Source: a virus (lineage: Duplodnaviria > Caudoviricetes). From it: 64,000 nt of DNA. The position numbers were made by a program, and so were the translations under genes. The stretch is taken from positions 32,001-96,000 of the IMG/VR virus record IMGVR_UViG_3300032240_001498; one strand, written 5' to 3'. Each line of letters starts with the position of its first letter. Positions within the stretch are counted from its first letter, which is position 1. Of this stretch, positions 1 to 64,000 are shown in pieces. The notes beneath the pieces were generated by a model, which saw only the letters and a list, made by a program, of their open reading frames with translations, made no database searches and was not told the DNA's origin.

Positions 1-1247
1 CTTAAGAACATGCCTGGGAACGTTTCTTCGCCTAGCTCGTTGATGGCTACTAGAGCACCTTCACCTAGTGTATTATTTTCTACTGAATAGTATATGGTAC
101 TTTGTACGCCTTTTTCGATACAGGCATCATCAATAAATCTACACATGTCTCGTAGGATTTTAACTTGACTTTGTACAGGTGTAAGATTGTGGTGCCATTC
201 TCCTACTTGTATTAGACTTGGTAATTCTGTTACTTCAATGGCCGCATAATTGCCGCCTGTGCCTAGTGCAGGATCTAGACTTAGGATATACGTGGATTTA
301 GGATCAATCTTTTTGTACCAACGTGCTTGACCCATTTTCATAGTTGGCTCGTTTCCTACCATAGCCGCTAGGTGAATACTGTTGATCAGCGTTTCGTCGT
401 ATACTAGAAACTCGCAACCGTATTCTCGACGGAAGCGTTCTTCACCGATACGCCCTCTTTCTACATCGGCCCATGCGTCATCGCGATCCGGGTGATCTGA
501 CCAGTGGCTTGTATATGCATGGAATCCGTTAACACCTAGATTGTCTTCTTTTTGGTTTCCAAACTCATCTTCAGTTTTGATAGCACCAAACCATATTTCA
601 GCAAACTGATCTTCGTCTGAGTTAGGAGTTGAAGTGATAATTGCTTTACCACCAGTTGCCAGTGTAGGAGATATCGAAGTCCAGAATTCTTTACCAATAT
701 TATCAGGAACGAAGGCAAACTCGTCACAGTATAAGAGTGATATAGACATACCACGACCTGTGTTTTCTGTAGTTGTCTGCGCTACGATACGTGAGTCATT
801 GTCAAACTCGATTGACTGTTTATTATAACTTTTAACACCACAGCGAATATGATTAGGGCAAGTTTCATATGCATAGCGTAGGCGTTGCATAATTTCTTGT
901 GCGCCAGTGTACTTGTGTGCGGCGATAAGAATAGTAACGTTGGGATTAAACATAGCATACCAGAGCAAGTACCCCACTGCTGTAGTTGTTTTACCACTTT
1001 GTCGTGGTAGCATGTTTACGTTAAATCTATACTCGTGTAGGCTATCTACAAGACGATCTTGATACTCATATGCTTCGTATTGTATTTGCCCACGAGTTGG
1101 GTGCTGGATATAGAAGAACTTTTTAAGGAAATATTTGTGACCAGTATCAAGGTCTGAACACAACCGCAAATCAACAATATCCTGCTCTGAATATTTCAAA
1201 GTCTTATTGGCTGTTTTGATTAGGTTGTTACTATTGGATAAACTCAT
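1..1247 (-). CDS. gp17: Terminase large subunit (T4 gp17-like), 3' end runs off the window
   Basis: Not in the ORF track. Manual translation from the ATG at 1247 (MSLSNSNNLIK...) is open to position 1. It contains Walker A NMLPRQSGKTT, Walker B LLYCDEFAFV, the coupling motif IITSTPN and the nuclease motif YILSLDPALGTG. Confidence 0.95.
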   Translation of the reverse strand, partial: MSLSNSNNLIKTANKTLKYSEQDIVDLRLCSDLDTGHKYFLKKFFYIQHPTRGQIQYEAYEYQDRLVDSLHEYRFNVNMLPRQSGKTTTAVGYLLWYAMFNPNVTILIAAHKYTGAQEIMQRLRYAYETCPNHIRCGVKSYNKQSIEFDNDSRIVAQTTTENTGRGMSISLLYCDEFAFVPDNIGKEFWTSISPTLATGGKAIITSTPNSDEDQFAEIWFGAIKTEDEFGNQKEDNLGVNGFHAYTSHWSDHPDRDDAWADVERGRIGEERFRREYGCEFLVYDETLINSIHLAAMVGNEPTMKMGQARWYKKIDPKSTYILSLDPALGTGGNYAAIEVTELPSLIQVGEWHHNLTPVQSQVKILRDMCRFIDDACIEKGVQSTIYYSVENNTLGEGALVAINELGEETFPGMFL

Positions 1248-1252
1248 ACGTT

Positions 1253-1258
1253 TATTTA
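1253..1258 (-). promoter_or_regulatory. T4-like late promoter core TAAATA, 5 nt before the terminase ATG
   Basis: AGTAAATA-AACGT-ATG on the minus strand. The same motif recurs upstream of many genes in the window. Confidence 0.6.
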
Positions 1259-1261
1259 CTG

Positions 1262-1289
1262 AAAAAAATAGGCTCCGAAGAGCCTATTT
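1262..1289 (-). terminator. Intrinsic terminator with C(UUCG)G loop
   Basis: The minus strand reads AAATAGGCTC-TTCG-GAGCCTATTT followed by a T tract, just after the stop of 1305..2048. Confidence 0.8.
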
Positions 1290-1304
1290 GGTAAGTTACT
1301 GTTT

Positions 1305-2048
1305 TTAGATATTCTTAATAAAGCCTTGATATTCTTGGAATAGCTTCTGTGTCATGTCTACTAATGTATCTTCTTGTACAGGAGCCTCTTCGTGAGCCAC
1401 TGCTTCTGGTAAGTTGTTGTTAGCTGGAGTAGATGTGTAATCAAAATTGCGTACTTTGTTTAAGATGTTTGCAAAATCGTTTGGATTGTAATCTCTAGTT
1501 TGTTCTTGTGGACTGTTATCAAATTGACGTAAACTTTCTAAGCCTAATTCATCTTTGCTTGTGCCTGATAATTGGTCAGCCATGTCAGTTACTTCATCGG
1601 CCATTTGACCAACGTCTTGTGTGCCGCCTGGACCTGCTGTGCCTAATTCTGCGCCAGTGTCGCCCATGTCCATACCTTCGTCATCCATGCCTGCGATTGC
1701 ATCAATAGCAGATCTCATGTCGCCGTCAGTATCTTGGCCAGGTGCACCAGTTAGTGGATGCTCTTGTGGATTGATATCCTTTGGACCAACTTCCTTCATA
1801 CCCGCTAGGTTTAGGATGTCGCGTAGCATTGTGCTAACTTCGTTACCGTTTGCGGCAGAAGCATTAATGCTAAAACTTGCAGGAACCGACGGAGCCGATG
1901 TAGGAGCCATAATTGGCATACCAGCTTCGGCAGCGATAGATTCTGTAATGACCGCAACTGTTGGATCATTGGCCATTTGAACCATTGGCTTTGGTGAGTT
2001 GGCCTCATCTAGTTCAGCTAACTTTTTTAGTACGTCGATCATTTGCAT
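1305..2048 (-). CDS. Acidic low-complexity protein, possibly a prohead/internal head protein
   Basis: The start MQMID at 2048 is preferred because AGGAAG lies upstream. The protein is D/E/G/A rich and has an RDILNLAGM motif resembling the scaffold C-terminus DIRKLAGL. Confidence 0.6.
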   Translation of the reverse strand: MQMIDVLKKLAELDEANSPKPMVQMANDPTVAVITESIAAEAGMPIMAPTSAPSVPASFSINASAANGNEVSTMLRDILNLAGMKEVGPKDINPQEHPLTGAPGQDTDGDMRSAIDAIAGMDDEGMDMGDTGAELGTAGPGGTQDVGQMADEVTDMADQLSGTSKDELGLESLRQFDNSPQEQTRDYNPNDFANILNKVRNFDYTSTPANNNLPEAVAHEEAPVQEDTLVDMTQKLFQEYQGFIKNI

Positions 2049-2049
2049 G

Positions 2050-2637
2050 TTATTTCTTCCTTGGATCATAGTCCGTTTCTTGGATTGGACTTGTGTTATT
2101 TTGAGGAACGTCGTTAGTTGTTTTCCCGTCTACTGAACTTGGAATAACTTCGCCTCTTTCTTTACGCATGGCCTTAAGGTCATCGTTCAATGTCTTTACA
2201 AGACTTGTATTGTATTCAGTGCCATAGTATGACTTGGTGTCTATTTTTGCCACTTCTGTATAATCTGGATCTTGTAGTAATGCGCCTTCACGCTTGTCAT
2301 GTGGTGCCTGGTACGCTTCTGTCGGCTCACCTGGTTTACGGACAACAACATAGTCGGGTCCTTTTTCAATACCAGCTGAAATATATTCGTGTAGTTCATA
2401 CGATGTAGTTGGATACTCTAACGCAACTTCGTATACTGTAACTTGTGAATTACGAATCTTTGGAAAATCTAGCGGTAAAGATTGAATTGGTGATGTGCCT
2501 GTTTTTTTGAAACTTGATACAACAAAGCGTTCTAGCATTTGCTTTAATTTGTCTTCGCCAGCAAACTCTCCTGCGATCTTAATTTTAAAATCGTAGAGCT
2601 TTTTGCTTTCGCTAAGGTATTCTTTAAATGTTTTCAT
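2050..2637 (-). CDS. Hypothetical protein with a T4 capsid-targeting-like N-terminus
   Basis: 195-aa ORF beginning MKTFKEYLSE, with TAAATA and an AGGA SD upstream. Confidence 0.7.
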   Translation of the reverse strand: MKTFKEYLSESKKLYDFKIKIAGEFAGEDKLKQMLERFVVSSFKKTGTSPIQSLPLDFPKIRNSQVTVYEVALEYPTTSYELHEYISAGIEKGPDYVVVRKPGEPTEAYQAPHDKREGALLQDPDYTEVAKIDTKSYYGTEYNTSLVKTLNDDLKAMRKERGEVIPSSVDGKTTNDVPQNNTSPIQETDYDPRKK

Positions 2638-2653
2638 AGTTTATTCCTACCCT

Positions 2654-3136
2654 TTATTTATCCATGTTTTTAAGTTTTGCTATGAGACTGTTACGGTCAG
2701 CAATCACATAACCTTCACCTGCAACCACGCTATTTCCGTCATTAGGGTTATCTTTTTTGTCAATTGCCAGCTTTTTAAGCTGTAATTCCACCATTTTTAG
2801 CTTCTTATCAATCTTTGCTGACTTAGCTGTAATAGCGGCGGTAAGCATATTGCCCGCAACTTCAAACATTCGAGTACTATAACGGGCTTCTACATTCATA
2901 CCTAAATCATATATGTCATCAAATGCTTCTTCTGCTTTTTTAGCCAGTGCATCTAGCTCACTGTCACTGATATCGCCCAGGCCCTTGACCTGCGGAAGGG
3001 CCGCTGAGATTTTGTCAAATTCGTCTAGAGTAGCTTGTAGATTCACATGAGCAGGAGGGCTTGCTACTGGAGGTAACTCTACAGGCTTTTCGTCTGCAGG
3101 AGCAATGTTTAATAATTCTTCAAGTTTCTTAGTCAT
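2654..3136 (-). CDS. gp16: Probable terminase small subunit (gp16-like)
   Basis: The helical segment RMFEVAGNMLTAAITAKSAKIDKKLKMVELQLKK resembles the RAYEVAGQLIK...KLMDLQKK pattern of T4-like small terminases. It lies near gp4 and gp17. Confidence 0.6.
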   Translation of the reverse strand: MTKKLEELLNIAPADEKPVELPPVASPPAHVNLQATLDEFDKISAALPQVKGLGDISDSELDALAKKAEEAFDDIYDLGMNVEARYSTRMFEVAGNMLTAAITAKSAKIDKKLKMVELQLKKLAIDKKDNPNDGNSVVAGEGYVIADRNSLIAKLKNMDK

Positions 3137-3149
3137 AACATTACTTATT

Positions 3150-3587
3150 TTATTTCTTCCCAGTATGGAAAATATCGTTCTCGTTTAAGACCCTAAATTT
3201 CATGCCTCTAGATTTGGCCCACTGCGTTGCTACCTGCCATTTGGCTTGATTCTTTACAAACTGCGCTTGGTTATAGGGATTTTTTCCAACTTTTTCAAGT
3301 ATTTGCTGATTGGCTGGTTTTATTTCCCATAGCTCAATGTGCTTCTTTTCCTGCTTGTCTTCAAACATTACTAGGAAGTCAGGAACATATACAGTCTGCT
3401 TGCCAGTAAGCGGATCTCTGTAGGGAATTCTAACAGGTTCGCTGGCCCACTGTTGTATAGCTGGATTATTATCACACATACGCATGACTGCAATTTCCCA
3501 ACTACTGCGGTAGATGGGCACAGTTGAGCCTATGTATTTTTCAGGGTTTTTTAAATTGTATTGACCCTTGGCAAACTTTAAACTCAA
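3150..3587 (-). CDS. gp4: Head completion nuclease (T4 gp4-like, TnsA-N fold)
   Basis: Motifs KNPEKYIG, YRSSWE, WASEPVRIPY, YVPDF, EIKP, and KWQVATQWAK...F.VLNE. Confidence 0.9.
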   Translation of the reverse strand: MSLKFAKGQYNLKNPEKYIGSTVPIYRSSWEIAVMRMCDNNPAIQQWASEPVRIPYRDPLTGKQTVYVPDFLVMFEDKQEKKHIELWEIKPANQQILEKVGKNPYNQAQFVKNQAKWQVATQWAKSRGMKFRVLNENDIFHTGKK

Positions 3588-3964
3588 GATAGGATCTCTC
3601 TAGTAACTGACGGAGTAGTTCCGTAGGCCGCACTCTGACCAAGGAAGCTGGTTTTAAATCTATTAAAATTTAAAATTTCTGTAACCAGTGCGTTTAGTTG
3701 TATACCATCTAATCCTTGAATGTTTTCTAGAACCTGCATGGGATTGTAATCATCAATAGATGCTTGATACAAAATAACATAGGCAATGGTATCTGATGCA
3801 ACATCACTAAATCCATTGCTACCAAAAAATCCTTTTAATGCATCATATACTCCTGCATTGATGGGAAGATTTACATTATAAAAATTATTGATAATATTTT
3901 TAGTAGCAGATGCGCTATCTCCATTTGCAACATCTATTTGCGGAATGTTTGTATATATTTTCAT
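3584..3964 (-). CDS. Hypothetical structural-region protein
   Basis: 126-aa ORF coupled to both neighbours (4-nt overlap with gp4, TAATATG junction upstream). Confidence 0.65.
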   Translation of the reverse strand: MKIYTNIPQIDVANGDSASATKNIINNFYNVNLPINAGVYDALKGFFGSNGFSDVASDTIAYVILYQASIDDYNPMQVLENIQGLDGIQLNALVTEILNFNRFKTSFLGQSAAYGTTPSVTREILS

Positions 3965-3965
3965 A

Positions 3966-5825
3966 TTAGTTGTTTATCGCCGTAGGTGGACCTAATTTGT
4001 ATTGTGGCTTCTGATCAACTCCATCTTGATATAACGGAACTGAGTCTAGCGTAGATTTAACTACTGGTCTACTGGTAGTTTCAATAATTTTAGTGATACC
4101 ATTAGTAACTTCAATTGTTTTAATTGTCCGGCTTCCGTCGGCATTAATGGTTAACGTTTGATTTGGGTCTAATCTGGCCTGGATGGCTTCTTGTTCGTTT
4201 GTAAGAATTTGTTGAGCATTTCCTAAGGATGTTCTTTCTGTACCGGATAATTTTGATTGCAATGCCTCTGACGCTGTTATGTTTTCTTGTATTGCATACT
4301 TATTGTCTGTAATTGCCTGTAGTTGCGCACCATATTGACTAGGAGCAATATAACCCTGAGCGGCATATTGTTCTCGAACTGCTATCCCTGCCGCGGCGCC
4401 GTCTGCCGCAATGGCTTTGTTAACTGCGGCATCGACTTCGACTTGTTTAGCTGTGGCTTCTTGAATTTTGGTCAATAATTCTGCTTCCTTGGTATTCTGT
4501 TCATCAAGGGCGTTTTTCAATGCAGTTGGAGTATCTAGTTGATCAAAATCGGCTCCGCTAAGAACCAAATCATTTGCCTTCAATGCGGCTGGAGTACCTT
4601 CATAAAAACTTTTGCCAGGCTGGAGACCAAAGTCTTCGCTTGAAGCCGCTTGAACTTGATTTGGCTGGAAGTTTACCCCATTTAATAATGTTCCTGTTTG
4701 TGGTCCAAATCCCAACGACTTTCCTAGTGAACCTAGTCCACCACCGATTATGCCTCCAAGTAGTCCACTGCCCGGTCCACCGCCCGCAATGGCTCCTTTA
4801 ATTGCACTATTTAAAATGCTTTGGCCTTCTGCTTTAAGAGATGCGTCCGATATATTTTTGTAATTTCTTATCAGATTAGATCCTTGAATTCCTATACTGG
4901 CGATAGACCCTAGTGAGCTGATCGAATTGCCGCTTAGTAGTTTGTCAGTCTGTCCAAATAGATCTTGCGTGCCTGATAGGATACCACCAGGTCCAAATAT
5001 ACTTGAATTACCTCCGCCTGCAATGCTTAATGGACTAGGTGTTAGATCATAATGGAATGTGGCAAAACCTGATGGTTGGTCTCTTGACACACGACCTTCG
5101 CCATAGAATACAGTTTCATATCCTAGGGTACATCTACTCTGTGCAAATTTATTACCCGATGATTGATCAAGCTGATCGTGTTCCCAACTTTCAAATAATG
5201 GATTTACTAGAACATAACTGGTGAAGCGTTTTGCATTTAGTTGATATATTGTTACAGCATTGAAAAAGGGAACACTTTGATTATTGTTCAATCCAAATTT
5301 TCCTGCGCCTCCAGGTCGACCTGTTGGATCTTTAAGGGAAGGGCCGGTCTGATACTTTGTATTTCCGTAGTTTGATTTTGTCTTGTCGCCTGTACCAAAT
5401 TGACTGTTTGTTTTTACTGTCTGTCCCCACCAAGTATCTCTGTAGTAGTATCTAAAATAGTTAACCCACAAGCTGTTTGTAACGTTACTCATGTCATCAT
5501 GGAACGTCATTGATATCGGCTCGTAGCTAATTTTTTGTTGTATCAGTGTTTTTCTATTATATTGATTCAGTGTTTCGACTTGTATTTTAAACTTTGGCAG
5601 GTCAACGGCTTTGACTAACATACCTGCTTCGTAACCTCGCTTTTGTTCGTTCCACTGTACTTCTGATATTGCGGCTGGGTTGATTGAAAACACCACATAA
5701 TAGATCCAACTGGTCTTTGGAGCAAGGGCAAATGTGTCGTCAAGATATAGGCGACTGGCATGAGCATAATCATGCATGTTACCTTGATTTGTAAAACCTG
5801 AGAGATATTCAACTATGGATGGCAT
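3966..5825 (-). CDS. Tail-tube-fold baseplate protein (gp48/gp54-like) with a long C-terminal extension
   Basis: The N-terminal LVKAVDLPKFKIQVETLNQYNRK...YEPISMTFHDD has a gp19-type signature. It is followed by a Gly-rich segment and an Ala/Gln-rich helical region, and sits directly downstream of the tube gene. Confidence 0.65.
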   Translation of the reverse strand: MPSIVEYLSGFTNQGNMHDYAHASRLYLDDTFALAPKTSWIYYVVFSINPAAISEVQWNEQKRGYEAGMLVKAVDLPKFKIQVETLNQYNRKTLIQQKISYEPISMTFHDDMSNVTNSLWVNYFRYYYRDTWWGQTVKTNSQFGTGDKTKSNYGNTKYQTGPSLKDPTGRPGGAGKFGLNNNQSVPFFNAVTIYQLNAKRFTSYVLVNPLFESWEHDQLDQSSGNKFAQSRCTLGYETVFYGEGRVSRDQPSGFATFHYDLTPSPLSIAGGGNSSIFGPGGILSGTQDLFGQTDKLLSGNSISSLGSIASIGIQGSNLIRNYKNISDASLKAEGQSILNSAIKGAIAGGGPGSGLLGGIIGGGLGSLGKSLGFGPQTGTLLNGVNFQPNQVQAASSEDFGLQPGKSFYEGTPAALKANDLVLSGADFDQLDTPTALKNALDEQNTKEAELLTKIQEATAKQVEVDAAVNKAIAADGAAAGIAVREQYAAQGYIAPSQYGAQLQAITDNKYAIQENITASEALQSKLSGTERTSLGNAQQILTNEQEAIQARLDPNQTLTINADGSRTIKTIEVTNGITKIIETTSRPVVKSTLDSVPLYQDGVDQKPQYKLGPPTAINN

Positions 5826-5830
5826 ATAGA

Positions 5831-5836
5831 TATTTA
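5831..5836 (-). promoter_or_regulatory. Late promoter core TAAATA, 5 nt before ATG 5825
   Basis: ACTAAATA-TCTAT-ATG, with no SD in between. Confidence 0.6.
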
Positions 5837-5841
5837 GTCGT

Positions 5842-5870
5842 AAAAAAACCTGGAGGTAAATCCAGGTTTT
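5842..5870 (-). terminator. Intrinsic terminator after the tail tube gene
   Basis: AAAACCTGGA-N6-TCCAGGTTTT inverted repeat, followed by T7 on the minus strand. Confidence 0.8.
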
Positions 5871-5887
5871 TGTATTTTACTAATAGA

Positions 5888-6514
5888 TTAGCCTGTAGCC
5901 AATGTACCTAGTGTACGTCCAACTGCTACGCCAATACCGATTGGGTTACCAGTAACGTCTGTTTGGATCGCGTTATCGTAGGCGATAGATAATGTGATAT
6001 CCATAGCATCTGAAGAACTATAATCGCCTTGTTGATATTGTGCTTGTTTTACATAGCAACCTAACAATTCAAATGTTTCTAATACGTTAGGAGTATATGC
6101 ACCATTACCACCGTCAAGGATTTCAATCTTTGTAGTAAATTTATAATCAATACCAGAAGCCGCAACTGCTTGTTCAAAGAAGTCAAATTGTTTCTGTAAT
6201 TGCTCACCAACTAATCTGCTGACAGCACCTGTAACATCATCACGTACAACTAATTGGATATCTTCCCACTTGTGCTTACCGGCGTATTTTACACGACTGT
6301 TATAAACATGTAGTTCAACTTCGTCAAAACTCAAGTTAGGACGACCAACTGTTACGACCTGTTTAGTCATTTCTGAAGTAGGTTTTGATACTCCAAAATT
6401 TTCTAATGTTACACGAAATCTGTACTTTAACTTAGGCATCAACAAGCCTTGGCTTGTTGAACTTTGACCTGGGGGTAGTGGTACAGATAATTTACTTAAA
6501 CTTGCAATAGCCAT
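5888..6514 (-). CDS. gp19: Tail tube protein
   Basis: Motifs PKLKYRFRVT, GRPNL, YAGKHKWEDIQLVVRDD and FELLGCY..QAQY. It is directly downstream of the sheath gene, with an AGGAG SD. Confidence 0.9.
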   Translation of the reverse strand: MAIASLSKLSVPLPPGQSSTSQGLLMPKLKYRFRVTLENFGVSKPTSEMTKQVVTVGRPNLSFDEVELHVYNSRVKYAGKHKWEDIQLVVRDDVTGAVSRLVGEQLQKQFDFFEQAVAASGIDYKFTTKIEILDGGNGAYTPNVLETFELLGCYVKQAQYQQGDYSSSDAMDITLSIAYDNAIQTDVTGNPIGIGVAVGRTLGTLATG

Positions 6515-6552
6515 TTAATATGCTCCTTGTTCTATGTTATTTACCATTCCCA

Positions 6553-9500
6553 TTAGCCCTTTGATACCTGGCCAAAGTTTCCTGATTTAATTGCGCCGGT
6601 GTTAAGCAAGCGAACTGGAATGTAGATAAATTCAACTGCTTTAACTGGTTCTATCGCAATATCAACCCATAATTCAGAACGATCAATACGTGCTGTAGTG
6701 TTATTGCTTGTGTCGCATACAACGATAAAGTCATATAGGGCACGTTGTCCAACCAACTCTAATAAGAAACTTTCAACTGCGTTCTTAACTTCGTTGCGTG
6801 TTAGCTGATCATTTGGTTCGAACAAGTATGGACGAACAAGTAGATCTAACTGACGACGAACATAAGCTACTAAGCGAGCTACGTTGATACGGTCCAGCGC
6901 ACTTGTGCTGTTGCTTCTGCTGTAGTTACCAAAGTTTAAAATACCAGAACCATTTAGTGTGGCAATTGGGTTAATTCTAACTGTTTGTAACGCCATTACA
7001 TCACGTACACCTTGTGGCAATGCTGATGGAACAAAGTCACCTTCTGCATTAACATAACCAACTGATGTAGCATTATCTACACCACCACGGCGAACCCCTG
7101 CTGGAGCAAACCATTGATATGACTTAGAGTCACTGTTGATAAATGTGCGTAGCATCATGTGGCTTGGCGGAACAACAATATAGTTACCTGCATTATCGTT
7201 TGCATAACCACTTGGATAGAACAATGCTGTGTAGTCGTCGCGTGTTACTGCGCCGTCTTCGCCGTTGTCCACTGCTTTTGCAGAGTTATTGCCATATGCC
7301 TGAAGTGCTGTACCAGTTGCCTGTAAGCGGAATGGTGTATCACCGATAACAAATGCTGTCTGTGCGCGGTCTGCGTTTAGTGCAACCATGTTTGAGATTG
7401 CTTCAGGATAGCCTGGGCAAGCCATTAGGTTGAATACCAATGTATCTGTATCTTTCAATGCGTTATTGGTGTCAATTAATGATTTGAATGATTTAACAAC
7501 AAATCCGCGTTGTGCATGACGACCAAATGTGCCTGAACCGTCTGCATTGTTAGGACTTACTGTGACCCAACGTGCTGTGTTGTAGGCTGTTGTGGCATTT
7601 GATCCGTCCATTGGGTCACCTGTACGAATATTAACACCGTTATTGTCGTTAATATTGATATAGTTTGCAATGTATTGTTTTACATTGTAACCAGAACGGC
7701 GTAGATTCCATAGGCGTGTACCACGTGGGTATTGAGCAGGATCTGGAGCATCAGGATCAACGAAATCGCTGGCCAACAACTGTGGAAGTGTTCCTGCTGT
7801 TGTTGCGTAACCGTTTGCGGCCCAACGTGCATCGTGGAATACCCAACCATTTGGACTTGTTTGATCTGTAGGATCTTGTGCTTCCCACTTTAATGTATTA
7901 CCATTGTAAACATAGAAGTCCTTACCGTACATATCCATGTCGCCTGTTTGGATCCAGATGTCTCCGTTCTCTAGTGCAGTACCATCGCTTTGTGTAACAG
8001 GTTGTGTTACTGAAATAATAGGACCTGCAGGATCTGTTGCTGGGAAAGCATTCTTGTAACCAGTCCATTTTGTACCGTTGTGATACATGATGTCAACGGT
8101 ACTGAATACGTTACTGTACCATAATGTACTGTCAGCTGGTCTAGCTGTAGGAGCTGTCTTCGATGATGTAAACACTAAAGGAGCCCAGTTACTTGCTTTG
8201 AATGTGTAACCGTCAACTTCTTTTGTACCTGCGGCATAGAAGTTTGTAGTACCAGTCCATGTGTCAGCAAGAGTGTTGTAGGTGTAAGGAGCGAATCCTG
8301 CGGTAGATAAAATATTACCTGGATCTCTAAATTTAATCTCTCCACCAGCAGAGTGTACTATAGAAACAGTACCGTCTGCATTTAGAACAGCGGAAGTATA
8401 TTCAAACCCACCGGCGTTAATTGCAGTAACTAACGCAGACAATGTTGTACCAACTAGGGTAATTGCTGTTTCGTGCTCTAGCATTGAAGAACTTGTACCG
8501 CTTTCTTTGATTGTTAGAACTGCACCATTAGGTAGTGTAGGTGCAGGTGACAATGAAGTGCTGGTAATTGTTGTAGGAGCAACTGCTGAGCGTCTCCAAA
8601 TACGGAAGTCTGCAAAAGAAGCAAAATTGCTTGATGTAGTAGCAGTACCGTTACCGTGGTTGAAATTACTTTCAACAAATAATGTACCTACAGCGATCTT
8701 TGCACCACCTGATGTTTTATCTAGATTATAATTTGCTGTCTGTGCATCAGGATAAACTTGCGCAGAAATCTGTGTCCAATTTTGTGCAGTAGCATTGTAT
8801 TGTTTTACAATCCAAGTTGCACCTTGATCGGGACTGGTTGTTTTGACGTAGACAGAGCCACTTGGTCTTGCACTAAAATCTGGATATTGTGTATGTGGAC
8901 CAACAAATAGCTGTGGGCCATAATATGCCTTGGCTGAGTAGCCTAATGCAGATAGTGTGCTGTTAGTACCACCAATTGTAACTGTTCCAGGATTAGCATC
9001 AGCATAGATGTTTAGTTTACCTGCTTCGGCTTTAGCACCAATACCACTTGTGTGTAGTGTGCTGTTGATGCTTGCGGCAATAGTTGCAACAGTAGAAGCT
9101 GTGCTTACTGCAACAGTGGTACCGTTAATGATCAACGAGCCAGATGCTGTGGCAAAACTTGGATTAGTTGTAGTACCTGCGACTGTTGGGTAGCTTGTTA
9201 CCCATACTGTTGATTTAAATGTGCTTACGTTTGCGTTTGTAGCAAATGCTGTTTCGCCTGAGCTACCAACTTTTACCCAGTTACCGTCTTGATTCTTGTA
9301 TTGGGTTTCATTTGTGTTGCCGTGGTCGGTACAGATTGCATATGAACCTAATGCACCAAATCCTGGTTGAATTGTTACACCGTCATTGTTGACTGTTGAA
9401 ATTGCAGAATTAGACGAATCAATGATAGTTAAATTTTGTACACTGAATGAGCCTGCATTTGCGTCCCACTCAAACACGCCAAATCTAGTATTTGTAGTGT

Positions 9501-9918
9501 CTAACCAATATGTACCACCTGCTGGTGCGCCAACTGGTGCTGAGCTCTTGCCGACCAATTGACCAAGATCGACATCTGCGCGAGCAACAAATACTCTTGA
9601 GCTTACTCCCAGCACTGAATATGCGGCTTGTAATCCGTACTCGTTACGCTCGCCACCGTTTACTGGGTTGTTGCCTGAATCGACTTCAAAGTATGGTGTA
9701 CCAAATGTATCTGTAAGATCTCTCTGACTTGTGATAGTCCAAACTTGGTTTTTATACTTGCTTGTAGTACCGGCCGCTGTGCCAGTTCCTGAAGAATTTG
9801 GTTTATTTGCGGCAGTAGCGATAAAGATTAAAGGTACGGTCCCTGGGGCCGCTGGAGTATAAAAACTCTCGTTTACTATCTGTACTGATACGCCTGGTGA
9901 ATTTAAATTTTGTGCCAT
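6553..9918 (-). CDS. gp18: Tail sheath protein, enlarged (about 1121 aa)
   Basis: N-terminal SPGVSVQIVNES and LTDTFGTP. C-terminal PPSHMMLR, WFAPAGVRRG, INPIATL, LDRINVARL, LFEPND and PVKAVEFIYI. The start MAQNL at 9918 follows GGAG. Confidence 0.95.
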   Translation of the reverse strand: MAQNLNSPGVSVQIVNESFYTPAAPGTVPLIFIATAANKPNSSGTGTAAGTTSKYKNQVWTITSQRDLTDTFGTPYFEVDSGNNPVNGGERNEYGLQAAYSVLGVSSRVFVARADVDLGQLVGKSSAPVGAPAGGTYWLDTTNTRFGVFEWDANAGSFSVQNLTIIDSSNSAISTVNNDGVTIQPGFGALGSYAICTDHGNTNETQYKNQDGNWVKVGSSGETAFATNANVSTFKSTVWVTSYPTVAGTTTNPSFATASGSLIINGTTVAVSTASTVATIAASINSTLHTSGIGAKAEAGKLNIYADANPGTVTIGGTNSTLSALGYSAKAYYGPQLFVGPHTQYPDFSARPSGSVYVKTTSPDQGATWIVKQYNATAQNWTQISAQVYPDAQTANYNLDKTSGGAKIAVGTLFVESNFNHGNGTATTSSNFASFADFRIWRRSAVAPTTITSTSLSPAPTLPNGAVLTIKESGTSSSMLEHETAITLVGTTLSALVTAINAGGFEYTSAVLNADGTVSIVHSAGGEIKFRDPGNILSTAGFAPYTYNTLADTWTGTTNFYAAGTKEVDGYTFKASNWAPLVFTSSKTAPTARPADSTLWYSNVFSTVDIMYHNGTKWTGYKNAFPATDPAGPIISVTQPVTQSDGTALENGDIWIQTGDMDMYGKDFYVYNGNTLKWEAQDPTDQTSPNGWVFHDARWAANGYATTAGTLPQLLASDFVDPDAPDPAQYPRGTRLWNLRRSGYNVKQYIANYININDNNGVNIRTGDPMDGSNATTAYNTARWVTVSPNNADGSGTFGRHAQRGFVVKSFKSLIDTNNALKDTDTLVFNLMACPGYPEAISNMVALNADRAQTAFVIGDTPFRLQATGTALQAYGNNSAKAVDNGEDGAVTRDDYTALFYPSGYANDNAGNYIVVPPSHMMLRTFINSDSKSYQWFAPAGVRRGGVDNATSVGYVNAEGDFVPSALPQGVRDVMALQTVRINPIATLNGSGILNFGNYSRSNSTSALDRINVARLVAYVRRQLDLLVRPYLFEPNDQLTRNEVKNAVESFLLELVGQRALYDFIVVCDTSNNTTARIDRSELWVDIAIEPVKAVEFIYIPVRLLNTGAIKSGNFGQVSKG

Positions 9919-9953
9919 TCTATGCATCTCCCATGTAATGGTTTGTTCATCAG

Positions 9954-9990
9954 TATTTAGCGGTTGCACCAAATTTTACTTGGTTAAATA
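9954..9990. promoter_or_regulatory. Divergent pair of late promoter cores
   Basis: TATTTA at 9954-9959 (TAAATA on the minus strand, toward the sheath) and TAAATA at 9985-9990 (plus strand, toward the HNH-like gene). Confidence 0.55.
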
Positions 9991-10020
9991 CCTATGAAAA
10001 GGGCACAAAAAAGGGCGGGT

Positions 10021-10359
10021 ATGATTAGATCATTATGTAAAACATGCGGCAAGAGACCTGTTGCAATCAACTATCGCAAAGGTGAAAGAACTTTCTATAG
10101 AAAGATCTGTGACCATTGTGCAAGGGGACGAGAGCCAGGTATGTCTAAATGGCAGTTAGCGGGTTATAAGAAACGAGACACCTGTGATAGGTGCAATTTC
10201 ACCAGCAAGTACGCAGATCAGTTTGATGTATTTTTTGTAGACGGGAATTTAGAAAACTGTCGACATGCAAATCTTAAAACAGTATGTGCAAACTGTCAGC
10301 GGTTATTACATCAACTCAAGCTACCTTGGAAACGAGGGGATCTTCGACCAGATTTTTAA
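10021..10359 (+). CDS. Zinc-binding HNH-like protein with degenerate catalytic residues
   Basis: Four CxxC pairs (CKTC, CDHC, CDRC, CANC) and DGNLENC...NLKTVCANC in an HNH-like arrangement. The start could alternatively be 9994. Confidence 0.65.
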   Translation: MIRSLCKTCGKRPVAINYRKGERTFYRKICDHCARGREPGMSKWQLAGYKKRDTCDRCNFTSKYADQFDVFFVDGNLENCRHANLKTVCANCQRLLHQLKLPWKRGDLRPDF

Positions 10360-10972
10360 CCTGTTCAAACAAGTCGTCAATAGTGGTATTATTATCTAAC
10401 ACAGCATCAAACGCTGTTCCTACCCAAGCAGTTTCGCTGGCATGGATTTTTGTTTTTTCTAAGTTACTTTTACTTAATGCCCAGCGAGTATTTCCGTTTG
10501 GACCTTTATTTGCGTGAACTGCGTCTTCATACCAAATGGGTTCAGGACCTCGTACTACACGGATCACAATACCGCCAGCATCTTTAATTGATTTGATTTC
10601 ATTAGGAAAACGGCAGTCGCTAATAACAATATCGTCTGTTGAATTACGTAATTTGTTTTCTAAGCTGGCAATCCAAATATCATCATGAAATGCCTTGCGG
10701 CATACTTCTGTACCCCAATATTGTAAGACCCACCGGGGAGTAAGATTGGGCATATTTAGGCGTTGTGACCACCACGGATCTACTTGTTCTCGCCATGCAC
10801 GAGCTTGCGTTGTGCGGCCTTCTAGCATTGTTCGATCCCAACCAAATACTTGAGCTACTGCATCTTTGAGAGAGTTTGCAAATGATTCTCGGCGAAAGCC
10901 ATGAAAGTTAGTTAGATAGTCAGCAATAGTATCTTTGCCAGACCCAATAAATCCACATACGCCAATAATCAT
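10316..10972 (-). CDS. gp1: Deoxynucleoside monophosphate kinase (T4 gp1-like)
   Basis: N-terminal P-loop GFIGSGKDT, SFANSLKD, PRWVLQYWGTE, ISDCRFPNE and HASE. Confidence 0.9.
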   Translation of the reverse strand: MIIGVCGFIGSGKDTIADYLTNFHGFRRESFANSLKDAVAQVFGWDRTMLEGRTTQARAWREQVDPWWSQRLNMPNLTPRWVLQYWGTEVCRKAFHDDIWIASLENKLRNSTDDIVISDCRFPNEIKSIKDAGGIVIRVVRGPEPIWYEDAVHANKGPNGNTRWALSKSNLEKTKIHASETAWVGTAFDAVLDNNTTIDDLFEQVKNLVEDPLVSKVA

Positions 10973-10995
10973 AGTATCCCCTTAGTCGATACTAT

Positions 10996-11024
10996 ATTTT
11001 ATTACAATATGATGTAAAGGTCAA
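10996..11024 (-). promoter_or_regulatory. Host sigma70-type promoter for the dNMP kinase
   Basis: The minus strand reads TTGACC (11024-11019), a 17-nt spacer, then TAAAAT (11001-10996), followed by AAGGGA and the ATG at 10972. Confidence 0.7.
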
Positions 11025-11416
11025 TCCTTTTTGGATCTTTTGGTTGTCTTTTTTGCGTTCCAATTTGATATTGGACTTTGGATGTTGGTGTCAGATGGTT
11101 CTACACTTTTGCTTCGCTTGGCAAGTTCCTTGCCATCTGTAGGAATTGTGGCCATGGCCTGCATCATCATTAGATGCTCCATATCTGTGTAGGGAAATGC
11201 CACGTTAAACTTTTCTATAAAACTGGCGCTGTCCATATCTACAGGACGTTTGCTAGATCCGTCAGCCATTGCAGTAGCCATCATGATACGATTTAGATGA
11301 TAGGTACGATCATAGCCGCCTTGGTCTCGCATTAAAATAGCCCCTTGGCTCTTGTGTTCTAGATCTTTTGGCATTTCACCGTTGCCACGAGCTTCCATTA
11401 ATTCACGTATCTTCAT
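11021..11416 (-). CDS. Hypothetical protein
   Basis: 131-aa ORF starting MKIRELMEA, coupled to gp13 by a TAATATG junction. Confidence 0.65.
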   Translation of the reverse strand: MKIRELMEARGNGEMPKDLEHKSQGAILMRDQGGYDRTYHLNRIMMATAMADGSSKRPVDMDSASFIEKFNVAFPYTDMEHLMMMQAMATIPTDGKELAKRSKSVEPSDTNIQSPISNWNAKKTTKRSKKD

Positions 11417-11417
11417 A

Positions 11418-12176
11418 TTAACCTCTTACAAACCACATTGGTGTTTCGCCTGTTTCACTGTTTCTAATAGCGGTTTCTAGTTTTTCAATCTCTTGCTGAC
11501 CTTCAGCTTTTAGTGCATCACCGTTTAGAGTAGTGCCACCTTGTGGCCCTGCGATTTGATTAAACTTGCTACGAGCTTCACCTAGGATAATTTTACAATT
11601 AGCCAGGGTATAATCTTTGACCCATATACCAGCATACGGATCTCTCACAAGATCAAAGTCTGGTCTATGATTATTAACCCATAATAACAGAGTTTCTTGT
11701 CCTCTAGGACGTTGCATTAGTGTTAATTTCTTGTTAGCAGGATTAAAACGGAAGTTGATAAAACTACCAAACATCTTACCAACTAGATTTTGATAACTTG
11801 CAAAGGCAAAATACGTTGCCAGGCCGCCCATGTTACTGCTACTTAACAAATATGTGTTGGTGTAGGCCAAGTTAAATGGTTCAAATAGAGTACCTGTATC
11901 GCCGCCGCCTGTGCGTGAACCAATACTTCTACGAAATACTTCACGAACACTCATAACTTCGGGCGCTAATTGGTATTCGTTGACGTCTTGATCCAGTGTT
12001 AAAAAAGCATAGCTTTCTTCAACTGAGTTTGCACTACGTTGACGATATACAGCTAGGGCACGATCTATAGCTGTGTTATAATTTTTAGGCTCAAGTTCAA
12101 CGTCAATCATGCCGTCTCCCAGCATGTTTTTAACGTAATCTATAATTTCTTGGCGGGCGTTACTTGTATCACTCAT
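11418..12176 (-). CDS. gp13: Neck protein (gp13-like)
   Basis: IIDYVKNMLG..MIDVEL...AIDRAL, WVKDYTLANCKIILGEARSKF and GGTTLNGDAL match the gp13 pattern. Confidence 0.85.
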   Translation of the reverse strand: MSDTSNARQEIIDYVKNMLGDGMIDVELEPKNYNTAIDRALAVYRQRSANSVEESYAFLTLDQDVNEYQLAPEVMSVREVFRRSIGSRTGGGDTGTLFEPFNLAYTNTYLLSSSNMGGLATYFAFASYQNLVGKMFGSFINFRFNPANKKLTLMQRPRGQETLLLWVNNHRPDFDLVRDPYAGIWVKDYTLANCKIILGEARSKFNQIAGPQGGTTLNGDALKAEGQQEIEKLETAIRNSETGETPMWFVRG

Positions 12177-12181
12177 GCTTA

Positions 12182-12195
12182 TATTTAGTTAAATA
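12182..12195. promoter_or_regulatory. Back-to-back late promoter cores for gp13 and gp14
   Basis: TATTTA-GT-TAAATA in the 26-bp gap between ATG 12176 (minus) and ATG 12203 (plus). Confidence 0.65.
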
Positions 12196-12202
12196 TACTA
12201 CT

Positions 12203-13411
12203 ATGCCAAGACTCTCTTTATACCGTCCCGAAAAGGGCAATGATTTTAAGTTCCTAGACCGGTTAATTAATGAACAATTTCAGGTTGGCGGAACCGATAT
12301 CTATATACACAAATACCTAGGTCCTGTAAACCCTGCGGACGGTGAATCCAGCCCCTCTGTTCCTGTTAATACTAATCCAATAGGCGAGCTGGGAATACAA
12401 GATGTGCTATTGATGGAAAATAGAGATCGTCATTATTCGCCCGACGTATATGTCATGCGATCAATATATACAATACAAGATTTAGACTTTAATCTAAGTC
12501 AGTTTGGTATTTTTTTACAAAATGATGCCATCATGCTTCACGTACACTTACGTTCAAGTGTAGAGTCTTTAGGCCGTAAAATTATGTCAGGTGATGTTAT
12601 TGAATTACCTCACTTGAAAGATGAATATGCATTAGATGACGCAATGGTTGCGTTGAAAAGATTTTATGTTGTACAGGATGTTACCCGTCCAGCTGCCGGA
12701 TTTAGTGCAACTTGGTATCCGCATTTGTTAAAACTAAAGTGCGTACCAATGATAGACAGCCAAGAATTTAGTGAAATACTTGATGAGAAACAGGTTGATA
12801 CACAAGGCAATGATACAAATCAAACCCTACGTGACTTGTTGTCTACCTATAATAGTGCTATTGCAACAAATAATGCTGTATTAGCTCAAGCAGAAGCGGA
12901 TCTTCCTAGAAGCGGATACGACACAACTCCGTTTTATGTAGTTCCCACTAATGATCAAGGCCTTGCTGATGTTGAAGATGTTAGCGATACTAATGTAGAT
13001 ACAACAGCGCAGGGAGCTATTGACGCATCTATGGTATTACGTACCCCTGATCACAATTACTATGTAGGCTACATAACCGATGACGGCAAACCTGCAAACG
13101 GAGCTCCATATACATTTGGAATAGAATGGCCAGCAAGACCTATATTAGGACAAATGCATCTACGAACAGACTATTTCCCAAACAGACTGTTTAGATTCGA
13201 TGGATCGCATTGGATAAAATTTGAAGATAATGTTAGAATGGATGTAACCAATACTCCAAAAGACGGCAATCAACAAACTCCAAACAGCCAAACAAGACAA
13301 ACAGAAGTTACCAGCTTTATCAATAACACAACTACTGCTACTATCGGAACCAAGGTTGTACAGCAACGTCAAGCATTGAGTAAGGCATTAAGACCAAAGG
13401 CGGACAATTAA
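12203..13411 (+). CDS. gp14: Neck/head-closure protein (gp14-like)
   Basis: The start MPRLSLYR is preferred. LLMENRDRHY, DFNLSQFGIFL and GRKIMSGDVIELPHL resemble gp14. It is adjacent to gp13 and gp15. Confidence 0.7.
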   Translation: MPRLSLYRPEKGNDFKFLDRLINEQFQVGGTDIYIHKYLGPVNPADGESSPSVPVNTNPIGELGIQDVLLMENRDRHYSPDVYVMRSIYTIQDLDFNLSQFGIFLQNDAIMLHVHLRSSVESLGRKIMSGDVIELPHLKDEYALDDAMVALKRFYVVQDVTRPAAGFSATWYPHLLKLKCVPMIDSQEFSEILDEKQVDTQGNDTNQTLRDLLSTYNSAIATNNAVLAQAEADLPRSGYDTTPFYVVPTNDQGLADVEDVSDTNVDTTAQGAIDASMVLRTPDHNYYVGYITDDGKPANGAPYTFGIEWPARPILGQMHLRTDYFPNRLFRFDGSHWIKFEDNVRMDVTNTPKDGNQQTPNSQTRQTEVTSFINNTTTATIGTKVVQQRQALSKALRPKADN

Positions 13412-13412
13412 G

Positions 13413-14843
13413 ATGGAGTTCTTTTACGATGGACAGATAAGACGTTACCTAACACAGTTTATGCGTCTAATGAGCAACTTTAGTTATAGAGATGCTAAAG
13501 GAAAAATTGTACAGGTTCCTGTTCGCTACGGTGACATGAATAGACAGGTAGCACAACTACAAAAGAAGAACAGTGAAAACACTATTCCAAGTGCTCCATT
13601 CATTGCCTGTTATATCAAAGACCTTAAAGTAGCTAGAACTAGAATACAAGAACCTACACATATCAGCAAGGTACATATCAAAGAGCGAGACTCGTGGTAT
13701 AATCCTGCTACAGGGCAAGATGAGTATCTCAACGTAGAAGGCGAAAACTATACAGTTGAACGATTAATGCCTGTTCCTTATGACTTGACCTTTCAAGCAG
13801 ATATATGGACCACTAACACAGATCAAAAATTGCAGTTGATTGAACAGCTATTGGTATTATTCCGACCTAGTTTAGAATTGCAAACAACTGACAATTATCT
13901 AGATTGGACCAGCCTAAGTACCTTGGAACTTACTGAGATGACTTTTAGCAGTAGACAAATTCCACAAGGAACAGAACAAGATATTGATATTTGCACCATG
14001 CAGTTTGAAACGCCTATATGGTTAACAACACCTGCAAAAGTTAAACAGATGGGCATCATTACAAATATTATTACTTCAATATTTGTTGAACCAGAAGGCA
14101 CACTAAATGCAGGAGGGTATCACAATGGCGGTGAAGTTGATTATTTTGCCGGCAGGCAGGCGGTATCAGTTGAAGGTACAACTCTAGGCAATCTCGGAAT
14201 ACTGGTATTGAACAGCACAGCCAAGCTATTAGCACCTGCAGAAGGTGTTACTACTGACGAAGTTCCTTTTAAATATGGAACAAATATCAGTTGGTTAAGA
14301 ATCTTAGACCTATATCCTGGAAAGTTTAAGGCAGGATTAAGTCAAATTAGGATTAAGAAGCCGTCTGGGTCAGAGATTGTTGCACGTATCAGTCTAGATC
14401 CTAATGACGAGTCTATCATGCACCTTGACATAGACTCAGATACTATCCCGGCAAATAACCAAGTTCCTCCGGGCAGTGGAAAAACATACGTTGATGCTAT
14501 CGTTGATCCTACTACCTTTGATCCTACCAGTCCTGTTGCAGGTATAAGATATCTTATACTAGAGGATGTCAACACAGATCCAAAATTAGACTATGCTATC
14601 GCCAACGATACTGCGGCTAAAGCATGGCGAAATTCAGATGCAACATATCTTGTGGCACACGCAAACGATATCGTAACATGGAACGGTTCACACTGGTCCG
14701 TTGTTTTCGATTCGCGCACAGTTACCGATCTCACTTATATAACTAATACTAGAACAGGCATACAATATGTCTGGGATGGCTCCATGTGGGGCAAGAGTTA
14801 TGAAGGTGAATACCGATCTGGTAATTGGCGATTATTTTTATGA
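13413..14843 (+). CDS. gp15: Tail sheath stabiliser/terminator (gp15-like) with a C-terminal extension
   Basis: FFYDGQIRRYLTQF, VPVRYG, PVPYDLTFQADIWT and QLIEQLLVLFRPSLE. Confidence 0.85.
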   Translation: MEFFYDGQIRRYLTQFMRLMSNFSYRDAKGKIVQVPVRYGDMNRQVAQLQKKNSENTIPSAPFIACYIKDLKVARTRIQEPTHISKVHIKERDSWYNPATGQDEYLNVEGENYTVERLMPVPYDLTFQADIWTTNTDQKLQLIEQLLVLFRPSLELQTTDNYLDWTSLSTLELTEMTFSSRQIPQGTEQDIDICTMQFETPIWLTTPAKVKQMGIITNIITSIFVEPEGTLNAGGYHNGGEVDYFAGRQAVSVEGTTLGNLGILVLNSTAKLLAPAEGVTTDEVPFKYGTNISWLRILDLYPGKFKAGLSQIRIKKPSGSEIVARISLDPNDESIMHLDIDSDTIPANNQVPPGSGKTYVDAIVDPTTFDPTSPVAGIRYLILEDVNTDPKLDYAIANDTAAKAWRNSDATYLVAHANDIVTWNGSHWSVVFDSRTVTDLTYITNTRTGIQYVWDGSMWGKSYEGEYRSGNWRLFL

Positions 14844-15268
14844 GTAATATAATTTGTAGTGGTGGAATATTTTTAGCAACAGATACTAAAAGATTTTTAT
14901 TTCTTTTACGCAATCAAGGCAAAACTGCTGGTACATGGGGTATTGTTGGTGGCAAAAATGAGCCGTTAGATGGTACACCTATTGCTACACTAAACAGAGA
15001 AATCACAGAAGAAGTTGGATTCCTGCCAGCGATTGACAAGTATGTTCCACTTGAATTGTTTACCAGCAAAGATGAAGGGTTTTATTACCACACATATTTG
15101 CTGTTAACCAAAGAAGAATTTATCCCCAAACTAAATGAAGAACATGTAGGGTACGCATGGTGTGATATAGAGCACACACCAAAACCATTACACAATGGTG
15201 TGCGTGTTACACTTAATAATAAGATTATTAAAGCTAAGATAGATACCGTAATCGATATCTTAACTTGA
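14840..15268 (+). CDS. Nudix hydrolase
   Basis: Nudix box GGKNEPLDGTPIATLNREITEEVG and EHVGYAW. It has an ATGA overlap with gp15. Confidence 0.85.
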   Translation: MSNIICSGGIFLATDTKRFLFLLRNQGKTAGTWGIVGGKNEPLDGTPIATLNREITEEVGFLPAIDKYVPLELFTSKDEGFYYHTYLLLTKEEFIPKLNEEHVGYAWCDIEHTPKPLHNGVRVTLNNKIIKAKIDTVIDILT

Positions 15269-16954
15269 TTTACGGACTACTAACAAGTAGAATCCATTCC
15301 ACCAAGCAGTTAAATCTTCCTGATTGTTTAGAATTACTTTAGAGTAAACAACATCTAATCCTGCGGCTTTAATGCCAGCATCAGTTCCGTCAACAACACC
15401 TTCCCAATTAGCATCATCTACTAGAATAAATGCTTCCTTGGCTAATATCTTAGAAAAGTATTTGATTGCTTTTGCTGTGGTATTAGGATCGTGAGGACCG
15501 TCATAGAAGAAAAAGTCTACCGGCTCAATCTCATCTAGATTAACAGCAAACAAGTCTGATTCATAGACTATGACTTTGTTGTCACCTTTGAATCTTTTCA
15601 CATTAGTGATAAAATCTTCTTTGTTATTTGGTGGCATTTCAAAGATGTCATTCGCTGGTTGGTAAGTGTCTTGCCATGTATCAATGCAGATTACTTCTAG
15701 CTTGTTATCTTTTAGAGCCGCACATGCTGTTGCACCTAGCGCACTACCTACTTCTAAATAGCGTGTAGAATTCTTAGCCAACTTATTGATAAGACTTTCC
15801 ATCTTCCAGCTTGTTAATCCAGGAACATCAATGTTTATCATGTCAATAGCACTATTCAATACTGCATCAATAGCCTGTTGGATTCTTGGACTAACAGGTG
15901 TGCTTTGTTTTTTGCTTACAACTTTATCGCAATACTGACATTCCCAGCAATCAAATTTGCAATTTTTAATTTTTTCTCGCCAAATGTTAATTGGCTTTTC
16001 TGTTAGGTTGCCTTCTTCAATATATTGTTCAAAGCCGTCAAACAGAATTTCGTCGCCTTCAATAAATCCTGCAACAATATCAAGTGTTTCGTGAAAGCGT
16101 TCAACACTTTCTCTACCGTGCATTTTAAACACATCGACATAGTCAAGTAATTCTACCCAATCTTCTCTCCAAGGAGGTAAGTTGGCAGTTTTTAATGGAA
16201 CACTTGGATCTTCATGATCCCATTTAGGACAACTTACACGACTGATACTGTCGTTAAAGTATTGAGGACGACCTGTATCTCTAGTGTTGTTAAATTGATA
16301 ATGTTCGTCCATCATTGGGCAAGCACCTAAACAACCTTCATTAGCTAGGAGACTGATAGTAACATCGCGACCTAGATTTTCTTTGACCCAAGTTTTGGCA
16401 GTTTTTAATCTTGCAAGTGCGTCTCGATCGCGCATTAGATCACGATCAATACATACGTAGTCAAATCCAGCTTTTGCATGAGCAACAAATTCAGCAGGAG
16501 TACGTACATTACGCAGAATAGTATTCTTAACATACAGGTCTGGGTAACGTGCTTGTATCTGTCCAGTGCTCATCCAATGCGTATGTGGAAGTATTACTGA
16601 TCTAATACCTGCATCATACAAGGGCTGGAAATTTTCTAGCCAAATATTGAGATTTTCTTGAGTGGGCGGAACTTCAATGTTATTGAAAGTAGCGCAAAGA
16701 GGGATGCCGGTCTCCCTGTTAAGGTTGAACGCGGCATCTATTACAGAGAATGCGTCTTGCTGAGAAACAAATATGTCTCCCATTGCATCTTGATTAAACG
16801 GAGGAATTCTTGATGTAAAGTATATATCAAAGATATAATCTTTATAGTGCTTACAAAACTCTAAAAAATTAAAGTATTGTGCTTCCGTTAATTTTGGGTT
16901 TATCGGTAAGCTGAATATTTTTTGCGTCTTCGCAGTAGTCTGGGATTCGTTCAT
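15260..16954 (-). CDS. U32-peptidase-like Fe-S TIM-barrel domain fused to a class I SAM methyltransferase
   Basis: The N-terminal part has DRDLMRD, LANEGCLGACP, VSCPKW, FKMHGR and CKFDCWECQYC. The C-terminal part has YLEVGSALGAT, FFFYDGPHD and ILVDDANW, a Methyltransf_24-like pattern. Confidence 0.7.
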   Translation of the reverse strand: MNESQTTAKTQKIFSLPINPKLTEAQYFNFLEFCKHYKDYIFDIYFTSRIPPFNQDAMGDIFVSQQDAFSVIDAAFNLNRETGIPLCATFNNIEVPPTQENLNIWLENFQPLYDAGIRSVILPHTHWMSTGQIQARYPDLYVKNTILRNVRTPAEFVAHAKAGFDYVCIDRDLMRDRDALARLKTAKTWVKENLGRDVTISLLANEGCLGACPMMDEHYQFNNTRDTGRPQYFNDSISRVSCPKWDHEDPSVPLKTANLPPWREDWVELLDYVDVFKMHGRESVERFHETLDIVAGFIEGDEILFDGFEQYIEEGNLTEKPINIWREKIKNCKFDCWECQYCDKVVSKKQSTPVSPRIQQAIDAVLNSAIDMINIDVPGLTSWKMESLINKLAKNSTRYLEVGSALGATACAALKDNKLEVICIDTWQDTYQPANDIFEMPPNNKEDFITNVKRFKGDNKVIVYESDLFAVNLDEIEPVDFFFYDGPHDPNTTAKAIKYFSKILAKEAFILVDDANWEGVVDGTDAGIKAAGLDVVYSKVILNNQEDLTAWWNGFYLLVVRKSS

Positions 16955-17705
16955 CTCTACTCTCTAGTAATTTATCGATAGAACTTTGTACGCCTAACGA
17001 TATATTATGTATCCCTGCTTGGACCTGCCCAGCATACTTTGTGGCCATTTGTAGGGCTTCAATTTGATCACCTTCTGGCATCATGGCAATACTGTCCATG
17101 TTGCCTGATGCAATACGACCAAAACTGATAATATCCATAGCGGCCTGTTTACCCATACGTGCAATCCAGTACTTGCGTTCTTCTTCTGCATTTTCTGCGG
17201 CAAACCATTCAAGGTCCTCTTCAGTTTTTGCATAGAATTTAACAATTTCTAAGAAAGCATTAATTTCTCGCTCTGCTTGGAGCATTTTACGTTTCCAAAT
17301 AGTAATATCGTAATCGTTTTTATCGATATCTACTTGCAACATTTCTTTAGCAATTTCGTCAACAGCTTCGGCTTGGTCACGCACCCACTTTTTACGAAGT
17401 AGTTCTGCTTTGCGAAGGCTTGCTTTAATTTCTTGATAAGCGTGATAGCGTGACTCGAGCTCCATATAGGCTTGTCGAACCTGACGCCATGGAGTAAGTT
17501 GACTGCGGGCTACAAAGTTTTGACATTGATAGGCAGTCATACCCATATTTGAATGTACGGCATAGGTCATGATTTCTTTTTCAAAATCACCCATATCGTA
17601 CCTTTTTAGAAAATCGTCATCGATATGTATTTCAGCTACATCTGAAGCTACGATATTTTCTATGTCTTTGATGTATGTGTTTATTTTTTTAGAATTGGAA
17701 TCCAT
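16869..17705 (-). CDS. Hypothetical helical/coiled-coil protein
   Basis: 278-aa ORF with a charged helical core (RQAYMELESRY...LRKAELLRKKW). It overlaps both neighbours. Confidence 0.7.
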   Translation of the reverse strand: MDSNSKKINTYIKDIENIVASDVAEIHIDDDFLKRYDMGDFEKEIMTYAVHSNMGMTAYQCQNFVARSQLTPWRQVRQAYMELESRYHAYQEIKASLRKAELLRKKWVRDQAEAVDEIAKEMLQVDIDKNDYDITIWKRKMLQAEREINAFLEIVKFYAKTEEDLEWFAAENAEEERKYWIARMGKQAAMDIISFGRIASGNMDSIAMMPEGDQIEALQMATKYAGQVQAGIHNISLGVQSSIDKLLESRDERIPDYCEDAKNIQLTDKPKINGSTIL

Positions 17706-18630
17706 GTGGCACCTGTGTTTTTCTTACGAAACTGTCAGGTCCTTCGGTCCATCCTAGCTCTTGTGCTTGCTTTACTGGGACAGCCAATCCGAAGTACCTT
17801 TCGTATTGAATATTTATATCCCACACAGTTTGGGCCGCTTTGAAATCGGCTATGACTCTTTGCTGTGCTACAAGTAGATCAGATAGTTGATCTTCGTAGG
17901 CTTCTGCTTTTTCTAAAATTTTGTTTGCTAATGCTGTTTTATCTTTATTGTGTGAAGTTGCTAGATAATCTAAAAATGGTGTGCGTGACCCATTTTGTCC
18001 TTGATTAGCTAACCATTCGCGAGCTTCATGTTTTTGTATTTCCCAAGATGCTTGCTCTAATTTACCACTTGGAGCCATTGTTAAAAATCTACGTTCAAAC
18101 TCATCTTCAATTGTTTCTTTAGCAAATAAGAACATGAAATCACGAACGTCTTTTACGATATCATCAGTTAGCTCTACCTGACGCTTGAAACCTGCATCCA
18201 AGTTTTGTACTGGAGAAATACCATCAGGTCCATGTGCTCTATCTTCTGTGTTTGCTATCCAAACTTTGGCCGCAGTACGATAGTCTGCAAAAAATTGCTT
18301 GCCATTAATTGCTACACTTTCTGTAATGTATGTAACTTTTGCTTTAGGCCATGTATAGTGTAGTGTATCATGCAGGTGTTTACTCATTGCTACGCATTGT
18401 ACATTAAATAGGCTATATAGTTCTTCACAATATAATGCAGGATCTTGGTGTGTGCTGTCAAACAATGAGTTAGGCAGCACATGATCTCCCACAATCATGA
18501 ATACTGTTGCTGAATTTACAAAAGTGTTGATATCATACGCAGGATCTCCTGAATATAATGCGGGAGGTAAAGCTTCTACGTTTGGATAAACTGATACATC
18601 CCAAAAGTCTACTGAATATTCTTGTGTCAT
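17689..18630 (-). CDS. Hypothetical protein whose C-terminus resembles tail-fibre assembly-associated proteins
   Basis: EQASWEIQKHEAREWL...TPFLDYLA...LANKILEKAEAY resembles a motif found in genes downstream of phage tail fibres. Confidence 0.55.
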   Translation of the reverse strand: MTQEYSVDFWDVSVYPNVEALPPALYSGDPAYDINTFVNSATVFMIVGDHVLPNSLFDSTHQDPALYCEELYSLFNVQCVAMSKHLHDTLHYTWPKAKVTYITESVAINGKQFFADYRTAAKVWIANTEDRAHGPDGISPVQNLDAGFKRQVELTDDIVKDVRDFMFLFAKETIEDEFERRFLTMAPSGKLEQASWEIQKHEAREWLANQGQNGSRTPFLDYLATSHNKDKTALANKILEKAEAYEDQLSDLLVAQQRVIADFKAAQTVWDINIQYERYFGLAVPVKQAQELGWTEGPDSFVRKTQVPHGFQF

Positions 18631-18631
18631 A

Positions 18632-19753
18632 TTAAACTCCTGGACGTCCTGAACTTGCTACTGTAGCCGCCGCCGAAACTGCGTGACCTGAACTTGCACC
18701 ATAGTGCCCTTTGTTACGTGTTGCCGCTGGCATACGTGTTTGTGCGTTGTTGTTATAAGTTGTCTTATCGCACTTGTTGTTTTGCTGGCCGTCATAGTTA
18801 CCAGTCATATAACCCCAGTCTTGTCCTGCCATCATAACGTCTTCGCCGTATGCTGATATCTGTGAGAAGTAGGCAATAGCTGAACCAGATGTTTCGTTAA
18901 ACTGCACACGACCTTGCTGTACGTTGTTGCCAGTACCGCTGTAATGCCAACCATATTTGGTGCTCAATAACTTCATGAATCCGTCTGGAGTAAACTGTGT
19001 CGGTGATCCAAACCATGAATCGTTTGAGTGATAAATGCCTGATGATCCGCCGCCGATTGAGAACCAAGAAATTTCTTGGCCGCCGCAACCTGAAGTTGGG
19101 CCACCACCGCGATTGTTACCAGTGGTGGTATACATGACTTCTGATGGAAAGTGCATCTTTTCTGTTGAGCTCGGACCTCCGCCTGTGCAATAACCGTATT
19201 GATAGGTTGCGGCACTGGTCGAACCGTGTGTTCTGCGGTTTACTGACATGTCCCAACCGCCAACTGTACCGTAGCCCATAACCGCCTGAGGATCGTCGCC
19301 CACATAACCGAATGAATAAGGACTGAATGTACCGCCTGTTTTACTGCGATTGATACCTGTATACAAGTTAAAACTGTCAGTGTGGCTGTTTGCTCCACCA
19401 AAGCCATTGTTTGTACCCAATGAGTAACCGTTATAGTCTGAGAAGAAACCATCCATGTAGTCTCCGGAATACATTAGCTGTTCTCCGCAGTAGTAGGTAA
19501 TATCTGTTGAATGCCATGTCTTGTTTAAGGCACGCCATGAATTGCCGCCCTTATAACCAGCCGCACTAAATCCGTGTGTTAACACACTACGGTATCTGTA
19601 ACCTGCTTGCGGGTTACCCGATGGGCTACCTGGATAAGTCCAAAATGCTGTAGTTCCGTCAGTTACCAACGTTGCGCCGCGGCAGTATGTGTCCGAACTT
19701 GGTAGCGGATAAATGCCCGGAATAATGTTAGTGTTACCAATGTATAATGCCAT
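18632..19753 (-). CDS. Gly/Ser/Tyr-rich repeat protein, possibly a beta-propeller fibre-tip protein
   Basis: Repeated units with GY..GG, for example YGYCTGGG and WGYMTGNY. The leader has GAGGAAACTAAC. Confidence 0.6.
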   Translation of the reverse strand: MALYIGNTNIIPGIYPLPSSDTYCRGATLVTDGTTAFWTYPGSPSGNPQAGYRYRSVLTHGFSAAGYKGGNSWRALNKTWHSTDITYYCGEQLMYSGDYMDGFFSDYNGYSLGTNNGFGGANSHTDSFNLYTGINRSKTGGTFSPYSFGYVGDDPQAVMGYGTVGGWDMSVNRRTHGSTSAATYQYGYCTGGGPSSTEKMHFPSEVMYTTTGNNRGGGPTSGCGGQEISWFSIGGGSSGIYHSNDSWFGSPTQFTPDGFMKLLSTKYGWHYSGTGNNVQQGRVQFNETSGSAIAYFSQISAYGEDVMMAGQDWGYMTGNYDGQQNNKCDKTTYNNNAQTRMPAATRNKGHYGASSGHAVSAAATVASSGRPGV

Positions 19754-19778
19754 GTTAGTTTCCTCTTATTACTGTTAT

Positions 19779-22295
19779 TTATTTAAGTAGCTGGGCTACC
19801 AATGCTTTTAACTGTGCAACTTCTTCTTTTAGTTGCGCAATTTCGTCTGAATGTTCGTTGTGTCCTGCAATTACCAAGGGCACTAATTTTTCGTACTGTA
19901 CAGTTAGATAGTTTTCGCCGGATTTGCTCTGGCCGTTTTCGTCTACGTCTAATGCCGCTAATCCCACAGCTTGGGGCTGTACAGCCTGTACTTGTGCCGC
20001 GTTCACACCAACCTGTTCACGAGTAGATTTTTGTCCTAGGCTAAGAGCCAGCTCGTTATTAACGTAGATAAATGTATCAAGTGTTTTTAGTTTGGCGCTG
20101 GCACTGGTTACAGGAGCAATAACTGTTTTTAGTCTAATATCAGATGTATTAGAATAAATGTCACCTGTTACATATAGTACGCCGTTGACCTGTATTGCAC
20201 CAGTACCGTTTGATTGTAGTGTGTTGTTGCCTGAACGATATATGTACCATTCGCCAGTACCGTTACCGCGCAGATATGTACCACTGGCGTAATTGTAAGT
20301 ACCAAAGAATAAGGATCCGCCACTTGTAACGTTAATATCGCCTGATCCGTTTACCTGTAAACATACGCCCGAGCCGTTACCTACAGAGTTGTTGTTTAAA
20401 GTCAATGCACCCGATGCCGCACCAGTGATAGTATGGGTAACGCCTGAGTTGCTGATTGTTAGTTGGTTGCTACCGTTGATAGTTGTGAAGTTGCCCGAGT
20501 AGGCTGTAACGCCAGAACCAATCGGTCCTTGGAATGTTGTTGTAGCAATAACTGTTGGGCAGGATAATGTAGTAGTACCTGGATTATAAGTTAGTGATGC
20601 GCTGTTGACGTTAAGTGTTGTGATCGCACCACTTACTGAGTTTGTAAATGTTGGGTAATAAGTAGCGTTGGTTGTAATGTTTGCAACAGTAACACCAGTC
20701 TGCGCCCATTGGAGTCCAGTACCAGTCGATGTCAGTGCGTAACCACTTGTACCTGCAGATCCACCAATGTATAATGCTCCGCGGAGAGTTAGTCCACTTG
20801 CAATATCAACACCGCCTGCAACTGCAAATGCGCCTGTACCTGCTGTACCGTTGGCCGCAGTAGTTGAGTTAACTGTAAAGTCACCACTGCCGTTGGCAAT
20901 TAATCTAATGTTACCTGCGCCGTCTGAAATAATAATACCGTTAGAAACAATGGTTCCGCCTGCATTACCACCTATGATAACTGCGTTGTTGATTGCGGCA
21001 CCAATACTTGTACCAGCACCGTAACCAATTAGGGTATTACTTGCTCCGCTGACTAACGCATTACCTGCATTATAACCAATCAAGGTATTTTGATAGCCAC
21101 CGGCCATTTGGAAACCAGCTTGATAACCAATTGCAGTATTGTTGTAGAAGCCACCGTTACCTGTACCTAGCGCACGATAACCAATCGCCACGTTGTTCTG
21201 CATGGCTGTATTATTGGCAGTATACATGGCCTGATAACCAATAGCAGTATTGTTACCGCCTGTGGCTGTTTGGGCCAATAACGCTTGATAACCAATTGCA
21301 GTATTACCTGCAGAACTTGTCAGTGCGTTACCTGCATAGTAACCAATCAGCGCATTAGTACCACCAGTTAATAGTGCGGCACCTGCACCTGTACCTACAA
21401 CTAAATTTGTTGCAATACTTGAGTTACCTGTACCAAAACGTACACCGCTGTGGAAAGCATCACTGCCTGTTACAATACCACCGCCTGCTGATATACCACC
21501 ATAGGTTACGATAGCACCAGTACCTGTTGATGCAATACCAGATGCGATAGTGATTGCTGTTGATAGTGGTATGCTTATACCAGTAGCACTAACTGTTAAT
21601 CCGTTTAGTTGTGTTGCAATGGCACCAGCTGATTGACTGGCGCTTGATACTAAAAAGTTTAAATTGCCAGATGTTAATTGAACTTGTGCATTATAGCCTG
21701 TACCGCTTACATAAGTTGTACCAGCGTTATTGTAGCTGTTTAGGCCAATGCCTAACGGATATGTACTTGCGCCAACCTGAATAGCAACAGCTTGCGAATT
21801 TCCTGAATTATAAAAGTAGCCAGCAACGTTTGTAGTTGTGCTAACTGTAATACCATATGTAGATCCTGCACCACCAACACCTAAGTTAGCGTTCATGGCA
21901 AACGAACCGCCGATATTTAAGTTACCCGAAATACCTGCACCACCAAATACCTGTAGACTACCTGTTTGTGTTGTTGTAGATTGTATTGGGCTTGTAGATG
22001 CACCAATGTATGTAACACCATTGTATGGGGCAATGTTAACTGCGCCGGTATCTTGTACAATAAGACTTGGTATACCGCTCTTATCTGTAACGGTATACAA
22101 ATAACCAGCCATACTGTCGATCACACTTTGTAACTGTCCGTTCGTACCTTCCCATGCTTGCGTACCATTATCTAGAACACGCACATACGTAGATGCAGAG
22201 CTGGCCGAAGCGCCGCCAGTAAACCTTATGATCGGCTCGGTTGTGCTTGAACCAATGTTTGGCGTTATTAAAATATTACGATCTGTATATGCCAT
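19779..22295 (-). CDS. Tail fibre with NTAIGY repeats and a C-terminal peptidase S74 intramolecular chaperone
   Basis: About 8 N(T/V/A)xIGYxA repeats. The C-terminus has SDIRLK...GVNAAQVQAVQP...YLTVQYEKLVPLVI plus a coiled coil. Confidence 0.85.
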   Translation of the reverse strand: MAYTDRNILITPNIGSSTTEPIIRFTGGASASSASTYVRVLDNGTQAWEGTNGQLQSVIDSMAGYLYTVTDKSGIPSLIVQDTGAVNIAPYNGVTYIGASTSPIQSTTTQTGSLQVFGGAGISGNLNIGGSFAMNANLGVGGAGSTYGITVSTTTNVAGYFYNSGNSQAVAIQVGASTYPLGIGLNSYNNAGTTYVSGTGYNAQVQLTSGNLNFLVSSASQSAGAIATQLNGLTVSATGISIPLSTAITIASGIASTGTGAIVTYGGISAGGGIVTGSDAFHSGVRFGTGNSSIATNLVVGTGAGAALLTGGTNALIGYYAGNALTSSAGNTAIGYQALLAQTATGGNNTAIGYQAMYTANNTAMQNNVAIGYRALGTGNGGFYNNTAIGYQAGFQMAGGYQNTLIGYNAGNALVSGASNTLIGYGAGTSIGAAINNAVIIGGNAGGTIVSNGIIISDGAGNIRLIANGSGDFTVNSTTAANGTAGTGAFAVAGGVDIASGLTLRGALYIGGSAGTSGYALTSTGTGLQWAQTGVTVANITTNATYYPTFTNSVSGAITTLNVNSASLTYNPGTTTLSCPTVIATTTFQGPIGSGVTAYSGNFTTINGSNQLTISNSGVTHTITGAASGALTLNNNSVGNGSGVCLQVNGSGDINVTSGGSLFFGTYNYASGTYLRGNGTGEWYIYRSGNNTLQSNGTGAIQVNGVLYVTGDIYSNTSDIRLKTVIAPVTSASAKLKTLDTFIYVNNELALSLGQKSTREQVGVNAAQVQAVQPQAVGLAALDVDENGQSKSGENYLTVQYEKLVPLVIAGHNEHSDEIAQLKEEVAQLKALVAQLLK

Positions 22296-22329
22296 CTCTT
22301 ATTCCATTGTTCCTGTATTTATTGGTCTA

Positions 22330-22983
22330 TTATAATCCAAAACTTGAGCGATATGCTTGAAACACTAATTTTACTTCAGTGTCACTTAGTACTCTGCTGT
22401 AAAATAGGGTTGGGCCTATCTGTCCGTTAGGAGGTCCGCTGTAAAATAGCTGGAGGTTACCAGCTATGCTTGCAGAACCTGCTAGGTTGTTTTGTGCATC
22501 TAGCACTCCGTTATAATAAAGTTTGCTGGTTGCTGTTCCACCTGCTGAACCTGTTCCGCTAAAACTACCTGCCCAGCAATGCCATGTGTTCAAAGGCACA
22601 GTTGTATTTGAAGTAAGGTCGCCGCCAGTTAGGTAAGTTTCCCAACGCATGTTTGTTGCGTTACCCATGTACAAGTTTGCAGTATTTGAACCAGAAGTAT
22701 AACCAAAAGTTCCGCCTGCACGAGTAGTTAAATTCATGAACTGAATTACTGTATATCCCGAAGTTAAACTCAACGAGTAAGAATTATTACTGGTGATAGT
22801 GTAGGCCGCACCTGGAGTAAAATAGTTGCCCGACCATGCACTTGAAGAGCTTAAGGTTAGCGCCTGATTATCAATTTGATTATATGCGGCTGTGCCTGTT
22901 CCTGGATAGCATTTTGTATTACGAGGATCGGCCATAAAGACCAAACCTGAAAGAGGAATATAAGGTCCTATTGAGATTGACAT
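22330..22983 (-). CDS. LamG/concanavalin-A-like lectin domain protein
   Basis: GLVFMADPRN..CYPGTG, NTWHCWAG, KLYYNG and LFYSRVLSDTEV. Confidence 0.75.
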   Translation of the reverse strand: MSISIGPYIPLSGLVFMADPRNTKCYPGTGTAAYNQIDNQALTLSSSSAWSGNYFTPGAAYTITSNNSYSLSLTSGYTVIQFMNLTTRAGGTFGYTSGSNTANLYMGNATNMRWETYLTGGDLTSNTTVPLNTWHCWAGSFSGTGSAGGTATSKLYYNGVLDAQNNLAGSASIAGNLQLFYSGPPNGQIGPTLFYSRVLSDTEVKLVFQAYRSSFGL

Positions 22984-22984
22984 A

Positions 22985-25900
22985 TTATTTTCCTCCTTCT
23001 ACGTCTAGTTTGCCGATGTCTTTGCGTTCGGCCCATACTGTATAGAAACAGTTGATTTTCTTGCTCATAATGTTTTCATTACCAATATAAACTTTGTTGT
23101 TTTCGATACGGTCTACATACAGTTTCTGATGCGCACCAATTGGTGTTATATCAATTGTAATTGAACCTTCATCAACTAACGCTGTCCAGTAGTCTGGCAA
23201 TTCAATTACACCGTTAGTACACCGTCCACGTACATAGACTCCATTTTCTGGTCCTTCTAAACTACCGTACTGTAGTTTTTGTCCCGGCTTAGTTGGATGA
23301 TCAATTAAGAAGCTCTTGGCTGTTGCGTATAGTGTACCACCAATGTATACGTTACCTGCAATGCCAACACCGCCGTCAACAATCAATGCACCTGTAGCTG
23401 TTGCTGTAGCATTGGTTGTGTTAGTAATTCTTAAAGTATTTCCAACACTCATAGAGCCGTTAATACTGCTCATCAATGTAGCCGCAGTGATCACGGCGCT
23501 TCCTGCTACTGTTGCTGTATTTGCAACATATAAACTGCCGCCGGAATACAAGTTATTTGTAGTTGAAGCAACTGCCGCACTGGTTGTTGATGTGTAGTAA
23601 CCTGCGATATATCCTGGTTCTGCTTGCGCACCAAATATATAGATACCAAAACCTGCTGTACCAGTGTATGATGTCAAGCTGTCATTGATAACTGTACCAG
23701 CACCAATCGCTGTGTAGATACCAAATGCTGTTGCAGTTGCACTGGTCGGAGCCCAAACTGTCAATGAGCAACGATACCAGTTACCTGTACCAACATATGG
23801 AACAAATTCGCAACGTGCTTGAACAGGATATAATGCGCCTGCTGTATTTGCTACAGCACCTGTTGATAAGTTGAACCATGCTGAGTGTGCTTGGCCTGCA
23901 ATAGTAATGTTGACTGCACCGTAGGTACGATCAGCGGATTGCATAAACACGCTGACTGTAATTGGACCAGTTTGACTAATAGTCTGCTGGAAGTAGTGAT
24001 TACCGTTAGCACTTGTTTCAACAAGTTTAGTAGCATTTAGTGTGCCGTCTGGGCTGTATGTGCTACCTGCTTGATAGGTTGTGTTTAACTTAGACCAGTT
24101 ACCTACTGACCAATCATTGCTGTAGACTAATAAGTTGCCGCCCTGCGCATACAGGCCCTGTGCAACGTTAGCACCACTAGATATTTGGTTGCCAGATAAC
24201 TGTAAGTTAGCACCGCTGTTTAGGAATGTATTCAATCCAATTGATACTGGGCCACCGACAAACAAGTCTTTACCAATACCAACACCACCAGTTACAATCT
24301 CTGCACCTGTCAGTGTTGAGATAGATACTGTTGCGCTGGTTACAGCGATGTATGGTGTAGAAGTTGATGAACCGCCTGATCCACCGCTACCGCCTGTACC
24401 AACTAGAGCACCGTTAGCGTAGATGTTGCGAGCATAAATGTCTCCAGCAACTCCTAAGCCACCGGAAATAATTACAGCGCCAGTTATGGTACTTGTTGCA
24501 CTGGTAACGTTGGTAACTTTAATTTGTCCAGGATGTGTCTGTATGCCAGCACTATCCCATGAAGCACGTAGGTTACCTTGACCGTCTGCAAGTAATATGT
24601 TGTTGCTTGATGTAGCAATAGTTGAACCATCAATACCACCAATTACCACGTTGTATGCACCGCTGGTAATTGCCTTACCTGCTTGATAACCTAACGCAAC
24701 GTTTTGATTTCCTGTTGCAACTTGTAGAGCTTGATAACCAACACCAACGCCTGCGCTTAGTGTTGAGTTGTTGCCAGCGCCTGCATTATTACCTACGTAA
24801 GTATTATATGTACCTGCGGCAATTAAGTTACCTGCATTGTAACCAATTAAGGTGTTACCTGCTCCACTGGTTAGTGTGTAGCCTGCATTGTTACCAACTA
24901 AAGTAGTTTGAGCACCACTCAATGCTGGACCAGCATAAGCACCAATTACAACACTTTGTACTGAACTTGTTGACGATGGGTAACCAGCATTATTGCTGTT
25001 AAAGAATATTGAACCTGCACCAGCGCCACCGTCGTCACCGACTGCAATCTGTGTAGTCTGCCAGCGAATCTTATTAACTGCGGTATTAAAGTTAATGTTG
25101 CCGCCGGCCCAAATGTTGCCGCCAACTCCTAAGCCACCGTTGGTAATTTTTACAGCGGCTGTTGTTGTGCTTGTTGCTTGTGTAGCATTGATAACTGTTA
25201 CAATACCGCTTAGGTTAGTTATACCTACATGAGTTGTTTGACCGCCAACATACAAGTCTTGTGTTATACCAATACCACCAGTTGTGTACAATGCTCCTGA
25301 GCCAGTACCTGCGGCATTGGTTGCGTTCTGTATAAACAACGGATTGGTGATTGTACCACCGTTAAACGCACCAGTAAACGACCCAACGTTCTGTGTTGTA
25401 ACGATTTGATAACCGTTGATCCAGCTGTTGTTGGTCAAGTAAATGCTCTGTGCGCCAATACCACCAGTAACTTGTAATGCGTTACCAGCAATAGTCGAAG
25501 TACTTGCAATAGCAGAACTGATATATGTTGTGCCTGTGATATTTGCTGTTCCACCAACAAACAAGTTACCACCAATGCCCGCACCACCGTAGGTTACAAT
25601 GCTTCCGCTTTGTGTACTGATTGCTTGAGTAGCAGTTGCAATAGTAAATGCACCATTACCAAAGCGAGCCATTTCATAGTTAGCGGCATTAGCAAATATT
25701 AAGTTGCTACCGTAGGTTACCACAGCATCGCCTGCGGCCGCAGTAGCAATAAAGTTACTTGCGGCACCTGCTACACCAATACGGAAGTCTGAATTCGAAC
25801 CAACACCAGTTCTAGTAATCATCAGATCAACATATGAACCTGATGCGCCTGATCTTAATATGTGATCATTGTTGCCTGTTGCATAGATACCATATCCACT

Positions 25901-28900
25901 TGCAGAAGCGCCGTTGATGTGTATCTTACCTTGTAGGTTGCTTGAAACGCCAAGACCTAAATTACCGCCTTGTGCGCCACCGTCAATAACTCCGCGTAGT
26001 GTTTGGTTAGTACCGTTAGTTGTATAGAAACCCAAGTAGCCGTTGCTACCAGATATTGATCCAACACCTGCACCACCTGCGGCAAATGTTTGGTTAGCGT
26101 TCATAAACGCAATACCAGAAATATCTGTACTGAACAAATCACGTCCAATCTGCCAACGTGGGCTTGCTTCAGTTAATTTAATTTCATAAATTGCCTGTGA
26201 GCCACCTGCGTTTGTGATCTGTACACGTGAACTATTATATGAACCAGCAACAATGTTACCGTTAACTTCAAGAGCTTGTCCTGGAAGGGCTGTATTAATA
26301 CCCACGTTACCGCCAAAGTAACCTTGGCTTGCAACTGTCAAGTTACCGTTAATGCCGGCGCCACCGAATACCTGTAGGCTACCTGTAGCTGTGTTACCTA
26401 GTGTGCCTGCCTGTCCGTAGTTTACACCAATAGCCGCATAACCACCTGTGTAGATGTTGCCACCTAGACCAAATCCACCATTCTGTACAATCAATGCACC
26501 AGTTGTTGTGCTTATTGATTGTGTAGCATTGTTGATTGTTAGGGCCGCATTAATTGTACCACCGGAGAAACTGTTGATGTTAGCCGCTGTAATGATTGGG
26601 CTTGTACCAATGTAACCTGCTGTGGCAATGTATAATGTGTTAGCACCAATACCACCAGTAACCTGTAGTGCGTTACCAGCAATAGTGCTTGTGCTTGACA
26701 ATGCACTTGCAATAGCTACTAGGCCGCCATGATATGAATCTTTAGTAACTGCCATGCCACCATAGGTTACTAATGATCCTGTGTTCAATGCAGAAGTAGC
26801 ATTTGTAGTTGAGTTAACAATAATTGCATTTGCTACATAACCACCATTGTATGCGTAAGCACCGATGTTAGCAACTGTAACGATTGGGCTACCGTTAATA
26901 TAACCATTAGTATCAATGCTTAGGTACTTGCCGCCAATACCACCCGGTGTGTAAATTGCGTTGCCTGTTGCACTTGATAAGTTGTATAATGTGCTTTGTA
27001 CTGTTGCTGTGTTGCCAACAGTCAGGCTCTTACCAACACCTGCCCCACCTACAACTTGTAAGCTACCAGTTTGTGTAGTTGTTGATTCAACTGCGCCTGA
27101 GAAACGAGCAGTAAGAGAATATAGTGTATTCCACGGTGTAGTATTATTTCCAAGGTTCCAACCACCTGATGTAGAAGGAATAATATTTCCTTGACTTACC
27201 CAAGCGTTGATACCATCAAATAACATAGAAGCATATGGTGCTGTAGTGTTACCAATGTATAAACCAGAGTTAATTGCAAGAGCCGCGTTACCTGATGCTG
27301 TGCTTAGATAAATTGCCTTGTCACCAGACTGAATACGTGTACTATCAATAATAGTCTGTATGCCGTCAACGTACAAGTCACCTGTTAGGTACATGCTACC
27401 TAGAACGTTTGCATTTCCGCCAACCCATAGGTTCTTACCAATACCAACACCACCAGTAACAACTAGAGCACCAGTTTGTGTACTTGTTGCATCTGCTGTG
27501 TTAGCAAGTGTTAATGCGTTGTTAATTGTACCGCCAGAGAAACTGTTGATGTTAGCACTTGTAACGATCTGTGCGTTTCCAATCCAACCGCTGTCTGTTA
27601 GGTATAATGTTTGAGCGCCAATGCCGCCTACTACCTGGACTGCGTTTCCGCCAACTGTTGATGTACTGCTTAAATTGCTTCCAACATACAGGCTCTTGGT
27701 AATACTTGCGCCACCAGATACTGCTAATGCACCAGTACCTGCGCCTGTTTGATCAGTTGCTGTGCTTACTGTTAAGGCTCCGCCAATTGATAGTGGACTA
27801 CCTGCTGAGTTAATTGTAGTTGCTGTTACGTTAGTGGCAATTAAATTACCGTAGAAGTTAGTACCAGCATAAATGTTACCAACTGCTGATATACCGCCAG
27901 CTGTACGGATAGCACCGCTTGAGTTGTTTATGGCCTGTGTAGTTGTGTTTACATACAATGCAGTAGTAATTGTACCACCATTGAATGAATAGCTACCAAT
28001 GTTGGCCGCTGTGATAACTTTACTGTTACCTACCCATGCCGCGCCAGTTACGTTTAAGTTACCAAACCAACCACCACCACTGACCTGCATTGCGTTGCTG
28101 GCAATAGTTGCAGTGCTGAATCCTGCGGCTGTTGTAATAATATTGTTTTTGGCCGCAAAGTTTCCAGTAGCAGTAAATCTTGCCCACTCAACTGTTGTGT
28201 TTGTACCAAGGTTGTTGTCCCATGCACCGCCAGCGAATACCAACGGAACTTGACTACCTGAACTTGTACCACCAGATGCAATCCAGTGTTCAAACGTTGC
28301 GCCGTTATCGCTTGAGAACGCGGCCATTGCAACTTTAGAAGTATCACCACCAAACAATGAACTGTGTAGTGTATTATTGAAACTTACTAGGTTGCTCATT
28401 GTGTTGGCAGTCTGTATCCAACTCCATGTGCCTGCTGAGCTTCCTGCTAGATGTATACCGTATTGAGGAGTAGCTTGGCCAACTCCTAGTACTGCGCCCA
28501 GTGCAGAACCGTTTGGATTGTAGGTTGTAATTCTACCTATTTCAATCTTATTCTGAATAAACGCTAATGGTATTGCTGTGTTGTTTGATCCGATGTTAAC
28601 AGCATTTAGTGTTGTGTTAATACCAAAGTAACCGTCATAGGTCGGTGATATGTTAAACGGATCAACAAACTCGTAGTATCCGCCTGACCATATGTTGCCG
28701 CCTACTCCTAGGCCGCCATTGGTAACCTGTAGAGCACCTGTAGTTGTTGAAGTGGCCTGTGTACCATTGTTGATAACCAATGGATTATTAATTGTACCAC
28801 CAGAGTAACTGTTAATGTTCTGTGCTGTAATAACAGGGTAGCCACCTACCCATGCTTGATTCTGTACACGCAAGTATCCAAAGCTACCACCACCAACAAC

Positions 28901-31900
28901 TTGTAAAGCATTACCTGCTTGAGTCGCTGTGTTGAATATACTAGAACTTACAGTACCTGTTGTAATTGTAGCTGTACCAACGTTGATTGTTTTAAATGTT
29001 GAGGAGTTAGCCTGAACACGTAATTCGCCACCGATGTATACGTTGCCGCCAATACCAGCACCACCATTGGTAATCTGGAACGCACCTGTGATAGTACTTG
29101 TGGCCTGTGTAGAACTATTGATAATGATCTGCTTGGTAATGGTTCCGCCATTGAAAGCAAACTGATTGATAGTTGCTGTTGTAATTACAACCCCACCGTT
29201 GACCGTTGCAATCTGGTTGACCATCAACATGTCTGAGTATATACCGCCAGACACTACTAGAGCATTTTGATTAGCAGTTGCAGTTGATTCTAATAAACTT
29301 GGTATAAACTGTTGATAACCAACAATCAATGTGCTACCAATGCCCACTCCACCAGCTACAGTAAATGCCGCTGTTTGTGTATTTGTTGCGTCAGTTGTAT
29401 TTGTGAAAGCAATTTGTTTGCTATCAGTTGCTGTAACAACTGGGCTGCCGTTGACCCATGCATCGGGACCAACAACAGTTAGTTGCCCACCAATCCATGC
29501 ACCACCAACAGTTGTCAACGCATTGTTGATATTTGTTGATGTACTTGTACGACTCGTACCTAAGTATAAGTTTTCACTTGCGGCAATACCACCAGTAACT
29601 TGTAAGCTACCGGTTACTGTATTTGTTGAAGATGTATTGCCAACAATTTTAATAGTATTGAAGAAACCATAGCTCCAAGCGTTAGATCCTGTACCTAATC
29701 CGATACCTTGACCACTTGGATTAATACTTGCGTTTGAGCTCCAGCTACTTACACCATCAAACAACAAGCTGGCTCTTACGGTTCCTGGTTTACCTACTGC
29801 AAGACCAGACCCGCTGGCCAATATAGCAGTTGCGGCGCCAGTGCTAACATAAATGATCTTATCACCAGTCTGGATGCTGTTTGAGTTAACGATAGTTTGA
29901 TTGCCGTCAACATATAGGTCGCCGCCTAGATATAATGATCCGCCAATGTTAACGTCTTTACCAATACCAACACCACCTGCTACTGTTAGCGCACCTGTGT
30001 TTGTGCTCAGTGAGTTTGTAGTGTTAGATAAGTTTAATGTGTTGCCAATCGTACCACCTGAGTACTGATTGATCGTTGCTGTTGTGACAATCAATGCACC
30101 AGCTATAGTTCCAGCCTGCTCTAGGTATAATGTCTGGGCACCTATACCTCCAGATGTTATTTCTACAGCATTGCCAGTGATAGAAGTTAAACTGCTTTGG
30201 GTTGAATATAGATTACGGAATCTTCCAACAGCCTGGGTGATATTATTCCAAACATATAGAGACTGCTGTGTACTAATGCCGCCATAGGCTCTTAACGCAC
30301 CAGTAGACGAACTAATAGCCGCTAGGTTAGTATTTGCCCAAATGGGTCCAAATGCCTGTAACTGGCCATCTATATAAACTTGATTGTTAGTGTAAAGGTT
30401 TATATCCCCGTTACTGTTTCCTATATTGATATCAGCAGGATATGTAGAAACTGCTATAGTTAGTGTACTTGCCGCAGTTATATTGTTTGTGACTGTGTTG
30501 TTGAGATTCAACAGTCCAGCAGTGAGGTTTAGATTATTTCCAACTGTAACATTATTAGTAATCGACAAATCACTATAACCTTGTATAGTGCCGTTAACAA
30601 TTATATTACCTTGTACACCAATACCACCAGTAACTACAAGGCTACCGTTTGTCGGAGTAGTTGATAATACACCTGAGCCAATTGTTGCTGTGTTGGTTAC
30701 ATAGAGTCTGTTGGCTACACGAGCTGACCCGCCTACATACAAGTCGCCTACGATACCTGCTCCGCCTGATACTTGTAGGGCACCAGAGTTAACAGATGTT
30801 GATGTTGATGTGTTTACAATCTGTACAGGATAGTGTAGTGGTGTTTGACCGTCATATACGCCTGCATAGTTTGCCAAGTTACCTGTGGTAATGATTTCAT
30901 TAACGCCAATGTAACTCCTGTCAGTTAGGTAGATACTTCTAGCGCCAATACCACCAGTAACTTGTAGGGCATTACCGCTAATAGTACCTGTGCTGTATAC
31001 TGAGCTGGTTGTTATTACAGAACTGGCATTAACCGTTTTAATGTAAGCTGAGCTCCATTGTAGGGCAACAGTACCAATTCCATAGGTGCTGTCGGTAAAC
31101 GGATTCAATCCGCCTTTACTTACCCAGTTGCCTGCGGCGCCTGCGCCACCATCAAATAATAAACTTGACCAGCGATCATTTTCAATACCGTCATCCTTGC
31201 CAACAACGATACCAGAACCTGCTGACTGTATGGCATTGCCTGTTAAGGTACTTAAGAATATAACTTTGTTGCCAATGTCAACACTGGTGCTGTTGATACT
31301 TGTAACAGTTCCCGCAACCTGTAGGCTTCCACCAATAACAACGGTACCACCAATATAGGCTCCACCGTTTTGAATGTTCAGTGCATAAGTGGCTGTACTG
31401 GTGATCTGCAATGGACTTGTAACTGCTTGTCCACCAACAAAACTACCAATTGTGCTTGATGTAACAATCTGCGCACCTGCAATAAAGCCATCTGTGCTTA
31501 GATATAGGTGTGCGGCTCCAATGCCGCCAGTGACCTGTAGAGCATTGCCGGCTATAGTTGAAGTACTATAGCTGACATTGCTCATTGTTATAATTTGTGA
31601 AGTAGAACTTCCACGAGCAAGTACAGTATCTAATGTATCTGTATTAGAGATTGTCACTGTGCCAGTATTGGCAGATACAAAAATTCCAGATCCAGCGGTT
31701 ACTGTTTGAACACCTAAGTTAACAATATTGATTGTTGCAGTTGTACCGCTCTTGGTTACGCTTGCACCGATGTAAGCATCAGTAGTTGCAGTAACGTTTG
31801 TTAGAACACTTCCGCCGCCTAGTAAGTTTAAAGAACCGCCAACTGTTAGATTGCCACCAATACCAACGCCGCCGTCAACAACTAGAGCACCTGTATTTGT

Positions 31901-34900
31901 ACTTGTGCTCTGTGCAAGACTTGTGATTCGGAGTGCATTTGGAACAAATCCACCTAGGCTAGAACCAATTGTTGCTGTTGTAACAATTTCGCTACCTGCT
32001 GAATAACCTTTACCAGTTAGGTATAATGTGTTTGCGCCAATGCCACCGTTAGGAACACTAACAGCATTGTTTAATATAGAACTTGTTGAACCGGCTGCGC
32101 TGTAAGTAGTAATTGTGCTACCAGCTCGTACCTGTAAGCCAACTCCCAAGCCACCGCCGACTGTTAGGGCACCTGTATTTGTGCTTGTTGAATCAGTTAG
32201 TGCTGGAACAGCAAATGATCCGCTGATTGTTAGGCCGCCGACTACTGTTGCACTACTATTAATTGTTGTAATGCCGCTTGACGGAGTAATAGAAATTCCA
32301 CCACTTAGCGCAGATAAACTATTGCCTGAAAGACTTAGATTACCAACTGTAATGCTGGTCGGCAATATAGTAGCGTAGTGGCTTCCATCTGTAATTTGTA
32401 ATTGATTTAAACTAGATAAGTTAACATTAGCGTTACCAAAACTTACGTTACCTGTTTGCTCATTGATTAAGAAGCTGTTACCTACACGGAAGTTTCCGCC
32501 TTGATCAACAGTCTGGAAGTAGACAAGACCACCATTGGTTTGAATAACTTCGTTTGCTTGAACAACAAGACTTGTGTCGTTTGAAAAGTCTTTGCCTGCA
32601 CCAATATGACTCATATTGTAGGCAATTAATTTTAAGTCTGTACCAGTACCGTTGGCGATAACACCTTGAGTACCGTAAACTGATGCAGATCCAATGCAAC
32701 GTAATTCTGCGCCAAACTGATGATAGTCAGCTAGAGCAATACGTGTCGCACTTGCGGCTGCGTTTGAATATACGTTTTGTGTTCCGTTGGCAGAGTCAAC
32801 AAAAGTAGTTGAAAGATTTCCGCCATCAAAGTTCAACATTAAGATTGTTGCAACATCAGATGTTAATGCAGAAGTTGGAAGTGTATACGTGCCTCCGGTA
32901 TATCTTGCAACGTTACTTAAACGGAAATCATCTATATAACCGTCAATACTATCAGATGCAGTAGAAGATTGACCTCCAATACTAAATGGGTCAACGTTAT
33001 TAACGTTATCTGACACTCCGGTTGTGTATGCATCAAGTGTACCGTTTAAGTATACTCTAAATGTGCCTAGGCTTGCGTTTCTAACAACAGCAACATGGTA
33101 CCACACACCAGTAGTTAGAGCAGTAATACCTGTAATTTGACTATTACCGTGACCTGCTTGTAATACGTTACCAGTAGTAACACGCAATCTCATATTTGAT
33201 GCAGTTGTTAATCCTTTGTAGTAGACACGATGTATTTTGCCTAATGAATTCAAATAAACCCATGCTTCGACTGTATAGCTACCTAGGCTACCAAATTGGA
33301 AATCGCTGTCGCTGAGTACTTCTAAGTAGTCACCGTTGCCATCACCTAGATATGAGCTGGTTCCAAATTTCTTTTGAACTGTACTTTGTTTAGCATCTCC
33401 ATAGGCAGTAATTGTCTTGCCAGCGCGATCTGTAATTGTTTCAAAGCCCCAAACTGGTCCTGCTAGGTATACGTATGTACCGTCAACGCTGGCGATAGTA
33501 CCTTGTGCTTTTATGTTGCCGCTTGGATCTTTATAGGTAAGTATGTCACCTGCACCAAATGTGCCAGTTACGCCAGAAAGTTTTAATCTTGTCTTACCAG
33601 CTCCTGCAAAACCTGTTGCGCCTGCTTCAGCTTGAATTGACTTGCTGGCAAAGTATGTAAAGCCGTTCAATAATTCTGCACGGGCGCCGTTGGTCATATA
33701 GATACCGGTGGCATTAGGAACAATAAATGTTGCTTCGTTGAATAATAGTGCTGGTTCTAAACTTGTTGCATCTAGTACTGCGGCATCTAAGTATGCACCG
33801 TTACCTGCATCGCCTTGATTAAATCCAAACGGATCGCTGGCACTGGTTACTGAGCCGCGTGTAATTACAGAGAAACGTTCAACATATGGACTCTTAGAAG
33901 TAATCTTTGCGCCAGGAGCAAACTTTAATGCATAACCTGGTTTGTAGAATCCAGTGACTGTAAAGTCAGTGATTGTTGTTTCACCGTTTAATAAAATTGC
34001 GTCTTGTGTGTTTGTTCCGCTGGTAGGCTGAACAATAGTTGCACGTAGACCTGCACCCTTAACTGTAACACCTGCTGGAATAGTTAAAGGAAATATTTCA
34101 ATATAGGTACCTGGCTCGATATAAACAGTTTGTCCAGCTGTAGCAACTGTTAACGCTTTCTTAATTGTTTTGAAAGCTGACGCTGTTCTGCGGCCGTCAT
34201 TAGCGTCATTACCTACATCAGAAACATACCAAATGTCTGTATCATAATGTAGAATATCAATACCGTTGATATTAACTGTGCCTGTGCCAACGCTGATTAG
34301 ATCTAAGCCTAGTGTTAGCGCAGAAACTGTGTTGACATAGATTGTGCTACTGAATAAAGCGTTGCCCGAAACACTTAGGGCTGTTCCTGTTGAGTTAAGG
34401 AATGATCCTAGACCACCAACGTTTAATGTAGTTGCAAGTCCAACACCGCCGGCTACTCGTAATGCGCCAGATGTAGATCCTGTTGATGTTTGTGTGCTGG
34501 CAATGTACAATGAGTTATTGATTGTACCACCAGAGAAACTGTTAATTGTTGATGAAGTAACAATTTGTGCTCCGTTGATATAACCAGAATCTGTAATTAA
34601 TATGGTCTTAGCACTGATACCACCTAGCACTTGTAGGGCATTTGTTGCGGTATCTGTTGTGCTGGTTGTTTGATTTAAAACTTTGACAATGTTGGTAGTT
34701 GAGCTACCGCGATCTGTCACAGTCTGTAGTGTTGATAAATTGCTTAGAACAATATCACCAGTGTAATATGATTGGCCGTTCCATGTGACATTTAGGTCAC
34801 CTTGTACGCTAACTGTTAGTACCCCTCTGTTATAGATATTTGGAACACCAACGATCATACCATTGGTTGCTGTGAAGCCGCCTGTTCCTGCGATACCGAT

Positions 34901-36598
34901 ACCTGCACCGGGTAACAATCCAACGATACCTGTGTTGGTTAAATTAACTGTTACATACGAGCCTGTTACCACAGATGACACAACTGCAATACCAGATCCA
35001 GGGTTGTTCAATGATACTAGAGTAGATGTAACGTTTACATTAGTAACTACACGATTGCCAGCATCATAGACTGCTTGAGCATTTAAATTGCCACGAGTAG
35101 CAATACCACCAACCACAGTCAACGCACCAGAAGTTGTACTGGTGCTGGCAGTTGGGCTTGTTAAAATAATTTGGCCAGTTTTAAATGTTCCCCATTCGCC
35201 TGTAAAAGGATTAGGTACATTTTCGTTACCGCCAGGAAGTATGTCTGTTAGATAAACTAAAGCACCGGTGCTTGCCTGACGACCTAAGAAAGCATGATTA
35301 TCAAAGGTAGTATTTGAACCAGTGTTATAGTGTAGTAGAATACCTCTATCTAGGCCGTCATTGATTGCCAATGCCCTATTATTGTATCCAGAGCCTAGAT
35401 CAATAACAGGATCAGTGAATACAGTTTGAGTTGAGTTGATGGTAACAGTGGTATAGCTACCAAGAACTGTAATACCGCCTTGAACAAATAAGCTACCGCC
35501 AATGTTTACGTTTTCACCAACACCTACACCACCATCGACCACTAGAGCACCAGTTGTTGTGCTTATTGAGCTTGTGGTATTTTGAATACGTAGAGTGTTG
35601 GTAATGATACCGCCAACGTATCTATTGATGTTGCTGGTAGTAACAACGATCGCACCACCGATATAACTGGTATTAGCCACCGTTAGCTGTGTAGCGCCAA
35701 TACTACCTAATACGTTTAACGCATTGTTTAGAGTAGGGTCATTGCTGATAGCACCATTGTTAATATTAATGGTCTGGTCAGTTGAATTACCACGCAACAA
35801 TAATGATTGTAAGGTACTGTTATCACTGATTGTAACTGTACCGGTGTTAACGTCAACTGTAATATCTTGACCGGCCTGAATATATGTAACACCAATGTTG
35901 CTAACTGTGACGTTACCGTTAGGAGTATCTACGTTGATACCTGTTCCGCCTATGACTGACAGAACACCAGTATTGGTTGTTATGATTGTTGCTGTGTAAC
36001 CGTTAAAGGTTACTTTAGAAGCAATACCAGGTCCTGGGCTTGCTACTAGATTTGTTAATAGATGTTGTCCGTTACCATATGCATCACCAAACAGGTACGT
36101 TGTTCCTGTGATCTGTGCGTAGCCGCCAACGTTTAAGTTACCACCAATACCAATACCGCCAGGACTTGTTAGTGCTCCTGAGTATGTGCTTGTAGATTGG
36201 GTTGTGGTGTTGATGATTAAAGGATCGGAAATAATACCGCCTTTGAAACCATCAGCTTGGGTTAAGATCTGCGAGCCTTTGATTAAACCAATGCCCGAAA
36301 TATTAATATTTGCCGCATATATACCGCCAGCAACCTGCAGAGCATTGCCGTTTGGCGTTACTGTTGCTGTGTTAACTGCTGTGGAAAGTATCTTTGTGAT
36401 GCTACCGATCTGTACATTTGTATCAAATGTAGCAGAACTAATGGCGTGTAGTTCACCGCCTATGTAGGCATTTTGACCTATACCTAGGCCGCCGGGCGTT
36501 ACAATAGCGCCGGTTTGAGTGCTTGTTGATTGATATGTTGAACTTGCGGCACGAACCACAAGGCCATTTTTGACTATGAAATCGTCATTAGTAGCCAT
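22985..36598 (-). CDS. Giant 4537-aa tail fibre/adhesin
   Basis: Dozens of (T/S)GAL.V.GG.G(I/V) repeats. It also has a beta-helix-like region starting WYVSDVGNDANDG (~34230), a LamG insert (~33400-32800), NTxIGY repeats (~24960-24640), a CBM-like domain (~24140-23600) and the C-terminal AKSFLIDHP...LEGPE.GVY.RG domain. Confidence 0.85.
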   Translation of the reverse strand: MATNDDFIVKNGLVVRAASSTYQSTSTQTGAIVTPGGLGIGQNAYIGGELHAISSATFDTNVQIGSITKILSTAVNTATVTPNGNALQVAGGIYAANINISGIGLIKGSQILTQADGFKGGIISDPLIINTTTQSTSTYSGALTSPGGIGIGGNLNVGGYAQITGTTYLFGDAYGNGQHLLTNLVASPGPGIASKVTFNGYTATIITTNTGVLSVIGGTGINVDTPNGNVTVSNIGVTYIQAGQDITVDVNTGTVTISDNSTLQSLLLRGNSTDQTININNGAISNDPTLNNALNVLGSIGATQLTVANTSYIGGAIVVTTSNINRYVGGIITNTLRIQNTTSSISTTTGALVVDGGVGVGENVNIGGSLFVQGGITVLGSYTTVTINSTQTVFTDPVIDLGSGYNNRALAINDGLDRGILLHYNTGSNTTFDNHAFLGRQASTGALVYLTDILPGGNENVPNPFTGEWGTFKTGQIILTSPTASTSTTSGALTVVGGIATRGNLNAQAVYDAGNRVVTNVNVTSTLVSLNNPGSGIAVVSSVVTGSYVTVNLTNTGIVGLLPGAGIGIAGTGGFTATNGMIVGVPNIYNRGVLTVSVQGDLNVTWNGQSYYTGDIVLSNLSTLQTVTDRGSSTTNIVKVLNQTTSTTDTATNALQVLGGISAKTILITDSGYINGAQIVTSSTINSFSGGTINNSLYIASTQTSTGSTSGALRVAGGVGLATTLNVGGLGSFLNSTGTALSVSGNALFSSTIYVNTVSALTLGLDLISVGTGTVNINGIDILHYDTDIWYVSDVGNDANDGRRTASAFKTIKKALTVATAGQTVYIEPGTYIEIFPLTIPAGVTVKGAGLRATIVQPTSGTNTQDAILLNGETTITDFTVTGFYKPGYALKFAPGAKITSKSPYVERFSVITRGSVTSASDPFGFNQGDAGNGAYLDAAVLDATSLEPALLFNEATFIVPNATGIYMTNGARAELLNGFTYFASKSIQAEAGATGFAGAGKTRLKLSGVTGTFGAGDILTYKDPSGNIKAQGTIASVDGTYVYLAGPVWGFETITDRAGKTITAYGDAKQSTVQKKFGTSSYLGDGNGDYLEVLSDSDFQFGSLGSYTVEAWVYLNSLGKIHRVYYKGLTTASNMRLRVTTGNVLQAGHGNSQITGITALTTGVWYHVAVVRNASLGTFRVYLNGTLDAYTTGVSDNVNNVDPFSIGGQSSTASDSIDGYIDDFRLSNVARYTGGTYTLPTSALTSDVATILMLNFDGGNLSTTFVDSANGTQNVYSNAAASATRIALADYHQFGAELRCIGSASVYGTQGVIANGTGTDLKLIAYNMSHIGAGKDFSNDTSLVVQANEVIQTNGGLVYFQTVDQGGNFRVGNSFLINEQTGNVSFGNANVNLSSLNQLQITDGSHYATILPTSITVGNLSLSGNSLSALSGGISITPSSGITTINSSATVVGGLTISGSFAVPALTDSTSTNTGALTVGGGLGVGLQVRAGSTITTYSAAGSTSSILNNAVSVPNGGIGANTLYLTGKGYSAGSEIVTTATIGSSLGGFVPNALRITSLAQSTSTNTGALVVDGGVGIGGNLTVGGSLNLLGGGSVLTNVTATTDAYIGASVTKSGTTATINIVNLGVQTVTAGSGIFVSANTGTVTISNTDTLDTVLARGSSTSQIITMSNVSYSTSTIAGNALQVTGGIGAAHLYLSTDGFIAGAQIVTSSTIGSFVGGQAVTSPLQITSTATYALNIQNGGAYIGGTVVIGGSLQVAGTVTSINSTSVDIGNKVIFLSTLTGNAIQSAGSGIVVGKDDGIENDRWSSLLFDGGAGAAGNWVSKGGLNPFTDSTYGIGTVALQWSSAYIKTVNASSVITTSSVYSTGTISGNALQVTGGIGARSIYLTDRSYIGVNEIITTGNLANYAGVYDGQTPLHYPVQIVNTSTSTSVNSGALQVSGGAGIVGDLYVGGSARVANRLYVTNTATIGSGVLSTTPTNGSLVVTGGIGVQGNIIVNGTIQGYSDLSITNNVTVGNNLNLTAGLLNLNNTVTNNITAASTLTIAVSTYPADINIGNSNGDINLYTNNQVYIDGQLQAFGPIWANTNLAAISSSTGALRAYGGISTQQSLYVWNNITQAVGRFRNLYSTQSSLTSITGNAVEITSGGIGAQTLYLEQAGTIAGALIVTTATINQYSGGTIGNTLNLSNTTNSLSTNTGALTVAGGVGIGKDVNIGGSLYLGGDLYVDGNQTIVNSNSIQTGDKIIYVSTGAATAILASGSGLAVGKPGTVRASLLFDGVSSWSSNASINPSGQGIGLGTGSNAWSYGFFNTIKIVGNTSSTNTVTGSLQVTGGIAASENLYLGTSRTSTSTNINNALTTVGGAWIGGQLTVVGPDAWVNGSPVVTATDSKQIAFTNTTDATNTQTAAFTVAGGVGIGSTLIVGYQQFIPSLLESTATANQNALVVSGGIYSDMLMVNQIATVNGGVVITTATINQFAFNGGTITKQIIINSSTQATSTITGAFQITNGGAGIGGNVYIGGELRVQANSSTFKTINVGTATITTGTVSSSIFNTATQAGNALQVVGGGSFGYLRVQNQAWVGGYPVITAQNINSYSGGTINNPLVINNGTQATSTTTGALQVTNGGLGVGGNIWSGGYYEFVDPFNISPTYDGYFGINTTLNAVNIGSNNTAIPLAFIQNKIEIGRITTYNPNGSALGAVLGVGQATPQYGIHLAGSSAGTWSWIQTANTMSNLVSFNNTLHSSLFGGDTSKVAMAAFSSDNGATFEHWIASGGTSSGSQVPLVFAGGAWDNNLGTNTTVEWARFTATGNFAAKNNIITTAAGFSTATIASNAMQVSGGGWFGNLNVTGAAWVGNSKVITAANIGSYSFNGGTITTALYVNTTTQAINNSSGAIRTAGGISAVGNIYAGTNFYGNLIATNVTATTINSAGSPLSIGGALTVSTATDQTGAGTGALAVSGGASITKSLYVGSNLSSTSTVGGNAVQVVGGIGAQTLYLTDSGWIGNAQIVTSANINSFSGGTINNALTLANTADATSTQTGALVVTGGVGIGKNLWVGGNANVLGSMYLTGDLYVDGIQTIIDSTRIQSGDKAIYLSTASGNAALAINSGLYIGNTTAPYASMLFDGINAWVSQGNIIPSTSGGWNLGNNTTPWNTLYSLTARFSGAVESTTTQTGSLQVVGGAGVGKSLTVGNTATVQSTLYNLSSATGNAIYTPGGIGGKYLSIDTNGYINGSPIVTVANIGAYAYNGGYVANAIIVNSTTNATSALNTGSLVTYGGMAVTKDSYHGGLVAIASALSSTSTIAGNALQVTGGIGANTLYIATAGYIGTSPIITAANINSFSGGTINAALTINNATQSISTTTGALIVQNGGFGLGGNIYTGGYAAIGVNYGQAGTLGNTATGSLQVFGGAGINGNLTVASQGYFGGNVGINTALPGQALEVNGNIVAGSYNSSRVQITNAGGSQAIYEIKLTEASPRWQIGRDLFSTDISGIAFMNANQTFAAGGAGVGSISGSNGYLGFYTTNGTNQTLRGVIDGGAQGGNLGLGVSSNLQGKIHINGASASGYGIYATGNNDHILRSGASGSYVDLMITRTGVGSNSDFRIGVAGAASNFIATAAAGDAVVTYGSNLIFANAANYEMARFGNGAFTIATATQAISTQSGSIVTYGGAGIGGNLFVGGTANITGTTYISSAIASTSTIAGNALQVTGGIGAQSIYLTNNSWINGYQIVTTQNVGSFTGAFNGGTITNPLFIQNATNAAGTGSGALYTTGGIGITQDLYVGGQTTHVGITNLSGIVTVINATQATSTTTAAVKITNGGLGVGGNIWAGGNINFNTAVNKIRWQTTQIAVGDDGGAGAGSIFFNSNNAGYPSSTSSVQSVVIGAYAGPALSGAQTTLVGNNAGYTLTSGAGNTLIGYNAGNLIAAGTYNTYVGNNAGAGNNSTLSAGVGVGYQALQVATGNQNVALGYQAGKAITSGAYNVVIGGIDGSTIATSSNNILLADGQGNLRASWDSAGIQTHPGQIKVTNVTSATSTITGAVIISGGLGVAGDIYARNIYANGALVGTGGSGGSGGSSTSTPYIAVTSATVSISTLTGAEIVTGGVGIGKDLFVGGPVSIGLNTFLNSGANLQLSGNQISSGANVAQGLYAQGGNLLVYSNDWSVGNWSKLNTTYQAGSTYSPDGTLNATKLVETSANGNHYFQQTISQTGPITVSVFMQSADRTYGAVNITIAGQAHSAWFNLSTGAVANTAGALYPVQARCEFVPYVGTGNWYRCSLTVWAPTSATATAFGIYTAIGAGTVINDSLTSYTGTAGFGIYIFGAQAEPGYIAGYYTSTTSAAVASTTNNLYSGGSLYVANTATVAGSAVITAATLMSSINGSMSVGNTLRITNTTNATATATGALIVDGGVGIAGNVYIGGTLYATAKSFLIDHPTKPGQKLQYGSLEGPENGVYVRGRCTNGVIELPDYWTALVDEGSITIDITPIGAHQKLYVDRIENNKVYIGNENIMSKKINCFYTVWAERKDIGKLDVEGGK

Positions 36599-36670
36599 TA
36601 GTTTCCCTCTCCACGTCTGGCAAAAATTTGCTTATACGCTTATTTACCAAAGAGAGAGAAACTAGAGGTT

Positions 36671-39600
36671 TTATCTGCTGAGCGTGGTTCTATGTACTTT
36701 TACAACCATTGATGTTGGGGTGTAGTTTGGTTGCCATGTTAGCTGAACATTTAGCCCGCTAATCACAGCATCAAACGTGCCCAGATCACCATAATTGCTG
36801 GCCATACCGTATTCTGATATGTACACTCCACCAATACTATCATGGTATACAATTAACTCAGTAACATACATCTTGTTAGCAAGTCCAATCGCAGTATTAT
36901 CCACTACCTGTATGAAGTATTTGGCAGACTGATAGCTGGCAACTGCAAAAGTGTCAAGATTGATCTTGTTACTTGTTGATAGTGCAGGGCTGGTGAATGT
37001 GAATATTTCACTATTACCGATATTAGCAGTAGTACCAATAACGTTTAGGGTATTTTGAACATACAGATCACCACCAATACCTACGCCACCAACAACTTGT
37101 AGCGCACCACTTTGTGTGCTGTTGGCTACTGAACTGTCATTTAACTTAGTCTTACCGCTGTTGATCTGCAATGCCCAAGAATTATTAAGTGTAGTATTTC
37201 CATTTCCGGCAACAGGAGCACTAGAAATATACACAGATGCCGCATTGGTATAACTTACAGTTCCGCCAGTAGCACTGATCGTAGAACCATGGAAGTGTGA
37301 TATTGCTGTTTGCGCCACTGTGCCGTTAGATCCAGCGTCTGTGTAAGTTGCATTGGCAATATCAAGTGCAAATCCTTGAGTTCCTATTGACGATTTAGTA
37401 ATATTTCCTGAACGATATATGGTTCCTGTTGAAGTAACATCACCACCGTTTATTGAGTTACGAGCAAATATGTCACCTGTTAATCCCAGTCCGCCCTGTA
37501 GTGTCAATGCACCAGTAATTGTACTTGTGCTGGTTGCTGTACCGTAGACGTTGGTTGCAGGAAGTTGTAGAACACTATTAACAGATGTTAATGTCAATCC
37601 GCCCATGTCAATGGTTGCAGAATTAATATATAGTGTACCCCAACGCTGTGTTGGACTACCTAGGTTATAATATCCACCCGGTTGAGGTAGTATTGAACCC
37701 ATTGTTGATGTGCTTAATACTGTTAGAGTATTTGCAACTGTAGCACTTCCGCCAACATATATATTCTTAGCAAGACCAACGCCACCGTCTACAATCAACG
37801 CACCTGTTGTTGTGCTTGTTGACTGTGTTGTAGAAAGAATATGCTCGCCAACAATATCAAATGTAGTTGTAGTTGTTCCGTTAATTGCAACATAAACCTT
37901 GTGTTCATTTGCGTTATCGACCACAGTAACGTTTGTGTTGTTGATAAAGATAGCTGGAGGATTTAATCCTAGATAACCACCGATCGCATAAATTTGTCCA
38001 CCGGCATACAGGTTTTGACCAACTGCAACACCGCCAGTAACTGCCAATGCTCCGCTGGCAGTATTAGACGTCGGAGTTGTGCTGTCAATGATTATATCGT
38101 GAGTTGTAATATTACCACGACCAGTAACTGACTGTAATGTACTGCTGTCCCAAATTGTAATATCACCTGACGATGCTGTTACTGTGGTATCTGTACCTGC
38201 TGTTAGGCTTGTTACACCTGAGTTCAATAAGAACACAGATCCAGTACTTGTTGTAACTGTAATACCGCCGCCGATAGTACCAATACTCTGTACACCTACG
38301 TTGGTAATGATGATCGAACCAGTGCTTTGATTTACGCTTATACCAGAACCTGCTGTTGCGGCTGTTACACCGATGTTGGTTAGTACTACAGAACCAGTTG
38401 ATGTACTGGCTTTTAAGCCTAGACCGTTAATTGATATTGATAATACGCCAGTGTTGGTAATTGTTGTTACACCACTTGTACCAGTATTTGCAAGACTAAT
38501 ACCAGGACCTGCATCTAGGTTCAAGATACCTGTGTTGGTCATTGTGATAGTTACGCCACCGCTTGATGTTGTAACAGCTCCAACTAGGCCAGGACCAGTT
38601 ACTAAATGTATATCAGTTGTGATTGCTTTTCCGTCAACTAGGACTGATTTGGCATTAAGAGCTCCGCCAATCCAAACATCACCGCCAATGCCTGCACCAC
38701 CGTCGTGTACAATCAAGGCACCAGTTAAGGTATTCGTAGCACTTGTACCGTTGGTTACAATAACAGGATTGAAAACTTCTCCACCGTTATAAGCTGTTGC
38801 AGTTGTAAGTACAAATCCACGTACGATAACGTTTCCGCCAACATACAAATCTTTGCTAACTGACTGTCCGCCATCAACAATAACTGCTCCAGTTGCGGTA
38901 GCGTTCGCATTTAAGCGGCTTCCAAATCTTGTCTGACCAGCTAGGTAGCTTGCACCACCAATGCCAATGCCGCCTGCAACTTGTAGGTCACCGGTTGTTG
39001 GACTTGTACTTGCAATACCACCTAATAAAGACAAGTCGCTGAATACTGCGCCGGCTACTGTTCCTGTATAGGTATAAGGATTAGGTACGTTTTCATTGCC
39101 ACCTGGATAGATATTTGTTTTATAAGTTAGTTTTCCGCTAACTGCATCGCGTCCTAAGAACGCATGATTATCATAAGCAGTTGTTGAACTTGTATTGTAA
39201 TGGATCAGTAATCCACGATCTTTTCCATCATTGGTCTGTAATGGGGTATTGTTTGGTCCTGTACCAATATCTATAACAGGATCTTCGATACTTAACTGTT
39301 GACTGTTTACAAATGTTGAAGTACCATTTACAGTTAAACTGCCTGTGATTAATGTATCACCTGCTTGTAATGATGTGAATGTTGCATTACCGCCGCTGAT
39401 ACTTGCACCGCCAATATTCAAGGTTCCAGTAACTGCAACAGTTCCAGAGAATACAGCATCTCCGCCAACAACTAGACCAGTTTGAGTATTAGTTAAACGG
39501 ATAGTACTGGTTGTTGTTGCACCTCTGCTGGTTACAGAAGCTAATGTAGCGGTGCTGTAAACTGTAATGTTGCCAGTAGTGAATGATACTGCTGTGTCAG

Positions 39601-42600
39601 TTCCTGCTGTTAGGCTTAGTACACCAGTATTGACGATTGATACTGTGCCTGTGCTGGTTGAAATGCTAATACCAGGACCTGCTTCTTGTTTTGTTACCCC
39701 AACGTTGCTGATCGTAACATCACCAGTTGCTCTGTCAATGTTAATACCTGTGCCAGCATTTGCTGTAAGAACACCAGTATTGTTAATTGTAATAGTAGCA
39801 GTAGTTCCGCCAGATATATCAGGACTTGAAGAAATACCAGGACCGTCAACAATATTAACAAATGTGACAACACGGTTGCCGTTATCAAATACCTGCGGAG
39901 CATTTAATGGACCACTGGCTTGGATAGCACCTGCAATACCAATACCACCTGCAACGCTTAGTGCGTTGTTTAGATAGTTTGTTGCGCTTGATGCTGTACT
40001 ACCGATGTGTACTTTACCGTTATTGACCCATACTGCGTAGGAATCTGCAATGCTCGTAGTTGCTGTTGTCTTAACTTTAGGAGCGTCTTCAATAAAGATT
40101 GTGTTTGCCTGTGCGTATGCAGAGCCGTATTTTGAATTAATAATTGGCTGGCCAACATACACATTGTTTGTGTTTGTAAACGAACCAGATGCTTGATTGT
40201 CTGTATAGACAGCACTGGCTAAGTTAACAGCAATACCAGTCTGTCCCCAGTTAGCAGTTGTAATATCACCTTCGCGGTAAATTGTTCCACCAACGTGTAG
40301 ATCTTGTGCAATACCAACACCACCAATAGTTACGATTGCACCGCTATCTGTTGAGAAAGAGTTAACACCAGAGTTGACTGTTAGGCCAGTTGTGTTTAGT
40401 GTAGAAGTAGTGTATCCAATTTGCAATGGATAAATGATCGTACCACCGTTGAAGCCTGTTGGACTTGATGTAGTCAATACTGCCGCACCGTTAACAAACA
40501 AGTTACTAACGTTAGCAGTTCCGCCTACCCATAATGCACCACCAATACCTACGCCGCCTGCAACTCGTAATGCACCAGTCGTTGTGCTGATTGCAGTAGT
40601 TGTATTGTTAACAAATAACGGATCGCTAATTATACCGCCGTTAAAGTTTGCTAATTGTGTTAGGCCTGCATCTGTATAAATGTTGTGTGCATAGATGTCA
40701 CCGTTGAATCCTGCGCCACCTGCAACAACTAACGCACCTGTACCAGTACTGTTACTTGCTGTACCATTTGTGATACGCATTGGACCAGCACTAAAGATTG
40801 ATCCGCCAACTCCTAAGCCGCCTGAAAGTACGACTGCGCCAGATGCTGGGTCTGTCGATGCTTGAGGATTTGAAAACTTAACTTGTCCTGCAAAGTAACT
40901 TGCGCCCGCAACACCAATACCACCACTCGATACTACTAATGCATGATTTAATGTTTGTGTTGTGTTGGCTAATGGGCTACCTAATGTTAATGTTCCACCA
41001 AAATAACTTCCGCCAGTAACACCAATACCACCTAATACCTGTAGATCGCCTGTGTTTGTGCTTAGTGCAACTGCACCACCACTTAATCTTAAGCCACCAA
41101 ATTGAGCTGTACCAAAGCTACCAGTGTTTGCAAACTGGGCTGGAAAGTTTTCATAGCCGCCTGGATAAATGTTGACCTTATAAGTCAAGAATCCTGTAGT
41201 TACATCTCGTCCAATAAATGCATGATTGTCAAATTGAGGGCCGTTGCCTGTGCTGTAGTGAAGCAACATACCACGATCATATCCGTCGTTGACCAACAGA
41301 GGTGTATTATCAACACCGGTACCAATATCAATTACAGGATCAATAATGTAAGTGTTCTGTGAATCAACGATTGTTTGTGTACCAGCTACAGTTAGGTTAC
41401 CATACAAGACGGTGTTACCATAAACACTTAGGTCTTTCTTAACAGCCTGACCACCTTCGACATAAATTGCGTTGTTGTTAAATGTAGTTACATCACTTGC
41501 TGTGCTGGTAATGTGCAAGGCAACAAATGTTGCTGTAAATGATTTATTGAATGTTAGTTGGCCGCCTAGATCTAAGTTTCCGCCAACTACAACATCTTTG
41601 GCAACACCTACACCACCGTCAACAACTAGGGCACCTGTTTGTGTGCTTACTGAAGTTTGTGTTCCAAGAATATGAACTTGTGCCGCATTAATAGTACCGC
41701 TGGCGTTTGTGAATACTAGACTTCCGCCTAATACTAGATCTTGTCCAATACCAACACCACCAGTTACTGTAAAAGCACCTGTTGTTGTACTGGTTGAATT
41801 TGTTGTTGATGTAACTGCTAGGGTGCTAACTTTTAAGTTGCCAGCCGCACCACTGAATATTAGTTGTCCGCCTAGAGTTAAGTTTCCGCCCACGCCTACA
41901 CCACCGACTACAGTTAATGCGCCAGTTGTAGTGCTTGTAGACTGTGAGCTAGATGTGACTGATAGCGTACTTAAAGATAAGTTTGTGCCCGAACCTTGGA
42001 ATATTAACTTACCGCCTAACACTAGGTCTTGTGCAATACCAACACCGCCACTTACAACAAGTCCGCCTGTTGTAGTCGATGTTGAATTTGTACTTGTAGT
42101 GAATAGTACTTGTCCTTTTGCACGGAAATTATTAACAACAAACTCGTCTGCGAGTCCGCTGAATATTAACTGACCACCTAAAACTAGGTTACCGCCAATG
42201 CCGACTCCGCCTGCAATTTGCACAGCACCTGTTGTTGTGCTGGTAGACTGTGCTGTTGATGTTACTAATAATTGATTATTAGCTGTTAGATTTACAAAGG
42301 TACCATTCTTAGCAATGCTGTTACCAATGTCCATGTTATTAATGGTGCCTTTGGTAGCTGGATTAATCGTAACTGTGCCAATTCCAGTTGGTTGGATAGA
42401 TACTGTTGCATCAGCTGGATTGATATTTGCTTGGCTGTTTACATTCAAACTGCCTTGAATGTTTGTAGCACCGCCAACAAATAGACTCTTTTGGATGCCA
42501 ACGCCGCCAGTTACTATCACTGCACCGTTGTTGGTTGCTGTAGAATCAGTTGCATTAGTAAACGTTGCTGTGTTTATTGCAGTTAGGTTTGTAAATTTAC

Positions 42601-43558
42601 CAGTAGATGGCAAATATTGGCCAATAGTTGAATTTTCTAAATATTTGTTGTAGACAGTTTGATAAGAAGTACTATCAACGATCTCATACCAGTTGATTGG
42701 ATCAACCCCAACTACCTGCGTAGCCAAGAATGATGTATAAAATAGTCTACCTTCATATGTACCACCAACGATAGGAACAACAATATGTTTTATTCCACCA
42801 GTTGTGTATGCATCTGTTGATCTTGAAAGTGTTACAGCGTTTGTTAGGCCTTTGCTTGACGCTGTAGAAACTGCACCAGTAATATTTCCCAATGCAGGAT
42901 TGCTCATTAAGAATGTTGAGCTGTCTAATATTTGAACAATCTTTGTGTTAAGACCAATAAACAAACTGGTAAGTGTACTACCTGCAACTAGATTGTTTGC
43001 ATCACCTACGTTATAAGTTGTAGCTGTGTAACTATTTTGAGTATAGTTTACCTGTGTGGTAACAACATTAGTAGCAAACGTTGATGTATAAACATAATAG
43101 ATACCATTGTCTCTTGGGTCATCTTGTGCTCTAACCAATAAACGGTCTAAATAATCTACATGATATCCGTCATATACTACTGTTGATGTTGATTGGTTAA
43201 GTAAAACGTTTCCAGTTGTAGCACGTTTTGCTTCAGTTTTGAAACCACTACCTTGAATACCTTGAGGAATATTAACAGGACCATTAAGTGTAATTGTACC
43301 TGTGCCGCTTGGATTAAGAGTTAAGTCGCCAGTTGGTGCCTGCGATGTGATAGTACCAGTGCTAAACGCAATTTGACCAAGTGTATTTGTGTATGTTGCC
43401 TGACCGTTAGGGCCAATTACTAAGGTGTAACCAGTGTTTGTTGTAGGTGAGGAACCCAAACCAGCCTGTGCTTGGCCTAGACTGATATAGTTGTTGATTA
43501 CCGTGTAATTAGTGCCTGGACTAATTAATTTTACACGACCGCTTAGTAATGATGGCAT
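36671..43558 (-). CDS. 2295-aa tail fibre/virion structural protein
   Basis: Same GAL.V.GG.G repeats and AG.GI.I...TG.VTI.N.GV repeats as the 4537-aa protein. The C-terminal LDTF...YQSAKYFIQ...ELIVYHD...EYG domain is typical of T4-like virion proteins. Confidence 0.85.
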   Translation of the reverse strand: MPSLLSGRVKLISPGTNYTVINNYISLGQAQAGLGSSPTTNTGYTLVIGPNGQATYTNTLGQIAFSTGTITSQAPTGDLTLNPSGTGTITLNGPVNIPQGIQGSGFKTEAKRATTGNVLLNQSTSTVVYDGYHVDYLDRLLVRAQDDPRDNGIYYVYTSTFATNVVTTQVNYTQNSYTATTYNVGDANNLVAGSTLTSLFIGLNTKIVQILDSSTFLMSNPALGNITGAVSTASSKGLTNAVTLSRSTDAYTTGGIKHIVVPIVGGTYEGRLFYTSFLATQVVGVDPINWYEIVDSTSYQTVYNKYLENSTIGQYLPSTGKFTNLTAINTATFTNATDSTATNNGAVIVTGGVGIQKSLFVGGATNIQGSLNVNSQANINPADATVSIQPTGIGTVTINPATKGTINNMDIGNSIAKNGTFVNLTANNQLLVTSTAQSTSTTTGAVQIAGGVGIGGNLVLGGQLIFSGLADEFVVNNFRAKGQVLFTTSTNSTSTTTGGLVVSGGVGIAQDLVLGGKLIFQGSGTNLSLSTLSVTSSSQSTSTTTGALTVVGGVGVGGNLTLGGQLIFSGAAGNLKVSTLAVTSTTNSTSTTTGAFTVTGGVGIGQDLVLGGSLVFTNASGTINAAQVHILGTQTSVSTQTGALVVDGGVGVAKDVVVGGNLDLGGQLTFNKSFTATFVALHITSTASDVTTFNNNAIYVEGGQAVKKDLSVYGNTVLYGNLTVAGTQTIVDSQNTYIIDPVIDIGTGVDNTPLLVNDGYDRGMLLHYSTGNGPQFDNHAFIGRDVTTGFLTYKVNIYPGGYENFPAQFANTGSFGTAQFGGLRLSGGAVALSTNTGDLQVLGGIGVTGGSYFGGTLTLGSPLANTTQTLNHALVVSSGGIGVAGASYFAGQVKFSNPQASTDPASGAVVLSGGLGVGGSIFSAGPMRITNGTASNSTGTGALVVAGGAGFNGDIYAHNIYTDAGLTQLANFNGGIISDPLFVNNTTTAISTTTGALRVAGGVGIGGALWVGGTANVSNLFVNGAAVLTTSSPTGFNGGTIIYPLQIGYTTSTLNTTGLTVNSGVNSFSTDSGAIVTIGGVGIAQDLHVGGTIYREGDITTANWGQTGIAVNLASAVYTDNQASGSFTNTNNVYVGQPIINSKYGSAYAQANTIFIEDAPKVKTTATTSIADSYAVWVNNGKVHIGSTASSATNYLNNALSVAGGIGIAGAIQASGPLNAPQVFDNGNRVVTFVNIVDGPGISSSPDISGGTTATITINNTGVLTANAGTGINIDRATGDVTISNVGVTKQEAGPGISISTSTGTVSIVNTGVLSLTAGTDTAVSFTTGNITVYSTATLASVTSRGATTTSTIRLTNTQTGLVVGGDAVFSGTVAVTGTLNIGGASISGGNATFTSLQAGDTLITGSLTVNGTSTFVNSQQLSIEDPVIDIGTGPNNTPLQTNDGKDRGLLIHYNTSSTTAYDNHAFLGRDAVSGKLTYKTNIYPGGNENVPNPYTYTGTVAGAVFSDLSLLGGIASTSPTTGDLQVAGGIGIGGASYLAGQTRFGSRLNANATATGAVIVDGGQSVSKDLYVGGNVIVRGFVLTTATAYNGGEVFNPVIVTNGTSATNTLTGALIVHDGGAGIGGDVWIGGALNAKSVLVDGKAITTDIHLVTGPGLVGAVTTSSGGVTITMTNTGILNLDAGPGISLANTGTSGVTTITNTGVLSISINGLGLKASTSTGSVVLTNIGVTAATAGSGISVNQSTGSIIITNVGVQSIGTIGGGITVTTSTGSVFLLNSGVTSLTAGTDTTVTASSGDITIWDSSTLQSVTGRGNITTHDIIIDSTTPTSNTASGALAVTGGVAVGQNLYAGGQIYAIGGYLGLNPPAIFINNTNVTVVDNANEHKVYVAINGTTTTTFDIVGEHILSTTQSTSTTTGALIVDGGVGLAKNIYVGGSATVANTLTVLSTSTMGSILPQPGGYYNLGSPTQRWGTLYINSATIDMGGLTLTSVNSVLQLPATNVYGTATSTSTITGALTLQGGLGLTGDIFARNSINGGDVTSTGTIYRSGNITKSSIGTQGFALDIANATYTDAGSNGTVAQTAISHFHGSTISATGGTVSYTNAASVYISSAPVAGNGNTTLNNSWALQINSGKTKLNDSSVANSTQSGALQVVGGVGIGGDLYVQNTLNVIGTTANIGNSEIFTFTSPALSTSNKINLDTFAVASYQSAKYFIQVVDNTAIGLANKMYVTELIVYHDSIGGVYISEYGMASNYGDLGTFDAVISGLNVQLTWQPNYTPTSMVVKVHRTTLSR

Positions 43559-43570
43559 CGTTAATTCCTA

Positions 43571-43957
43571 TTATGCGTTAGCTGTTTCTAAGATACTTAG
43601 AGTTAATTTTAATGAGTTGGTAGTATCAGCATACGCAACAACACTATCTAAACTTTCAATAATCATTTTACCTGGCAACATGTTTGACGCATCTTGCGGA
43701 GGAATTTGAAATCCTGAAACAATTTCTGTGGTAACGTTTGCCGCTTGCCCTCCGTTGCCCTGGGCATCAGGTAGGACCGGAAGATTCCTATGATGTGCAA
43801 AAGTTACAGCCGCTGTTGTTGCTGTTGATACGTTAGATACGTTTGCCATCAATACGATTGATGTAACTCCAACGGGTGCTGTGTAAACAAATGTATTTGT
43901 TTGTGTAGTCAAAACAAAAGTTTTTGTCTTGAATACGTTTAATGGAATTAATGCCAT
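43571..43957 (-). CDS. Small virion-associated protein, paralogue of 53644..53973
   Basis: YTAPVGVTSIVLMANVSN...IPPQDA...KMIIESLDSV aligns by eye with YQSSGQNAITTMVICN...VPATET...KFILEDQDSI. Confidence 0.65.
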   Translation of the reverse strand: MALIPLNVFKTKTFVLTTQTNTFVYTAPVGVTSIVLMANVSNVSTATTAAVTFAHHRNLPVLPDAQGNGGQAANVTTEIVSGFQIPPQDASNMLPGKMIIESLDSVVAYADTTNSLKLTLSILETANA

Positions 43958-43969
43958 GTTATATTATCC

Positions 43970-46900
43970 TTATATTCCTTCAATTGCCAAGATGAACGGT
44001 GTCAAGTTAGCAAACAATGACTTAGTAAATGTACGTCCTGATAACACACCAGTTGCCTGGCTAATTACCAATCCTGGGCCAATACGGAAGTCACCGTTTT
44101 GGTCTGTTGATGTAAAGAACACCTTACCGTTATTCAACTGTATGGTTTCTCTTTCTTGTATCGGATCTGCTCGCCCTATCTGTGGCAATGCACCATAGTT
44201 AGAACCAGCACCAACATACTCAAACAAGTAGCCAGAAGCTGACATGTAAGAACGTTGATAGAAATTCAACAATGCCTTGTCTGGGAACAGAGCGGCATCT
44301 GTAATATTATCTTCTAATTCAACATAGTGATGTGTTCCTGCACGAGCATAGTAACTTTGACCAGCTAATACAGTATTATAATTGCCACCGCTTTCTAAAT
44401 CGGCTGCAACAGCGTCAAGGATGTATCCAACGTCACGCTTACATAGAGCTTGATTATATTCAAATCCATTGTACTTTCCATCAATGTATGTAATTACCTG
44501 ATTTATTAGAGCAGTCTTTTGCGATTGAATAATGTTGTATATTCCTCGCAGGACAGGAGTGGCCTGTGACACGCTTGGATATACAATAGCAGGAGCATAG
44601 CCTAGACCGTTTTGGATTATTCTAGTCAATATGCCAATTAGGTTAGTTAAGCCAGGCAGAGCATTTGCTCCATTGGTTATTGAACCATTGGTAAACTGAC
44701 TGTAGGTTGCTTGGAAGCTGTTTGCAGGATTTTGATTTTGAATAATCTGTCCCAGCAAATACAGCATGCGATTCCATGCACCAATGGTCTGTGTTTGTTC
44801 ATTTGGAATCAACGATGTTGCTCCGTTCCAATACAATTTTCCAGAGTCAACAGTCTGCCAGTTTCCTCCGTAGGTCAAGTCATATATTAGAGCCTGTAAT
44901 ACATAACCTATATCTCTACGACACTTGGCTTGGTCGTATGTAAACACATCAAAATTTTGACCAATGTAAGTAATAGCCTGGCTTGCGATTGCATTTGCAT
45001 TTGCGTTAATTGCAACGCCAGCCGCAAGTGTTGTTGCATTTACCCAACTTATGTCTGGCGTTGTAATAATAGGAGCCGATCTAGGTCCACTACCAACAAT
45101 GTTACTCATTTCTGTAATTAGCAATGCCACTGTAGCACTTGCATTTGCTCCGTTGATGTAAGAACCGTTCTTATATTGAGCGACAATATTGCTGGTCTGA
45201 TAAGACACTAACGGAGACAAGTTAATTATAATGCGTTGGCAAATTGTGTTAATATAGTTAATGGCCGCAACAGTCTGTGTTTCTTCATTTGGAATAGTGC
45301 TGACATTATTGTTCGCACTATCAAAATATTGCAGGGCCGCATCAACACTCATAGAGTTTCCACCATAAGTGATATCATAGATAAGCGCCTGCATTAGATA
45401 ACCAACATCACGTTTGCATTTTGTACGATCATATACAAAGCCGCCTGCTGTATAAGTTGTGTATACATAGGCTTCTACTTCTGCTTGAATAAATGCAATA
45501 TTATTTTGCAATAATAAACTTGCACTATCAAATCCAGACGCAATATTTGAAGGTAGTGTATAGGTCACAGTCGGTGATACGCTTACTCCATTTTGCAATA
45601 TGTTATTGATTGTTGCAATATCAGTATTCAAGGCAGTTGTTGCTACAGGACTTGCTACCACTGCTGGCAATAATAATGCACTCGATTTAATAAAATTAAA
45701 TGCCGCAATCGTTGCAGATTTTTCATAGGTTAATACATTACCTGCATTGCCAAGATAATATGCTTGACCAGCTTTTACTGCACGATAGTTTGTGCCTAAC
45801 AAGGTATCCCAGTGTACAGCATCTAAAATGTAACCCATATCTCTCTTACACTTAACTGAGTCATATGTAAACACTGGATATGTGTAGTTGATCCATCCAA
45901 TTAATTCTTCTGTGATAAAAGATATGTTATTATTAATTAAACTGATGGCTCCGACAATGCTTGAATCCAATCCTGCAGGAGCTGGCATAGAGTATGCAGG
46001 ACCCGCGCCGTCTCCAGCATTAATAATATTTTGAATATAGATAGAGTCTAAGTTAATAACACTAATAGCAGATGTAACTGTGCTAATACCAGCTAACTGG
46101 TTAGTGATTGCACCTAGTTTGCTAATTGCATCTGTAGTCTGTGCCTTTTCGTTTTCTAAAACGTACTTGCTACCTGCAACATTTCTATTGTATGCTTGTC
46201 CAGATTTAATAGCTTGATAATTAGACTGGAAGGCTACATCGTATGCAAAACTATCTAGAATATATCCTAGGTCACGTTTGCAGACAGCATGATCGTAAAC
46301 AAAATACAAACTATTAATATATTCTACAATTTCAGTTTGCAAGAACAGTTTGTTTGATCTTAGCAATGAAGATGAATCTTTTGCACCCGGTGCTACTATT
46401 CCTGTTTTTGCAATCGTAGGAACTGCGCTTGGGCCAGTGTTGATTATATTTTCTAAAGTTGTAAACAGTTGTCCCATTCTTACAGTTGATTGTCCGCCTG
46501 TTGCTAGGGCAATATTTGTAAATTGTGTTATAGTTGACTGAAATGCATTGATTAACTTGTTAGATACAATGCTGTTTGTTAGAGAATTTAGATAGGTGAT
46601 CGCTTGAATCTCTTCAATCGTTTGATCATTTCCTTGCTCAGTTGCACTTGCTCCAATTAGTTTTGTGCCCGGAGTAATAGGATCAGGCGCTAATGTACTT
46701 CCTCTAATAGTGTAATAGGCATTGCCTGTAACATACATGGTAAAGAAATTAACGTTAGCTGGATCGCCGCCACCTGCGTTAATAGGCTGACTAAGTGATA
46801 TCTCTTTGAAGTTAACATCAGTAATAGTTGTACCTGTACTAATATATAGATTACCAAATAAATCTCTATAGCTACCAAATTGGTCACGTGCATATAGGCT

Positions 46901-49900
46901 TTGTCCAATAACAATACCAGTTGTGTCAATACCGCTAATACTAATACTGCCAGTAGTCAGTGTACCAGTGTTAACGATTGCTGATAAGAATCCTGGAAGA
47001 CCCTGTGCATTTCTATAAGTTTCAGGAACTTCGACTTCCATAACTTGACCAATGTGTGGTCTGTCTGCAGGATCTGGACAATACACTTCGACTCGTTGGT
47101 TCTGTGGGAAGAATCCGTTTGGATAGTAAGGTAGTACTGGTGGGTTAGTAACTTCGCCAAAGAAACTACGCTTGCCGTAGCCCTTAGATACTAGACAGTA
47201 GTCACCAAAGTTGGCGTTTGAGTTAGTGATAGAACAAATACCGCCGTTCTCTACCAGTACAGAAGTACCGCAGAAAATCGTAAACACAGACACCAGCTGT
47301 GCATAGCCGTTGTTTGTAATATGGATGCCGATACCACCTTGGTTAACTTGCGTAAACGCATCATAAACGAAAGATTGAATTGGTGAACGATCACTAATCA
47401 CACCACCATCTACTAATGAGCCACCAATAGATCCCCACGGATCAACTTTTCGATCGGAATATATATCTGGTACGTCTTTGTCTTGTAAAGGATAAACTGA
47501 TGTTTGACCAAAGTATATGGTCTGGTTGATACCAGGACCTTGAGTTGGAACATCCAATGTAATTCGATATTGTTTAGAACCTAAGCTATCAGCTTGTAGA
47601 ACTGTTGAAGCAACTTGCGTGTAGTCGGCTGATGTTGGACTTAGTGCAGAAAATGCACCTGCACCTTCATATCCAATTGGACTAAATGCAGGACCTTTAG
47701 TAACAATAGTTGTAAATGTATCTATCAATCTATTGATATTGTCAATGGCATAGATACCGCCACCAAAGTATGTGTTAATAGTTTGAGGAGCATTTCCTAA
47801 TGCTGTCACTGTTTGATTTTGTACAATCTGCAATGATAGAGATTTAAGATAAGTCAGTGCGGCATTGAATTGAGGAAGCTGATCGTAGACAACATTAACG
47901 CCGCCCGTCCAATAACTTTCACCTGCTTCTATAATTTTTCTATTGCCACCCACTAATAAATCTTGACTGATCGCATCAATAATTAATCCTGTATCGCGGT
48001 AGCATTTTTCTTGATCATAGTTAAAGCCTTTGTTGCCTTGATAGTTAGGGAATGAACTGTTAACATAGGCAATAATTTCGTCTCTGATAAACTGTTTATT
48101 CAATGTCAATAGCGTTTGGGCATTGATAATATTTTGATCTGTATTACGAGTTAGGCTAACTGGCATTTTTTCACCCACAACCGATGGTCCGTTGTTGATG
48201 ATATCTAATAACAATCTAACCATTGCGTCTAATGCAGATGCTGTTTCGATCACTGCCGGAGAACTGTTAAATTGTTGAGGTGTTAGATTGCCTTGGCTAA
48301 CCTGTATTGGAGAGTTGGTGATAATATCTCCAAGGATTTCACCTAGCCGTAGATAAGCCGCAAGTGTCTGCTGATTTTCTCCAGGAATAGCCGATGGTCC
48401 GCTGAACGAATAGTAATAGACTCCACTGGTAATAGCTTGTCTGTTTCCGCCCCATAGTAAATCAAAGCAAACAGAATCAATCATGTAGCCTACGTCGCGA
48501 GCACATTTGGTTTTGTCGTATACAAAACCAGATGTCTTGGTTGTTTCAACAAACGCAATTGCCTCAGCTTGGAAATATGCCTTGTTGGTTTGCAAGATAT
48601 TGTAGGCGTTTTGAGCATTGGCGGAAACTATGGCCAAACCGTTTGGAACAACCTTGTCCGATATGCCAACTGTGCCTGTAGTTAAAATGTCAGTGATTAT
48701 TTTAAACTCAGTGTCTAAGACACTGGCTTCAGATAGTGTAGCAGATGGTAAATTTATTATTTGAGTAATAGTATTTTGATAACGAACACCTACTGTATTA
48801 ACAACGGCTTCTTTAGTCATTGTTTTTACAAAATTTATTGCGTTAGTGGTAGTAGTTAATTCGGTGCCAATTATACCTGTGTAGCCAGATTGGTTCCAAT
48901 ATTGTAGTCCAGCGAATGTGGTATTGGTATAGCCGTTGGCGGACCATCCCAGGTCAGTTATAAATCCGTCAACCAATAGGCCTGTATCACGTGAGCACTT
49001 GGCTTGATTATATTGGAAGCCGCCACCGTTATAAGTATTTTGAGTAAACTGCACCAATTCATTTGCAATAAAATCTCTATTGGCTTCTAACAATGCATAG
49101 GCACGTTTAACGTTTTCATTAGTACTTGGTGTTAGACTAATCGGAGTCAGTGTCGAAGCCACACTCGGACCGTTAGTAATGATATTTGATATTTTTGCAA
49201 TCTTAGCTCTGGCTAAAGTTACTTCTGTACTGGTAGCTGGTGGAAGATCAATTACCTGATCAATCAAATTATTAAGACTACGGCCTACAGGAGTGGCAGT
49301 GATAATTCCCGAAACAATATCACTTAAACGAGTGTATGCGGCTATAGTTGCTGTGGTCTCTGCAGGAGTTTGTACAGATGATACTGCACTAAAACTATAA
49401 TAGTCAACACCTGACATGATACTCTGGCGGTTGCCCCCGTATAAGCAGTCAAAACTTATACTATCGACCATGTAGCCTACATCACGTGAGCACTTGGCTT
49501 GATCGTAAACAAAGCCGGCTGTCTTTGTTGATTCAACAAACGCAACAACTTCTGCTTGCATGTAGCCTTTGTTATTTTGTAACTGAGTATAGGCATGAAC
49601 TATTCTAGGATCGTTAGTTGCTGATCCGCTTGGTACTATCTTGTCAGTGACTCCAACTGTACCATTGTTTATGATATCTAAGATTAAACTAAAATTTTCA
49701 CCGATAGACGCGGCAACTTCAGCTGTACTAGGAGCAACTGATGTATTTTGTGTTGATACTGATTGATAGCGAGGACCAGACACATCATTTAAAATAATCT
49801 TTTGAGCCAGACTGCTTAGATAAGAAATAGAATTAGTTGTTGTAGTTAATTCACTTGCAATTGACCCTGTATAGCTACTCTGTGACCAATATTGTAGTCC

Positions 49901-52828
49901 AGCAAAGTTGCTTTGGCTGTCTGTTGCAGTCGGAAACAATAAATCTAATGCAATACTATCAACAATTAATCCGCTGTCTCTGCGACACTTGGCTGTATTA
50001 AATGCAAACGGCAAAAATTGTTGGTTGATATATGTTACAACTTCTTCTTGTATAAATGAACGGTTGGCTTGCAACAGAATTTCTGCGCTCATATAATGAG
50101 GATCCGGAGCGGAACCTAAGAAACTCTTAGGAGCAACACTTGGACCATTAGTGATAATATTTGTAATTGTATCAAAGGCATTATCTAATGATTCTTGCGC
50201 CACGCTTCCGCCTGGGAATGAATAGTTGATTACCTGAGCCTGTGTTGCGGTAGTTCCTAAAAGATTAGGAGCTCGCATGTTGACAATAATAGAATTAGTT
50301 AAACTTTTAACATAGTTGATGGCGCCGACACTCTGTGTTTCCTGTCCAGCGATTACAGAATTTACTCCGTCAAAATATGCAAGACCAGATTCAATGGCCT
50401 TGGCATTGCCGCCAAACAGGGCGTCAAAAGTAACGTTCTCTAGAATAATACCAACGTCTCTTTTGCATTTTTCTCTGTTGTAGACAAAGTTAGGTAAGCT
50501 GTTTGTGTAGGCGATAACTTCTGCTTTGATAAAATTCTTATTTGCATTTAGTAATGCGTAGGCATTTAGCAATCCAGTTGTAGAGGTTTGTGTTAGGCCG
50601 ATAGGAACTAGACTGGGTGCCGCGGCTGGTCCAACTGTGATCAATCGAGTGATAAGATCAATGTTAGAACTAATAGTTGCGGCCGCTGTTGCTGAGCCTG
50701 GGTTAGCATTGTCTAATACTTGAGTAATTTTACTTTGATAGAAAGATGTTAACTGCTGACTTTGTACTACAGCACTTATTACAGACTTCATGTACTGATA
50801 AGCCATGGTTGTCTGTGCAATCTCGTTAGGAATAGCAGTACTGCTACTGTTATATCCGTAGTATACTGTGCCAGCTTGAATAGCTTGTCTATTTCCGCCT
50901 CTCAATAAATCAAACGATATGCAATCTATGATATATCCAAGATCTCTTTTACACTTGTTCTTATCGTAGACAAAACTACCAGGACTAAAAACGTTAATCC
51001 ATGCAATAACTTCTGATTTTAAGAAATTTTTATTTGCCTGCAATAGATTATATGCGGCAACAGTACTGGTGTTAGAAGTAATTGTAGTACCGTTAGGAAT
51101 AATCTTGTCAGTTATTCCTGCAGTACCATAAGTGATAATATTAGTTACAGTTGTAAACAACGATCCAATACGAGTTGAATCACCAACTGCGCCTGCAGGA
51201 AGATTTGTTACCTGTGTTAGAGTATTTTGATAAGGTGCCGCAATTACAATGTTTCTAACAATCTGCTGTGCAAGACCGCTGATATAGTTAAATGCATTTG
51301 TAGTTGTTGTTACCTCTCCAGGAATCTGAGTTGGTGTATTTGCTTGGTTCCAATACTGAAGTCCAGAAAATACTGACTGACTTGTTCCTTGATAGATTAA
51401 GTCTAGTCCCAGGCCATCAACAATTAATCCTGTGTCGCGGGCGCACTTAACAGCATTATACTGGAAAGGTCCGCCGTATGTTTGATCAACATAGGCAACT
51501 GTTTGTTCTTGAATAAATGCCTTATTTGCCAATATCAATGTGCGAGCATTTTGGAATCCAGGAGCAGGGGGGCCACCGTTAATAGATTGGCCAACATAGA
51601 CAGATCCTGTACTTAAGGTAACAGTAAATGTTGTTGTATTTGGTGGGTATGTAGCTGTTCCAATTGCTTCCGGTATTTGAATTGTCTGATTTGGTACAAA
51701 CATTGTACCATCATAAAGCCAAGGGCCTGATTGATTAGTAACGTTTTGAATATATGGACTGTGGAACAGATCAATCTTTGTTCCGTTAACCTGCGGAGGA
51801 AACGCTGTAGCGTAGGCACCTCTGTTAGTACCAGGTGCATAGCCAGGGCCGCCTGGGAATCTTCCAGAGCGACCATTATATGTCATCAATTGAGCAATGT
51901 AGCATCCTGACTGAACATGGAATAAGTCTTGTGTCTTATTCATTGGTTCAATTAGTGTTGTACGTAGATCAGATCCAATTACAGATGTATACTGTTTTAA
52001 CAGGACAGGATTATTTTCTCTGTAGAGACCCGGAGCAACTTTGATGCTTGTTCCTTCTTTATATAAAGGACTCTTAGTTGCACCGCTTACTGTACGGCAA
52101 GCACGACTTGGGTCCATTGCGCCGCCATCATTAGTGTCGCTACCGTCTTCAGTAACATACAGTATGTTTGATGTAACAGGTGCAGTACCTAAAGGATTTT
52201 GACCCCATACACGAATCTCACCGCGTACATTCAGTGGGCCACCTTTTGGTGCTATGTCAATACCTTGACTGGCCAATAGGTTAGTAATTGTGCTACCGTA
52301 GGCAGCTAGGTTGCCTGCTTGAACTTGCTGGAAGTAACCATTCTTCCAATTATTAGTTGGACTACCAACATCATAAGTGTTTGGTGTTTTTGGTATTAGG
52401 CTAGAAAGGAATTCTGCACCAACTGTTAGAGTATCAACTCCTAGCTGATTACCTAGAACAATATTGCCGTCTGCTGTAATATTACCAGTAGCGTGTAAGT
52501 TTCCGTCTACTGTGGTGTCAGCATCTAATTTGATTTCGTTGCCTGGAGCAGGCTTTACATGGATAGGACCCAGTGTGGATCCAATGGTACCGCTACTTGC
52601 GGTTTTTGTGATTGTTAGTAGACCAAATGTAGATGTGTTTTGAACAATTAAACTGCCAACGTTGGCTGTTCCATTTACATCTAAATCGTATTGGGGGGAT
52701 GCTGTCTTAATGCCGATGCGACCTGTTGCCACATCAAGATAGAGCAAGTTGGTTTCAACTGCTAAGTTTACACCGTCACGTAGCAAATTACTTGCAAGTA
52801 ACGGGCCTGTAATTCGACCTACGGCCAT
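43970..52828 (-). CDS. 2952-aa virion protein: beta-helix-like scaffold with 13 helical C-x-R-D repeats
   Basis: N-terminal LYLDVATGRIGIKT.SPQYDLDVNG, then LYVTEDGSDTNDG. 13 repeats of [YF][DN]xxxCxRDxG. The C-terminus is FTSTDQNGDFRIG...LTPFILAIEG. Confidence 0.85.
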   Translation of the reverse strand: MAVGRITGPLLASNLLRDGVNLAVETNLLYLDVATGRIGIKTASPQYDLDVNGTANVGSLIVQNTSTFGLLTITKTASSGTIGSTLGPIHVKPAPGNEIKLDADTTVDGNLHATGNITADGNIVLGNQLGVDTLTVGAEFLSSLIPKTPNTYDVGSPTNNWKNGYFQQVQAGNLAAYGSTITNLLASQGIDIAPKGGPLNVRGEIRVWGQNPLGTAPVTSNILYVTEDGSDTNDGGAMDPSRACRTVSGATKSPLYKEGTSIKVAPGLYRENNPVLLKQYTSVIGSDLRTTLIEPMNKTQDLFHVQSGCYIAQLMTYNGRSGRFPGGPGYAPGTNRGAYATAFPPQVNGTKIDLFHSPYIQNVTNQSGPWLYDGTMFVPNQTIQIPEAIGTATYPPNTTTFTVTLSTGSVYVGQSINGGPPAPGFQNARTLILANKAFIQEQTVAYVDQTYGGPFQYNAVKCARDTGLIVDGLGLDLIYQGTSQSVFSGLQYWNQANTPTQIPGEVTTTTNAFNYISGLAQQIVRNIVIAAPYQNTLTQVTNLPAGAVGDSTRIGSLFTTVTNIITYGTAGITDKIIPNGTTITSNTSTVAAYNLLQANKNFLKSEVIAWINVFSPGSFVYDKNKCKRDLGYIIDCISFDLLRGGNRQAIQAGTVYYGYNSSSTAIPNEIAQTTMAYQYMKSVISAVVQSQQLTSFYQSKITQVLDNANPGSATAAATISSNIDLITRLITVGPAAAPSLVPIGLTQTSTTGLLNAYALLNANKNFIKAEVIAYTNSLPNFVYNREKCKRDVGIILENVTFDALFGGNAKAIESGLAYFDGVNSVIAGQETQSVGAINYVKSLTNSIIVNMRAPNLLGTTATQAQVINYSFPGGSVAQESLDNAFDTITNIITNGPSVAPKSFLGSAPDPHYMSAEILLQANRSFIQEEVVTYINQQFLPFAFNTAKCRRDSGLIVDSIALDLLFPTATDSQSNFAGLQYWSQSSYTGSIASELTTTTNSISYLSSLAQKIILNDVSGPRYQSVSTQNTSVAPSTAEVAASIGENFSLILDIINNGTVGVTDKIVPSGSATNDPRIVHAYTQLQNNKGYMQAEVVAFVESTKTAGFVYDQAKCSRDVGYMVDSISFDCLYGGNRQSIMSGVDYYSFSAVSSVQTPAETTATIAAYTRLSDIVSGIITATPVGRSLNNLIDQVIDLPPATSTEVTLARAKIAKISNIITNGPSVASTLTPISLTPSTNENVKRAYALLEANRDFIANELVQFTQNTYNGGGFQYNQAKCSRDTGLLVDGFITDLGWSANGYTNTTFAGLQYWNQSGYTGIIGTELTTTTNAINFVKTMTKEAVVNTVGVRYQNTITQIINLPSATLSEASVLDTEFKIITDILTTGTVGISDKVVPNGLAIVSANAQNAYNILQTNKAYFQAEAIAFVETTKTSGFVYDKTKCARDVGYMIDSVCFDLLWGGNRQAITSGVYYYSFSGPSAIPGENQQTLAAYLRLGEILGDIITNSPIQVSQGNLTPQQFNSSPAVIETASALDAMVRLLLDIINNGPSVVGEKMPVSLTRNTDQNIINAQTLLTLNKQFIRDEIIAYVNSSFPNYQGNKGFNYDQEKCYRDTGLIIDAISQDLLVGGNRKIIEAGESYWTGGVNVVYDQLPQFNAALTYLKSLSLQIVQNQTVTALGNAPQTINTYFGGGIYAIDNINRLIDTFTTIVTKGPAFSPIGYEGAGAFSALSPTSADYTQVASTVLQADSLGSKQYRITLDVPTQGPGINQTIYFGQTSVYPLQDKDVPDIYSDRKVDPWGSIGGSLVDGGVISDRSPIQSFVYDAFTQVNQGGIGIHITNNGYAQLVSVFTIFCGTSVLVENGGICSITNSNANFGDYCLVSKGYGKRSFFGEVTNPPVLPYYPNGFFPQNQRVEVYCPDPADRPHIGQVMEVEVPETYRNAQGLPGFLSAIVNTGTLTTGSISISGIDTTGIVIGQSLYARDQFGSYRDLFGNLYISTGTTITDVNFKEISLSQPINAGGGDPANVNFFTMYVTGNAYYTIRGSTLAPDPITPGTKLIGASATEQGNDQTIEEIQAITYLNSLTNSIVSNKLINAFQSTITQFTNIALATGGQSTVRMGQLFTTLENIINTGPSAVPTIAKTGIVAPGAKDSSSLLRSNKLFLQTEIVEYINSLYFVYDHAVCKRDLGYILDSFAYDVAFQSNYQAIKSGQAYNRNVAGSKYVLENEKAQTTDAISKLGAITNQLAGISTVTSAISVINLDSIYIQNIINAGDGAGPAYSMPAPAGLDSSIVGAISLINNNISFITEELIGWINYTYPVFTYDSVKCKRDMGYILDAVHWDTLLGTNYRAVKAGQAYYLGNAGNVLTYEKSATIAAFNFIKSSALLLPAVVASPVATTALNTDIATINNILQNGVSVSPTVTYTLPSNIASGFDSASLLLQNNIAFIQAEVEAYVYTTYTAGGFVYDRTKCKRDVGYLMQALIYDITYGGNSMSVDAALQYFDSANNNVSTIPNEETQTVAAINYINTICQRIIINLSPLVSYQTSNIVAQYKNGSYINGANASATVALLITEMSNIVGSGPRSAPIITTPDISWVNATTLAAGVAINANANAIASQAITYIGQNFDVFTYDQAKCRRDIGYVLQALIYDLTYGGNWQTVDSGKLYWNGATSLIPNEQTQTIGAWNRMLYLLGQIIQNQNPANSFQATYSQFTNGSITNGANALPGLTNLIGILTRIIQNGLGYAPAIVYPSVSQATPVLRGIYNIIQSQKTALINQVITYIDGKYNGFEYNQALCKRDVGYILDAVAADLESGGNYNTVLAGQSYYARAGTHHYVELEDNITDAALFPDKALLNFYQRSYMSASGYLFEYVGAGSNYGALPQIGRADPIQERETIQLNNGKVFFTSTDQNGDFRIGPGLVISQATGVLSGRTFTKSLFANLTPFILAIEGI
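44300..51560 (-). repeat. Protein-level tandem repeats of about 144-167 aa centred on CxRD
   Basis: Cys codons lie at about 51443, 50951, 50465, 49985, 49490, 48995, 48503 and 48002 (block 1) and 46280, 45848, 45416, 44921 and 44441 (block 2). Confidence 0.9.
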
Positions 52829-52924
52829 AGAAGCTCCTCAATACACCGTGTTACACGGATAACCACCTTACATTGCGGGTTTACCACAGTATGTTCTGCT
52901 GGTAATCAGCATCACATATATTTA
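52829..52924 (-). promoter_or_regulatory. Late promoter plus a structured 5' leader of the 2952-aa gene
   Basis: TAAATA at 52924-52919. Hairpins UGCUG/CAGCA, UGUGG/CCGCA and CCGUG/CACGG follow, then the GAGGAG SD. Confidence 0.55.
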
Positions 52925-52927
52925 CCA

Positions 52928-53644
52928 TTAAGTATTAAAAGGAGGATAGTAACCGTCAAAACCAATGAGAGCATATACAGGCTTAGCTGGCACAGGACTG
53001 GTGAATACAGCATAAGTTCCTGTTGAGAAAGTAAATGTCAAAAATGATCCTGCATTAACAATGCCAAGTGTTGCAGAACTAATACGTACTGCGTTAGTGT
53101 TTGTGCTTATGCTAAGAACTGTGGTTCCTGGAGCAATACCTACGTCACCGCCTACCGCTGATCCCACCTGTATGTCAACTTTATCAACAAGAGTGATGTT
53201 TGTAACCCCTGGATTTGTTACACCAACTGTGGCCTTAGTTTGAACAAAATCATTTACTAATGTGTAATTCACTGTGGGAACTTGATAGACATTTTCAACA
53301 TACAACATTACATTTTGTGGTTTTGCAGAATCAATTCGAACACTTAACGGTCCGTATACCGAGTTTACATAATCACCTGTTCCAACTGTTTGAAACTGTA
53401 CATTGCCCTGTCTACGAGTTCTTAAAAACTCCCAAGTACCATTTATGTATGCTTCAATTTCATTAAAATCTTTGTTATATCTAATCTGGCCGTTGTTAAA
53501 AGTCTGTGCTCGTTGAGCTGTAGATCCGGAAGGAAGTTGCAATTCTGCTTTAGAATCCGTAGTTATTTTACCGTCAATTTCAACAACAAAATTTTGACTT
53601 GCTGGACGATATTTGTTTAAGATTAGACGTTTAACGAATTTCAT
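52928..53644 (-). CDS. Hypothetical virion protein
   Basis: LQLPSGSTAQR...GQIRYN...IEAY..G.W is a fibre-associated motif. The ORF is coupled to its upstream neighbour. Confidence 0.7.
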   Translation of the reverse strand: MKFVKRLILNKYRPASQNFVVEIDGKITTDSKAELQLPSGSTAQRAQTFNNGQIRYNKDFNEIEAYINGTWEFLRTRRQGNVQFQTVGTGDYVNSVYGPLSVRIDSAKPQNVMLYVENVYQVPTVNYTLVNDFVQTKATVGVTNPGVTNITLVDKVDIQVGSAVGGDVGIAPGTTVLSISTNTNAVRISSATLGIVNAGSFLTFTFSTGTYAVFTSPVPAKPVYALIGFDGYYPPFNT

Positions 53645-53973
53645 TAGGCTGTGCTCACGGTACTTATTGTTACAGTAATTGCGCCTGCGGCAGTTGATCT
53701 TACGCTGATGCTATCCTGATCTTCTAAGATAAATTTTTCAGTGTCCATTACAAATGTTTCTGTAGCTGGTACAGGAACTTGATTAATAATTTGTGTCTGA
53801 GGACCAACGGCTAATCCGCTTACTGCTGATACGATGTAGACATCAATTAGTGTGTTGACCACTGTTGAGGTATTGCAAATAACCATGGTAGTTATTGCGT
53901 TCTGTCCACTTGACTGATATACCTGTGTCGGAGGGTTTCCGGCCACTGTTATTTGTTTGCTTGTTATTGCCAT
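53644..53973 (-). CDS. Small virion-associated protein, paralogue of 43571..43957
   Basis: 109-aa beta-rich ORF with an AGGACAGGA SD. Confidence 0.65.
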   Translation of the reverse strand: MAITSKQITVAGNPPTQVYQSSGQNAITTMVICNTSTVVNTLIDVYIVSAVSGLAVGPQTQIINQVPVPATETFVMDTEKFILEDQDSISVRSTAAGAITVTISTVSTA

Positions 53974-53982
53974 GTCCTGTCC

Positions 53983-55008
53983 TTAAAATATTAATCCGTA
54001 AATTATCGCACGTTTGCGAGATATAAATTCGCCCGATGCGTCTTTATTTAAGTAATAGATTCCTGTACCACCGGCTCCTACGACTCCTGTTGTATAAATC
54101 GCAGTTGTGTTTGTGTTTGATATTGGGGGCAAGTTCTGATTAGTAATGCGTAATGCCTTACGTAGGATAACAGATCCTTGACCTGTCGGTTCTAGAAATA
54201 GATCAGCTGTTCCACTACCTGATAGAGCTGTAATAGTTTGATTGGTAAATGCCAATCCTGGAAATAGCACAGATCCTTGACTTATTACAGCAACAGGTAA
54301 TTGATTGATACCTAATATAATATTACTAGGTTGTCCTGTTACACTTATGTCGTTTAATTGTACAAAAGTTTCAGATCCAGCCGGGCCTTGTTTAATTTTT
54401 CTAATGTTATCAACAGATGCTTGGTTGGCGGCAATTTGTATATCAACATAGGCCTTATTTGGAATATCATCTTTGTCAATAACACGAGTTTCATAATTGG
54501 CTGTTCCTGCTACGCTAATAACTGCTCCAGCATTATCGCTGCCAAAAATGTTTAATCTTGGGTAGCCGCCTACTCGAGGAGCGGAATTTTCGTCTATGCG
54601 AATTGCATTTACACGTACTGCACTTACACCGCCTGCGGCTTTGAATTCAAAAATACCTCTACCAGAAATATCTGAAGTATGCCATGTAAATCCGTCAAGA
54701 CCCACAGCATCATTGTATAATAATGTTGCGGCATTTGATAAGTTAGCGCCATTACCACGGTCAATAATTAGACCAGAAGTACCTAGTGTAACATATGAAT
54801 TAGTTTCGCCTGAGTTTAAAACTAACACGTTGTCTTTAATCTGTGCATTAGTAGATGCAACCTGTGTTGTTTGACCTAACACATTAAGACTACCGGTAAT
54901 AACCACGGTACCAGTAAACAGGCCTGTACCTCCGCTAGGATCTAGCGTAATAGTAGGTGACGCTTGTATTGTATAGTTGCCTGGTACGCGAACGACATTT
55001 GTAGTCAT
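53983..55008 (-). CDS. Hypothetical virion/fibre-base protein
   Basis: IKDNVLVLNSGE...SGLIIDRG resembles the DKxIxL...SGL motifs in the fibres. TAAATA and an AGGA SD lie upstream. Confidence 0.7.
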   Translation of the reverse strand: MTTNVVRVPGNYTIQASPTITLDPSGGTGLFTGTVVITGSLNVLGQTTQVASTNAQIKDNVLVLNSGETNSYVTLGTSGLIIDRGNGANLSNAATLLYNDAVGLDGFTWHTSDISGRGIFEFKAAGGVSAVRVNAIRIDENSAPRVGGYPRLNIFGSDNAGAVISVAGTANYETRVIDKDDIPNKAYVDIQIAANQASVDNIRKIKQGPAGSETFVQLNDISVTGQPSNIILGINQLPVAVISQGSVLFPGLAFTNQTITALSGSGTADLFLEPTGQGSVILRKALRITNQNLPPISNTNTTAIYTTGVVGAGGTGIYYLNKDASGEFISRKRAIIYGLIF

Positions 55009-55037
55009 ATGATTATTCCTTTACCCTTTATTTATTT

Positions 55038-55712
55038 TTACTCGTTGACAAAAACTAACTCGTTTATCGCATGTTCTGTAACAAATTCAATATCAGAATT
55101 TTCTTCAAAAGCAAAGTAATTATTAGGGCCTACTTCGAGAACGATTTGATATATTGTCATTCCTTCTTTGTGGGGACGCATTGGATTACTGCTGAATCTC
55201 AGCAACACTCCAAATTTTGAATCTTGGAGCATGGTTTTTGTAATAGTAGCGCCCCATAGATCTTGTGGGCCACCATATGATGCATCATTTTCAATCTTCA
55301 TGTGTCCTTCAACACTATAGTGCCCTGCTGAAAGATTTGTTTTATTATCACTAATAACTTCACCATCATAAATCAAGCATACTGTTTCGTCTATGATCTT
55401 TTGATTTCTTTGACTGCTGATGTGTAGTGTTATGCCTGTGATTGTATTAGGTAAATTTCCAATGTTAAAATCAGTGCATTTCAAATAGTATGTCTTATCT
55501 AATTTAGGGCCGCGTGTAGGGTTTGCCACATGTGTTAGTGGTTTCGTAGTGCTTATTACATTGTAACTTCCAGAACCGTTTGTTGGATTGTTGAGATTGT
55601 AACTTGGGTTATCAACTATTGTATTATCTTGTTGATCGTTGGTCCAGCTGATGTGCGTCTCAGGATATTCTGCATATTGGACTATTGAGCGTGGATAGAA
55701 AAATTCTGGCAT
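55038..55712 (-). CDS. Hypothetical protein
   Basis: 224-aa ORF preceded by GGTAAATA-N5-ATG. Confidence 0.65.
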   Translation of the reverse strand: MPEFFYPRSIVQYAEYPETHISWTNDQQDNTIVDNPSYNLNNPTNGSGSYNVISTTKPLTHVANPTRGPKLDKTYYLKCTDFNIGNLPNTITGITLHISSQRNQKIIDETVCLIYDGEVISDNKTNLSAGHYSVEGHMKIENDASYGGPQDLWGATITKTMLQDSKFGVLLRFSSNPMRPHKEGMTIYQIVLEVGPNNYFAFEENSDIEFVTEHAINELVFVNE

Positions 55713-55724
55713 ACCAGTATTTAC

Positions 55725-55994
55725 CTACTGTGCAAGTAAGGCCATTAAATGAAATTTCTGAAAAAGTCTAAGAGTTTCGTTGATTTTGTTTACTTGCTGT
55801 TGGCAATATCTATGCGTAGCTGTGCTACGTATTCGCCTATGATCTACTTCTAGATTACTGAGTTTTGTGATTTCTGGACGTACTGTATCGCACAACTTTT
55901 TAATATCGTGCTGAAACATTGGTAGCATTTTACCAAGTTGTTTAATTTCTGTTTCTACGGAATTCCAGTCGAGACTTGATTTTATTTCTAACAT
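55725..55994 (-). CDS. Small hypothetical helical protein
   Basis: 89-aa ORF filling the gap after the terminator. It has no clear SD and ends in TAG. Confidence 0.5.
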   Translation of the reverse strand: MLEIKSSLDWNSVETEIKQLGKMLPMFQHDIKKLCDTVRPEITKLSNLEVDHRRIRSTATHRYCQQQVNKINETLRLFQKFHLMALLAQ

Positions 55995-55996
55995 GT

Positions 55997-56021
55997 AAAA
56001 AAGGACTCCTAAGAGTCCTTT
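55997..56021 (-). terminator. Intrinsic terminator
   Basis: AAAGGACTC-TTAG-GAGTCCTTT followed by a T tract on the minus strand. Confidence 0.8.
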
Positions 56022-56023
56022 AA

Positions 56024-56563
56024 TTAAGCGCCTTCTACGATTGCGTAGACGTCGTCAAAAGTGTTACCACCTGATGTCAATACAACACCACTTGTTGATG
56101 TTGAGTCAGCATAGTTCACTGCGGCTGTTGTACCTAGCACATATGGATAACGTGTTGTGCCATTCCAGACATAGCGATCTGTGATACGTGTTGCGTAAAA
56201 CAATGTACCAGTTGGGCTAACTGCTTTGATATACATCTGATTTGCGGCCAATGTTGGTTGGCTTGAGCCACCTACTAATACGCAGGTAGTCAATGTTGCG
56301 GCGCCGCCAGCAATGCTTTGACACATAAACTGATAGGCTCCACGTTGACGGGTAATTTGTCCGTCAGTTTTTGCAACACCTGCGGCAGTTTTGTAATTTG
56401 TTAAAATTACTAGACTTGTTGTACCTGATGTAAATCCGCCTGTACCGCCACGATACACAGTAGCACTTGATGTTGTGCTTGCGGCATACGTAAATTGAAT
56501 TGGGCTGATTGTTTGGTCTACTTGTAGAGTGTTTGCTCTCGAGATTTTCATACCTTTTGCCAT
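56024..56563 (-). CDS. Hypothetical protein after the capsid gene, possibly a head decoration protein
   Basis: 179-aa Thr/Ala/Gly-rich ORF with its own late promoter, a strong AAGGAG SD and a terminator. Confidence 0.65.
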   Translation of the reverse strand: MAKGMKISRANTLQVDQTISPIQFTYAASTTSSATVYRGGTGGFTSGTTSLVILTNYKTAAGVAKTDGQITRQRGAYQFMCQSIAGGAATLTTCVLVGGSSQPTLAANQMYIKAVSPTGTLFYATRITDRYVWNGTTRYPYVLGTTAAVNYADSTSTSGVVLTSGGNTFDDVYAIVEGA

Positions 56564-56645
56564 TTTAATTTCTCCTTAATGTATGTGGGTTCTAGCCACT
56601 GCGCGGATGGGAACCGCAACAAGTCCGGATCGGACAGTATATTTA
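56564..56645 (-). promoter_or_regulatory. Late promoter plus a three-hairpin 5' leader
   Basis: TAAATA at 56645-56640, then GUCCG/CGGAC, GCGG/CCGC and GUGG/CCAC stems before AAGGAG. Confidence 0.55.
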
Positions 56646-56656
56646 TTGTGGTCAAC

Positions 56657-56682
56657 AAAAAGGACTCCGAAGAGTCCTTTTT
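56657..56682 (-). terminator. Intrinsic terminator after the major capsid gene, C(UUCG)G loop
   Basis: AAAAAGGACTC-TTCG-GAGTCCTTTTT. Confidence 0.85.
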
Positions 56683-56702
56683 ATTTGCTTTAAAGCCTTG
56701 GA

Positions 56703-57884
56703 TTACTTGAAGCTTACGTTGTTAGATACGATCGAAACCTTACCTAAGTAGTCAGCGGCGTTACCCAATGATGAAGCAGTGTTTGTCAACTCAACATAGC
56801 CGTAGCGTGTTAAGAAACCAACTACTGGTTCAAATGTTGCTGGATCTAGAACAACACCAGAGCTCATCAACGGAATATAAGGGCAATAGAACGCGGCAGC
56901 ATCTGCCTCGCTAGGACCTTTATAACCAATTAGAACTTGGTTTGCATCTTGACCTGTATCGCTTAGATATGCGTCAACATAAATGCGCATTGCACCATTC
57001 AATGTACCAACAAACTTAGTGTTTGTAGGTGCTTCGAATGTACCTTCTGTGGTACGTGCAAAAGCAGATGTTGTTGCAGACTGAAGAATTGTAAGTGCTT
57101 GTGAACTTACAACAGCCCAGTTACCAGCGCCACGACGTGTGCGTTGAGCAATCTTGTTAGCAACACGGTTGATCTGAATTGCCAATGCGGCATGTTCGTC
57201 ACCAACGAATGTAGCTGTACCAGAAACTAATGACTGGTCATATGTTTCTTCAACAGATGCTAAACTACGTAGTGAAGCCAATACTTCTTGGTCGATTTCA
57301 GCAGTAATTTCTTGTGCTAAAGCGGCCATGATTTCTGCTTCGATATCAATACCTTGTTGAGCTTGTGCATCTTGAGCGGCTTCGAAAGTCCAACGAGCTG
57401 ATAGCTTGCGTGACTTGGCTTCGACTGGTGCCTTCAAGATTTGAATGCTCATGCGCTTACCTGGTGTACCTTCCATCGCCGCTGTTGTCTGCGCCTTTGG
57501 ATATGTAGCATCATTGTTGCCAGAATAGGCTTGAGCAATTTTGAATGGGCTCAATGCTTCTTCACCAGCTGTAACGTCAGAGCCATTGTCTGCGTAACGA
57601 ACACGTAGAGTATGGATTTGACCAACTGGGCCAGTCATTGGTTGTACGCCAACGATTTCGTTAGCAATGACTGTAGGCATAACACGACGAATCACTGGTA
57701 GGATTACGCGGTTAAGTGTTGCAACGTTACCTGCAGATGTAGCACCTGCTGTTGCACTTTCAATTAGGTGACGGCGTGTATTTTCCAAGCATGTTTGCAT
57801 GGAGGCACGACGGTTCCCTTGTAACCCTTCTAATAGGGCTTCTTTGGTTTCTGACCATCTTTCGTTCAGAAGTTGTGACATCAT
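56703..57884 (-). CDS. gp23: Major capsid protein
   Basis: IRRVMPTVIANEIVGVQPMTGPVGQIHTLR, SRKLSARWTFEAAQD, EIDQEVL, FYCPYIPL and FLTRYG. Probable maturation site LIE/SA. Confidence 0.97.
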   Translation of the reverse strand: MMSQLLNERWSETKEALLEGLQGNRRASMQTCLENTRRHLIESATAGATSAGNVATLNRVILPVIRRVMPTVIANEIVGVQPMTGPVGQIHTLRVRYADNGSDVTAGEEALSPFKIAQAYSGNNDATYPKAQTTAAMEGTPGKRMSIQILKAPVEAKSRKLSARWTFEAAQDAQAQQGIDIEAEIMAALAQEITAEIDQEVLASLRSLASVEETYDQSLVSGTATFVGDEHAALAIQINRVANKIAQRTRRGAGNWAVVSSQALTILQSATTSAFARTTEGTFEAPTNTKFVGTLNGAMRIYVDAYLSDTGQDANQVLIGYKGPSEADAAAFYCPYIPLMSSGVVLDPATFEPVVGFLTRYGYVELTNTASSLGNAADYLGKVSIVSNNVSFK

Positions 57885-57897
57885 TTTCTCCTTAAAT

Positions 57898-58995
57898 TTA
57901 CTTTGCTAGACCCGCTAACTTGCGGATGTCTACAATGTTGTCAAAGCCTACCTCAGGCTGATTTTTTACCTCACGATCGCCAGTAACAGATGCTTGTGTC
58001 TTGCTTTCGGCAATAACTTGCTTTTGTTTACGACTTTCGCCTTCCATTACTGCGGGTAGGTATTTGTCGAATGCATTAGCTAACTTTGTTGTCTGTACAG
58101 ACTCTAATAGTTCGCTCATGACACCCTTCTTCTCAGCACTTAAAGGTGCTAATAGTTCGCTCATTACTTTTGCACGTTCCATTAAATCTTTCGTAACGCG
58201 AAGATCGCGGTCTTTGGATTCGGCAATGGCTTGTACTTTAGCAACGGCTTCCTGTGCTTCGGCAATTTCTTGTTCTTTCTTATCTACGATCTTTAACAAG
58301 CGACTTGTCTCAGATTTTTCGTTAAGGTATGAATGTTGAAATTCCTGTGCAAATGCTTCAAAAATACGGCGACCAAAATTGCTTGTGCGAGCAGATTCGA
58401 TGTCTTCTTTCAACTGATGTAACTCTGTTGTTAGTTGACGGCTAACTGTTTCTTTAACAAGTTCGGCACTACGATTTATGAATTCTTTCTTGACTTCTGC
58501 AAATTTGCTCTTGGCTTCACGGACAAGTTTAACTTTCGCTTCAACTATGTCTTTCTTGTCTTGTGCAAATTCTGAAATCTCTTTGGCCAATGCGTTGATA
58601 ACGAATTGTTCCATCTTTTGGAAATTCTCGCTGACCTTTGTACGATCATTTTGAAATTCCACAAGTTCTTTGGCTAATTGAGTCATAACAAAAGATTCCA
58701 TTGTTTTAGAATCAGCTGTCATTCTACGCTTGTACTCAGCTTTGGTTTCTGCCAATGCCTTGCGATCTTGCGCAAACTCACCTAGCTCTGCGGCTAAGCG
58801 TTCGCTTACTAATTTGTCGATTGACTCTACTAACACACCTTTATCGTGTGTATAGCGTTGGGCAAACTCTTCTCTTAGTTGAGCGGTTACTTGGTCGCGA
58901 TTCTCTTGAATCTTAGTTGCATAAGCGGCTTCTAGATCAGTACGAATTTCTTCGCTGATCACACCACTTTCTACTAACTGTTTGAATGCGTCCAT
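57898..58995 (-). CDS. gp22: Prohead core scaffold protein
   Basis: Long charged coiled coil lying between the protease and capsid genes. Confidence 0.85.
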   Translation of the reverse strand: MDAFKQLVESGVISEEIRTDLEAAYATKIQENRDQVTAQLREEFAQRYTHDKGVLVESIDKLVSERLAAELGEFAQDRKALAETKAEYKRRMTADSKTMESFVMTQLAKELVEFQNDRTKVSENFQKMEQFVINALAKEISEFAQDKKDIVEAKVKLVREAKSKFAEVKKEFINRSAELVKETVSRQLTTELHQLKEDIESARTSNFGRRIFEAFAQEFQHSYLNEKSETSRLLKIVDKKEQEIAEAQEAVAKVQAIAESKDRDLRVTKDLMERAKVMSELLAPLSAEKKGVMSELLESVQTTKLANAFDKYLPAVMEGESRKQKQVIAESKTQASVTGDREVKNQPEVGFDNIVDIRKLAGLAK

Positions 58996-59005
58996 TTATT
59001 TCTCC

Positions 59006-59644
59006 TTAGGCTTTAAGGCCACTGATAATACTCAACACCACCTCACGGAGGTGCTTCTGTGCCCTAGGATCTTCTTTCACTTCTTTAGCTACCTGTAATG
59101 CACGATATCCGCCACGAGCGTTCATGATATGCTCATAAACGGGTGTTGGGTACGCACCAGGTGCGCTTGGTTGAGCAACTATATCAACTGTGATAATCTC
59201 AAACTCGGAAACATTGCCAGAGCGATCGTCAACGTTACCGCTGCCTCTCGAACTAACACCTAGTTTTACTCCGCTTTCAAGCATGACACGAATTAGTTGT
59301 CCCATTGGAGTAGGCAAAATTTTCATTTTGCCATATCCGTTCGGACCTTCCATCCACATTTGAGTGATCATATGGGACACACGGTCTAAATTTACTTTAA
59401 GGTCATCTGGATGATCAACTTCTCCAAGAACGCTATAACCATTCTGAATTTGGTCGTTGAGAGTCTTTACAGCGATTTCGATTTCCTTGACTGGATAAAC
59501 CCGCTGGTTTTGATTGCGAATACCGCCTTGGATGGCAATGCCTTTTAGATAAAGGCTCTTGCCGTCTTTGTCATCGCTCTCTACGACCGCATTAGCTTGG
59601 TCGAAGCTAAGGTGTTCTCGTAAAAATTGCATCTTGGTAGTCAC
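59006..59644 (-). CDS. gp21: Prohead protease
   Basis: NQNQRVYP, GEVDHP, RVSHMIT, ILPTPMG, GVSSRGSG and DIVAQPSAPGAY. Confidence 0.95.
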   Translation of the reverse strand: MTTKMQFLREHLSFDQANAVVESDDKDGKSLYLKGIAIQGGIRNQNQRVYPVKEIEIAVKTLNDQIQNGYSVLGEVDHPDDLKVNLDRVSHMITQMWMEGPNGYGKMKILPTPMGQLIRVMLESGVKLGVSSRGSGNVDDRSGNVSEFEIITVDIVAQPSAPGAYPTPVYEHIMNARGGYRALQVAKEVKEDPRAQKHLREVVLSIISGLKA

Positions 59645-59651
59645 CTAGATA

Positions 59652-60617
59652 TTAACCTTGTTTGTGATCAACAACTGACTTTGGGCTACCAACTGATGTT
59701 TGACCAGCTTTGTCGCCTGTTCCAGATCCTACTGGACCTGCTGTTTTGTTGTTGCCTGGGTAACCAGCACCTTGCTTAGTTACTGTTTTGATACCAGACT
59801 TAACACCGTCAACGTTGTGTGTATTTGGGCTTGTAAACTTGCCTTTGATACCACCGACTAAGCCTTCGCCGCCTTTGATATTTGAATCACTGGCTGTTTG
59901 ACCTTGTGCAATGTTGTGTGCGCTTACGCTACCACCGCTCGGACGGTTCTTTGGGTTAGCATTGATTGGACCAGCTTTTCCGTCGCCTTGTTCAGACTTG
60001 TTAGAAATGCCGTTGCCAGAACCGTATGCTTGGCCAACTTTCTCTGTATACTCGCGTACACGAGTGCGACTTTCAGCAAAAGGATTACCTTCGCTTTCTT
60101 CGCCTTCGTCATCAGATTCTTCGCCGTCTTCTTCGCCTGCGTCCATGTCGTCTAGTGCGCCGCCATGTACATCTGGATCTTCTTCTTCCTCATGCTTTTC
60201 GCCAGCGATCAATTTAGCAAATTCTGCTTTCAATTCATCTAAAGCGTCAGCTAGATCTTGTACATCATCAGCAGTTGCTGGTGTACCGTCGCCATCTACA
60301 TCGCCAGCTTCTTCGCCGTCTTCAGCGCCTGGGCCTTCTGTATCTGCTGTGTCAGCGGCAAAATCATCGGTAGCAGAGCCACCTATGTCATCGCCTTCGG
60401 CTTCTTCTTCTTCCATGCCAAAAGCTTCTTCTACGCTTTCGTCTTCTTGTTCTTCTTCTTCTTTCTTGTCTTCGTCTTCGTCTTCTTCAGCTTCTTCAGC
60501 GATCAAGTTTTCGTAGATATCACGTGACTTCTCTACAACGATCTCATGGAATAGCTCTTCAGCTTTTTCCTTTTCTTCGTTTACGATATAGTCTAATAGT
60601 TGTTCGAATTTATTCAT
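59652..60617 (-). CDS. Highly acidic prohead core protein (gp67/gp68-like position)
   Basis: The start MNKFEQLL at 60617 follows CAGGAG. The protein has an E/D-rich middle and a Gly/Lys-rich tail. Confidence 0.7.
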   Translation of the reverse strand: MNKFEQLLDYIVNEEKEKAEELFHEIVVEKSRDIYENLIAEEAEEDEDEDKKEEEEQEDESVEEAFGMEEEEAEGDDIGGSATDDFAADTADTEGPGAEDGEEAGDVDGDGTPATADDVQDLADALDELKAEFAKLIAGEKHEEEEDPDVHGGALDDMDAGEEDGEESDDEGEESEGNPFAESRTRVREYTEKVGQAYGSGNGISNKSEQGDGKAGPINANPKNRPSGGSVSAHNIAQGQTASDSNIKGGEGLVGGIKGKFTSPNTHNVDGVKSGIKTVTKQGAGYPGNNKTAGPVGSGTGDKAGQTSVGSPKSVVDHKQG

Positions 60618-60665
60618 TGCGGGTTTCTCCTGTTGGGTTGTCAAGGGGTGAATAATATATAAGCA

Positions 60666-60671
60666 TATTTA
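60666..60671 (-). promoter_or_regulatory. Late promoter core TAAATA upstream of the prohead core operon
   Basis: TGTAAATA on the minus strand, 48 nt upstream of ATG 60617. Confidence 0.55.
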
Positions 60672-60822
60672 CAGCTCACGTATATTAATTATGTGAAATA
60701 GGCCAAAAACGAGTCTTTTTGGCATTTAGGTGACGAAACTTAGTTATATTTTCCTAAGTTTGTATTGAATTTTGTTTAAAATATTTAAGTCTTATTTTTT
60801 TGAATTAAACTACGAGTTTATT

Positions 60823-61077
60823 TTATGCCGGAGCGGCACCTTCTTCTTCAGTTGGCATTGCGTACATCTGGCGTACTACTATCAAATTCTCTTTGGTTTC
60901 ACGCTCTCTAGCTTCACTTGCTCTGCGCAGATCGTTTATCATGCGTAGTGTCAAGCGGGTCTTACGTGTGTCTTTATCATGCAGGATTGATGTTTTATCA
61001 TCCAAAGGATCGTAACGACCTTTGTCGGACATTTCCTCTTGATCAGGACTAAAGTAAATGAATTCGTTTAATAGCAT
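60823..61077 (-). CDS. Small hypothetical protein after the portal
   Basis: The start MLLNEF at 61077 is preferred (GGTAAATA-N5-ATG). The ORF-track extension to 61185 overlaps the portal. Confidence 0.65.
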   Translation of the reverse strand: MLLNEFIYFSPDQEEMSDKGRYDPLDDKTSILHDKDTRKTRLTLRMINDLRRASEARERETKENLIVVRQMYAMPTEEEGAAPA

Positions 61078-61093
61078 GTCTATATTTACCAGA

Positions 61094-62833
61094 TTACATC
61101 GGACCTTGAGGTGCACCGCTACCGCCGCCACCTGCTGATCCTGCGCTAGGAGCCATCGCGGCATTGCCAGCGCCATCCATTTCATCTGCGCCCTGCATCT
61201 CCGGAGTACCTGGGTCTGATTGTCCTAGGCTATCCATATCTCCGCCCATGCCGCCTGCTGTAATGCCCGCTGAACGCAGTTCTGCAGAAGCACTAATAGG
61301 CTTAGTCTTGTCAAGATTTTCTTCTTCCCACATCTCTTGATTCTCTGCAATCTCTTCTTGTTTGAGTCCTAAGAAGCGTTTTAGCGCATAGCGTTTGCTG
61401 ATAAAGGGTAGCGCAACAATGCTACCAAATGTGTTGATACGGACTCCGTCCATCTCTGCTTGACGGTAACTTGCAAAGTTCTGTGGAGGATTAAATGTAA
61501 CATCAAACAGGTTAGGATCGATGTTAATGCCTTTTGAATACAAGTATGTTTTAAACTCTTGATCAAATGCTGAGTTCATTAGACTCTGTAGGCGTTCGCA
61601 ATATTTGTTAAAACGTAGCTCTTGAATATAGGCTGTTCCTACACGGCCGTCATTAAAGTTACTTCCGCCATCGTCTGATCCTGTAGGCAAATAACTGCTA
61701 GGAATACGTAGGGCACGGAATAATTTGTTAGTGAAATAACGCAAGTCGTCAATCTCACCTAGGTTAGTACCGCCTGGTAACACGTCAACTTTTGATCCAC
61801 GACCTTCTGCTGTCTGCGGAAAGAAGTAGTCTTCGTTGATTGATAATGGATTGTAACTGCTGTCAATTAGGTTAGTTCCGCCGCCTGTTAAGCTAGGAAT
61901 ACGTCTTTGGTTAATTTCATTCTTAACACGCTCAACAAAGCCCATAGCCAAATGGCTTGGCATGTTTCCTACGTCGATGTAGAATACACGACGTTCTGGA
62001 GCTCGCTGTATACGATAGATAATAATAGCATCTTCCAGCAGTTCTTTCTGCTTATAGACCTTGAAAATGCTCTCTAATAGGCTGTTTCCGAAGGGAAAGT
62101 TGTTGTCTAGACCTTCTGATAGACTAATGTGAATAACGTGTTTTGCATCAACAGGATGTTGATTTTGATTCATTTGGAAACGGTTACCAGCGTTTGGTGT
62201 AGCACCGCCTACCATACCGCGTGAGCCGCCTGCATTGGCTGTGCCAAACGATGAACCACCCCCCATACCACTGTTCTGATTGCTGGGGTTGATACTGGTT
62301 GCTGTTAGACTTTGTAAGTTGATGTTTAGGTCACGGATAACATACTGCTCAGGTTTCTTGCCTTCGCTTTCGTTAACAATGATACGGTCAACCTTGGCAG
62401 GATCTACATAAACCCATGCTTGTGTTTCTGGATCACGAATAAAGAAACTGTCACCGTACTTGAATACATTGCGTACCACTTTGAAGATACGCTTTTGGAA
62501 TAGGTTAAGTTTGGTCCACTGCTGTAGATACTTTTTAAGGATCTTGATTTCTGTAGGAGTAGCTTGATCTTTAAAATCAAGTTCAAACGGGGTGCCGTTT
62601 TCTTCGTTGATCTGTGAGCAGAATTCTGCTAGGATGTCTAGGGCCGCGTTAACTTCTGAGTCACCGTCCATTGTATCGTACTGACTATAACGCTCTAGTC
62701 TGTTGGGATGTCCTGTGTAAACATCAGGCAAGTAACTGCTGTAGTTTGCACGTTGCGGGCTTGCACCTGACTGGCCACTAATAGGGCCAAAGTTGCCTGT
62801 CGAAACTGGGGTAAAGTATTTTTTCCAACTCAT
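61094..62833 (-). CDS. gp20: Portal vertex protein
   Basis: EVNAALDI, YKQKELLEDAIIIYRIQRAPERRVFYIDVGNMP, EDYFFP...GRGSKVDVLPGG.NLGEIDD and LRIPSSYL. Confidence 0.97.
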   Translation of the reverse strand: MSWKKYFTPVSTGNFGPISGQSGASPQRANYSSYLPDVYTGHPNRLERYSQYDTMDGDSEVNAALDILAEFCSQINEENGTPFELDFKDQATPTEIKILKKYLQQWTKLNLFQKRIFKVVRNVFKYGDSFFIRDPETQAWVYVDPAKVDRIIVNESEGKKPEQYVIRDLNINLQSLTATSINPSNQNSGMGGGSSFGTANAGGSRGMVGGATPNAGNRFQMNQNQHPVDAKHVIHISLSEGLDNNFPFGNSLLESIFKVYKQKELLEDAIIIYRIQRAPERRVFYIDVGNMPSHLAMGFVERVKNEINQRRIPSLTGGGTNLIDSSYNPLSINEDYFFPQTAEGRGSKVDVLPGGTNLGEIDDLRYFTNKLFRALRIPSSYLPTGSDDGGSNFNDGRVGTAYIQELRFNKYCERLQSLMNSAFDQEFKTYLYSKGINIDPNLFDVTFNPPQNFASYRQAEMDGVRINTFGSIVALPFISKRYALKRFLGLKQEEIAENQEMWEEENLDKTKPISASAELRSAGITAGGMGGDMDSLGQSDPGTPEMQGADEMDGAGNAAMAPSAGSAGGGGSGAPQGPM

Positions 62834-62839
62834 ATATTA

Positions 62840-64000
62840 TTATGCCATTAGTCTATTTCCGGTTGCCCGGTTAATCATTGTACGCTGATTCTCGACCATA
62901 GTAGCGAGTATCTTATTCTGCATTGCTGTAGCTCTATTTAACGTAATTAGATGTTCTACGACTAAATCTGACTGTCCAATTTCTGCTTTTACTGTTGTGC
63001 CACCTGATGCTTGTTGAATGCCTTTTGCTAAATTTGTCAGCTGTTCTTCTGTTAGTACAGCTTCTTTGCCGTGAAGTTTTACCAGCTCTTCTCTACCAAA
63101 ATCTTGTAGCAGTTTACCAGAACCTGCTGTACCTGAAGCAAATTCTTTTACTTTATAGTCTTTGATACTTTGCATAGAAGCAAAGGCTCCGATACCTAAC
63201 TCAATTTGATTAGCTTCCGCATTTGCTTGTTTTTGCTTTTCTATTTGTTTTTTCTTTAGGTCGTCTATGCCTGCTAATACTTCTTTTTCCATGGCGCCGT
63301 TAGCTACTTGCGATTCTTTTATTATATCTGCATGAGTTTTTCCGTATTTTTTTGCCATAGCTTCTATTTGAGTATCATATATCTTACTCTCATCTACAAA
63401 TCCTTTAGCTTTATCACGAACTTCTTGTGCAAGAGCTAACCGTCCTTCCCTAATTGTCTTGTTTATATCTGCTAATTCTTCTTTTTCTTTGGGCGAGGCC
63501 GAGTCTCCCTTGCCTATTAATTCTTGCCTACGTACCGGATCAATACCTTGTAAAGATTCAATCCTTGACTGACGTCCTAAACTTTCGGCCGCGTCGCCAA
63601 ATAATTTTCTACCTAACCAGCTTGTACTAAATGTTTCTAGCATTTTTGCCAACATGCCTTTGAACCAACCACTTATTTTTTTCCAAGCGCCTTCAGGATC
63701 ATTAAATGCATATTCAATAAAATCTGCTACTTTCTTCAATGCGTCTTTTATATCAGGCAAATGATGTGTTACTAAATCTGAAAATCTCTTAATAAGTTGT
63801 AGTCCTATTTTATTTAGAGATTCTATTATAGGAAGCAATGCTGAAACTAATTGCTGACCTAACTGTTTCATAGCAAGATCAACTTTTGCTTGAGCTGCCG
63901 CGGCTTTAGCATCGTCTGATTGCTTTTGACGAGCATCAATAATAGCTTGCTTAATAGCGGCTTCTTCTTTCATTCCTTTACCAATATAATTGTTAGCGGC
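62840..64000 (-). CDS. C-terminal part of a tape-measure/baseplate-hub-like helical protein; start is outside the window
   Basis: The frame stays open to 64000. The protein is helical and Ala/Lys rich, and contains FASGT...FG...VKLHGKEAVLT, a motif common in tape-measure C-termini. Confidence 0.55.
   Translation of the reverse strand, partial: AANNYIGKGMKEEAAIKQAIIDARQKQSDDAKAAAAQAKVDLAMKQLGQQLVSALLPIIESLNKIGLQLIKRFSDLVTHHLPDIKDALKKVADFIEYAFNDPEGAWKKISGWFKGMLAKMLETFSTSWLGRKLFGDAAESLGRQSRIESLQGIDPVRRQELIGKGDSASPKEKEELADINKTIREGRLALAQEVRDKAKGFVDESKIYDTQIEAMAKKYGKTHADIIKESQVANGAMEKEVLAGIDDLKKKQIEKQKQANAEANQIELGIGAFASMQSIKDYKVKEFASGTAGSGKLLQDFGREELVKLHGKEAVLTEEQLTNLAKGIQQASGGTTVKAEIGQSDLVVEHLITLNRATAMQNKILATMVENQRTMINRATGNRLMA

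Follow-up and report, generated by a model that had tools for sequence, protein, structure and literature searches.

The window, a 64,000-nucleotide stretch of the IMG/VR record IMGVR_UViG_3300032240_001498, derives from an uncultured jumbo cyanophage-like virus. On its minus strand the open reading frames and junction sequences gave the order P0005, P0004, P0003, P0002, P0001, in which a tail-fibre gene is followed by a cassette of four genes (Table 1). The fibre protein P0005 contains a Pfam Peptidase_S74 domain (residues 718-777, 29.9 bits against a cut-off of 22) and matches PHROG tail-fibre families, e.g. phrog_5481 at 1e-17. A ConA-like lectin gene (22330-22983) lies upstream of the fibre gene.

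Gene junctions and transcription signals

The arrangement claimed in the original prediction, four closely linked genes behind the 838-aa fibre, was confirmed. The 25-nt spacer between P0005 and P0004 carries a Shine-Dalgarno-like stretch, AAGAGGAAA. P0004 and P0003 are separated by one nucleotide (TAA-T-ATG), P0003 and P0002 overlap by 17 nt, and P0002 and P0001 by 86 nt. The 86-nt overlap is real: P0001 has no alternative in-frame ATG, GTG or TTG start from 16954 to its first conserved residues (K12-P17).

As had also been predicted, no terminator separates the fibre gene from the cassette: the minus strand from 22295 to 15260 contains no terminator-like site. The spacer has its own late-promoter-like motif, ATAAATA, so co-transcription of the cassette with the fibre gene is not required. 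This motif is depleted in the window (6 copies observed, 20 +/- 4 expected), and all 6 copies are on the coding strand. Loci with a P0001 homologue of 74-97% identity keep it 20-22 nt ahead of the fibre gene, and loci L010-L025 keep it 21-26 nt ahead of the propeller gene; the latter loci have just 1-3 plus-strand copies per 14-20 kb, the propeller-upstream one included. A further candidate, a perfect TATAAATA inside P0003, occurs only in close relatives (90-97% identity) and is absent from the 75% clade, which makes its function as a promoter doubtful.

Table 1. Genes and candidate promoter motifs of the fibre-cassette region
Feature	Position in window	Strand	Description
P0005	19779..22295	-	838-aa Gly/Thr/Ala-rich tail fibre with C-terminal intramolecular chaperone domain (Pfam, PHROG)
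P0004	18632..19753	-	373 aa, Gly/Ser/Thr/Tyr-rich; predicted six-bladed Kelch-type beta-propeller; T4-GC351, phrog_1417 ('sericin 1 precursor-like')
P0003	17689..18630	-	313 aa, acidic; T4-GC352, phrog_1604
P0002	16869..17705	-	278 aa, acidic; T4-GC353, phrog_1409; constant partner of the enzyme gene
P0001	15260..16954	-	564 aa; predicted U32-fold TIM barrel and O-methyltransferase; T4-GC354, phrog_1458
ATAAATA	22316..22322	-	late-promoter-like motif, 20 nt upstream of the P0005 ATG
ATAAATA	19776..19782	-	late-promoter-like motif in the P0005/P0004 spacer; overlaps the fibre stop; 22 nt upstream of the P0004 ATG
TATAAATA	17811..17818	-	possible internal late promoter inside P0003, 105 nt upstream of the P0002 ATG

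Predicted folds of the cassette proteins

P0004 had been described as propeller-like, and the AF2 model (pLDDT 82, pTM 0.82) agrees, predicting a six-bladed propeller of the Kelch type. Residues 56-364 of the model superimpose on the Kelch domain of KLHL17 (6hrl) with Z 30.5 and an rmsd of 2.3 over 271 residues, and the match to Keap1 has a TM of 0.79, normalised by target. BFVD matches include the 'sericin 1-like' protein of S-RIM12 and Kelch-like virion structural proteins of jumbo phages, such as those of PhiPA3 and CBB. In contrast to the Kelch proteins, P0004 has no Pfam Kelch match and no BTB/BACK part, and starts with a beta-rich segment of ~55 residues that is modelled with low confidence. 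The propeller lectins 4csd, 6trv and 5mxc are also among the fold matches, and some homologues show a weak Laminin_G_3 match. Related phages carry one to three tandem paralogues of P0004. The propeller sequence is no more variable than that of the enzyme, which would not be typical of a receptor-binding tip.

P0001, predicted to be a fusion of a U32 domain and a methyltransferase, conforms to this description at the level of fold (AF2 model, pLDDT 86). Its N-terminal domain (approximately residues 9-350) is modelled as the TIM barrel shared by the U32 proteins TrhP, RlhA and UbiU/UbiV. It matches the U32 peptidase Mk0906 (5d88; Z 16.9, rmsd 3.1, 227/247 residues), the sole barrel entry among the 50 chains listed in a PDB-wide structure search with P0001. 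The best Swiss-Prot model match is the U32 protein MJ1657 (TM 0.73 by hit), and AFDB clusters named 'Peptidase U32' match with a TM of 0.80 by hit. Sequence-level support for U32 homology is weak: the hhalign probability was 6-14%, and neither the window's genome nor any of 63 representatives of the wider N-domain family, which reach down to 19% identity, matched Pfam PF01136.

Conservation was assessed in the same 63 representatives. C332, C336, C339 and C342 are invariant, and C208, C212 and C242 are at least 90% conserved; these seven cysteines probably bind one or two Fe-S clusters. As in U32 proteins, a cysteine cluster lies directly behind the equivalent strand. Its pattern differs: where the canonical motif reads CX6CX15CX3/4C, the spacing here is C-X3-C-X29-C, and there is an additional invariant CX3CX2CX2C. 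A K277-x-x-G280-R281 motif (K277 and R281 invariant, G280 at least 90%) was aligned by hhalign, at low confidence, with the U32 KIEGR motif (FKMHGRE in P0001). U32 proteins are now treated as O2-independent Fe-S hydroxylases (PMC6747719, PMC10990095), and P0001 may be capable of the same chemistry. Only 3/63 family members are fused to a methyltransferase.

The C-terminal domain of P0001 (approximately residues 365-564) matches Pfam Methyltransf_24 (47 bits against a cut-off of 26.3). It shares the Rossmann fold, at Z 15-17, of the cation-dependent O-methyltransferases TrmR/YrrM, CCoAOMT/catechol OMT and Rv0187 (Methyltransf_24, Methyltransf_3). The structural matches comprise 5x7f (Z 17.0) and TrmR (5zw3, Z 15.5) as well as the sugar O-methyltransferases MeT1 (6g7d, Z 16.7) and SpnH (4cdz, Z 15.5), and the fold does not reveal which substrate the domain prefers. 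In sequence the best PDB match is Bacillus subtilis TrmR/YrrM, a ho5U O-methyltransferase (profile E 0.002). Motif I, LEVGSALG, conforms to E-V-G-x-x-x-G with E401, G403 and G407 invariant, and in the alignment with TrmR, D485, D513 and D514 fall on its metal-ligand positions. With these cofactor and metal motifs conserved, the domain looks like an active cation-dependent class I SAM O-methyltransferase. It departs from the known enzymes in its position as a C-terminal fusion and in the third ligand, which is Asp, not Asn.

P0002 and P0003 belong to PHROG families (phrog_1409 at 6e-65 and phrog_1604 at 9e-33, respectively). P0002 matched no known family, also when the PDB was searched with its profile, and contains two conserved motifs, NFV..Q.TP..K.RQ..EL and ER.YW..R.AKQAA.D...GRIG.GN. 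P0003 belongs to a PHROG of unknown function; neither the protein nor its profile had a Pfam or PDB match, and no link to fibre-assembly chaperones was detectable, contrary to the suggestion that it is fibre-assembly-like. All four cassette proteins are acidic (P0001: pI 4.85, net charge ~-25).

Conservation and expression of the module

In 58/58 IMG/VR loci with enough flank around the enzyme gene, P0002-like and propeller genes adjoin it. Co-occurrence is far above chance, clearly the reverse of the rare co-occurrence that would have told against the original prediction, and the module recurs in hundreds of marine phages. A tblastn search with P0002 hit 126 records, three Ralstonia phages included, and the record count and organism breakdown equal those of P0001. 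A P0003-like gene is present at most of the 58 loci; its homologues sit in the cassette, and another clade has a shorter form between the P0002-like and enzyme genes. The related jumbo-clade loci with sufficient flanking sequence (L010-L014, L016, L020, L021, L023, L025 and L028) have a P0005-like gene ahead of the cassette, as do a few loci beyond this set.

The cassette corresponds to T4-GC351-354 of the T4-like cyanophages Syn33, P-HM2 and S-CAM4 (Sullivan et al. 2010; PHROGs 1417, 1604, 1409 and 1458). Three of the four window proteins are 29-45% identical to these direct orthologues, and the fourth is linked by its PHROG match. The genes have been annotated just as hypothetical or 'sericin 1 precursor-like', and their folds, function and modular character were not previously described. 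Their order is kept in Syn33, S-BM1, S-CAM4 and P-HM2, always behind fibre genes at differing genome positions, whereas the window copy belongs to a jumbo genome with an estimated size of 330-360 kb. S-SM1, S-PM2 and Syn9 lack the full four-gene cassette. The phiKZ-like Ralstonia jumbo phage RP12 has a likely propeller gene, a P0002-like gene and a U32-like gene in the same order, without the methyltransferase. A distant stand-alone relative lies directly behind genes for a tail fibre and a tail-fibre-assembly chaperone.

Late expression, also anticipated by the original prediction, is seen for the P-HM2 orthologues: PHM2_098-101 fall into late clusters D and E (Thompson et al. 2016, PMC5082946, S2 Table). 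The cassette is best explained as an accessory module that is conserved in phage tail-fibre regions and expressed late. The propeller may not be part of the virion, because its RP31 orthologue is not among the 32 proteins found in the RP31 virion proteome; the P0002-like and U32-like orthologues are not among them either.

Candidate targets of the enzyme

The proposal of a dedicated fibre-modifying system is supported as regards the tightly packed late unit behind fibre genes and the U32-fold/O-methyltransferase enzyme, and not supported as regards a fibre-assembly role of P0003. Hydroxylation by a U32 protein followed by O-methylation is a recurring pair: TrhP and TrmR give mo5U, and UbiU/V is followed by UbiG. 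P0001 would unite both steps in one phage-encoded, late protein of a tail-fibre module. Its gene has a constant neighbour, as UbiU has UbiV; in contrast to that pair, P0002 does not itself belong to U32.

We tentatively favour, as the target of hydroxylation and then O-methylation, the propeller or the fibre protein encoded alongside the enzyme, a reading that we hold to be possible, if somewhat short of probable. Late in infection, inside the infected cell, the U32-like domain would add a hydroxyl, which the fused methyltransferase would then cap to yield a methoxy group. This would take place before or during fibre assembly, on the propeller, on the fibre protein or on whatever is attached to them. 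P0002 may bind the enzyme, either as a partner that the U32-like domain cannot do without or as a subunit that directs it to its target, and P0003 may be a more variable accessory. U32 enzymes are known to act on RNA bases and on a quinone ring, and none is known to act on a protein (PMC6747719, PMC10990095).

It is rather unlikely that the enzyme hydroxylates and O-methylates a sugar, an envelope glycan or a metabolite, the propeller being a lectin-like binder and not the substrate. The C-terminal domain matches sugar O-methyltransferases as well as catechol and RNA ones, and the propeller-lectin matches, the Laminin_G_3 similarity and the upstream ConA-like lectin gene are in keeping with a glycan. 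A small-molecule substrate is hinted at by RP12, in which a DUF401/CitMHS transporter-like gene adjoins the U32-like gene; this neighbour was seen only there. One distant relative has a carbamoyltransferase gene a few genes away, and another has Maf/MptE-like and acetyltransferase genes nearby. The cassette and its flanks, however, contain no glycosyltransferase or sugar-nucleotide gene, and the enzyme gene is strictly tied to protein-coding partners rather than to a cluster of biosynthetic genes.

Nucleic-acid modification, in which P0001 would act as a one-protein TrhP-plus-TrmR pathway yielding a 5-methoxy-pyrimidine in tRNA, rRNA or phage DNA, appears quite unlikely. TrmR is the closest PDB sequence relative of the C-terminal domain, TrhP and RlhA act on RNA, and Bacillus yrrM is, we presume, located with the U32 genes yrrN and yrrO. 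The fibre neighbourhood would then be incidental, yet in all 58 loci the enzyme gene is linked to propeller and P0002-like genes, and it lies behind fibre genes both in cyanomyoviruses and in a phiKZ-like phage, which are widely separated lineages. Expression of the orthologues is late, together with structural genes. All four cassette proteins are acidic, P0001 strongly so, the AF2 model of P0001 shows no additional RNA-binding domain, and the 200-kb record contains no tRNA gene.

The U32 family was originally defined from collagenases, PrtC among them, one P0001 homologue is annotated by JGI as a 'collagenase-like PrtC family protease', and the neighbouring proteins are Gly-rich. Trimming of the fibre or propeller by a collagenase-like peptidase, or a catalytically dead virion component, is nevertheless very improbable, considering the current view of U32 proteins as Fe-S hydroxylases, the absence of the U32-like orthologue from the RP31 virion proteome, the fibre's own self-cleaving Peptidase_S74 chaperone, and the seven conserved cysteines and intact SAM and metal motifs, which point to redox and methyl-transfer chemistry.

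Layout, distribution and timing of the module

The window spans structural genes of a phage known only from uncultured material, whose 200.6 kb record has an estimated completeness of 55% (CheckV). Taking this size together with a close relative of 331.6 kb at 93% completeness, we regard the virus as a jumbo phage with T4-like cyanophage genes, which include gp15-like, sheath and neck genes. The four ORFs that the original prediction placed behind the 838-aa fibre gene were recovered on the minus strand at exactly the predicted positions. The fibre gene (P0005) ends with TAA, and a 25-nt spacer containing AAGAGGAAA stands before the ATG of the propeller gene (P0004). The P0004/P0003 junction is TAA-T-ATG, P0003 and P0002 overlap by 17 nt, and P0002 and the enzyme gene (P0001) overlap by 86 nt. 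No start codon able to shorten the last overlap was found, and the conserved part of P0001 starts at residue 12. The block of fibre gene and cassette is bounded by a convergent NUDIX gene and, as had been predicted, contains no terminator-like hairpin on the coding strand.

Features of the window, with coordinates
Feature	Position	Strand
Neck-like gene	12164-13411	plus
gp15-like gene	13413-14843	plus
NUDIX hydrolase gene	14825-15268	plus
P0001, enzyme, 564 aa	15260-16954	minus
P0002/P0001 overlap	16869-16954	
P0002, 278 aa	16869-17705	minus
P0003, 313 aa	17689-18630	minus
P0004, propeller, 373 aa	18632-19753	minus
P0005, fibre, 838 aa	19779-22295	minus
ConA-like lectin gene, 217 aa	22330-22983	minus
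Giant ORF, 4537 aa	22985-36598	minus
Giant ORF, 2295 aa	36671-43558	minus
Giant ORF, 2952 aa	43970-52828	minus
ATAAATA	2655-2661	minus
ATAAATA	17811-17817	minus
ATAAATA	19776-19782	minus
ATAAATA	22316-22322	minus
ATAAATA	55029-55035	minus
ATAAATA	56640-56646	minus

The NUDIX gene and the end of P0001 share 9 nt, and the gp15-like and neck-like genes lie upstream of it on the plus strand. Three giant ORFs are located upstream of the fibre gene on the minus strand. The 86-nt overlap is conserved in both proteins, P0001 being in the +1 frame relative to P0002, and the stretch therefore codes in two frames.

At the nucleotide level, a megablast search of the phage collection with the cassette gave no match; relatives were found by protein-level searches only. 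With tblastn, P0001 and P0002 were each detected in 126 phage records, with the same organism breakdown, and P0004 in 111. The families of the module are very common: the enzyme occurs in at least 589 IMG/VR stretches, and at 90% identity its sequences fall into more than 1,875 clusters. The four genes correspond to T4-GC351-354 (Sullivan et al. 2010), which are present in P-SSM4, P-HM2, Syn19, Syn33 and S-ShM2. Syn33, S-BM1, S-CAM4 and P-HM2 also have the genes in this order behind fibre genes, in widely differing parts of the genome.

We compared 80 IMG/VR loci and counted the 58 in which 3.5 kb or more of sequence was available upstream of the enzyme gene. The linkage proposed in the original prediction was borne out: a P0002-like gene was present in 58/58 loci and propeller genes likewise in 58/58, as one to three copies in tandem. 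P0003-like genes were identified by BLAST in 17 loci, and most of the others had a shorter P0003 relative (B′) between the P0002-like gene and the enzyme gene. With the propeller, P0003-like, P0002-like and enzyme genes denoted A, B, C and E, this difference in position defines the order A-B-C-E in one clade and A(n)-C-B′-E in another. Syn33, P-HM2 and the related IMG/VR loci with the order A-B-C-E likewise show P0002/P0001 overlaps, with lengths of 47-101 nt.

The phiKZ-like Ralstonia phage RP12 encodes a P0002-like protein (ORF140) and the U32-like domain alone (ORF139, 40% identity). ORF142 (292 aa) is probably a propeller: its sequence similarity is weak (blastp E 0.002, hhalign E 0.006), and the identification derives from a BFVD fold match to a 292-aa RP12 protein, the length of ORF142. 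ORF141 had no similarity to P0003. The gene of ORF138, a membrane protein resembling DUF401/CitMHS transporters (L003:9664-10704), overlaps the end of the stand-alone U32-like gene; it is an unusual gene to find among the structural genes of a phage.

A distant stand-alone relative of 430 aa lies directly after tail-fibre and tail-fibre-assembly chaperone genes. Other distant relatives stand in bacterial-looking contexts without partners, and no P0002-like, P0003-like or propeller gene neighbours the distant stand-alone homologues P0319, P0256 and P0272. Because such relatives lack the partner genes, the partners are specific to the cyanophage/RP12 branch. In L089 (2-8257), an unrelated phage contig, the 430-aa relative is followed by three unknown genes and a Nol-like carbamoyltransferase gene.

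The motif ATAAATA is strongly depleted in the window (6 copies versus 20 +/- 4 in shuffled sequences), and all copies are on the coding strand. Four of the six precede start codons (2637, 19753, 22295 and 55008) by 17-22 nt; among these are the copy ahead of the fibre gene and the copy within the 25-nt spacer in front of P0004. The fibre and propeller copies keep the same spacing in loci at ~75% protein identity, which contain hardly any others. Judged by sequence, such an arrangement would suit late promoters of the T4 type whose leaders are very short. A perfect TATAAATA (the T4-type late-promoter motif) inside P0003 is kept only in close relatives. In P-HM2, PHM2_098-101 belong to the late expression clusters D and E, and the fibre genes PHM2_095-097 to cluster E (PMC5082946, S2 Table). 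From these late clusters and the conservation of ATAAATA, the cassette is very likely expressed late, with a putative promoter of its own besides any read-through from the fibre gene. The comparisons show a single conserved late module that accompanies tail-fibre regions, from T4-like cyanophages to a phiKZ-like Ralstonia phage.

Sequence features and predicted folds of the proteins

The predicted model of P0001 (pLDDT 86) has two domains. Residues 9-287 superimpose on the U32 protein Mk0906 (5d88_A; Z 16.9, rmsd 3.1, 227/247 residues), which was the only barrel among the 50 chains listed in a PDB-wide structure search. The best Swiss-Prot model was the U32 protein MJ1657 (TM 0.73 by hit, E 5.9e-11), and AFDB clusters named 'Peptidase U32' matched with TM 0.80 by hit. 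PF01136 had no match at E <= 10 across the 200-kb record and none at E <= 0.1 in P0001; 63 representatives of the wider family of the N-domain gave no match either, and the P0001 profile search of PDB did not reach 5d88. With hhalign, local alignments of the N-domain to E. coli UbiU, UbiV, TrhP and RlhA were collinear and of low probability, the confident part covering residues 70-176 only; global mode gave no alignment with the E. coli U32 proteins. In a greedy hhalign alignment (probability 6%, E 0.006) the segment FKMHGRE falls on KIEGR of UbiU, TrhP and RlhA. In the wider family K277 and R281 of this segment are invariant, and G280 is conserved at >= 90%.

The published [4Fe-4S] signature of U32 proteins is CX6CX15CX3/4C (Pelosi et al. 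2019, PMC6747719). This spacing is absent from the P0001 family, which keeps C208-X3-C212-X29-C242 directly after the equivalent strand and has an extra invariant C332-X3-C336-X2-C339-X2-C342. The seven cysteines and K-x-x-G-R are invariant or nearly so across the family, down to 19% identity. The fusion of U32 and methyltransferase domains claimed in the original prediction stood at the level of the predicted U32 TIM-barrel fold and the methyltransferase; the PF01136 profile and the canonical cysteine motif were not found. The predicted fold places P0001 with U32 proteins, and the sequence evidence for membership is weak. As the fold matches but PF01136 does not and the cysteine motif is replaced, we treat the N-domain as a distinct, cysteine-rich branch of the U32 fold, beyond the reach of the Pfam family. 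The N-domain family comprises 434 clusters at 50% identity. Most members are stand-alone proteins of 330-450 aa, and only 3/63 representatives carry a methyltransferase.

Residues 365-564 form a predicted cation-dependent class I O-methyltransferase domain, with PF13578 (Methyltransf_24) at residues 400-514 (47 bits, cut-off 26.3). Structure matches included 5x7f (Z 17.0), 6g7d (Z 16.7) and TrmR (5zw3, Z 15.5), and the P0001 profile matched TrmR with E 0.002. SAM motif I reads LEVGSALG, in which E401, G403 and G407 are invariant. The HMMER alignment (E 0.002) pairs D485, D513 and D514 with the FID and TDN motifs of TrmR. In this alignment the third putative metal-ligand position is Asp, in contrast to Asn in the Asp/Asp/Asn triad, and acidic residues are conserved at all three positions.

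P0004 is rich in Gly (16%), Ser (11%), Thr (10%) and Tyr (8%). Its label 'propeller-like' could be made more precise: the predicted model (pLDDT 82) is a six-bladed propeller of the Kelch type, matching the Kelch domain of KLHL17 (6hrl_B; Z 30.5, rmsd 2.3, 271 residues) and Keap1 (TM 0.79-0.80 by target). No Pfam Kelch repeat, or any other Pfam family, was detected in P0004 at E <= 0.1. In the Atlas leads, a Kelch family was assigned to 22% of one cluster's members. The best match in the viral structure library was a cyanophage 'sericin 1-like' protein, and Kelch-like virion structural proteins of jumbo phages were also among the viral matches. The propeller is not unusually variable. The Gly/Thr/Ala-rich fibre P0005 has a C-terminal self-cleaving Peptidase_S74 chaperone, an endosialidase-type feature (PF13884, residues 718-777, 29.9 bits, cut-off 22). 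A ConA-like lectin gene (Laminin_G_3, 38.9 bits) is located between the 4537-aa gene and the fibre gene. At least one longer propeller homologue, P0156 (623 aa), shows faint Laminin_G_3 similarity at its N-terminus that does not reach the cut-off, a hint of joint action of lectin and propeller.

P0002 and P0003 are assigned to PHROG families of unknown function, and neither the proteins nor their profiles had Pfam or PDB matches beyond chance level. The PDB match of the P0002 profile to CBFA2T1 (E 0.88) was at chance level, and an acyl-carrier-protein-like match of the P0003 profile (26 residues, E 0.8), lacking the carrier serine, was likewise rejected. The description of P0003 as fibre-assembly-like found no support: by sequence and profile it had no detectable similarity to the chaperone families considered (T4 gp38/gp57A, Phage_tail_APC, Caudo_TAP), and no Pfam family matched P0003 or 24 members of its family. 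Atlas leads for P0003 scored < 0.8.

Candidate reaction and target

The U32 proteins characterised so far are required when aromatic carbons are hydroxylated independently of O2, prephenate being the oxygen donor; in vitro they have yet to display hydroxylase activity directly (PMC6747719, PMC10990095). No chorismate mutase gene was found in the record, and prephenate is expected to be supplied by the host. In the mo5U and ubiquinone pathways O-methylation follows hydroxylation. By analogy, the fusion of a U32-like domain to a TrmR-type O-methyltransferase suggests that the former would hydroxylate the target of P0001 and the latter would then methylate it.

Four observations point towards a protein, or something attached to one, as the target: the constant linkage to propeller genes and fibre regions, the late timing, the acidity of all four cassette proteins and the missing tRNA genes. 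We consider a protein a tentative candidate, somewhat short of probable. We know of no U32 enzyme that acts on proteins, and the RP31 virion proteome contained no orthologues of the module. The more detailed proposal, that an O2-independent Fe-S hydroxylase-methyltransferase methoxylates side chains, aromatic ones or others, in a Kelch-propeller adhesin located at the fibre tip, is doubtful. A glycan or small molecule as target also appears unlikely; in RP12 the transporter-like ORF138 next to the U32-like gene hints at a small molecule. Modification of a nucleic acid is quite unlikely, as the four acidic proteins and the tRNA-free record speak against it: ARAGORN found no tRNA gene in the 200,604 bases of this ~55% complete record. 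A protease or an inert structural role is very improbable. For T4-like cyanophages a record free of tRNA genes is out of the ordinary, although this one is only about 55% complete.

Catalogues have listed the four families since 2010, as hypothetical genes of cyanophages and as PHROGs of unknown function, and a literature search on U32 and sericin proteins in phages and cyanophages found no paper on the module. A U32-type enzyme paired with an O-methyltransferase is of a known kind. The analysis gives predicted folds for two of the four otherwise uncharacterised proteins, and the novelty lies in the surroundings of the enzyme: a conserved tail-fibre module of phages that also encodes a propeller and two partners of no known family. 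If the propeller were indeed methoxylated, U32 chemistry would extend from RNA and quinones to proteins, and some of the most abundant ocean phages would carry a new post-translational modification of the virion. With a virion protein or a receptor glycan as target, the module would represent a novel level of chemistry in the way marine phages recognise hosts and provide the first U32-type substrate that is neither RNA nor quinone. The cultured phages P-HM2, Syn33, S-RIM2 and P-SSM4 carry the module and are open to direct tests.

Two or three tandem propeller paralogues stand upstream of a single enzyme gene in loci L029, L044, L050, L055, L067, L083 and others. Such tandem propellers fit several substrates or binders served by one enzyme.

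What the first reader, a model, noticed from the sequence alone, without database searches (positions are those of the whole stretch)
15260..16954. U32-family Fe-S domain fused to a Methyltransf_24-like SAM methyltransferase
Seen: LANEGC-x3-C (~16333-16319), VSCPKW (~16230), FKMHGR and a CxxxCxxCxxC cluster (~15960-15928), then a class I MTase domain from about 15800. Established knowledge: characterised U32 proteins (RlhA, TrhP, UbiU/UbiV) are Fe-S-dependent, O2-independent hydroxylases rather than proteases, and their hydroxylation is often followed by O-methylation (tRNA mo5U, ubiquinone). Inference: this could be a single-polypeptide hydroxylate-then-methylate enzyme with an unknown substrate.
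Basis: partly seen in the sequence, partly recalled or inferred. Interest (0 to 1): 0.7.

Follow-up and report, generated by a model that had tools for sequence, protein, structure and literature searches.

The report
Phage U32-like enzyme fused to O-methyltransferase
A large marine phage encodes one protein that joins a very divergent, cysteine-rich relative of the oxygen-independent 'U32' iron-sulfur hydroxylases to an O-methyltransferase; it belongs to a conserved gene cassette with a tail-fibre-tip protein that also occurs in a bacterial chromosome, and its substrate is unknown.

Summary

- **N-terminal domain (aa 1-352):** AlphaFold gives a confident TIM barrel (pLDDT 93). Its best solved match is the U32 protein Mk0906 (Z 16.8, next fold 12.2-12.6). 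Sequence models do not place it in Pfam U32. A small profile-profile test gives only E 6e-5.
- **Cysteines:** seven are invariant (C208, C212, C242; C332, C336, C339, C342). Three can be aligned with U32 [4Fe-4S] ligands. The last four form an extra CX3CX2CX2C box.
- **C-terminal domain:** Methyltransf_24, with cation-dependent catechol/TrmR-type O-methyltransferases as nearest folds.
- **Fusion:** it is not an artefact. It is present in 121 phage genomes and 79 of 79 informative viral loci.

Context adds something new. The gene ends a cassette of fibre-tip-type protein (phrog_1417), phrog_1604 and phrog_1409, sometimes followed by a DUF401-like membrane protein. Parts of this cassette recur in a phiKZ-like Ralstonia phage. 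All of it, without the methyltransferase, recurs in a Leptospirales chromosome.

The hydroxylate-then-methylate reading is plausible but untested, and the substrate is open. The scan had already flagged this family on other genomes.

The parts
15260..16954 (-). Whole gene: 564-aa fusion protein (P0001), stop codon included
   Evidence: ORF list and translation; phrog_1458 over the full length, E 7e-165
15899..16954 (-). N-terminal U32-like (beta/alpha)8 barrel plus Cys-rich tail, aa 1-352
   Evidence: AF2 pLDDT 93, pTM 0.91; Mk0906 Z 16.8; hhalign against a small U32 set E 6e-5 to 8e-5
16229..16333 (-). First Cys group: C208-x3-C212 ... C242 (with invariant E206, E217, H218), in the loop after strand beta7
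   Evidence: Invariant in 64 sequences. In the global hhalign alignment C208 and C212 align with TrhP C170 and C177, and C242 with the Cys of the U32 'CRW' motif
16112..16129 (-). F276-K-M-H-G-R281 motif on strand beta8, counterpart of U32 'LKIEGR'
   Evidence: K277, G280 and R281 are at least 90% conserved and align with LKIEGR of the E. coli U32 proteins
15929..15961 (-). Second Cys group: C332-x3-C336-x2-C339-x2-C342, lying outside the part matched by Mk0906
   Evidence: All four invariant; the Mk0906 alignment ends at residue 290
15263..15898 (-). C-terminal class I SAM O-methyltransferase-type domain, aa 353-564 (Pfam match at 15413-15757)
   Evidence: PF13578, 47 bits; AF2 pLDDT 94.6; nearest folds are Rv0187 OMT at Z 17.2 and TrmR at Z 15.7; invariant E401, G403, G407, D425, D485, D513, D514 and nearly invariant N516
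16869..17705 (-). phrog_1409 gene (278 aa, no known family), overlapping the start of the fusion gene by 86 nt
   Evidence: phrog_1409 E 6e-65; upstream on the same strand in 67 of 71 viral loci; also in RP31, P-SSM4 and the Leptospirales locus
17689..18630 (-). phrog_1604 gene (313 aa), cassette member; only weak leads to tail-fibre-assembly-type proteins
   Evidence: profile hits in P-SSM4, L013, L015 and the Leptospirales locus; Atlas leads at 0.76-0.77 only
18632..19753 (-). phrog_1417 gene (373 aa; 16% Gly, 8% Tyr), cassette member and candidate partner or substrate
   Evidence: the domain is also found at the C-terminus (aa 1218-1500) of a 1523-aa Laminin_G_3 protein in the Leptospirales MAG; conserved Y67, Y99, Y315, Y320, Y333 and E304
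19779..22295 (-). Tail-fibre gene (838 aa) heading the block
   Evidence: PHROG tail-fibre families; the homologue in L015 carries Peptidase_S74

Best explanation
The gene encodes a two-domain enzyme. The N-terminal domain is a very divergent member of the U32 superfamily: a TIM barrel that probably holds one or two iron-sulfur clusters on its seven invariant cysteines. By analogy with TrhP, RlhA and UbiU/UbiV it would add a hydroxyl group to an aromatic or heteroaromatic carbon without O2, with prephenate as the likely oxygen donor. The C-terminal domain is a cation-dependent, catechol/TrmR-type O-methyltransferase that would then methylate the new hydroxyl, so the net product is a methoxy group. 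The enzyme does not act alone. It is the last gene of a cassette (phrog_1417 fibre-tip-type protein, phrog_1604, phrog_1409, then the U32-like enzyme, with or without the methyltransferase and with or without a DUF401-like membrane protein). The substrate is therefore more likely tied to that cassette, either a residue of the phrog_1417-type protein or a small molecule handled at the membrane, than to tRNA. Shown here: the domain folds, the conservation of the cysteines and of the SAM and acidic motifs, the conservation of the fusion, and the cassette. Inferred: Fe-S binding, hydroxylase chemistry, coupling of the two steps, and the substrate.
For: N-domain fold:
- The AF2 model is confident (pLDDT 93).
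- Mk0906 (U32) is the top match in an exhaustive search and stands 4.2-4.6 Z units above all other TIM barrels.
- Canonical PF01136 clusters match at TM 0.73 over 306 residues. Sister viral clusters have 20% of members carrying PF01136 or are auto-named 'Peptidase U32 (Fragment)'.
- One homologue is named 'collagenase-like PrtC family protease' by JGI.
- hhalign against a small U32 set gives E 6e-5 to 8e-5 over beta3-beta6, with the remaining motifs in register.

Cysteines: seven are invariant down to about 22% identity. C208 and C212 align with TrhP C170 and C177, which are essential. Cysteine spacing also varies among proven U32 Fe-S proteins, as in UbiU CX6CX16CX38C and UbiV CXnCX12CX3C (PMC6747719).

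Methyltransferase: PF13578. The nearest folds are cation-dependent O-methyltransferases, including TrmR. The SAM motif is invariant, as are the acidic residues after beta4 (D485) and beta5 (D513, D514); N516 is nearly invariant.

Fusion: full length in 121 of 126 phage records and fused in 79 of 79 loci that reach the C-terminus. One split form keeps the two genes adjacent and overlapping.

Precedents for hydroxylation followed by O-methylation: the trmR-trhP2-trhP1 operon (PMC6599085) and UbiU/V (PMC10990095).

Cassette:
- phrog_1409 lies upstream in 67 of 71 loci, and the DUF401-like gene downstream in 26 of 76.
- The same partners occur in Ralstonia phage RP31 and in a Leptospirales chromosome.
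- RP31's U32-like, phrog_1409 and DUF401-like proteins do not occur in its virion proteome table, while the flanking ORF133 and ORF140 do.
Against: - No sequence model places the N-domain in U32, and the profile-profile probability is only 61-65%.
- The U32 signature is altered. CX3C replaces CX6C, there is no counterpart of the third Cys, and TrhP's essential E162 aligns with S201.
- A direct hydroxylase activity has not been shown in vitro even for TrhP, RlhA or UbiU/V.
- The methyltransferase is absent from the cassette in RP31 and in the Leptospirales locus. Methylation is therefore not essential to the core function and need not act on the product of the U32-like domain.
- This 200-kb record holds no chorismate mutase gene, although the host would supply prephenate.
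- I could not inspect model coordinates, so the geometry of the cysteines is untested.
Confidence: 0.45

Rival explanations
1. Same chemistry, but the substrate is RNA. The protein would be a one-chain phage version of TrhP plus TrmR that makes 5-methoxyuridine at the tRNA wobble position (or a 5-hydroxy or 5-methoxy pyrimidine in rRNA), retuning decoding towards the phage's AT-rich codons.
For: The only characterised U32 partnership with a COMT-type methyltransferase is trmR-trhP2-trhP1 (PMC6599085). TrmR is among the nearest folds (Z 15.7; Foldseek rank 23). JGI names the C-domain 'YrrM'. C208 and C212 match the essential TrhP cysteines. RNA is a substrate shared by all the hosts involved.
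Against: The gene is embedded in a fibre-tip cassette that is conserved from cyanophages to a Leptospirales chromosome. That cassette often includes a membrane protein, which an RNA enzyme would not need. TrmR does not stand out from other O-methyltransferases, and the MTase profile did not reach TrmR by sequence. No tRNA genes were found in the 200 kb held. The protein is strongly acidic (pI 4.85, charge -26), although TrhP is acidic too. The TrhP C-terminal domain (PF16325) is absent.
Confidence: 0.15
2. The N-domain is not a hydroxylase. It would be a U32-shaped Fe-S or zinc protein with another role in fibre maturation: proteolysis as the old 'U32 collagenase' name suggests, redox or cross-link chemistry, or radical chemistry from the CX3CX2C box. 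The methyltransferase would then act independently.
For: The U32 signature is not kept. C332-x3-C336-x2-C339 has the canonical radical-SAM spacing. An Atlas cluster of 622-aa bacterial radical-SAM proteins matches the model at TM 0.76. The cassette centres on a fibre-tip-type protein and a weakly tail-fibre-assembly-like protein. The cassette works without a methyltransferase in other hosts.
Against: No radical-SAM structure appears among the top 50 PDB matches, whereas U32 leads by more than 4 Z units. Pfam Radical_SAM does not hit. The CX3CX2C box lies in a C-terminal tail rather than after beta1. The cysteines essential in TrhP and RlhA are the ones conserved here. Peptidase activity of U32 proteins is itself doubtful (PMC6747719, PMC10990095).
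Confidence: 0.2
3. The substrate is a membrane quinone or another prenylated phenol. The enzyme would be UbiU/V-like ring hydroxylation followed by UbiG-like O-methylation, helped by the DUF401-like membrane protein, to remodel host electron transport.
For: UbiU/V hydroxylate phenolic rings, after which O-methylation follows in the pathway (PMC6747719, PMC10990095). The nearest methyltransferase folds are catechol O-methyltransferases. A membrane protein is coupled to the gene in RP31, L013 and the Leptospirales locus. Some distant homologues sit beside cyanophage pigment genes, heme oxygenase and bilin reductase.
Against: The usual cyanobacterial hosts of the T4-like relatives make plastoquinone, which has no methoxy groups (my own knowledge, not tested here). 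No UbiT/SCP2-like lipid carrier and no prenyl-pathway gene lies in the cassette. The constant partners are fibre-type proteins rather than metabolic genes.
Confidence: 0.1

Closest known systems
U32 family (Pfam PF01136); solved member Mk0906 of Methanopyrus kandleri (PDB 5d88)
   Same: Same (beta/alpha)8 barrel: Z 16.8, rmsd 3.2 A, 227 of 247 residues. There is a Cys pair directly after beta7 and a K-x-x-G-R motif on beta8.
   Different: Only 11% identity and no PF01136 hit. The Cys pair is CX3C rather than CX6C. An extra 60-residue tail carries a CX3CX2CX2C box with no counterpart in Mk0906. The family is almost entirely viral, whereas U32 proteins are described as 'almost exclusively' bacterial, with fewer in archaea (PMC10990095).
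TrhP (YegQ; B. subtilis TrhP1/TrhP2) with TrmR (YrrM): tRNA U34 to ho5U to mo5U
   Same: A U32-type domain paired with a cation-dependent O-methyltransferase-type enzyme, as in the trmR-trhP2-trhP1 operon. TrhP's essential C170 and C177 align with C208 and C212. TrmR is among the nearest folds of the C-domain (Z 15.7).
   Different: One polypeptide here rather than separate genes. TrhP E162 aligns with Ser. The Peptidase_U32_C domain is missing. TrmR is not singled out among O-methyltransferases. The gene context is fibre genes rather than translation genes.
UbiU-UbiV (with UbiT, and UbiG for methylation): O2-independent ubiquinone ring hydroxylation
   Same: U32-type proteins with a [4Fe-4S] cluster on four Cys, an accessory protein, and hydroxylation followed by O-methylation. 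The Cys spacing is variable, as here (PMC6747719). Prephenate is the oxygen donor (PMC10990095).
   Different: No significant sequence match: single-sequence hhalign probability is below 1%. There is no second U32 paralogue to form a heterodimer and no SCP2 protein. phrog_1409 has no known family.
Cation-dependent class I O-methyltransferases (COMT/CCoAOMT type, e.g. M. tuberculosis Rv0187, PDB 5x7f and 6jcl)
   Same: Best structural matches of the C-domain: Z 17.2, 170 residues, rmsd 2.9; Foldseek E 2e-9. It has a Gly-rich SAM loop and conserved acidic residues after beta4 and beta5.
   Different: 12-19% identity. By sequence it falls in Methyltransf_24, not Methyltransf_3. It has no close relatives outside this fusion family.

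Membership tests
Peptidase_U32 (Pfam PF01136) | Match to the family HMM above its gathering score | tested here: not met
   No PF01136 hit for P0001 even at E <= 1. Only 1 of 64 family members hits, at E 0.033. The six-frame search of the phage record gave no match.
Peptidase_U32 (Pfam PF01136) | (beta/alpha)8 barrel closest to a solved U32 protein | tested here: met
   5d88 is top of 48,161 chains at Z 16.8, with the next fold at 12.2. The second look gives the same order. Atlas PF01136 clusters match at TM 0.73 and 0.61.
Peptidase_U32 (Pfam PF01136) | Homology detectable by profile-profile comparison | tested here: inconclusive
   hhalign E 6e-5 to 8e-5 but probability only 61-65%, over aa 58-183. 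The U32 profile I could build had low diversity.
Peptidase_U32 (Pfam PF01136) | U32 motif with Glu and two Cys (TrhP E162, C170, C177; spacing CX6C) | tested here: not met
   Two Cys are present but the spacing is CX3C (C208, C212). The Glu position aligns with S201, and an invariant E206 lies elsewhere. The alignment in this stretch has low confidence.
Peptidase_U32 (Pfam PF01136) | Four-Cys [4Fe-4S] motif CX6CX15CX3/4C (or the UbiU and UbiV variants) | tested here: inconclusive
   Three of the four positions can be aligned (C208, C212, C242). The third U32 Cys aligns with I237. Four further invariant Cys lie at 332-342 and could supply the missing ligand or hold a second cluster. The geometry was not inspected.
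Peptidase_U32 (Pfam PF01136) | K-I-E-G-R motif on the last barrel strand | tested here: met
   F-K277-M-H-G280-R281, at least 90% conserved, aligns with LKIEGR.
Peptidase_U32 (Pfam PF01136) | Fe-S cluster binding and prephenate-dependent hydroxylation | not testable with these tools
   Needs anaerobic biochemistry and isotope labelling.
Methyltransf_24 / cation-dependent class I O-methyltransferases | Family HMM above cut-off | tested here: met
   PF13578 E 5e-12, 47 bits against 26.3, aa 400-514.
Methyltransf_24 / cation-dependent class I O-methyltransferases | Class I Rossmann-like fold, with O-methyltransferases as nearest structures | tested here: met
   AF2 pLDDT 94.6. VIA top hits are 5x7f at 17.2, 6g7d at 16.9 and 8c9v at 16.4. 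Foldseek top hits are 3tfw, 6jcl and 8c9s. The scores fall off smoothly, so the subfamily is not resolved.
Methyltransf_24 / cation-dependent class I O-methyltransferases | SAM-binding Gly-rich loop and acidic residue after beta2 | tested here: met
   E401, G403, G407 and D425 are invariant in 30 sequences and lie at strands 46-50 and 68-73 of the model.
Methyltransf_24 / cation-dependent class I O-methyltransferases | Metal-binding acidic residues after beta4 and beta5 | tested here: inconclusive
   D485 after beta4 and D513 and D514 after beta5 are invariant; N516 is nearly invariant. Assigning them as metal ligands rests on my recall of COMT/TylF-type enzymes, not on a test.
TrmR (tRNA ho5U34 O-methyltransferase) | Specific sequence relationship to TrmR | tested here: not met
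   No NCBIfam equivalog. The MTase profile against PDB sequences hit only 3ntv, at E 0.006, and not 5zw3. TrmR ranks 7th (VIA) and 23rd (Foldseek) among many O-methyltransferases.
Radical SAM (PF04055) | CX3CX2C cluster loop within a radical-SAM barrel; family HMM | tested here: inconclusive
   The CX3CX2C spacing exists at C332-C339, but there is no PF04055 hit and the box sits in a C-terminal tail. No radical-SAM chain is listed among the top PDB rows. One Atlas radical-SAM cluster matches at TM 0.76 and may be a fusion.

The most novel reading that the evidence does not exclude
The cassette is a dedicated maturation system for a receptor-binding fibre-tip domain. In this reading the U32-like Fe-S enzyme, helped by phrog_1409 and phrog_1604, hydroxylates a conserved aromatic side chain of the phrog_1417-type domain without O2, for example one of its invariant tyrosines. 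In cyanophages and marine jumbo phages the fused catechol-type methyltransferase then caps it as a methoxy group. That would be the first protein substrate for U32 chemistry and a new post-translational modification of phage adhesins, shared with a bacterial surface protein.
Probability: 0.12. Interest if true: 0.85.

Novelty: new variant of a known kind. Interest (0 to 1): 0.6.

Why it matters
U32 proteins are an emerging class of O2-independent, prephenate-using hydroxylases with only three known jobs (tRNA, rRNA, ubiquinone), and most of their subfamilies are unexplained. This is a very abundant viral clade: at least 535 IMG/VR contigs, about 2,000 protein clusters, and most sequenced S-RIM, Syn and P-SSM type cyanophages. 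It has an altered cysteine set, is fused to an O-methyltransferase, and sits in a portable cassette with a fibre-tip-type protein. Finding its substrate would show what this chemistry does in phage infection of ocean cyanobacteria. It could also reveal either a new modification of phage adhesins or a phage route to rewire host RNA or quinones. All databases I consulted annotate it as 'hypothetical protein', and I found no paper on it.

Tried and rejected
**Searches that gave no support**
- Sequence searches for U32 membership found nothing: Pfam, NCBIfam, phmmer and a 64-sequence profile against PDB sequences.
- hhalign against single UbiU or UbiV sequences gave probability below 1%.
- A protein search seeded with the four E. 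coli U32 paralogues returned almost only enterobacterial TrhP, so the U32 profile stayed shallow.
- Foldseek alone ranked generic TIM barrels (MTHFR) above U32 by E-value. The exhaustive aligner corrected this.

**Genome content of the 200-kb record (estimated 55% complete, so absences are weak)**
- No psbA, second U32, DUF401-like gene, chorismate mutase, radical-SAM gene or tRNA was found.

**Promoter signals**
- The T4 late-promoter motif TATAAATA occurs once against 5.3 expected, and sigma-70-like sites are at chance level. I therefore make no claim on expression timing.

**Cassette partners and variant forms**
- phrog_1409, phrog_1604 and phrog_1417 have no Pfam family and no significant PDB sequence match (weakest E 0.029); their Atlas look-alikes are unnamed or score below 0.8.
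- Other partner domains of the U32-like domain gave no Pfam family, except DUF7483 in P0125.
- The RP31 genome holds no homologue of the methyltransferase domain.

**Other checks**
- Isoelectric points do not discriminate RNA binding, because TrhP is acidic too.
- The supplements of the 2010 cyanophage paper list T4-GC354 only as 'hypothetical protein' and gave no virion data for it.
- I rejected the idea of an assembly artefact and the idea that the 400-450 aa relatives are canonical bacterial U32 proteins. Those relatives have no PF01136 hit, and the two whose contigs I looked up lie on phage-like contigs.
Full report
**1. The observation**

The window carries an ORF at 15260-16954 on the minus strand that encodes 564 aa. 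They are NEGC208-x3-C212, VSC242PKW, FKMHGR (aa 276-281) and C332-x3-C336-x2-C339-x2-C342, followed by a Pfam Methyltransf_24 match at aa 400-514 (47 bits against a cut-off of 26.3).

The gene is real and widespread:
- It matches phrog_1458 end to end (E 7e-165).
- tblastn finds it in 126 phage records, 121 of them at full length. All of these are T4-like cyanophages annotated 'hypothetical protein', apart from three Ralstonia jumbo phage records, of which the one listed (RP31) matches only the N-terminal domain.
- 1952 protein clusters match, and at least 535 IMG/VR contigs encode a relative.

The window comes from a 200.6-kb IMG/VR virus record that CheckV rates about 55% complete. An 80%-identical homologue lies, with the same gene order, on a 358-kb contig. 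The record holds no psbA. This is probably a T4-like jumbo phage rather than a classical cyanophage.

**2. The N-terminal domain**

Sequence models do not recognise it. Pfam, NCBIfam, phmmer and a 64-sequence profile against PDB sequences all gave nothing. Only 1 of 64 relatives touches PF01136, at E 0.033.

Structure does recognise it:
- The AlphaFold2 model built on the 64-sequence alignment is confident (pLDDT 93, pTM 0.91) and shows eight beta/alpha units.
- Foldseek returned generic TIM barrels.
- The exhaustive aligner placed the only solved U32 protein, Mk0906 (5d88), first of 48,161 chains. It scored Z 16.8, rmsd 3.2 A, with 227 of its 247 residues aligned. The next fold, MTHFR, scored 12.2. 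A second look over the full PDB gave the same order.
- In the ESM Atlas, canonical PF01136 clusters match at TM 0.73 over 306 residues. Sister viral clusters have 20% of members carrying PF01136 or are auto-named 'Peptidase U32 (Fragment)'.
- A profile-profile comparison with the few U32 sequences I could gather (the four E. coli paralogues plus a handful of others) gave E 6e-5 to 8e-5, but only 61-65% probability, over strands beta3-beta6.

The extended alignment keeps the remaining motifs in register:
- C208 and C212 fall on TrhP C170 and C177, which are essential in TrhP (the RlhA equivalents are also required; PMC6599085).
- C242 falls on the Cys of the U32 'CRW' motif.
- FKMHGR falls on LKIEGR.

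There are clear differences from U32 proteins:
- The spacing is CX3C, not CX6C.
- The third U32 cysteine has no counterpart.
- TrhP's essential Glu aligns with Ser.
- A 60-residue tail beyond the part matched by Mk0906 adds four more invariant cysteines.

All seven cysteines are invariant across 64 sequences down to about 22% identity. Proven U32 Fe-S proteins also vary in cysteine spacing, as in UbiU and UbiV (PMC6747719). One or two clusters are therefore plausible. I could not read model coordinates, so the geometry is untested.

My reading is that this is a distant branch of the U32 superfamily and not a member of Pfam U32 as currently defined.

**3. The C-terminal domain**

The model is confident (pLDDT 94.6). 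Both structure searches rank small cation-dependent O-methyltransferases first: Rv0187 at Z 17.2, MeT1 at 16.9, bacterial catechol O-methyltransferases, and B. subtilis TrmR at 15.7. The scores fall off smoothly, so the subfamily is not resolved.

The Gly-rich SAM loop (E401, G403, G407) and D425 are invariant. So are the acidic residues after beta4 (D485) and beta5 (D513, D514); N516 is nearly invariant.

The domain has no close relatives outside this fusion family. All 55 hits are fragments or split versions.

**4. The fusion**

The two domains are fused in 79 of 79 viral loci that reach the C-terminus. One contig has them split into adjacent, overlapping genes. An assembly artefact is excluded.

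The gene is the last of a same-strand block: tail fibre (838 aa), phrog_1417 (373 aa), phrog_1604 (313 aa), phrog_1409 (278 aa, overlapping the fusion gene by 86 nt), then the fusion.

Across 80 viral loci:
- phrog_1409 lies upstream on the same strand in 67 of 71 informative cases.
- phrog_1417 lies upstream in 40 of 57.
- A DUF401/CitMHS-like membrane protein (phrog_14035) lies downstream in 26 of 76, directly adjacent in 8.

P-SSM4 has the same order, genes 032 to 035.

The phiKZ-like Ralstonia phage RP31 keeps phrog_1409, the U32-like gene and the DUF401-like gene as a tight trio. No methyltransferase-domain homologue was found anywhere in its genome. In its published virion proteome table, the flanking ORF133 and the collagen-like ORF140 were detected, while the trio does not occur (PMC5468394 supplement). 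That fits non-structural proteins.

The complete cassette without the methyltransferase also sits on a 6.44-Mb contig of a Leptospirales MAG. The genes there have overlapping starts and run in this order:
- a 1523-aa DUF6519/DUF2341/Laminin_G_3 protein whose C-terminus (aa 1218-1500) is a phrog_1417-type domain
- phrog_1409
- phrog_1604
- the U32-like gene
- the DUF401-like gene

It lies among ordinary cellular genes: an ECF sigma factor, MsrB, patatin, a guanylate cyclase and others.

The conserved unit is thus a four- to five-gene cassette built around a phrog_1417-type domain, and the methyltransferase is an add-on found in cyanophages and marine jumbo phages. The phrog_1417 domain is rich in Gly, Ser, Thr and Tyr. 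It keeps several tyrosines and one glutamate even in the bacterial copy.

**6. Mechanism**

The best-supported reading is an Fe-S, U32-type, O2-independent hydroxylation followed by O-methylation. This mirrors the two known precedents: TrhP with TrmR in an operon, and UbiU/V with prephenate as oxygen donor.

The cassette argues that the substrate is linked to the fibre-tip-type protein or to the membrane, rather than to tRNA. I put 0.45 on this statement as a whole. The rivals are:
- RNA as substrate: 0.15
- a non-hydroxylase role in fibre maturation, including radical-SAM-like chemistry from the CX3CX2C box: 0.20
- quinone or lipid as substrate: 0.10

None can be excluded with sequence tools. 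The absence of tRNA genes, chorismate mutase and radical-SAM genes from the partial genome and the acidic pI are weak evidence.

**7. Novelty**

My searches of open full text found no paper that describes a phage U32-like protein. The 2024 PNAS paper states that U32 proteins are almost exclusively bacterial, with fewer in archaea.

Earlier notes of this scan flagged the same fusion on at least five other genomes, and two follow-ups reached a similar reading. I tested the domain assignments and the 'helper gene' claim independently.

Verdict: a real, abundant and undescribed variant of a known enzyme kind, with an open substrate.

Noticed in passing
window 22985-36598 (-): A single ORF of 4537 aa lies just upstream of the fibre block. 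An ORF of at least 4435 aa occupies the same place on the related 358-kb contig. It is probably a giant fibre or structural protein.
   Followed up: no
window 6553-9972 (-): An 1139-aa ORF. Its counterpart on the related contig L015 (1136 aa) carries Phage_sheath_1C and a faint Flagellin_IN hit. If it is a tail sheath it is nearly twice the T4 size (T4 size from my own knowledge), which suggests a large inserted domain.
   Followed up: no
window 14825-15268 (+) and 15260-16954 (-): A NUDIX hydrolase gene converges on the fusion gene, and the two 3' ends overlap by 9 nt. This arrangement is kept in all close relatives (L016-L028).
   Followed up: partly
window 16869-16954: The phrog_1409 gene and the fusion gene overlap by 86 nt. 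The same 86-nt overlap is seen in 9 related loci, and shorter overlaps (14-77 nt) in 9 others. This suggests translational coupling.
   Followed up: partly
L099 3847-12180 (Leptospirales MAG, contig CBDEUV010000002.1): The whole cassette without the methyltransferase lies in a bacterial chromosome, headed by a 1523-aa DUF6519/DUF2341/Laminin_G_3 protein and not visibly inside a prophage. A DAHP synthase gene (shikimate pathway) lies about 8 kb downstream, possibly by coincidence.
   Followed up: partly
ESM Atlas, row 6: A cluster of 622-aa bacterial (Acidobacteriota) 'radical SAM domain' proteins matches the U32-like model at TM 0.76 over 309 residues. It may be a radical-SAM/U32-like fusion. 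The sequences could not be fetched.
   Followed up: no
P0125 (553 aa), P0204/P0210 (427-446 aa); loci L009-L011: Some relatives carry the U32-like domain with other tails: DUF7483 in place of the methyltransferase, or an unassigned 90-150 aa extension. Those lie beside a Trp-halogenase gene, or beside heme oxygenase and bilin reductase genes, without the cassette partners.
   Followed up: partly
whole window: The T4 late-promoter motif TATAAATA occurs once in 64 kb, against 5.3 expected by chance. This phage may use a different late-promoter signal. No tRNA gene was found in the 200 kb held.
   Followed up: no
window 22330-22983 (-): A 217-aa Laminin_G_3 (concanavalin-like lectin) protein lies between the giant ORF and the tail fibre. 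The same domain occurs in the bacterial cassette's large protein.
   Followed up: no
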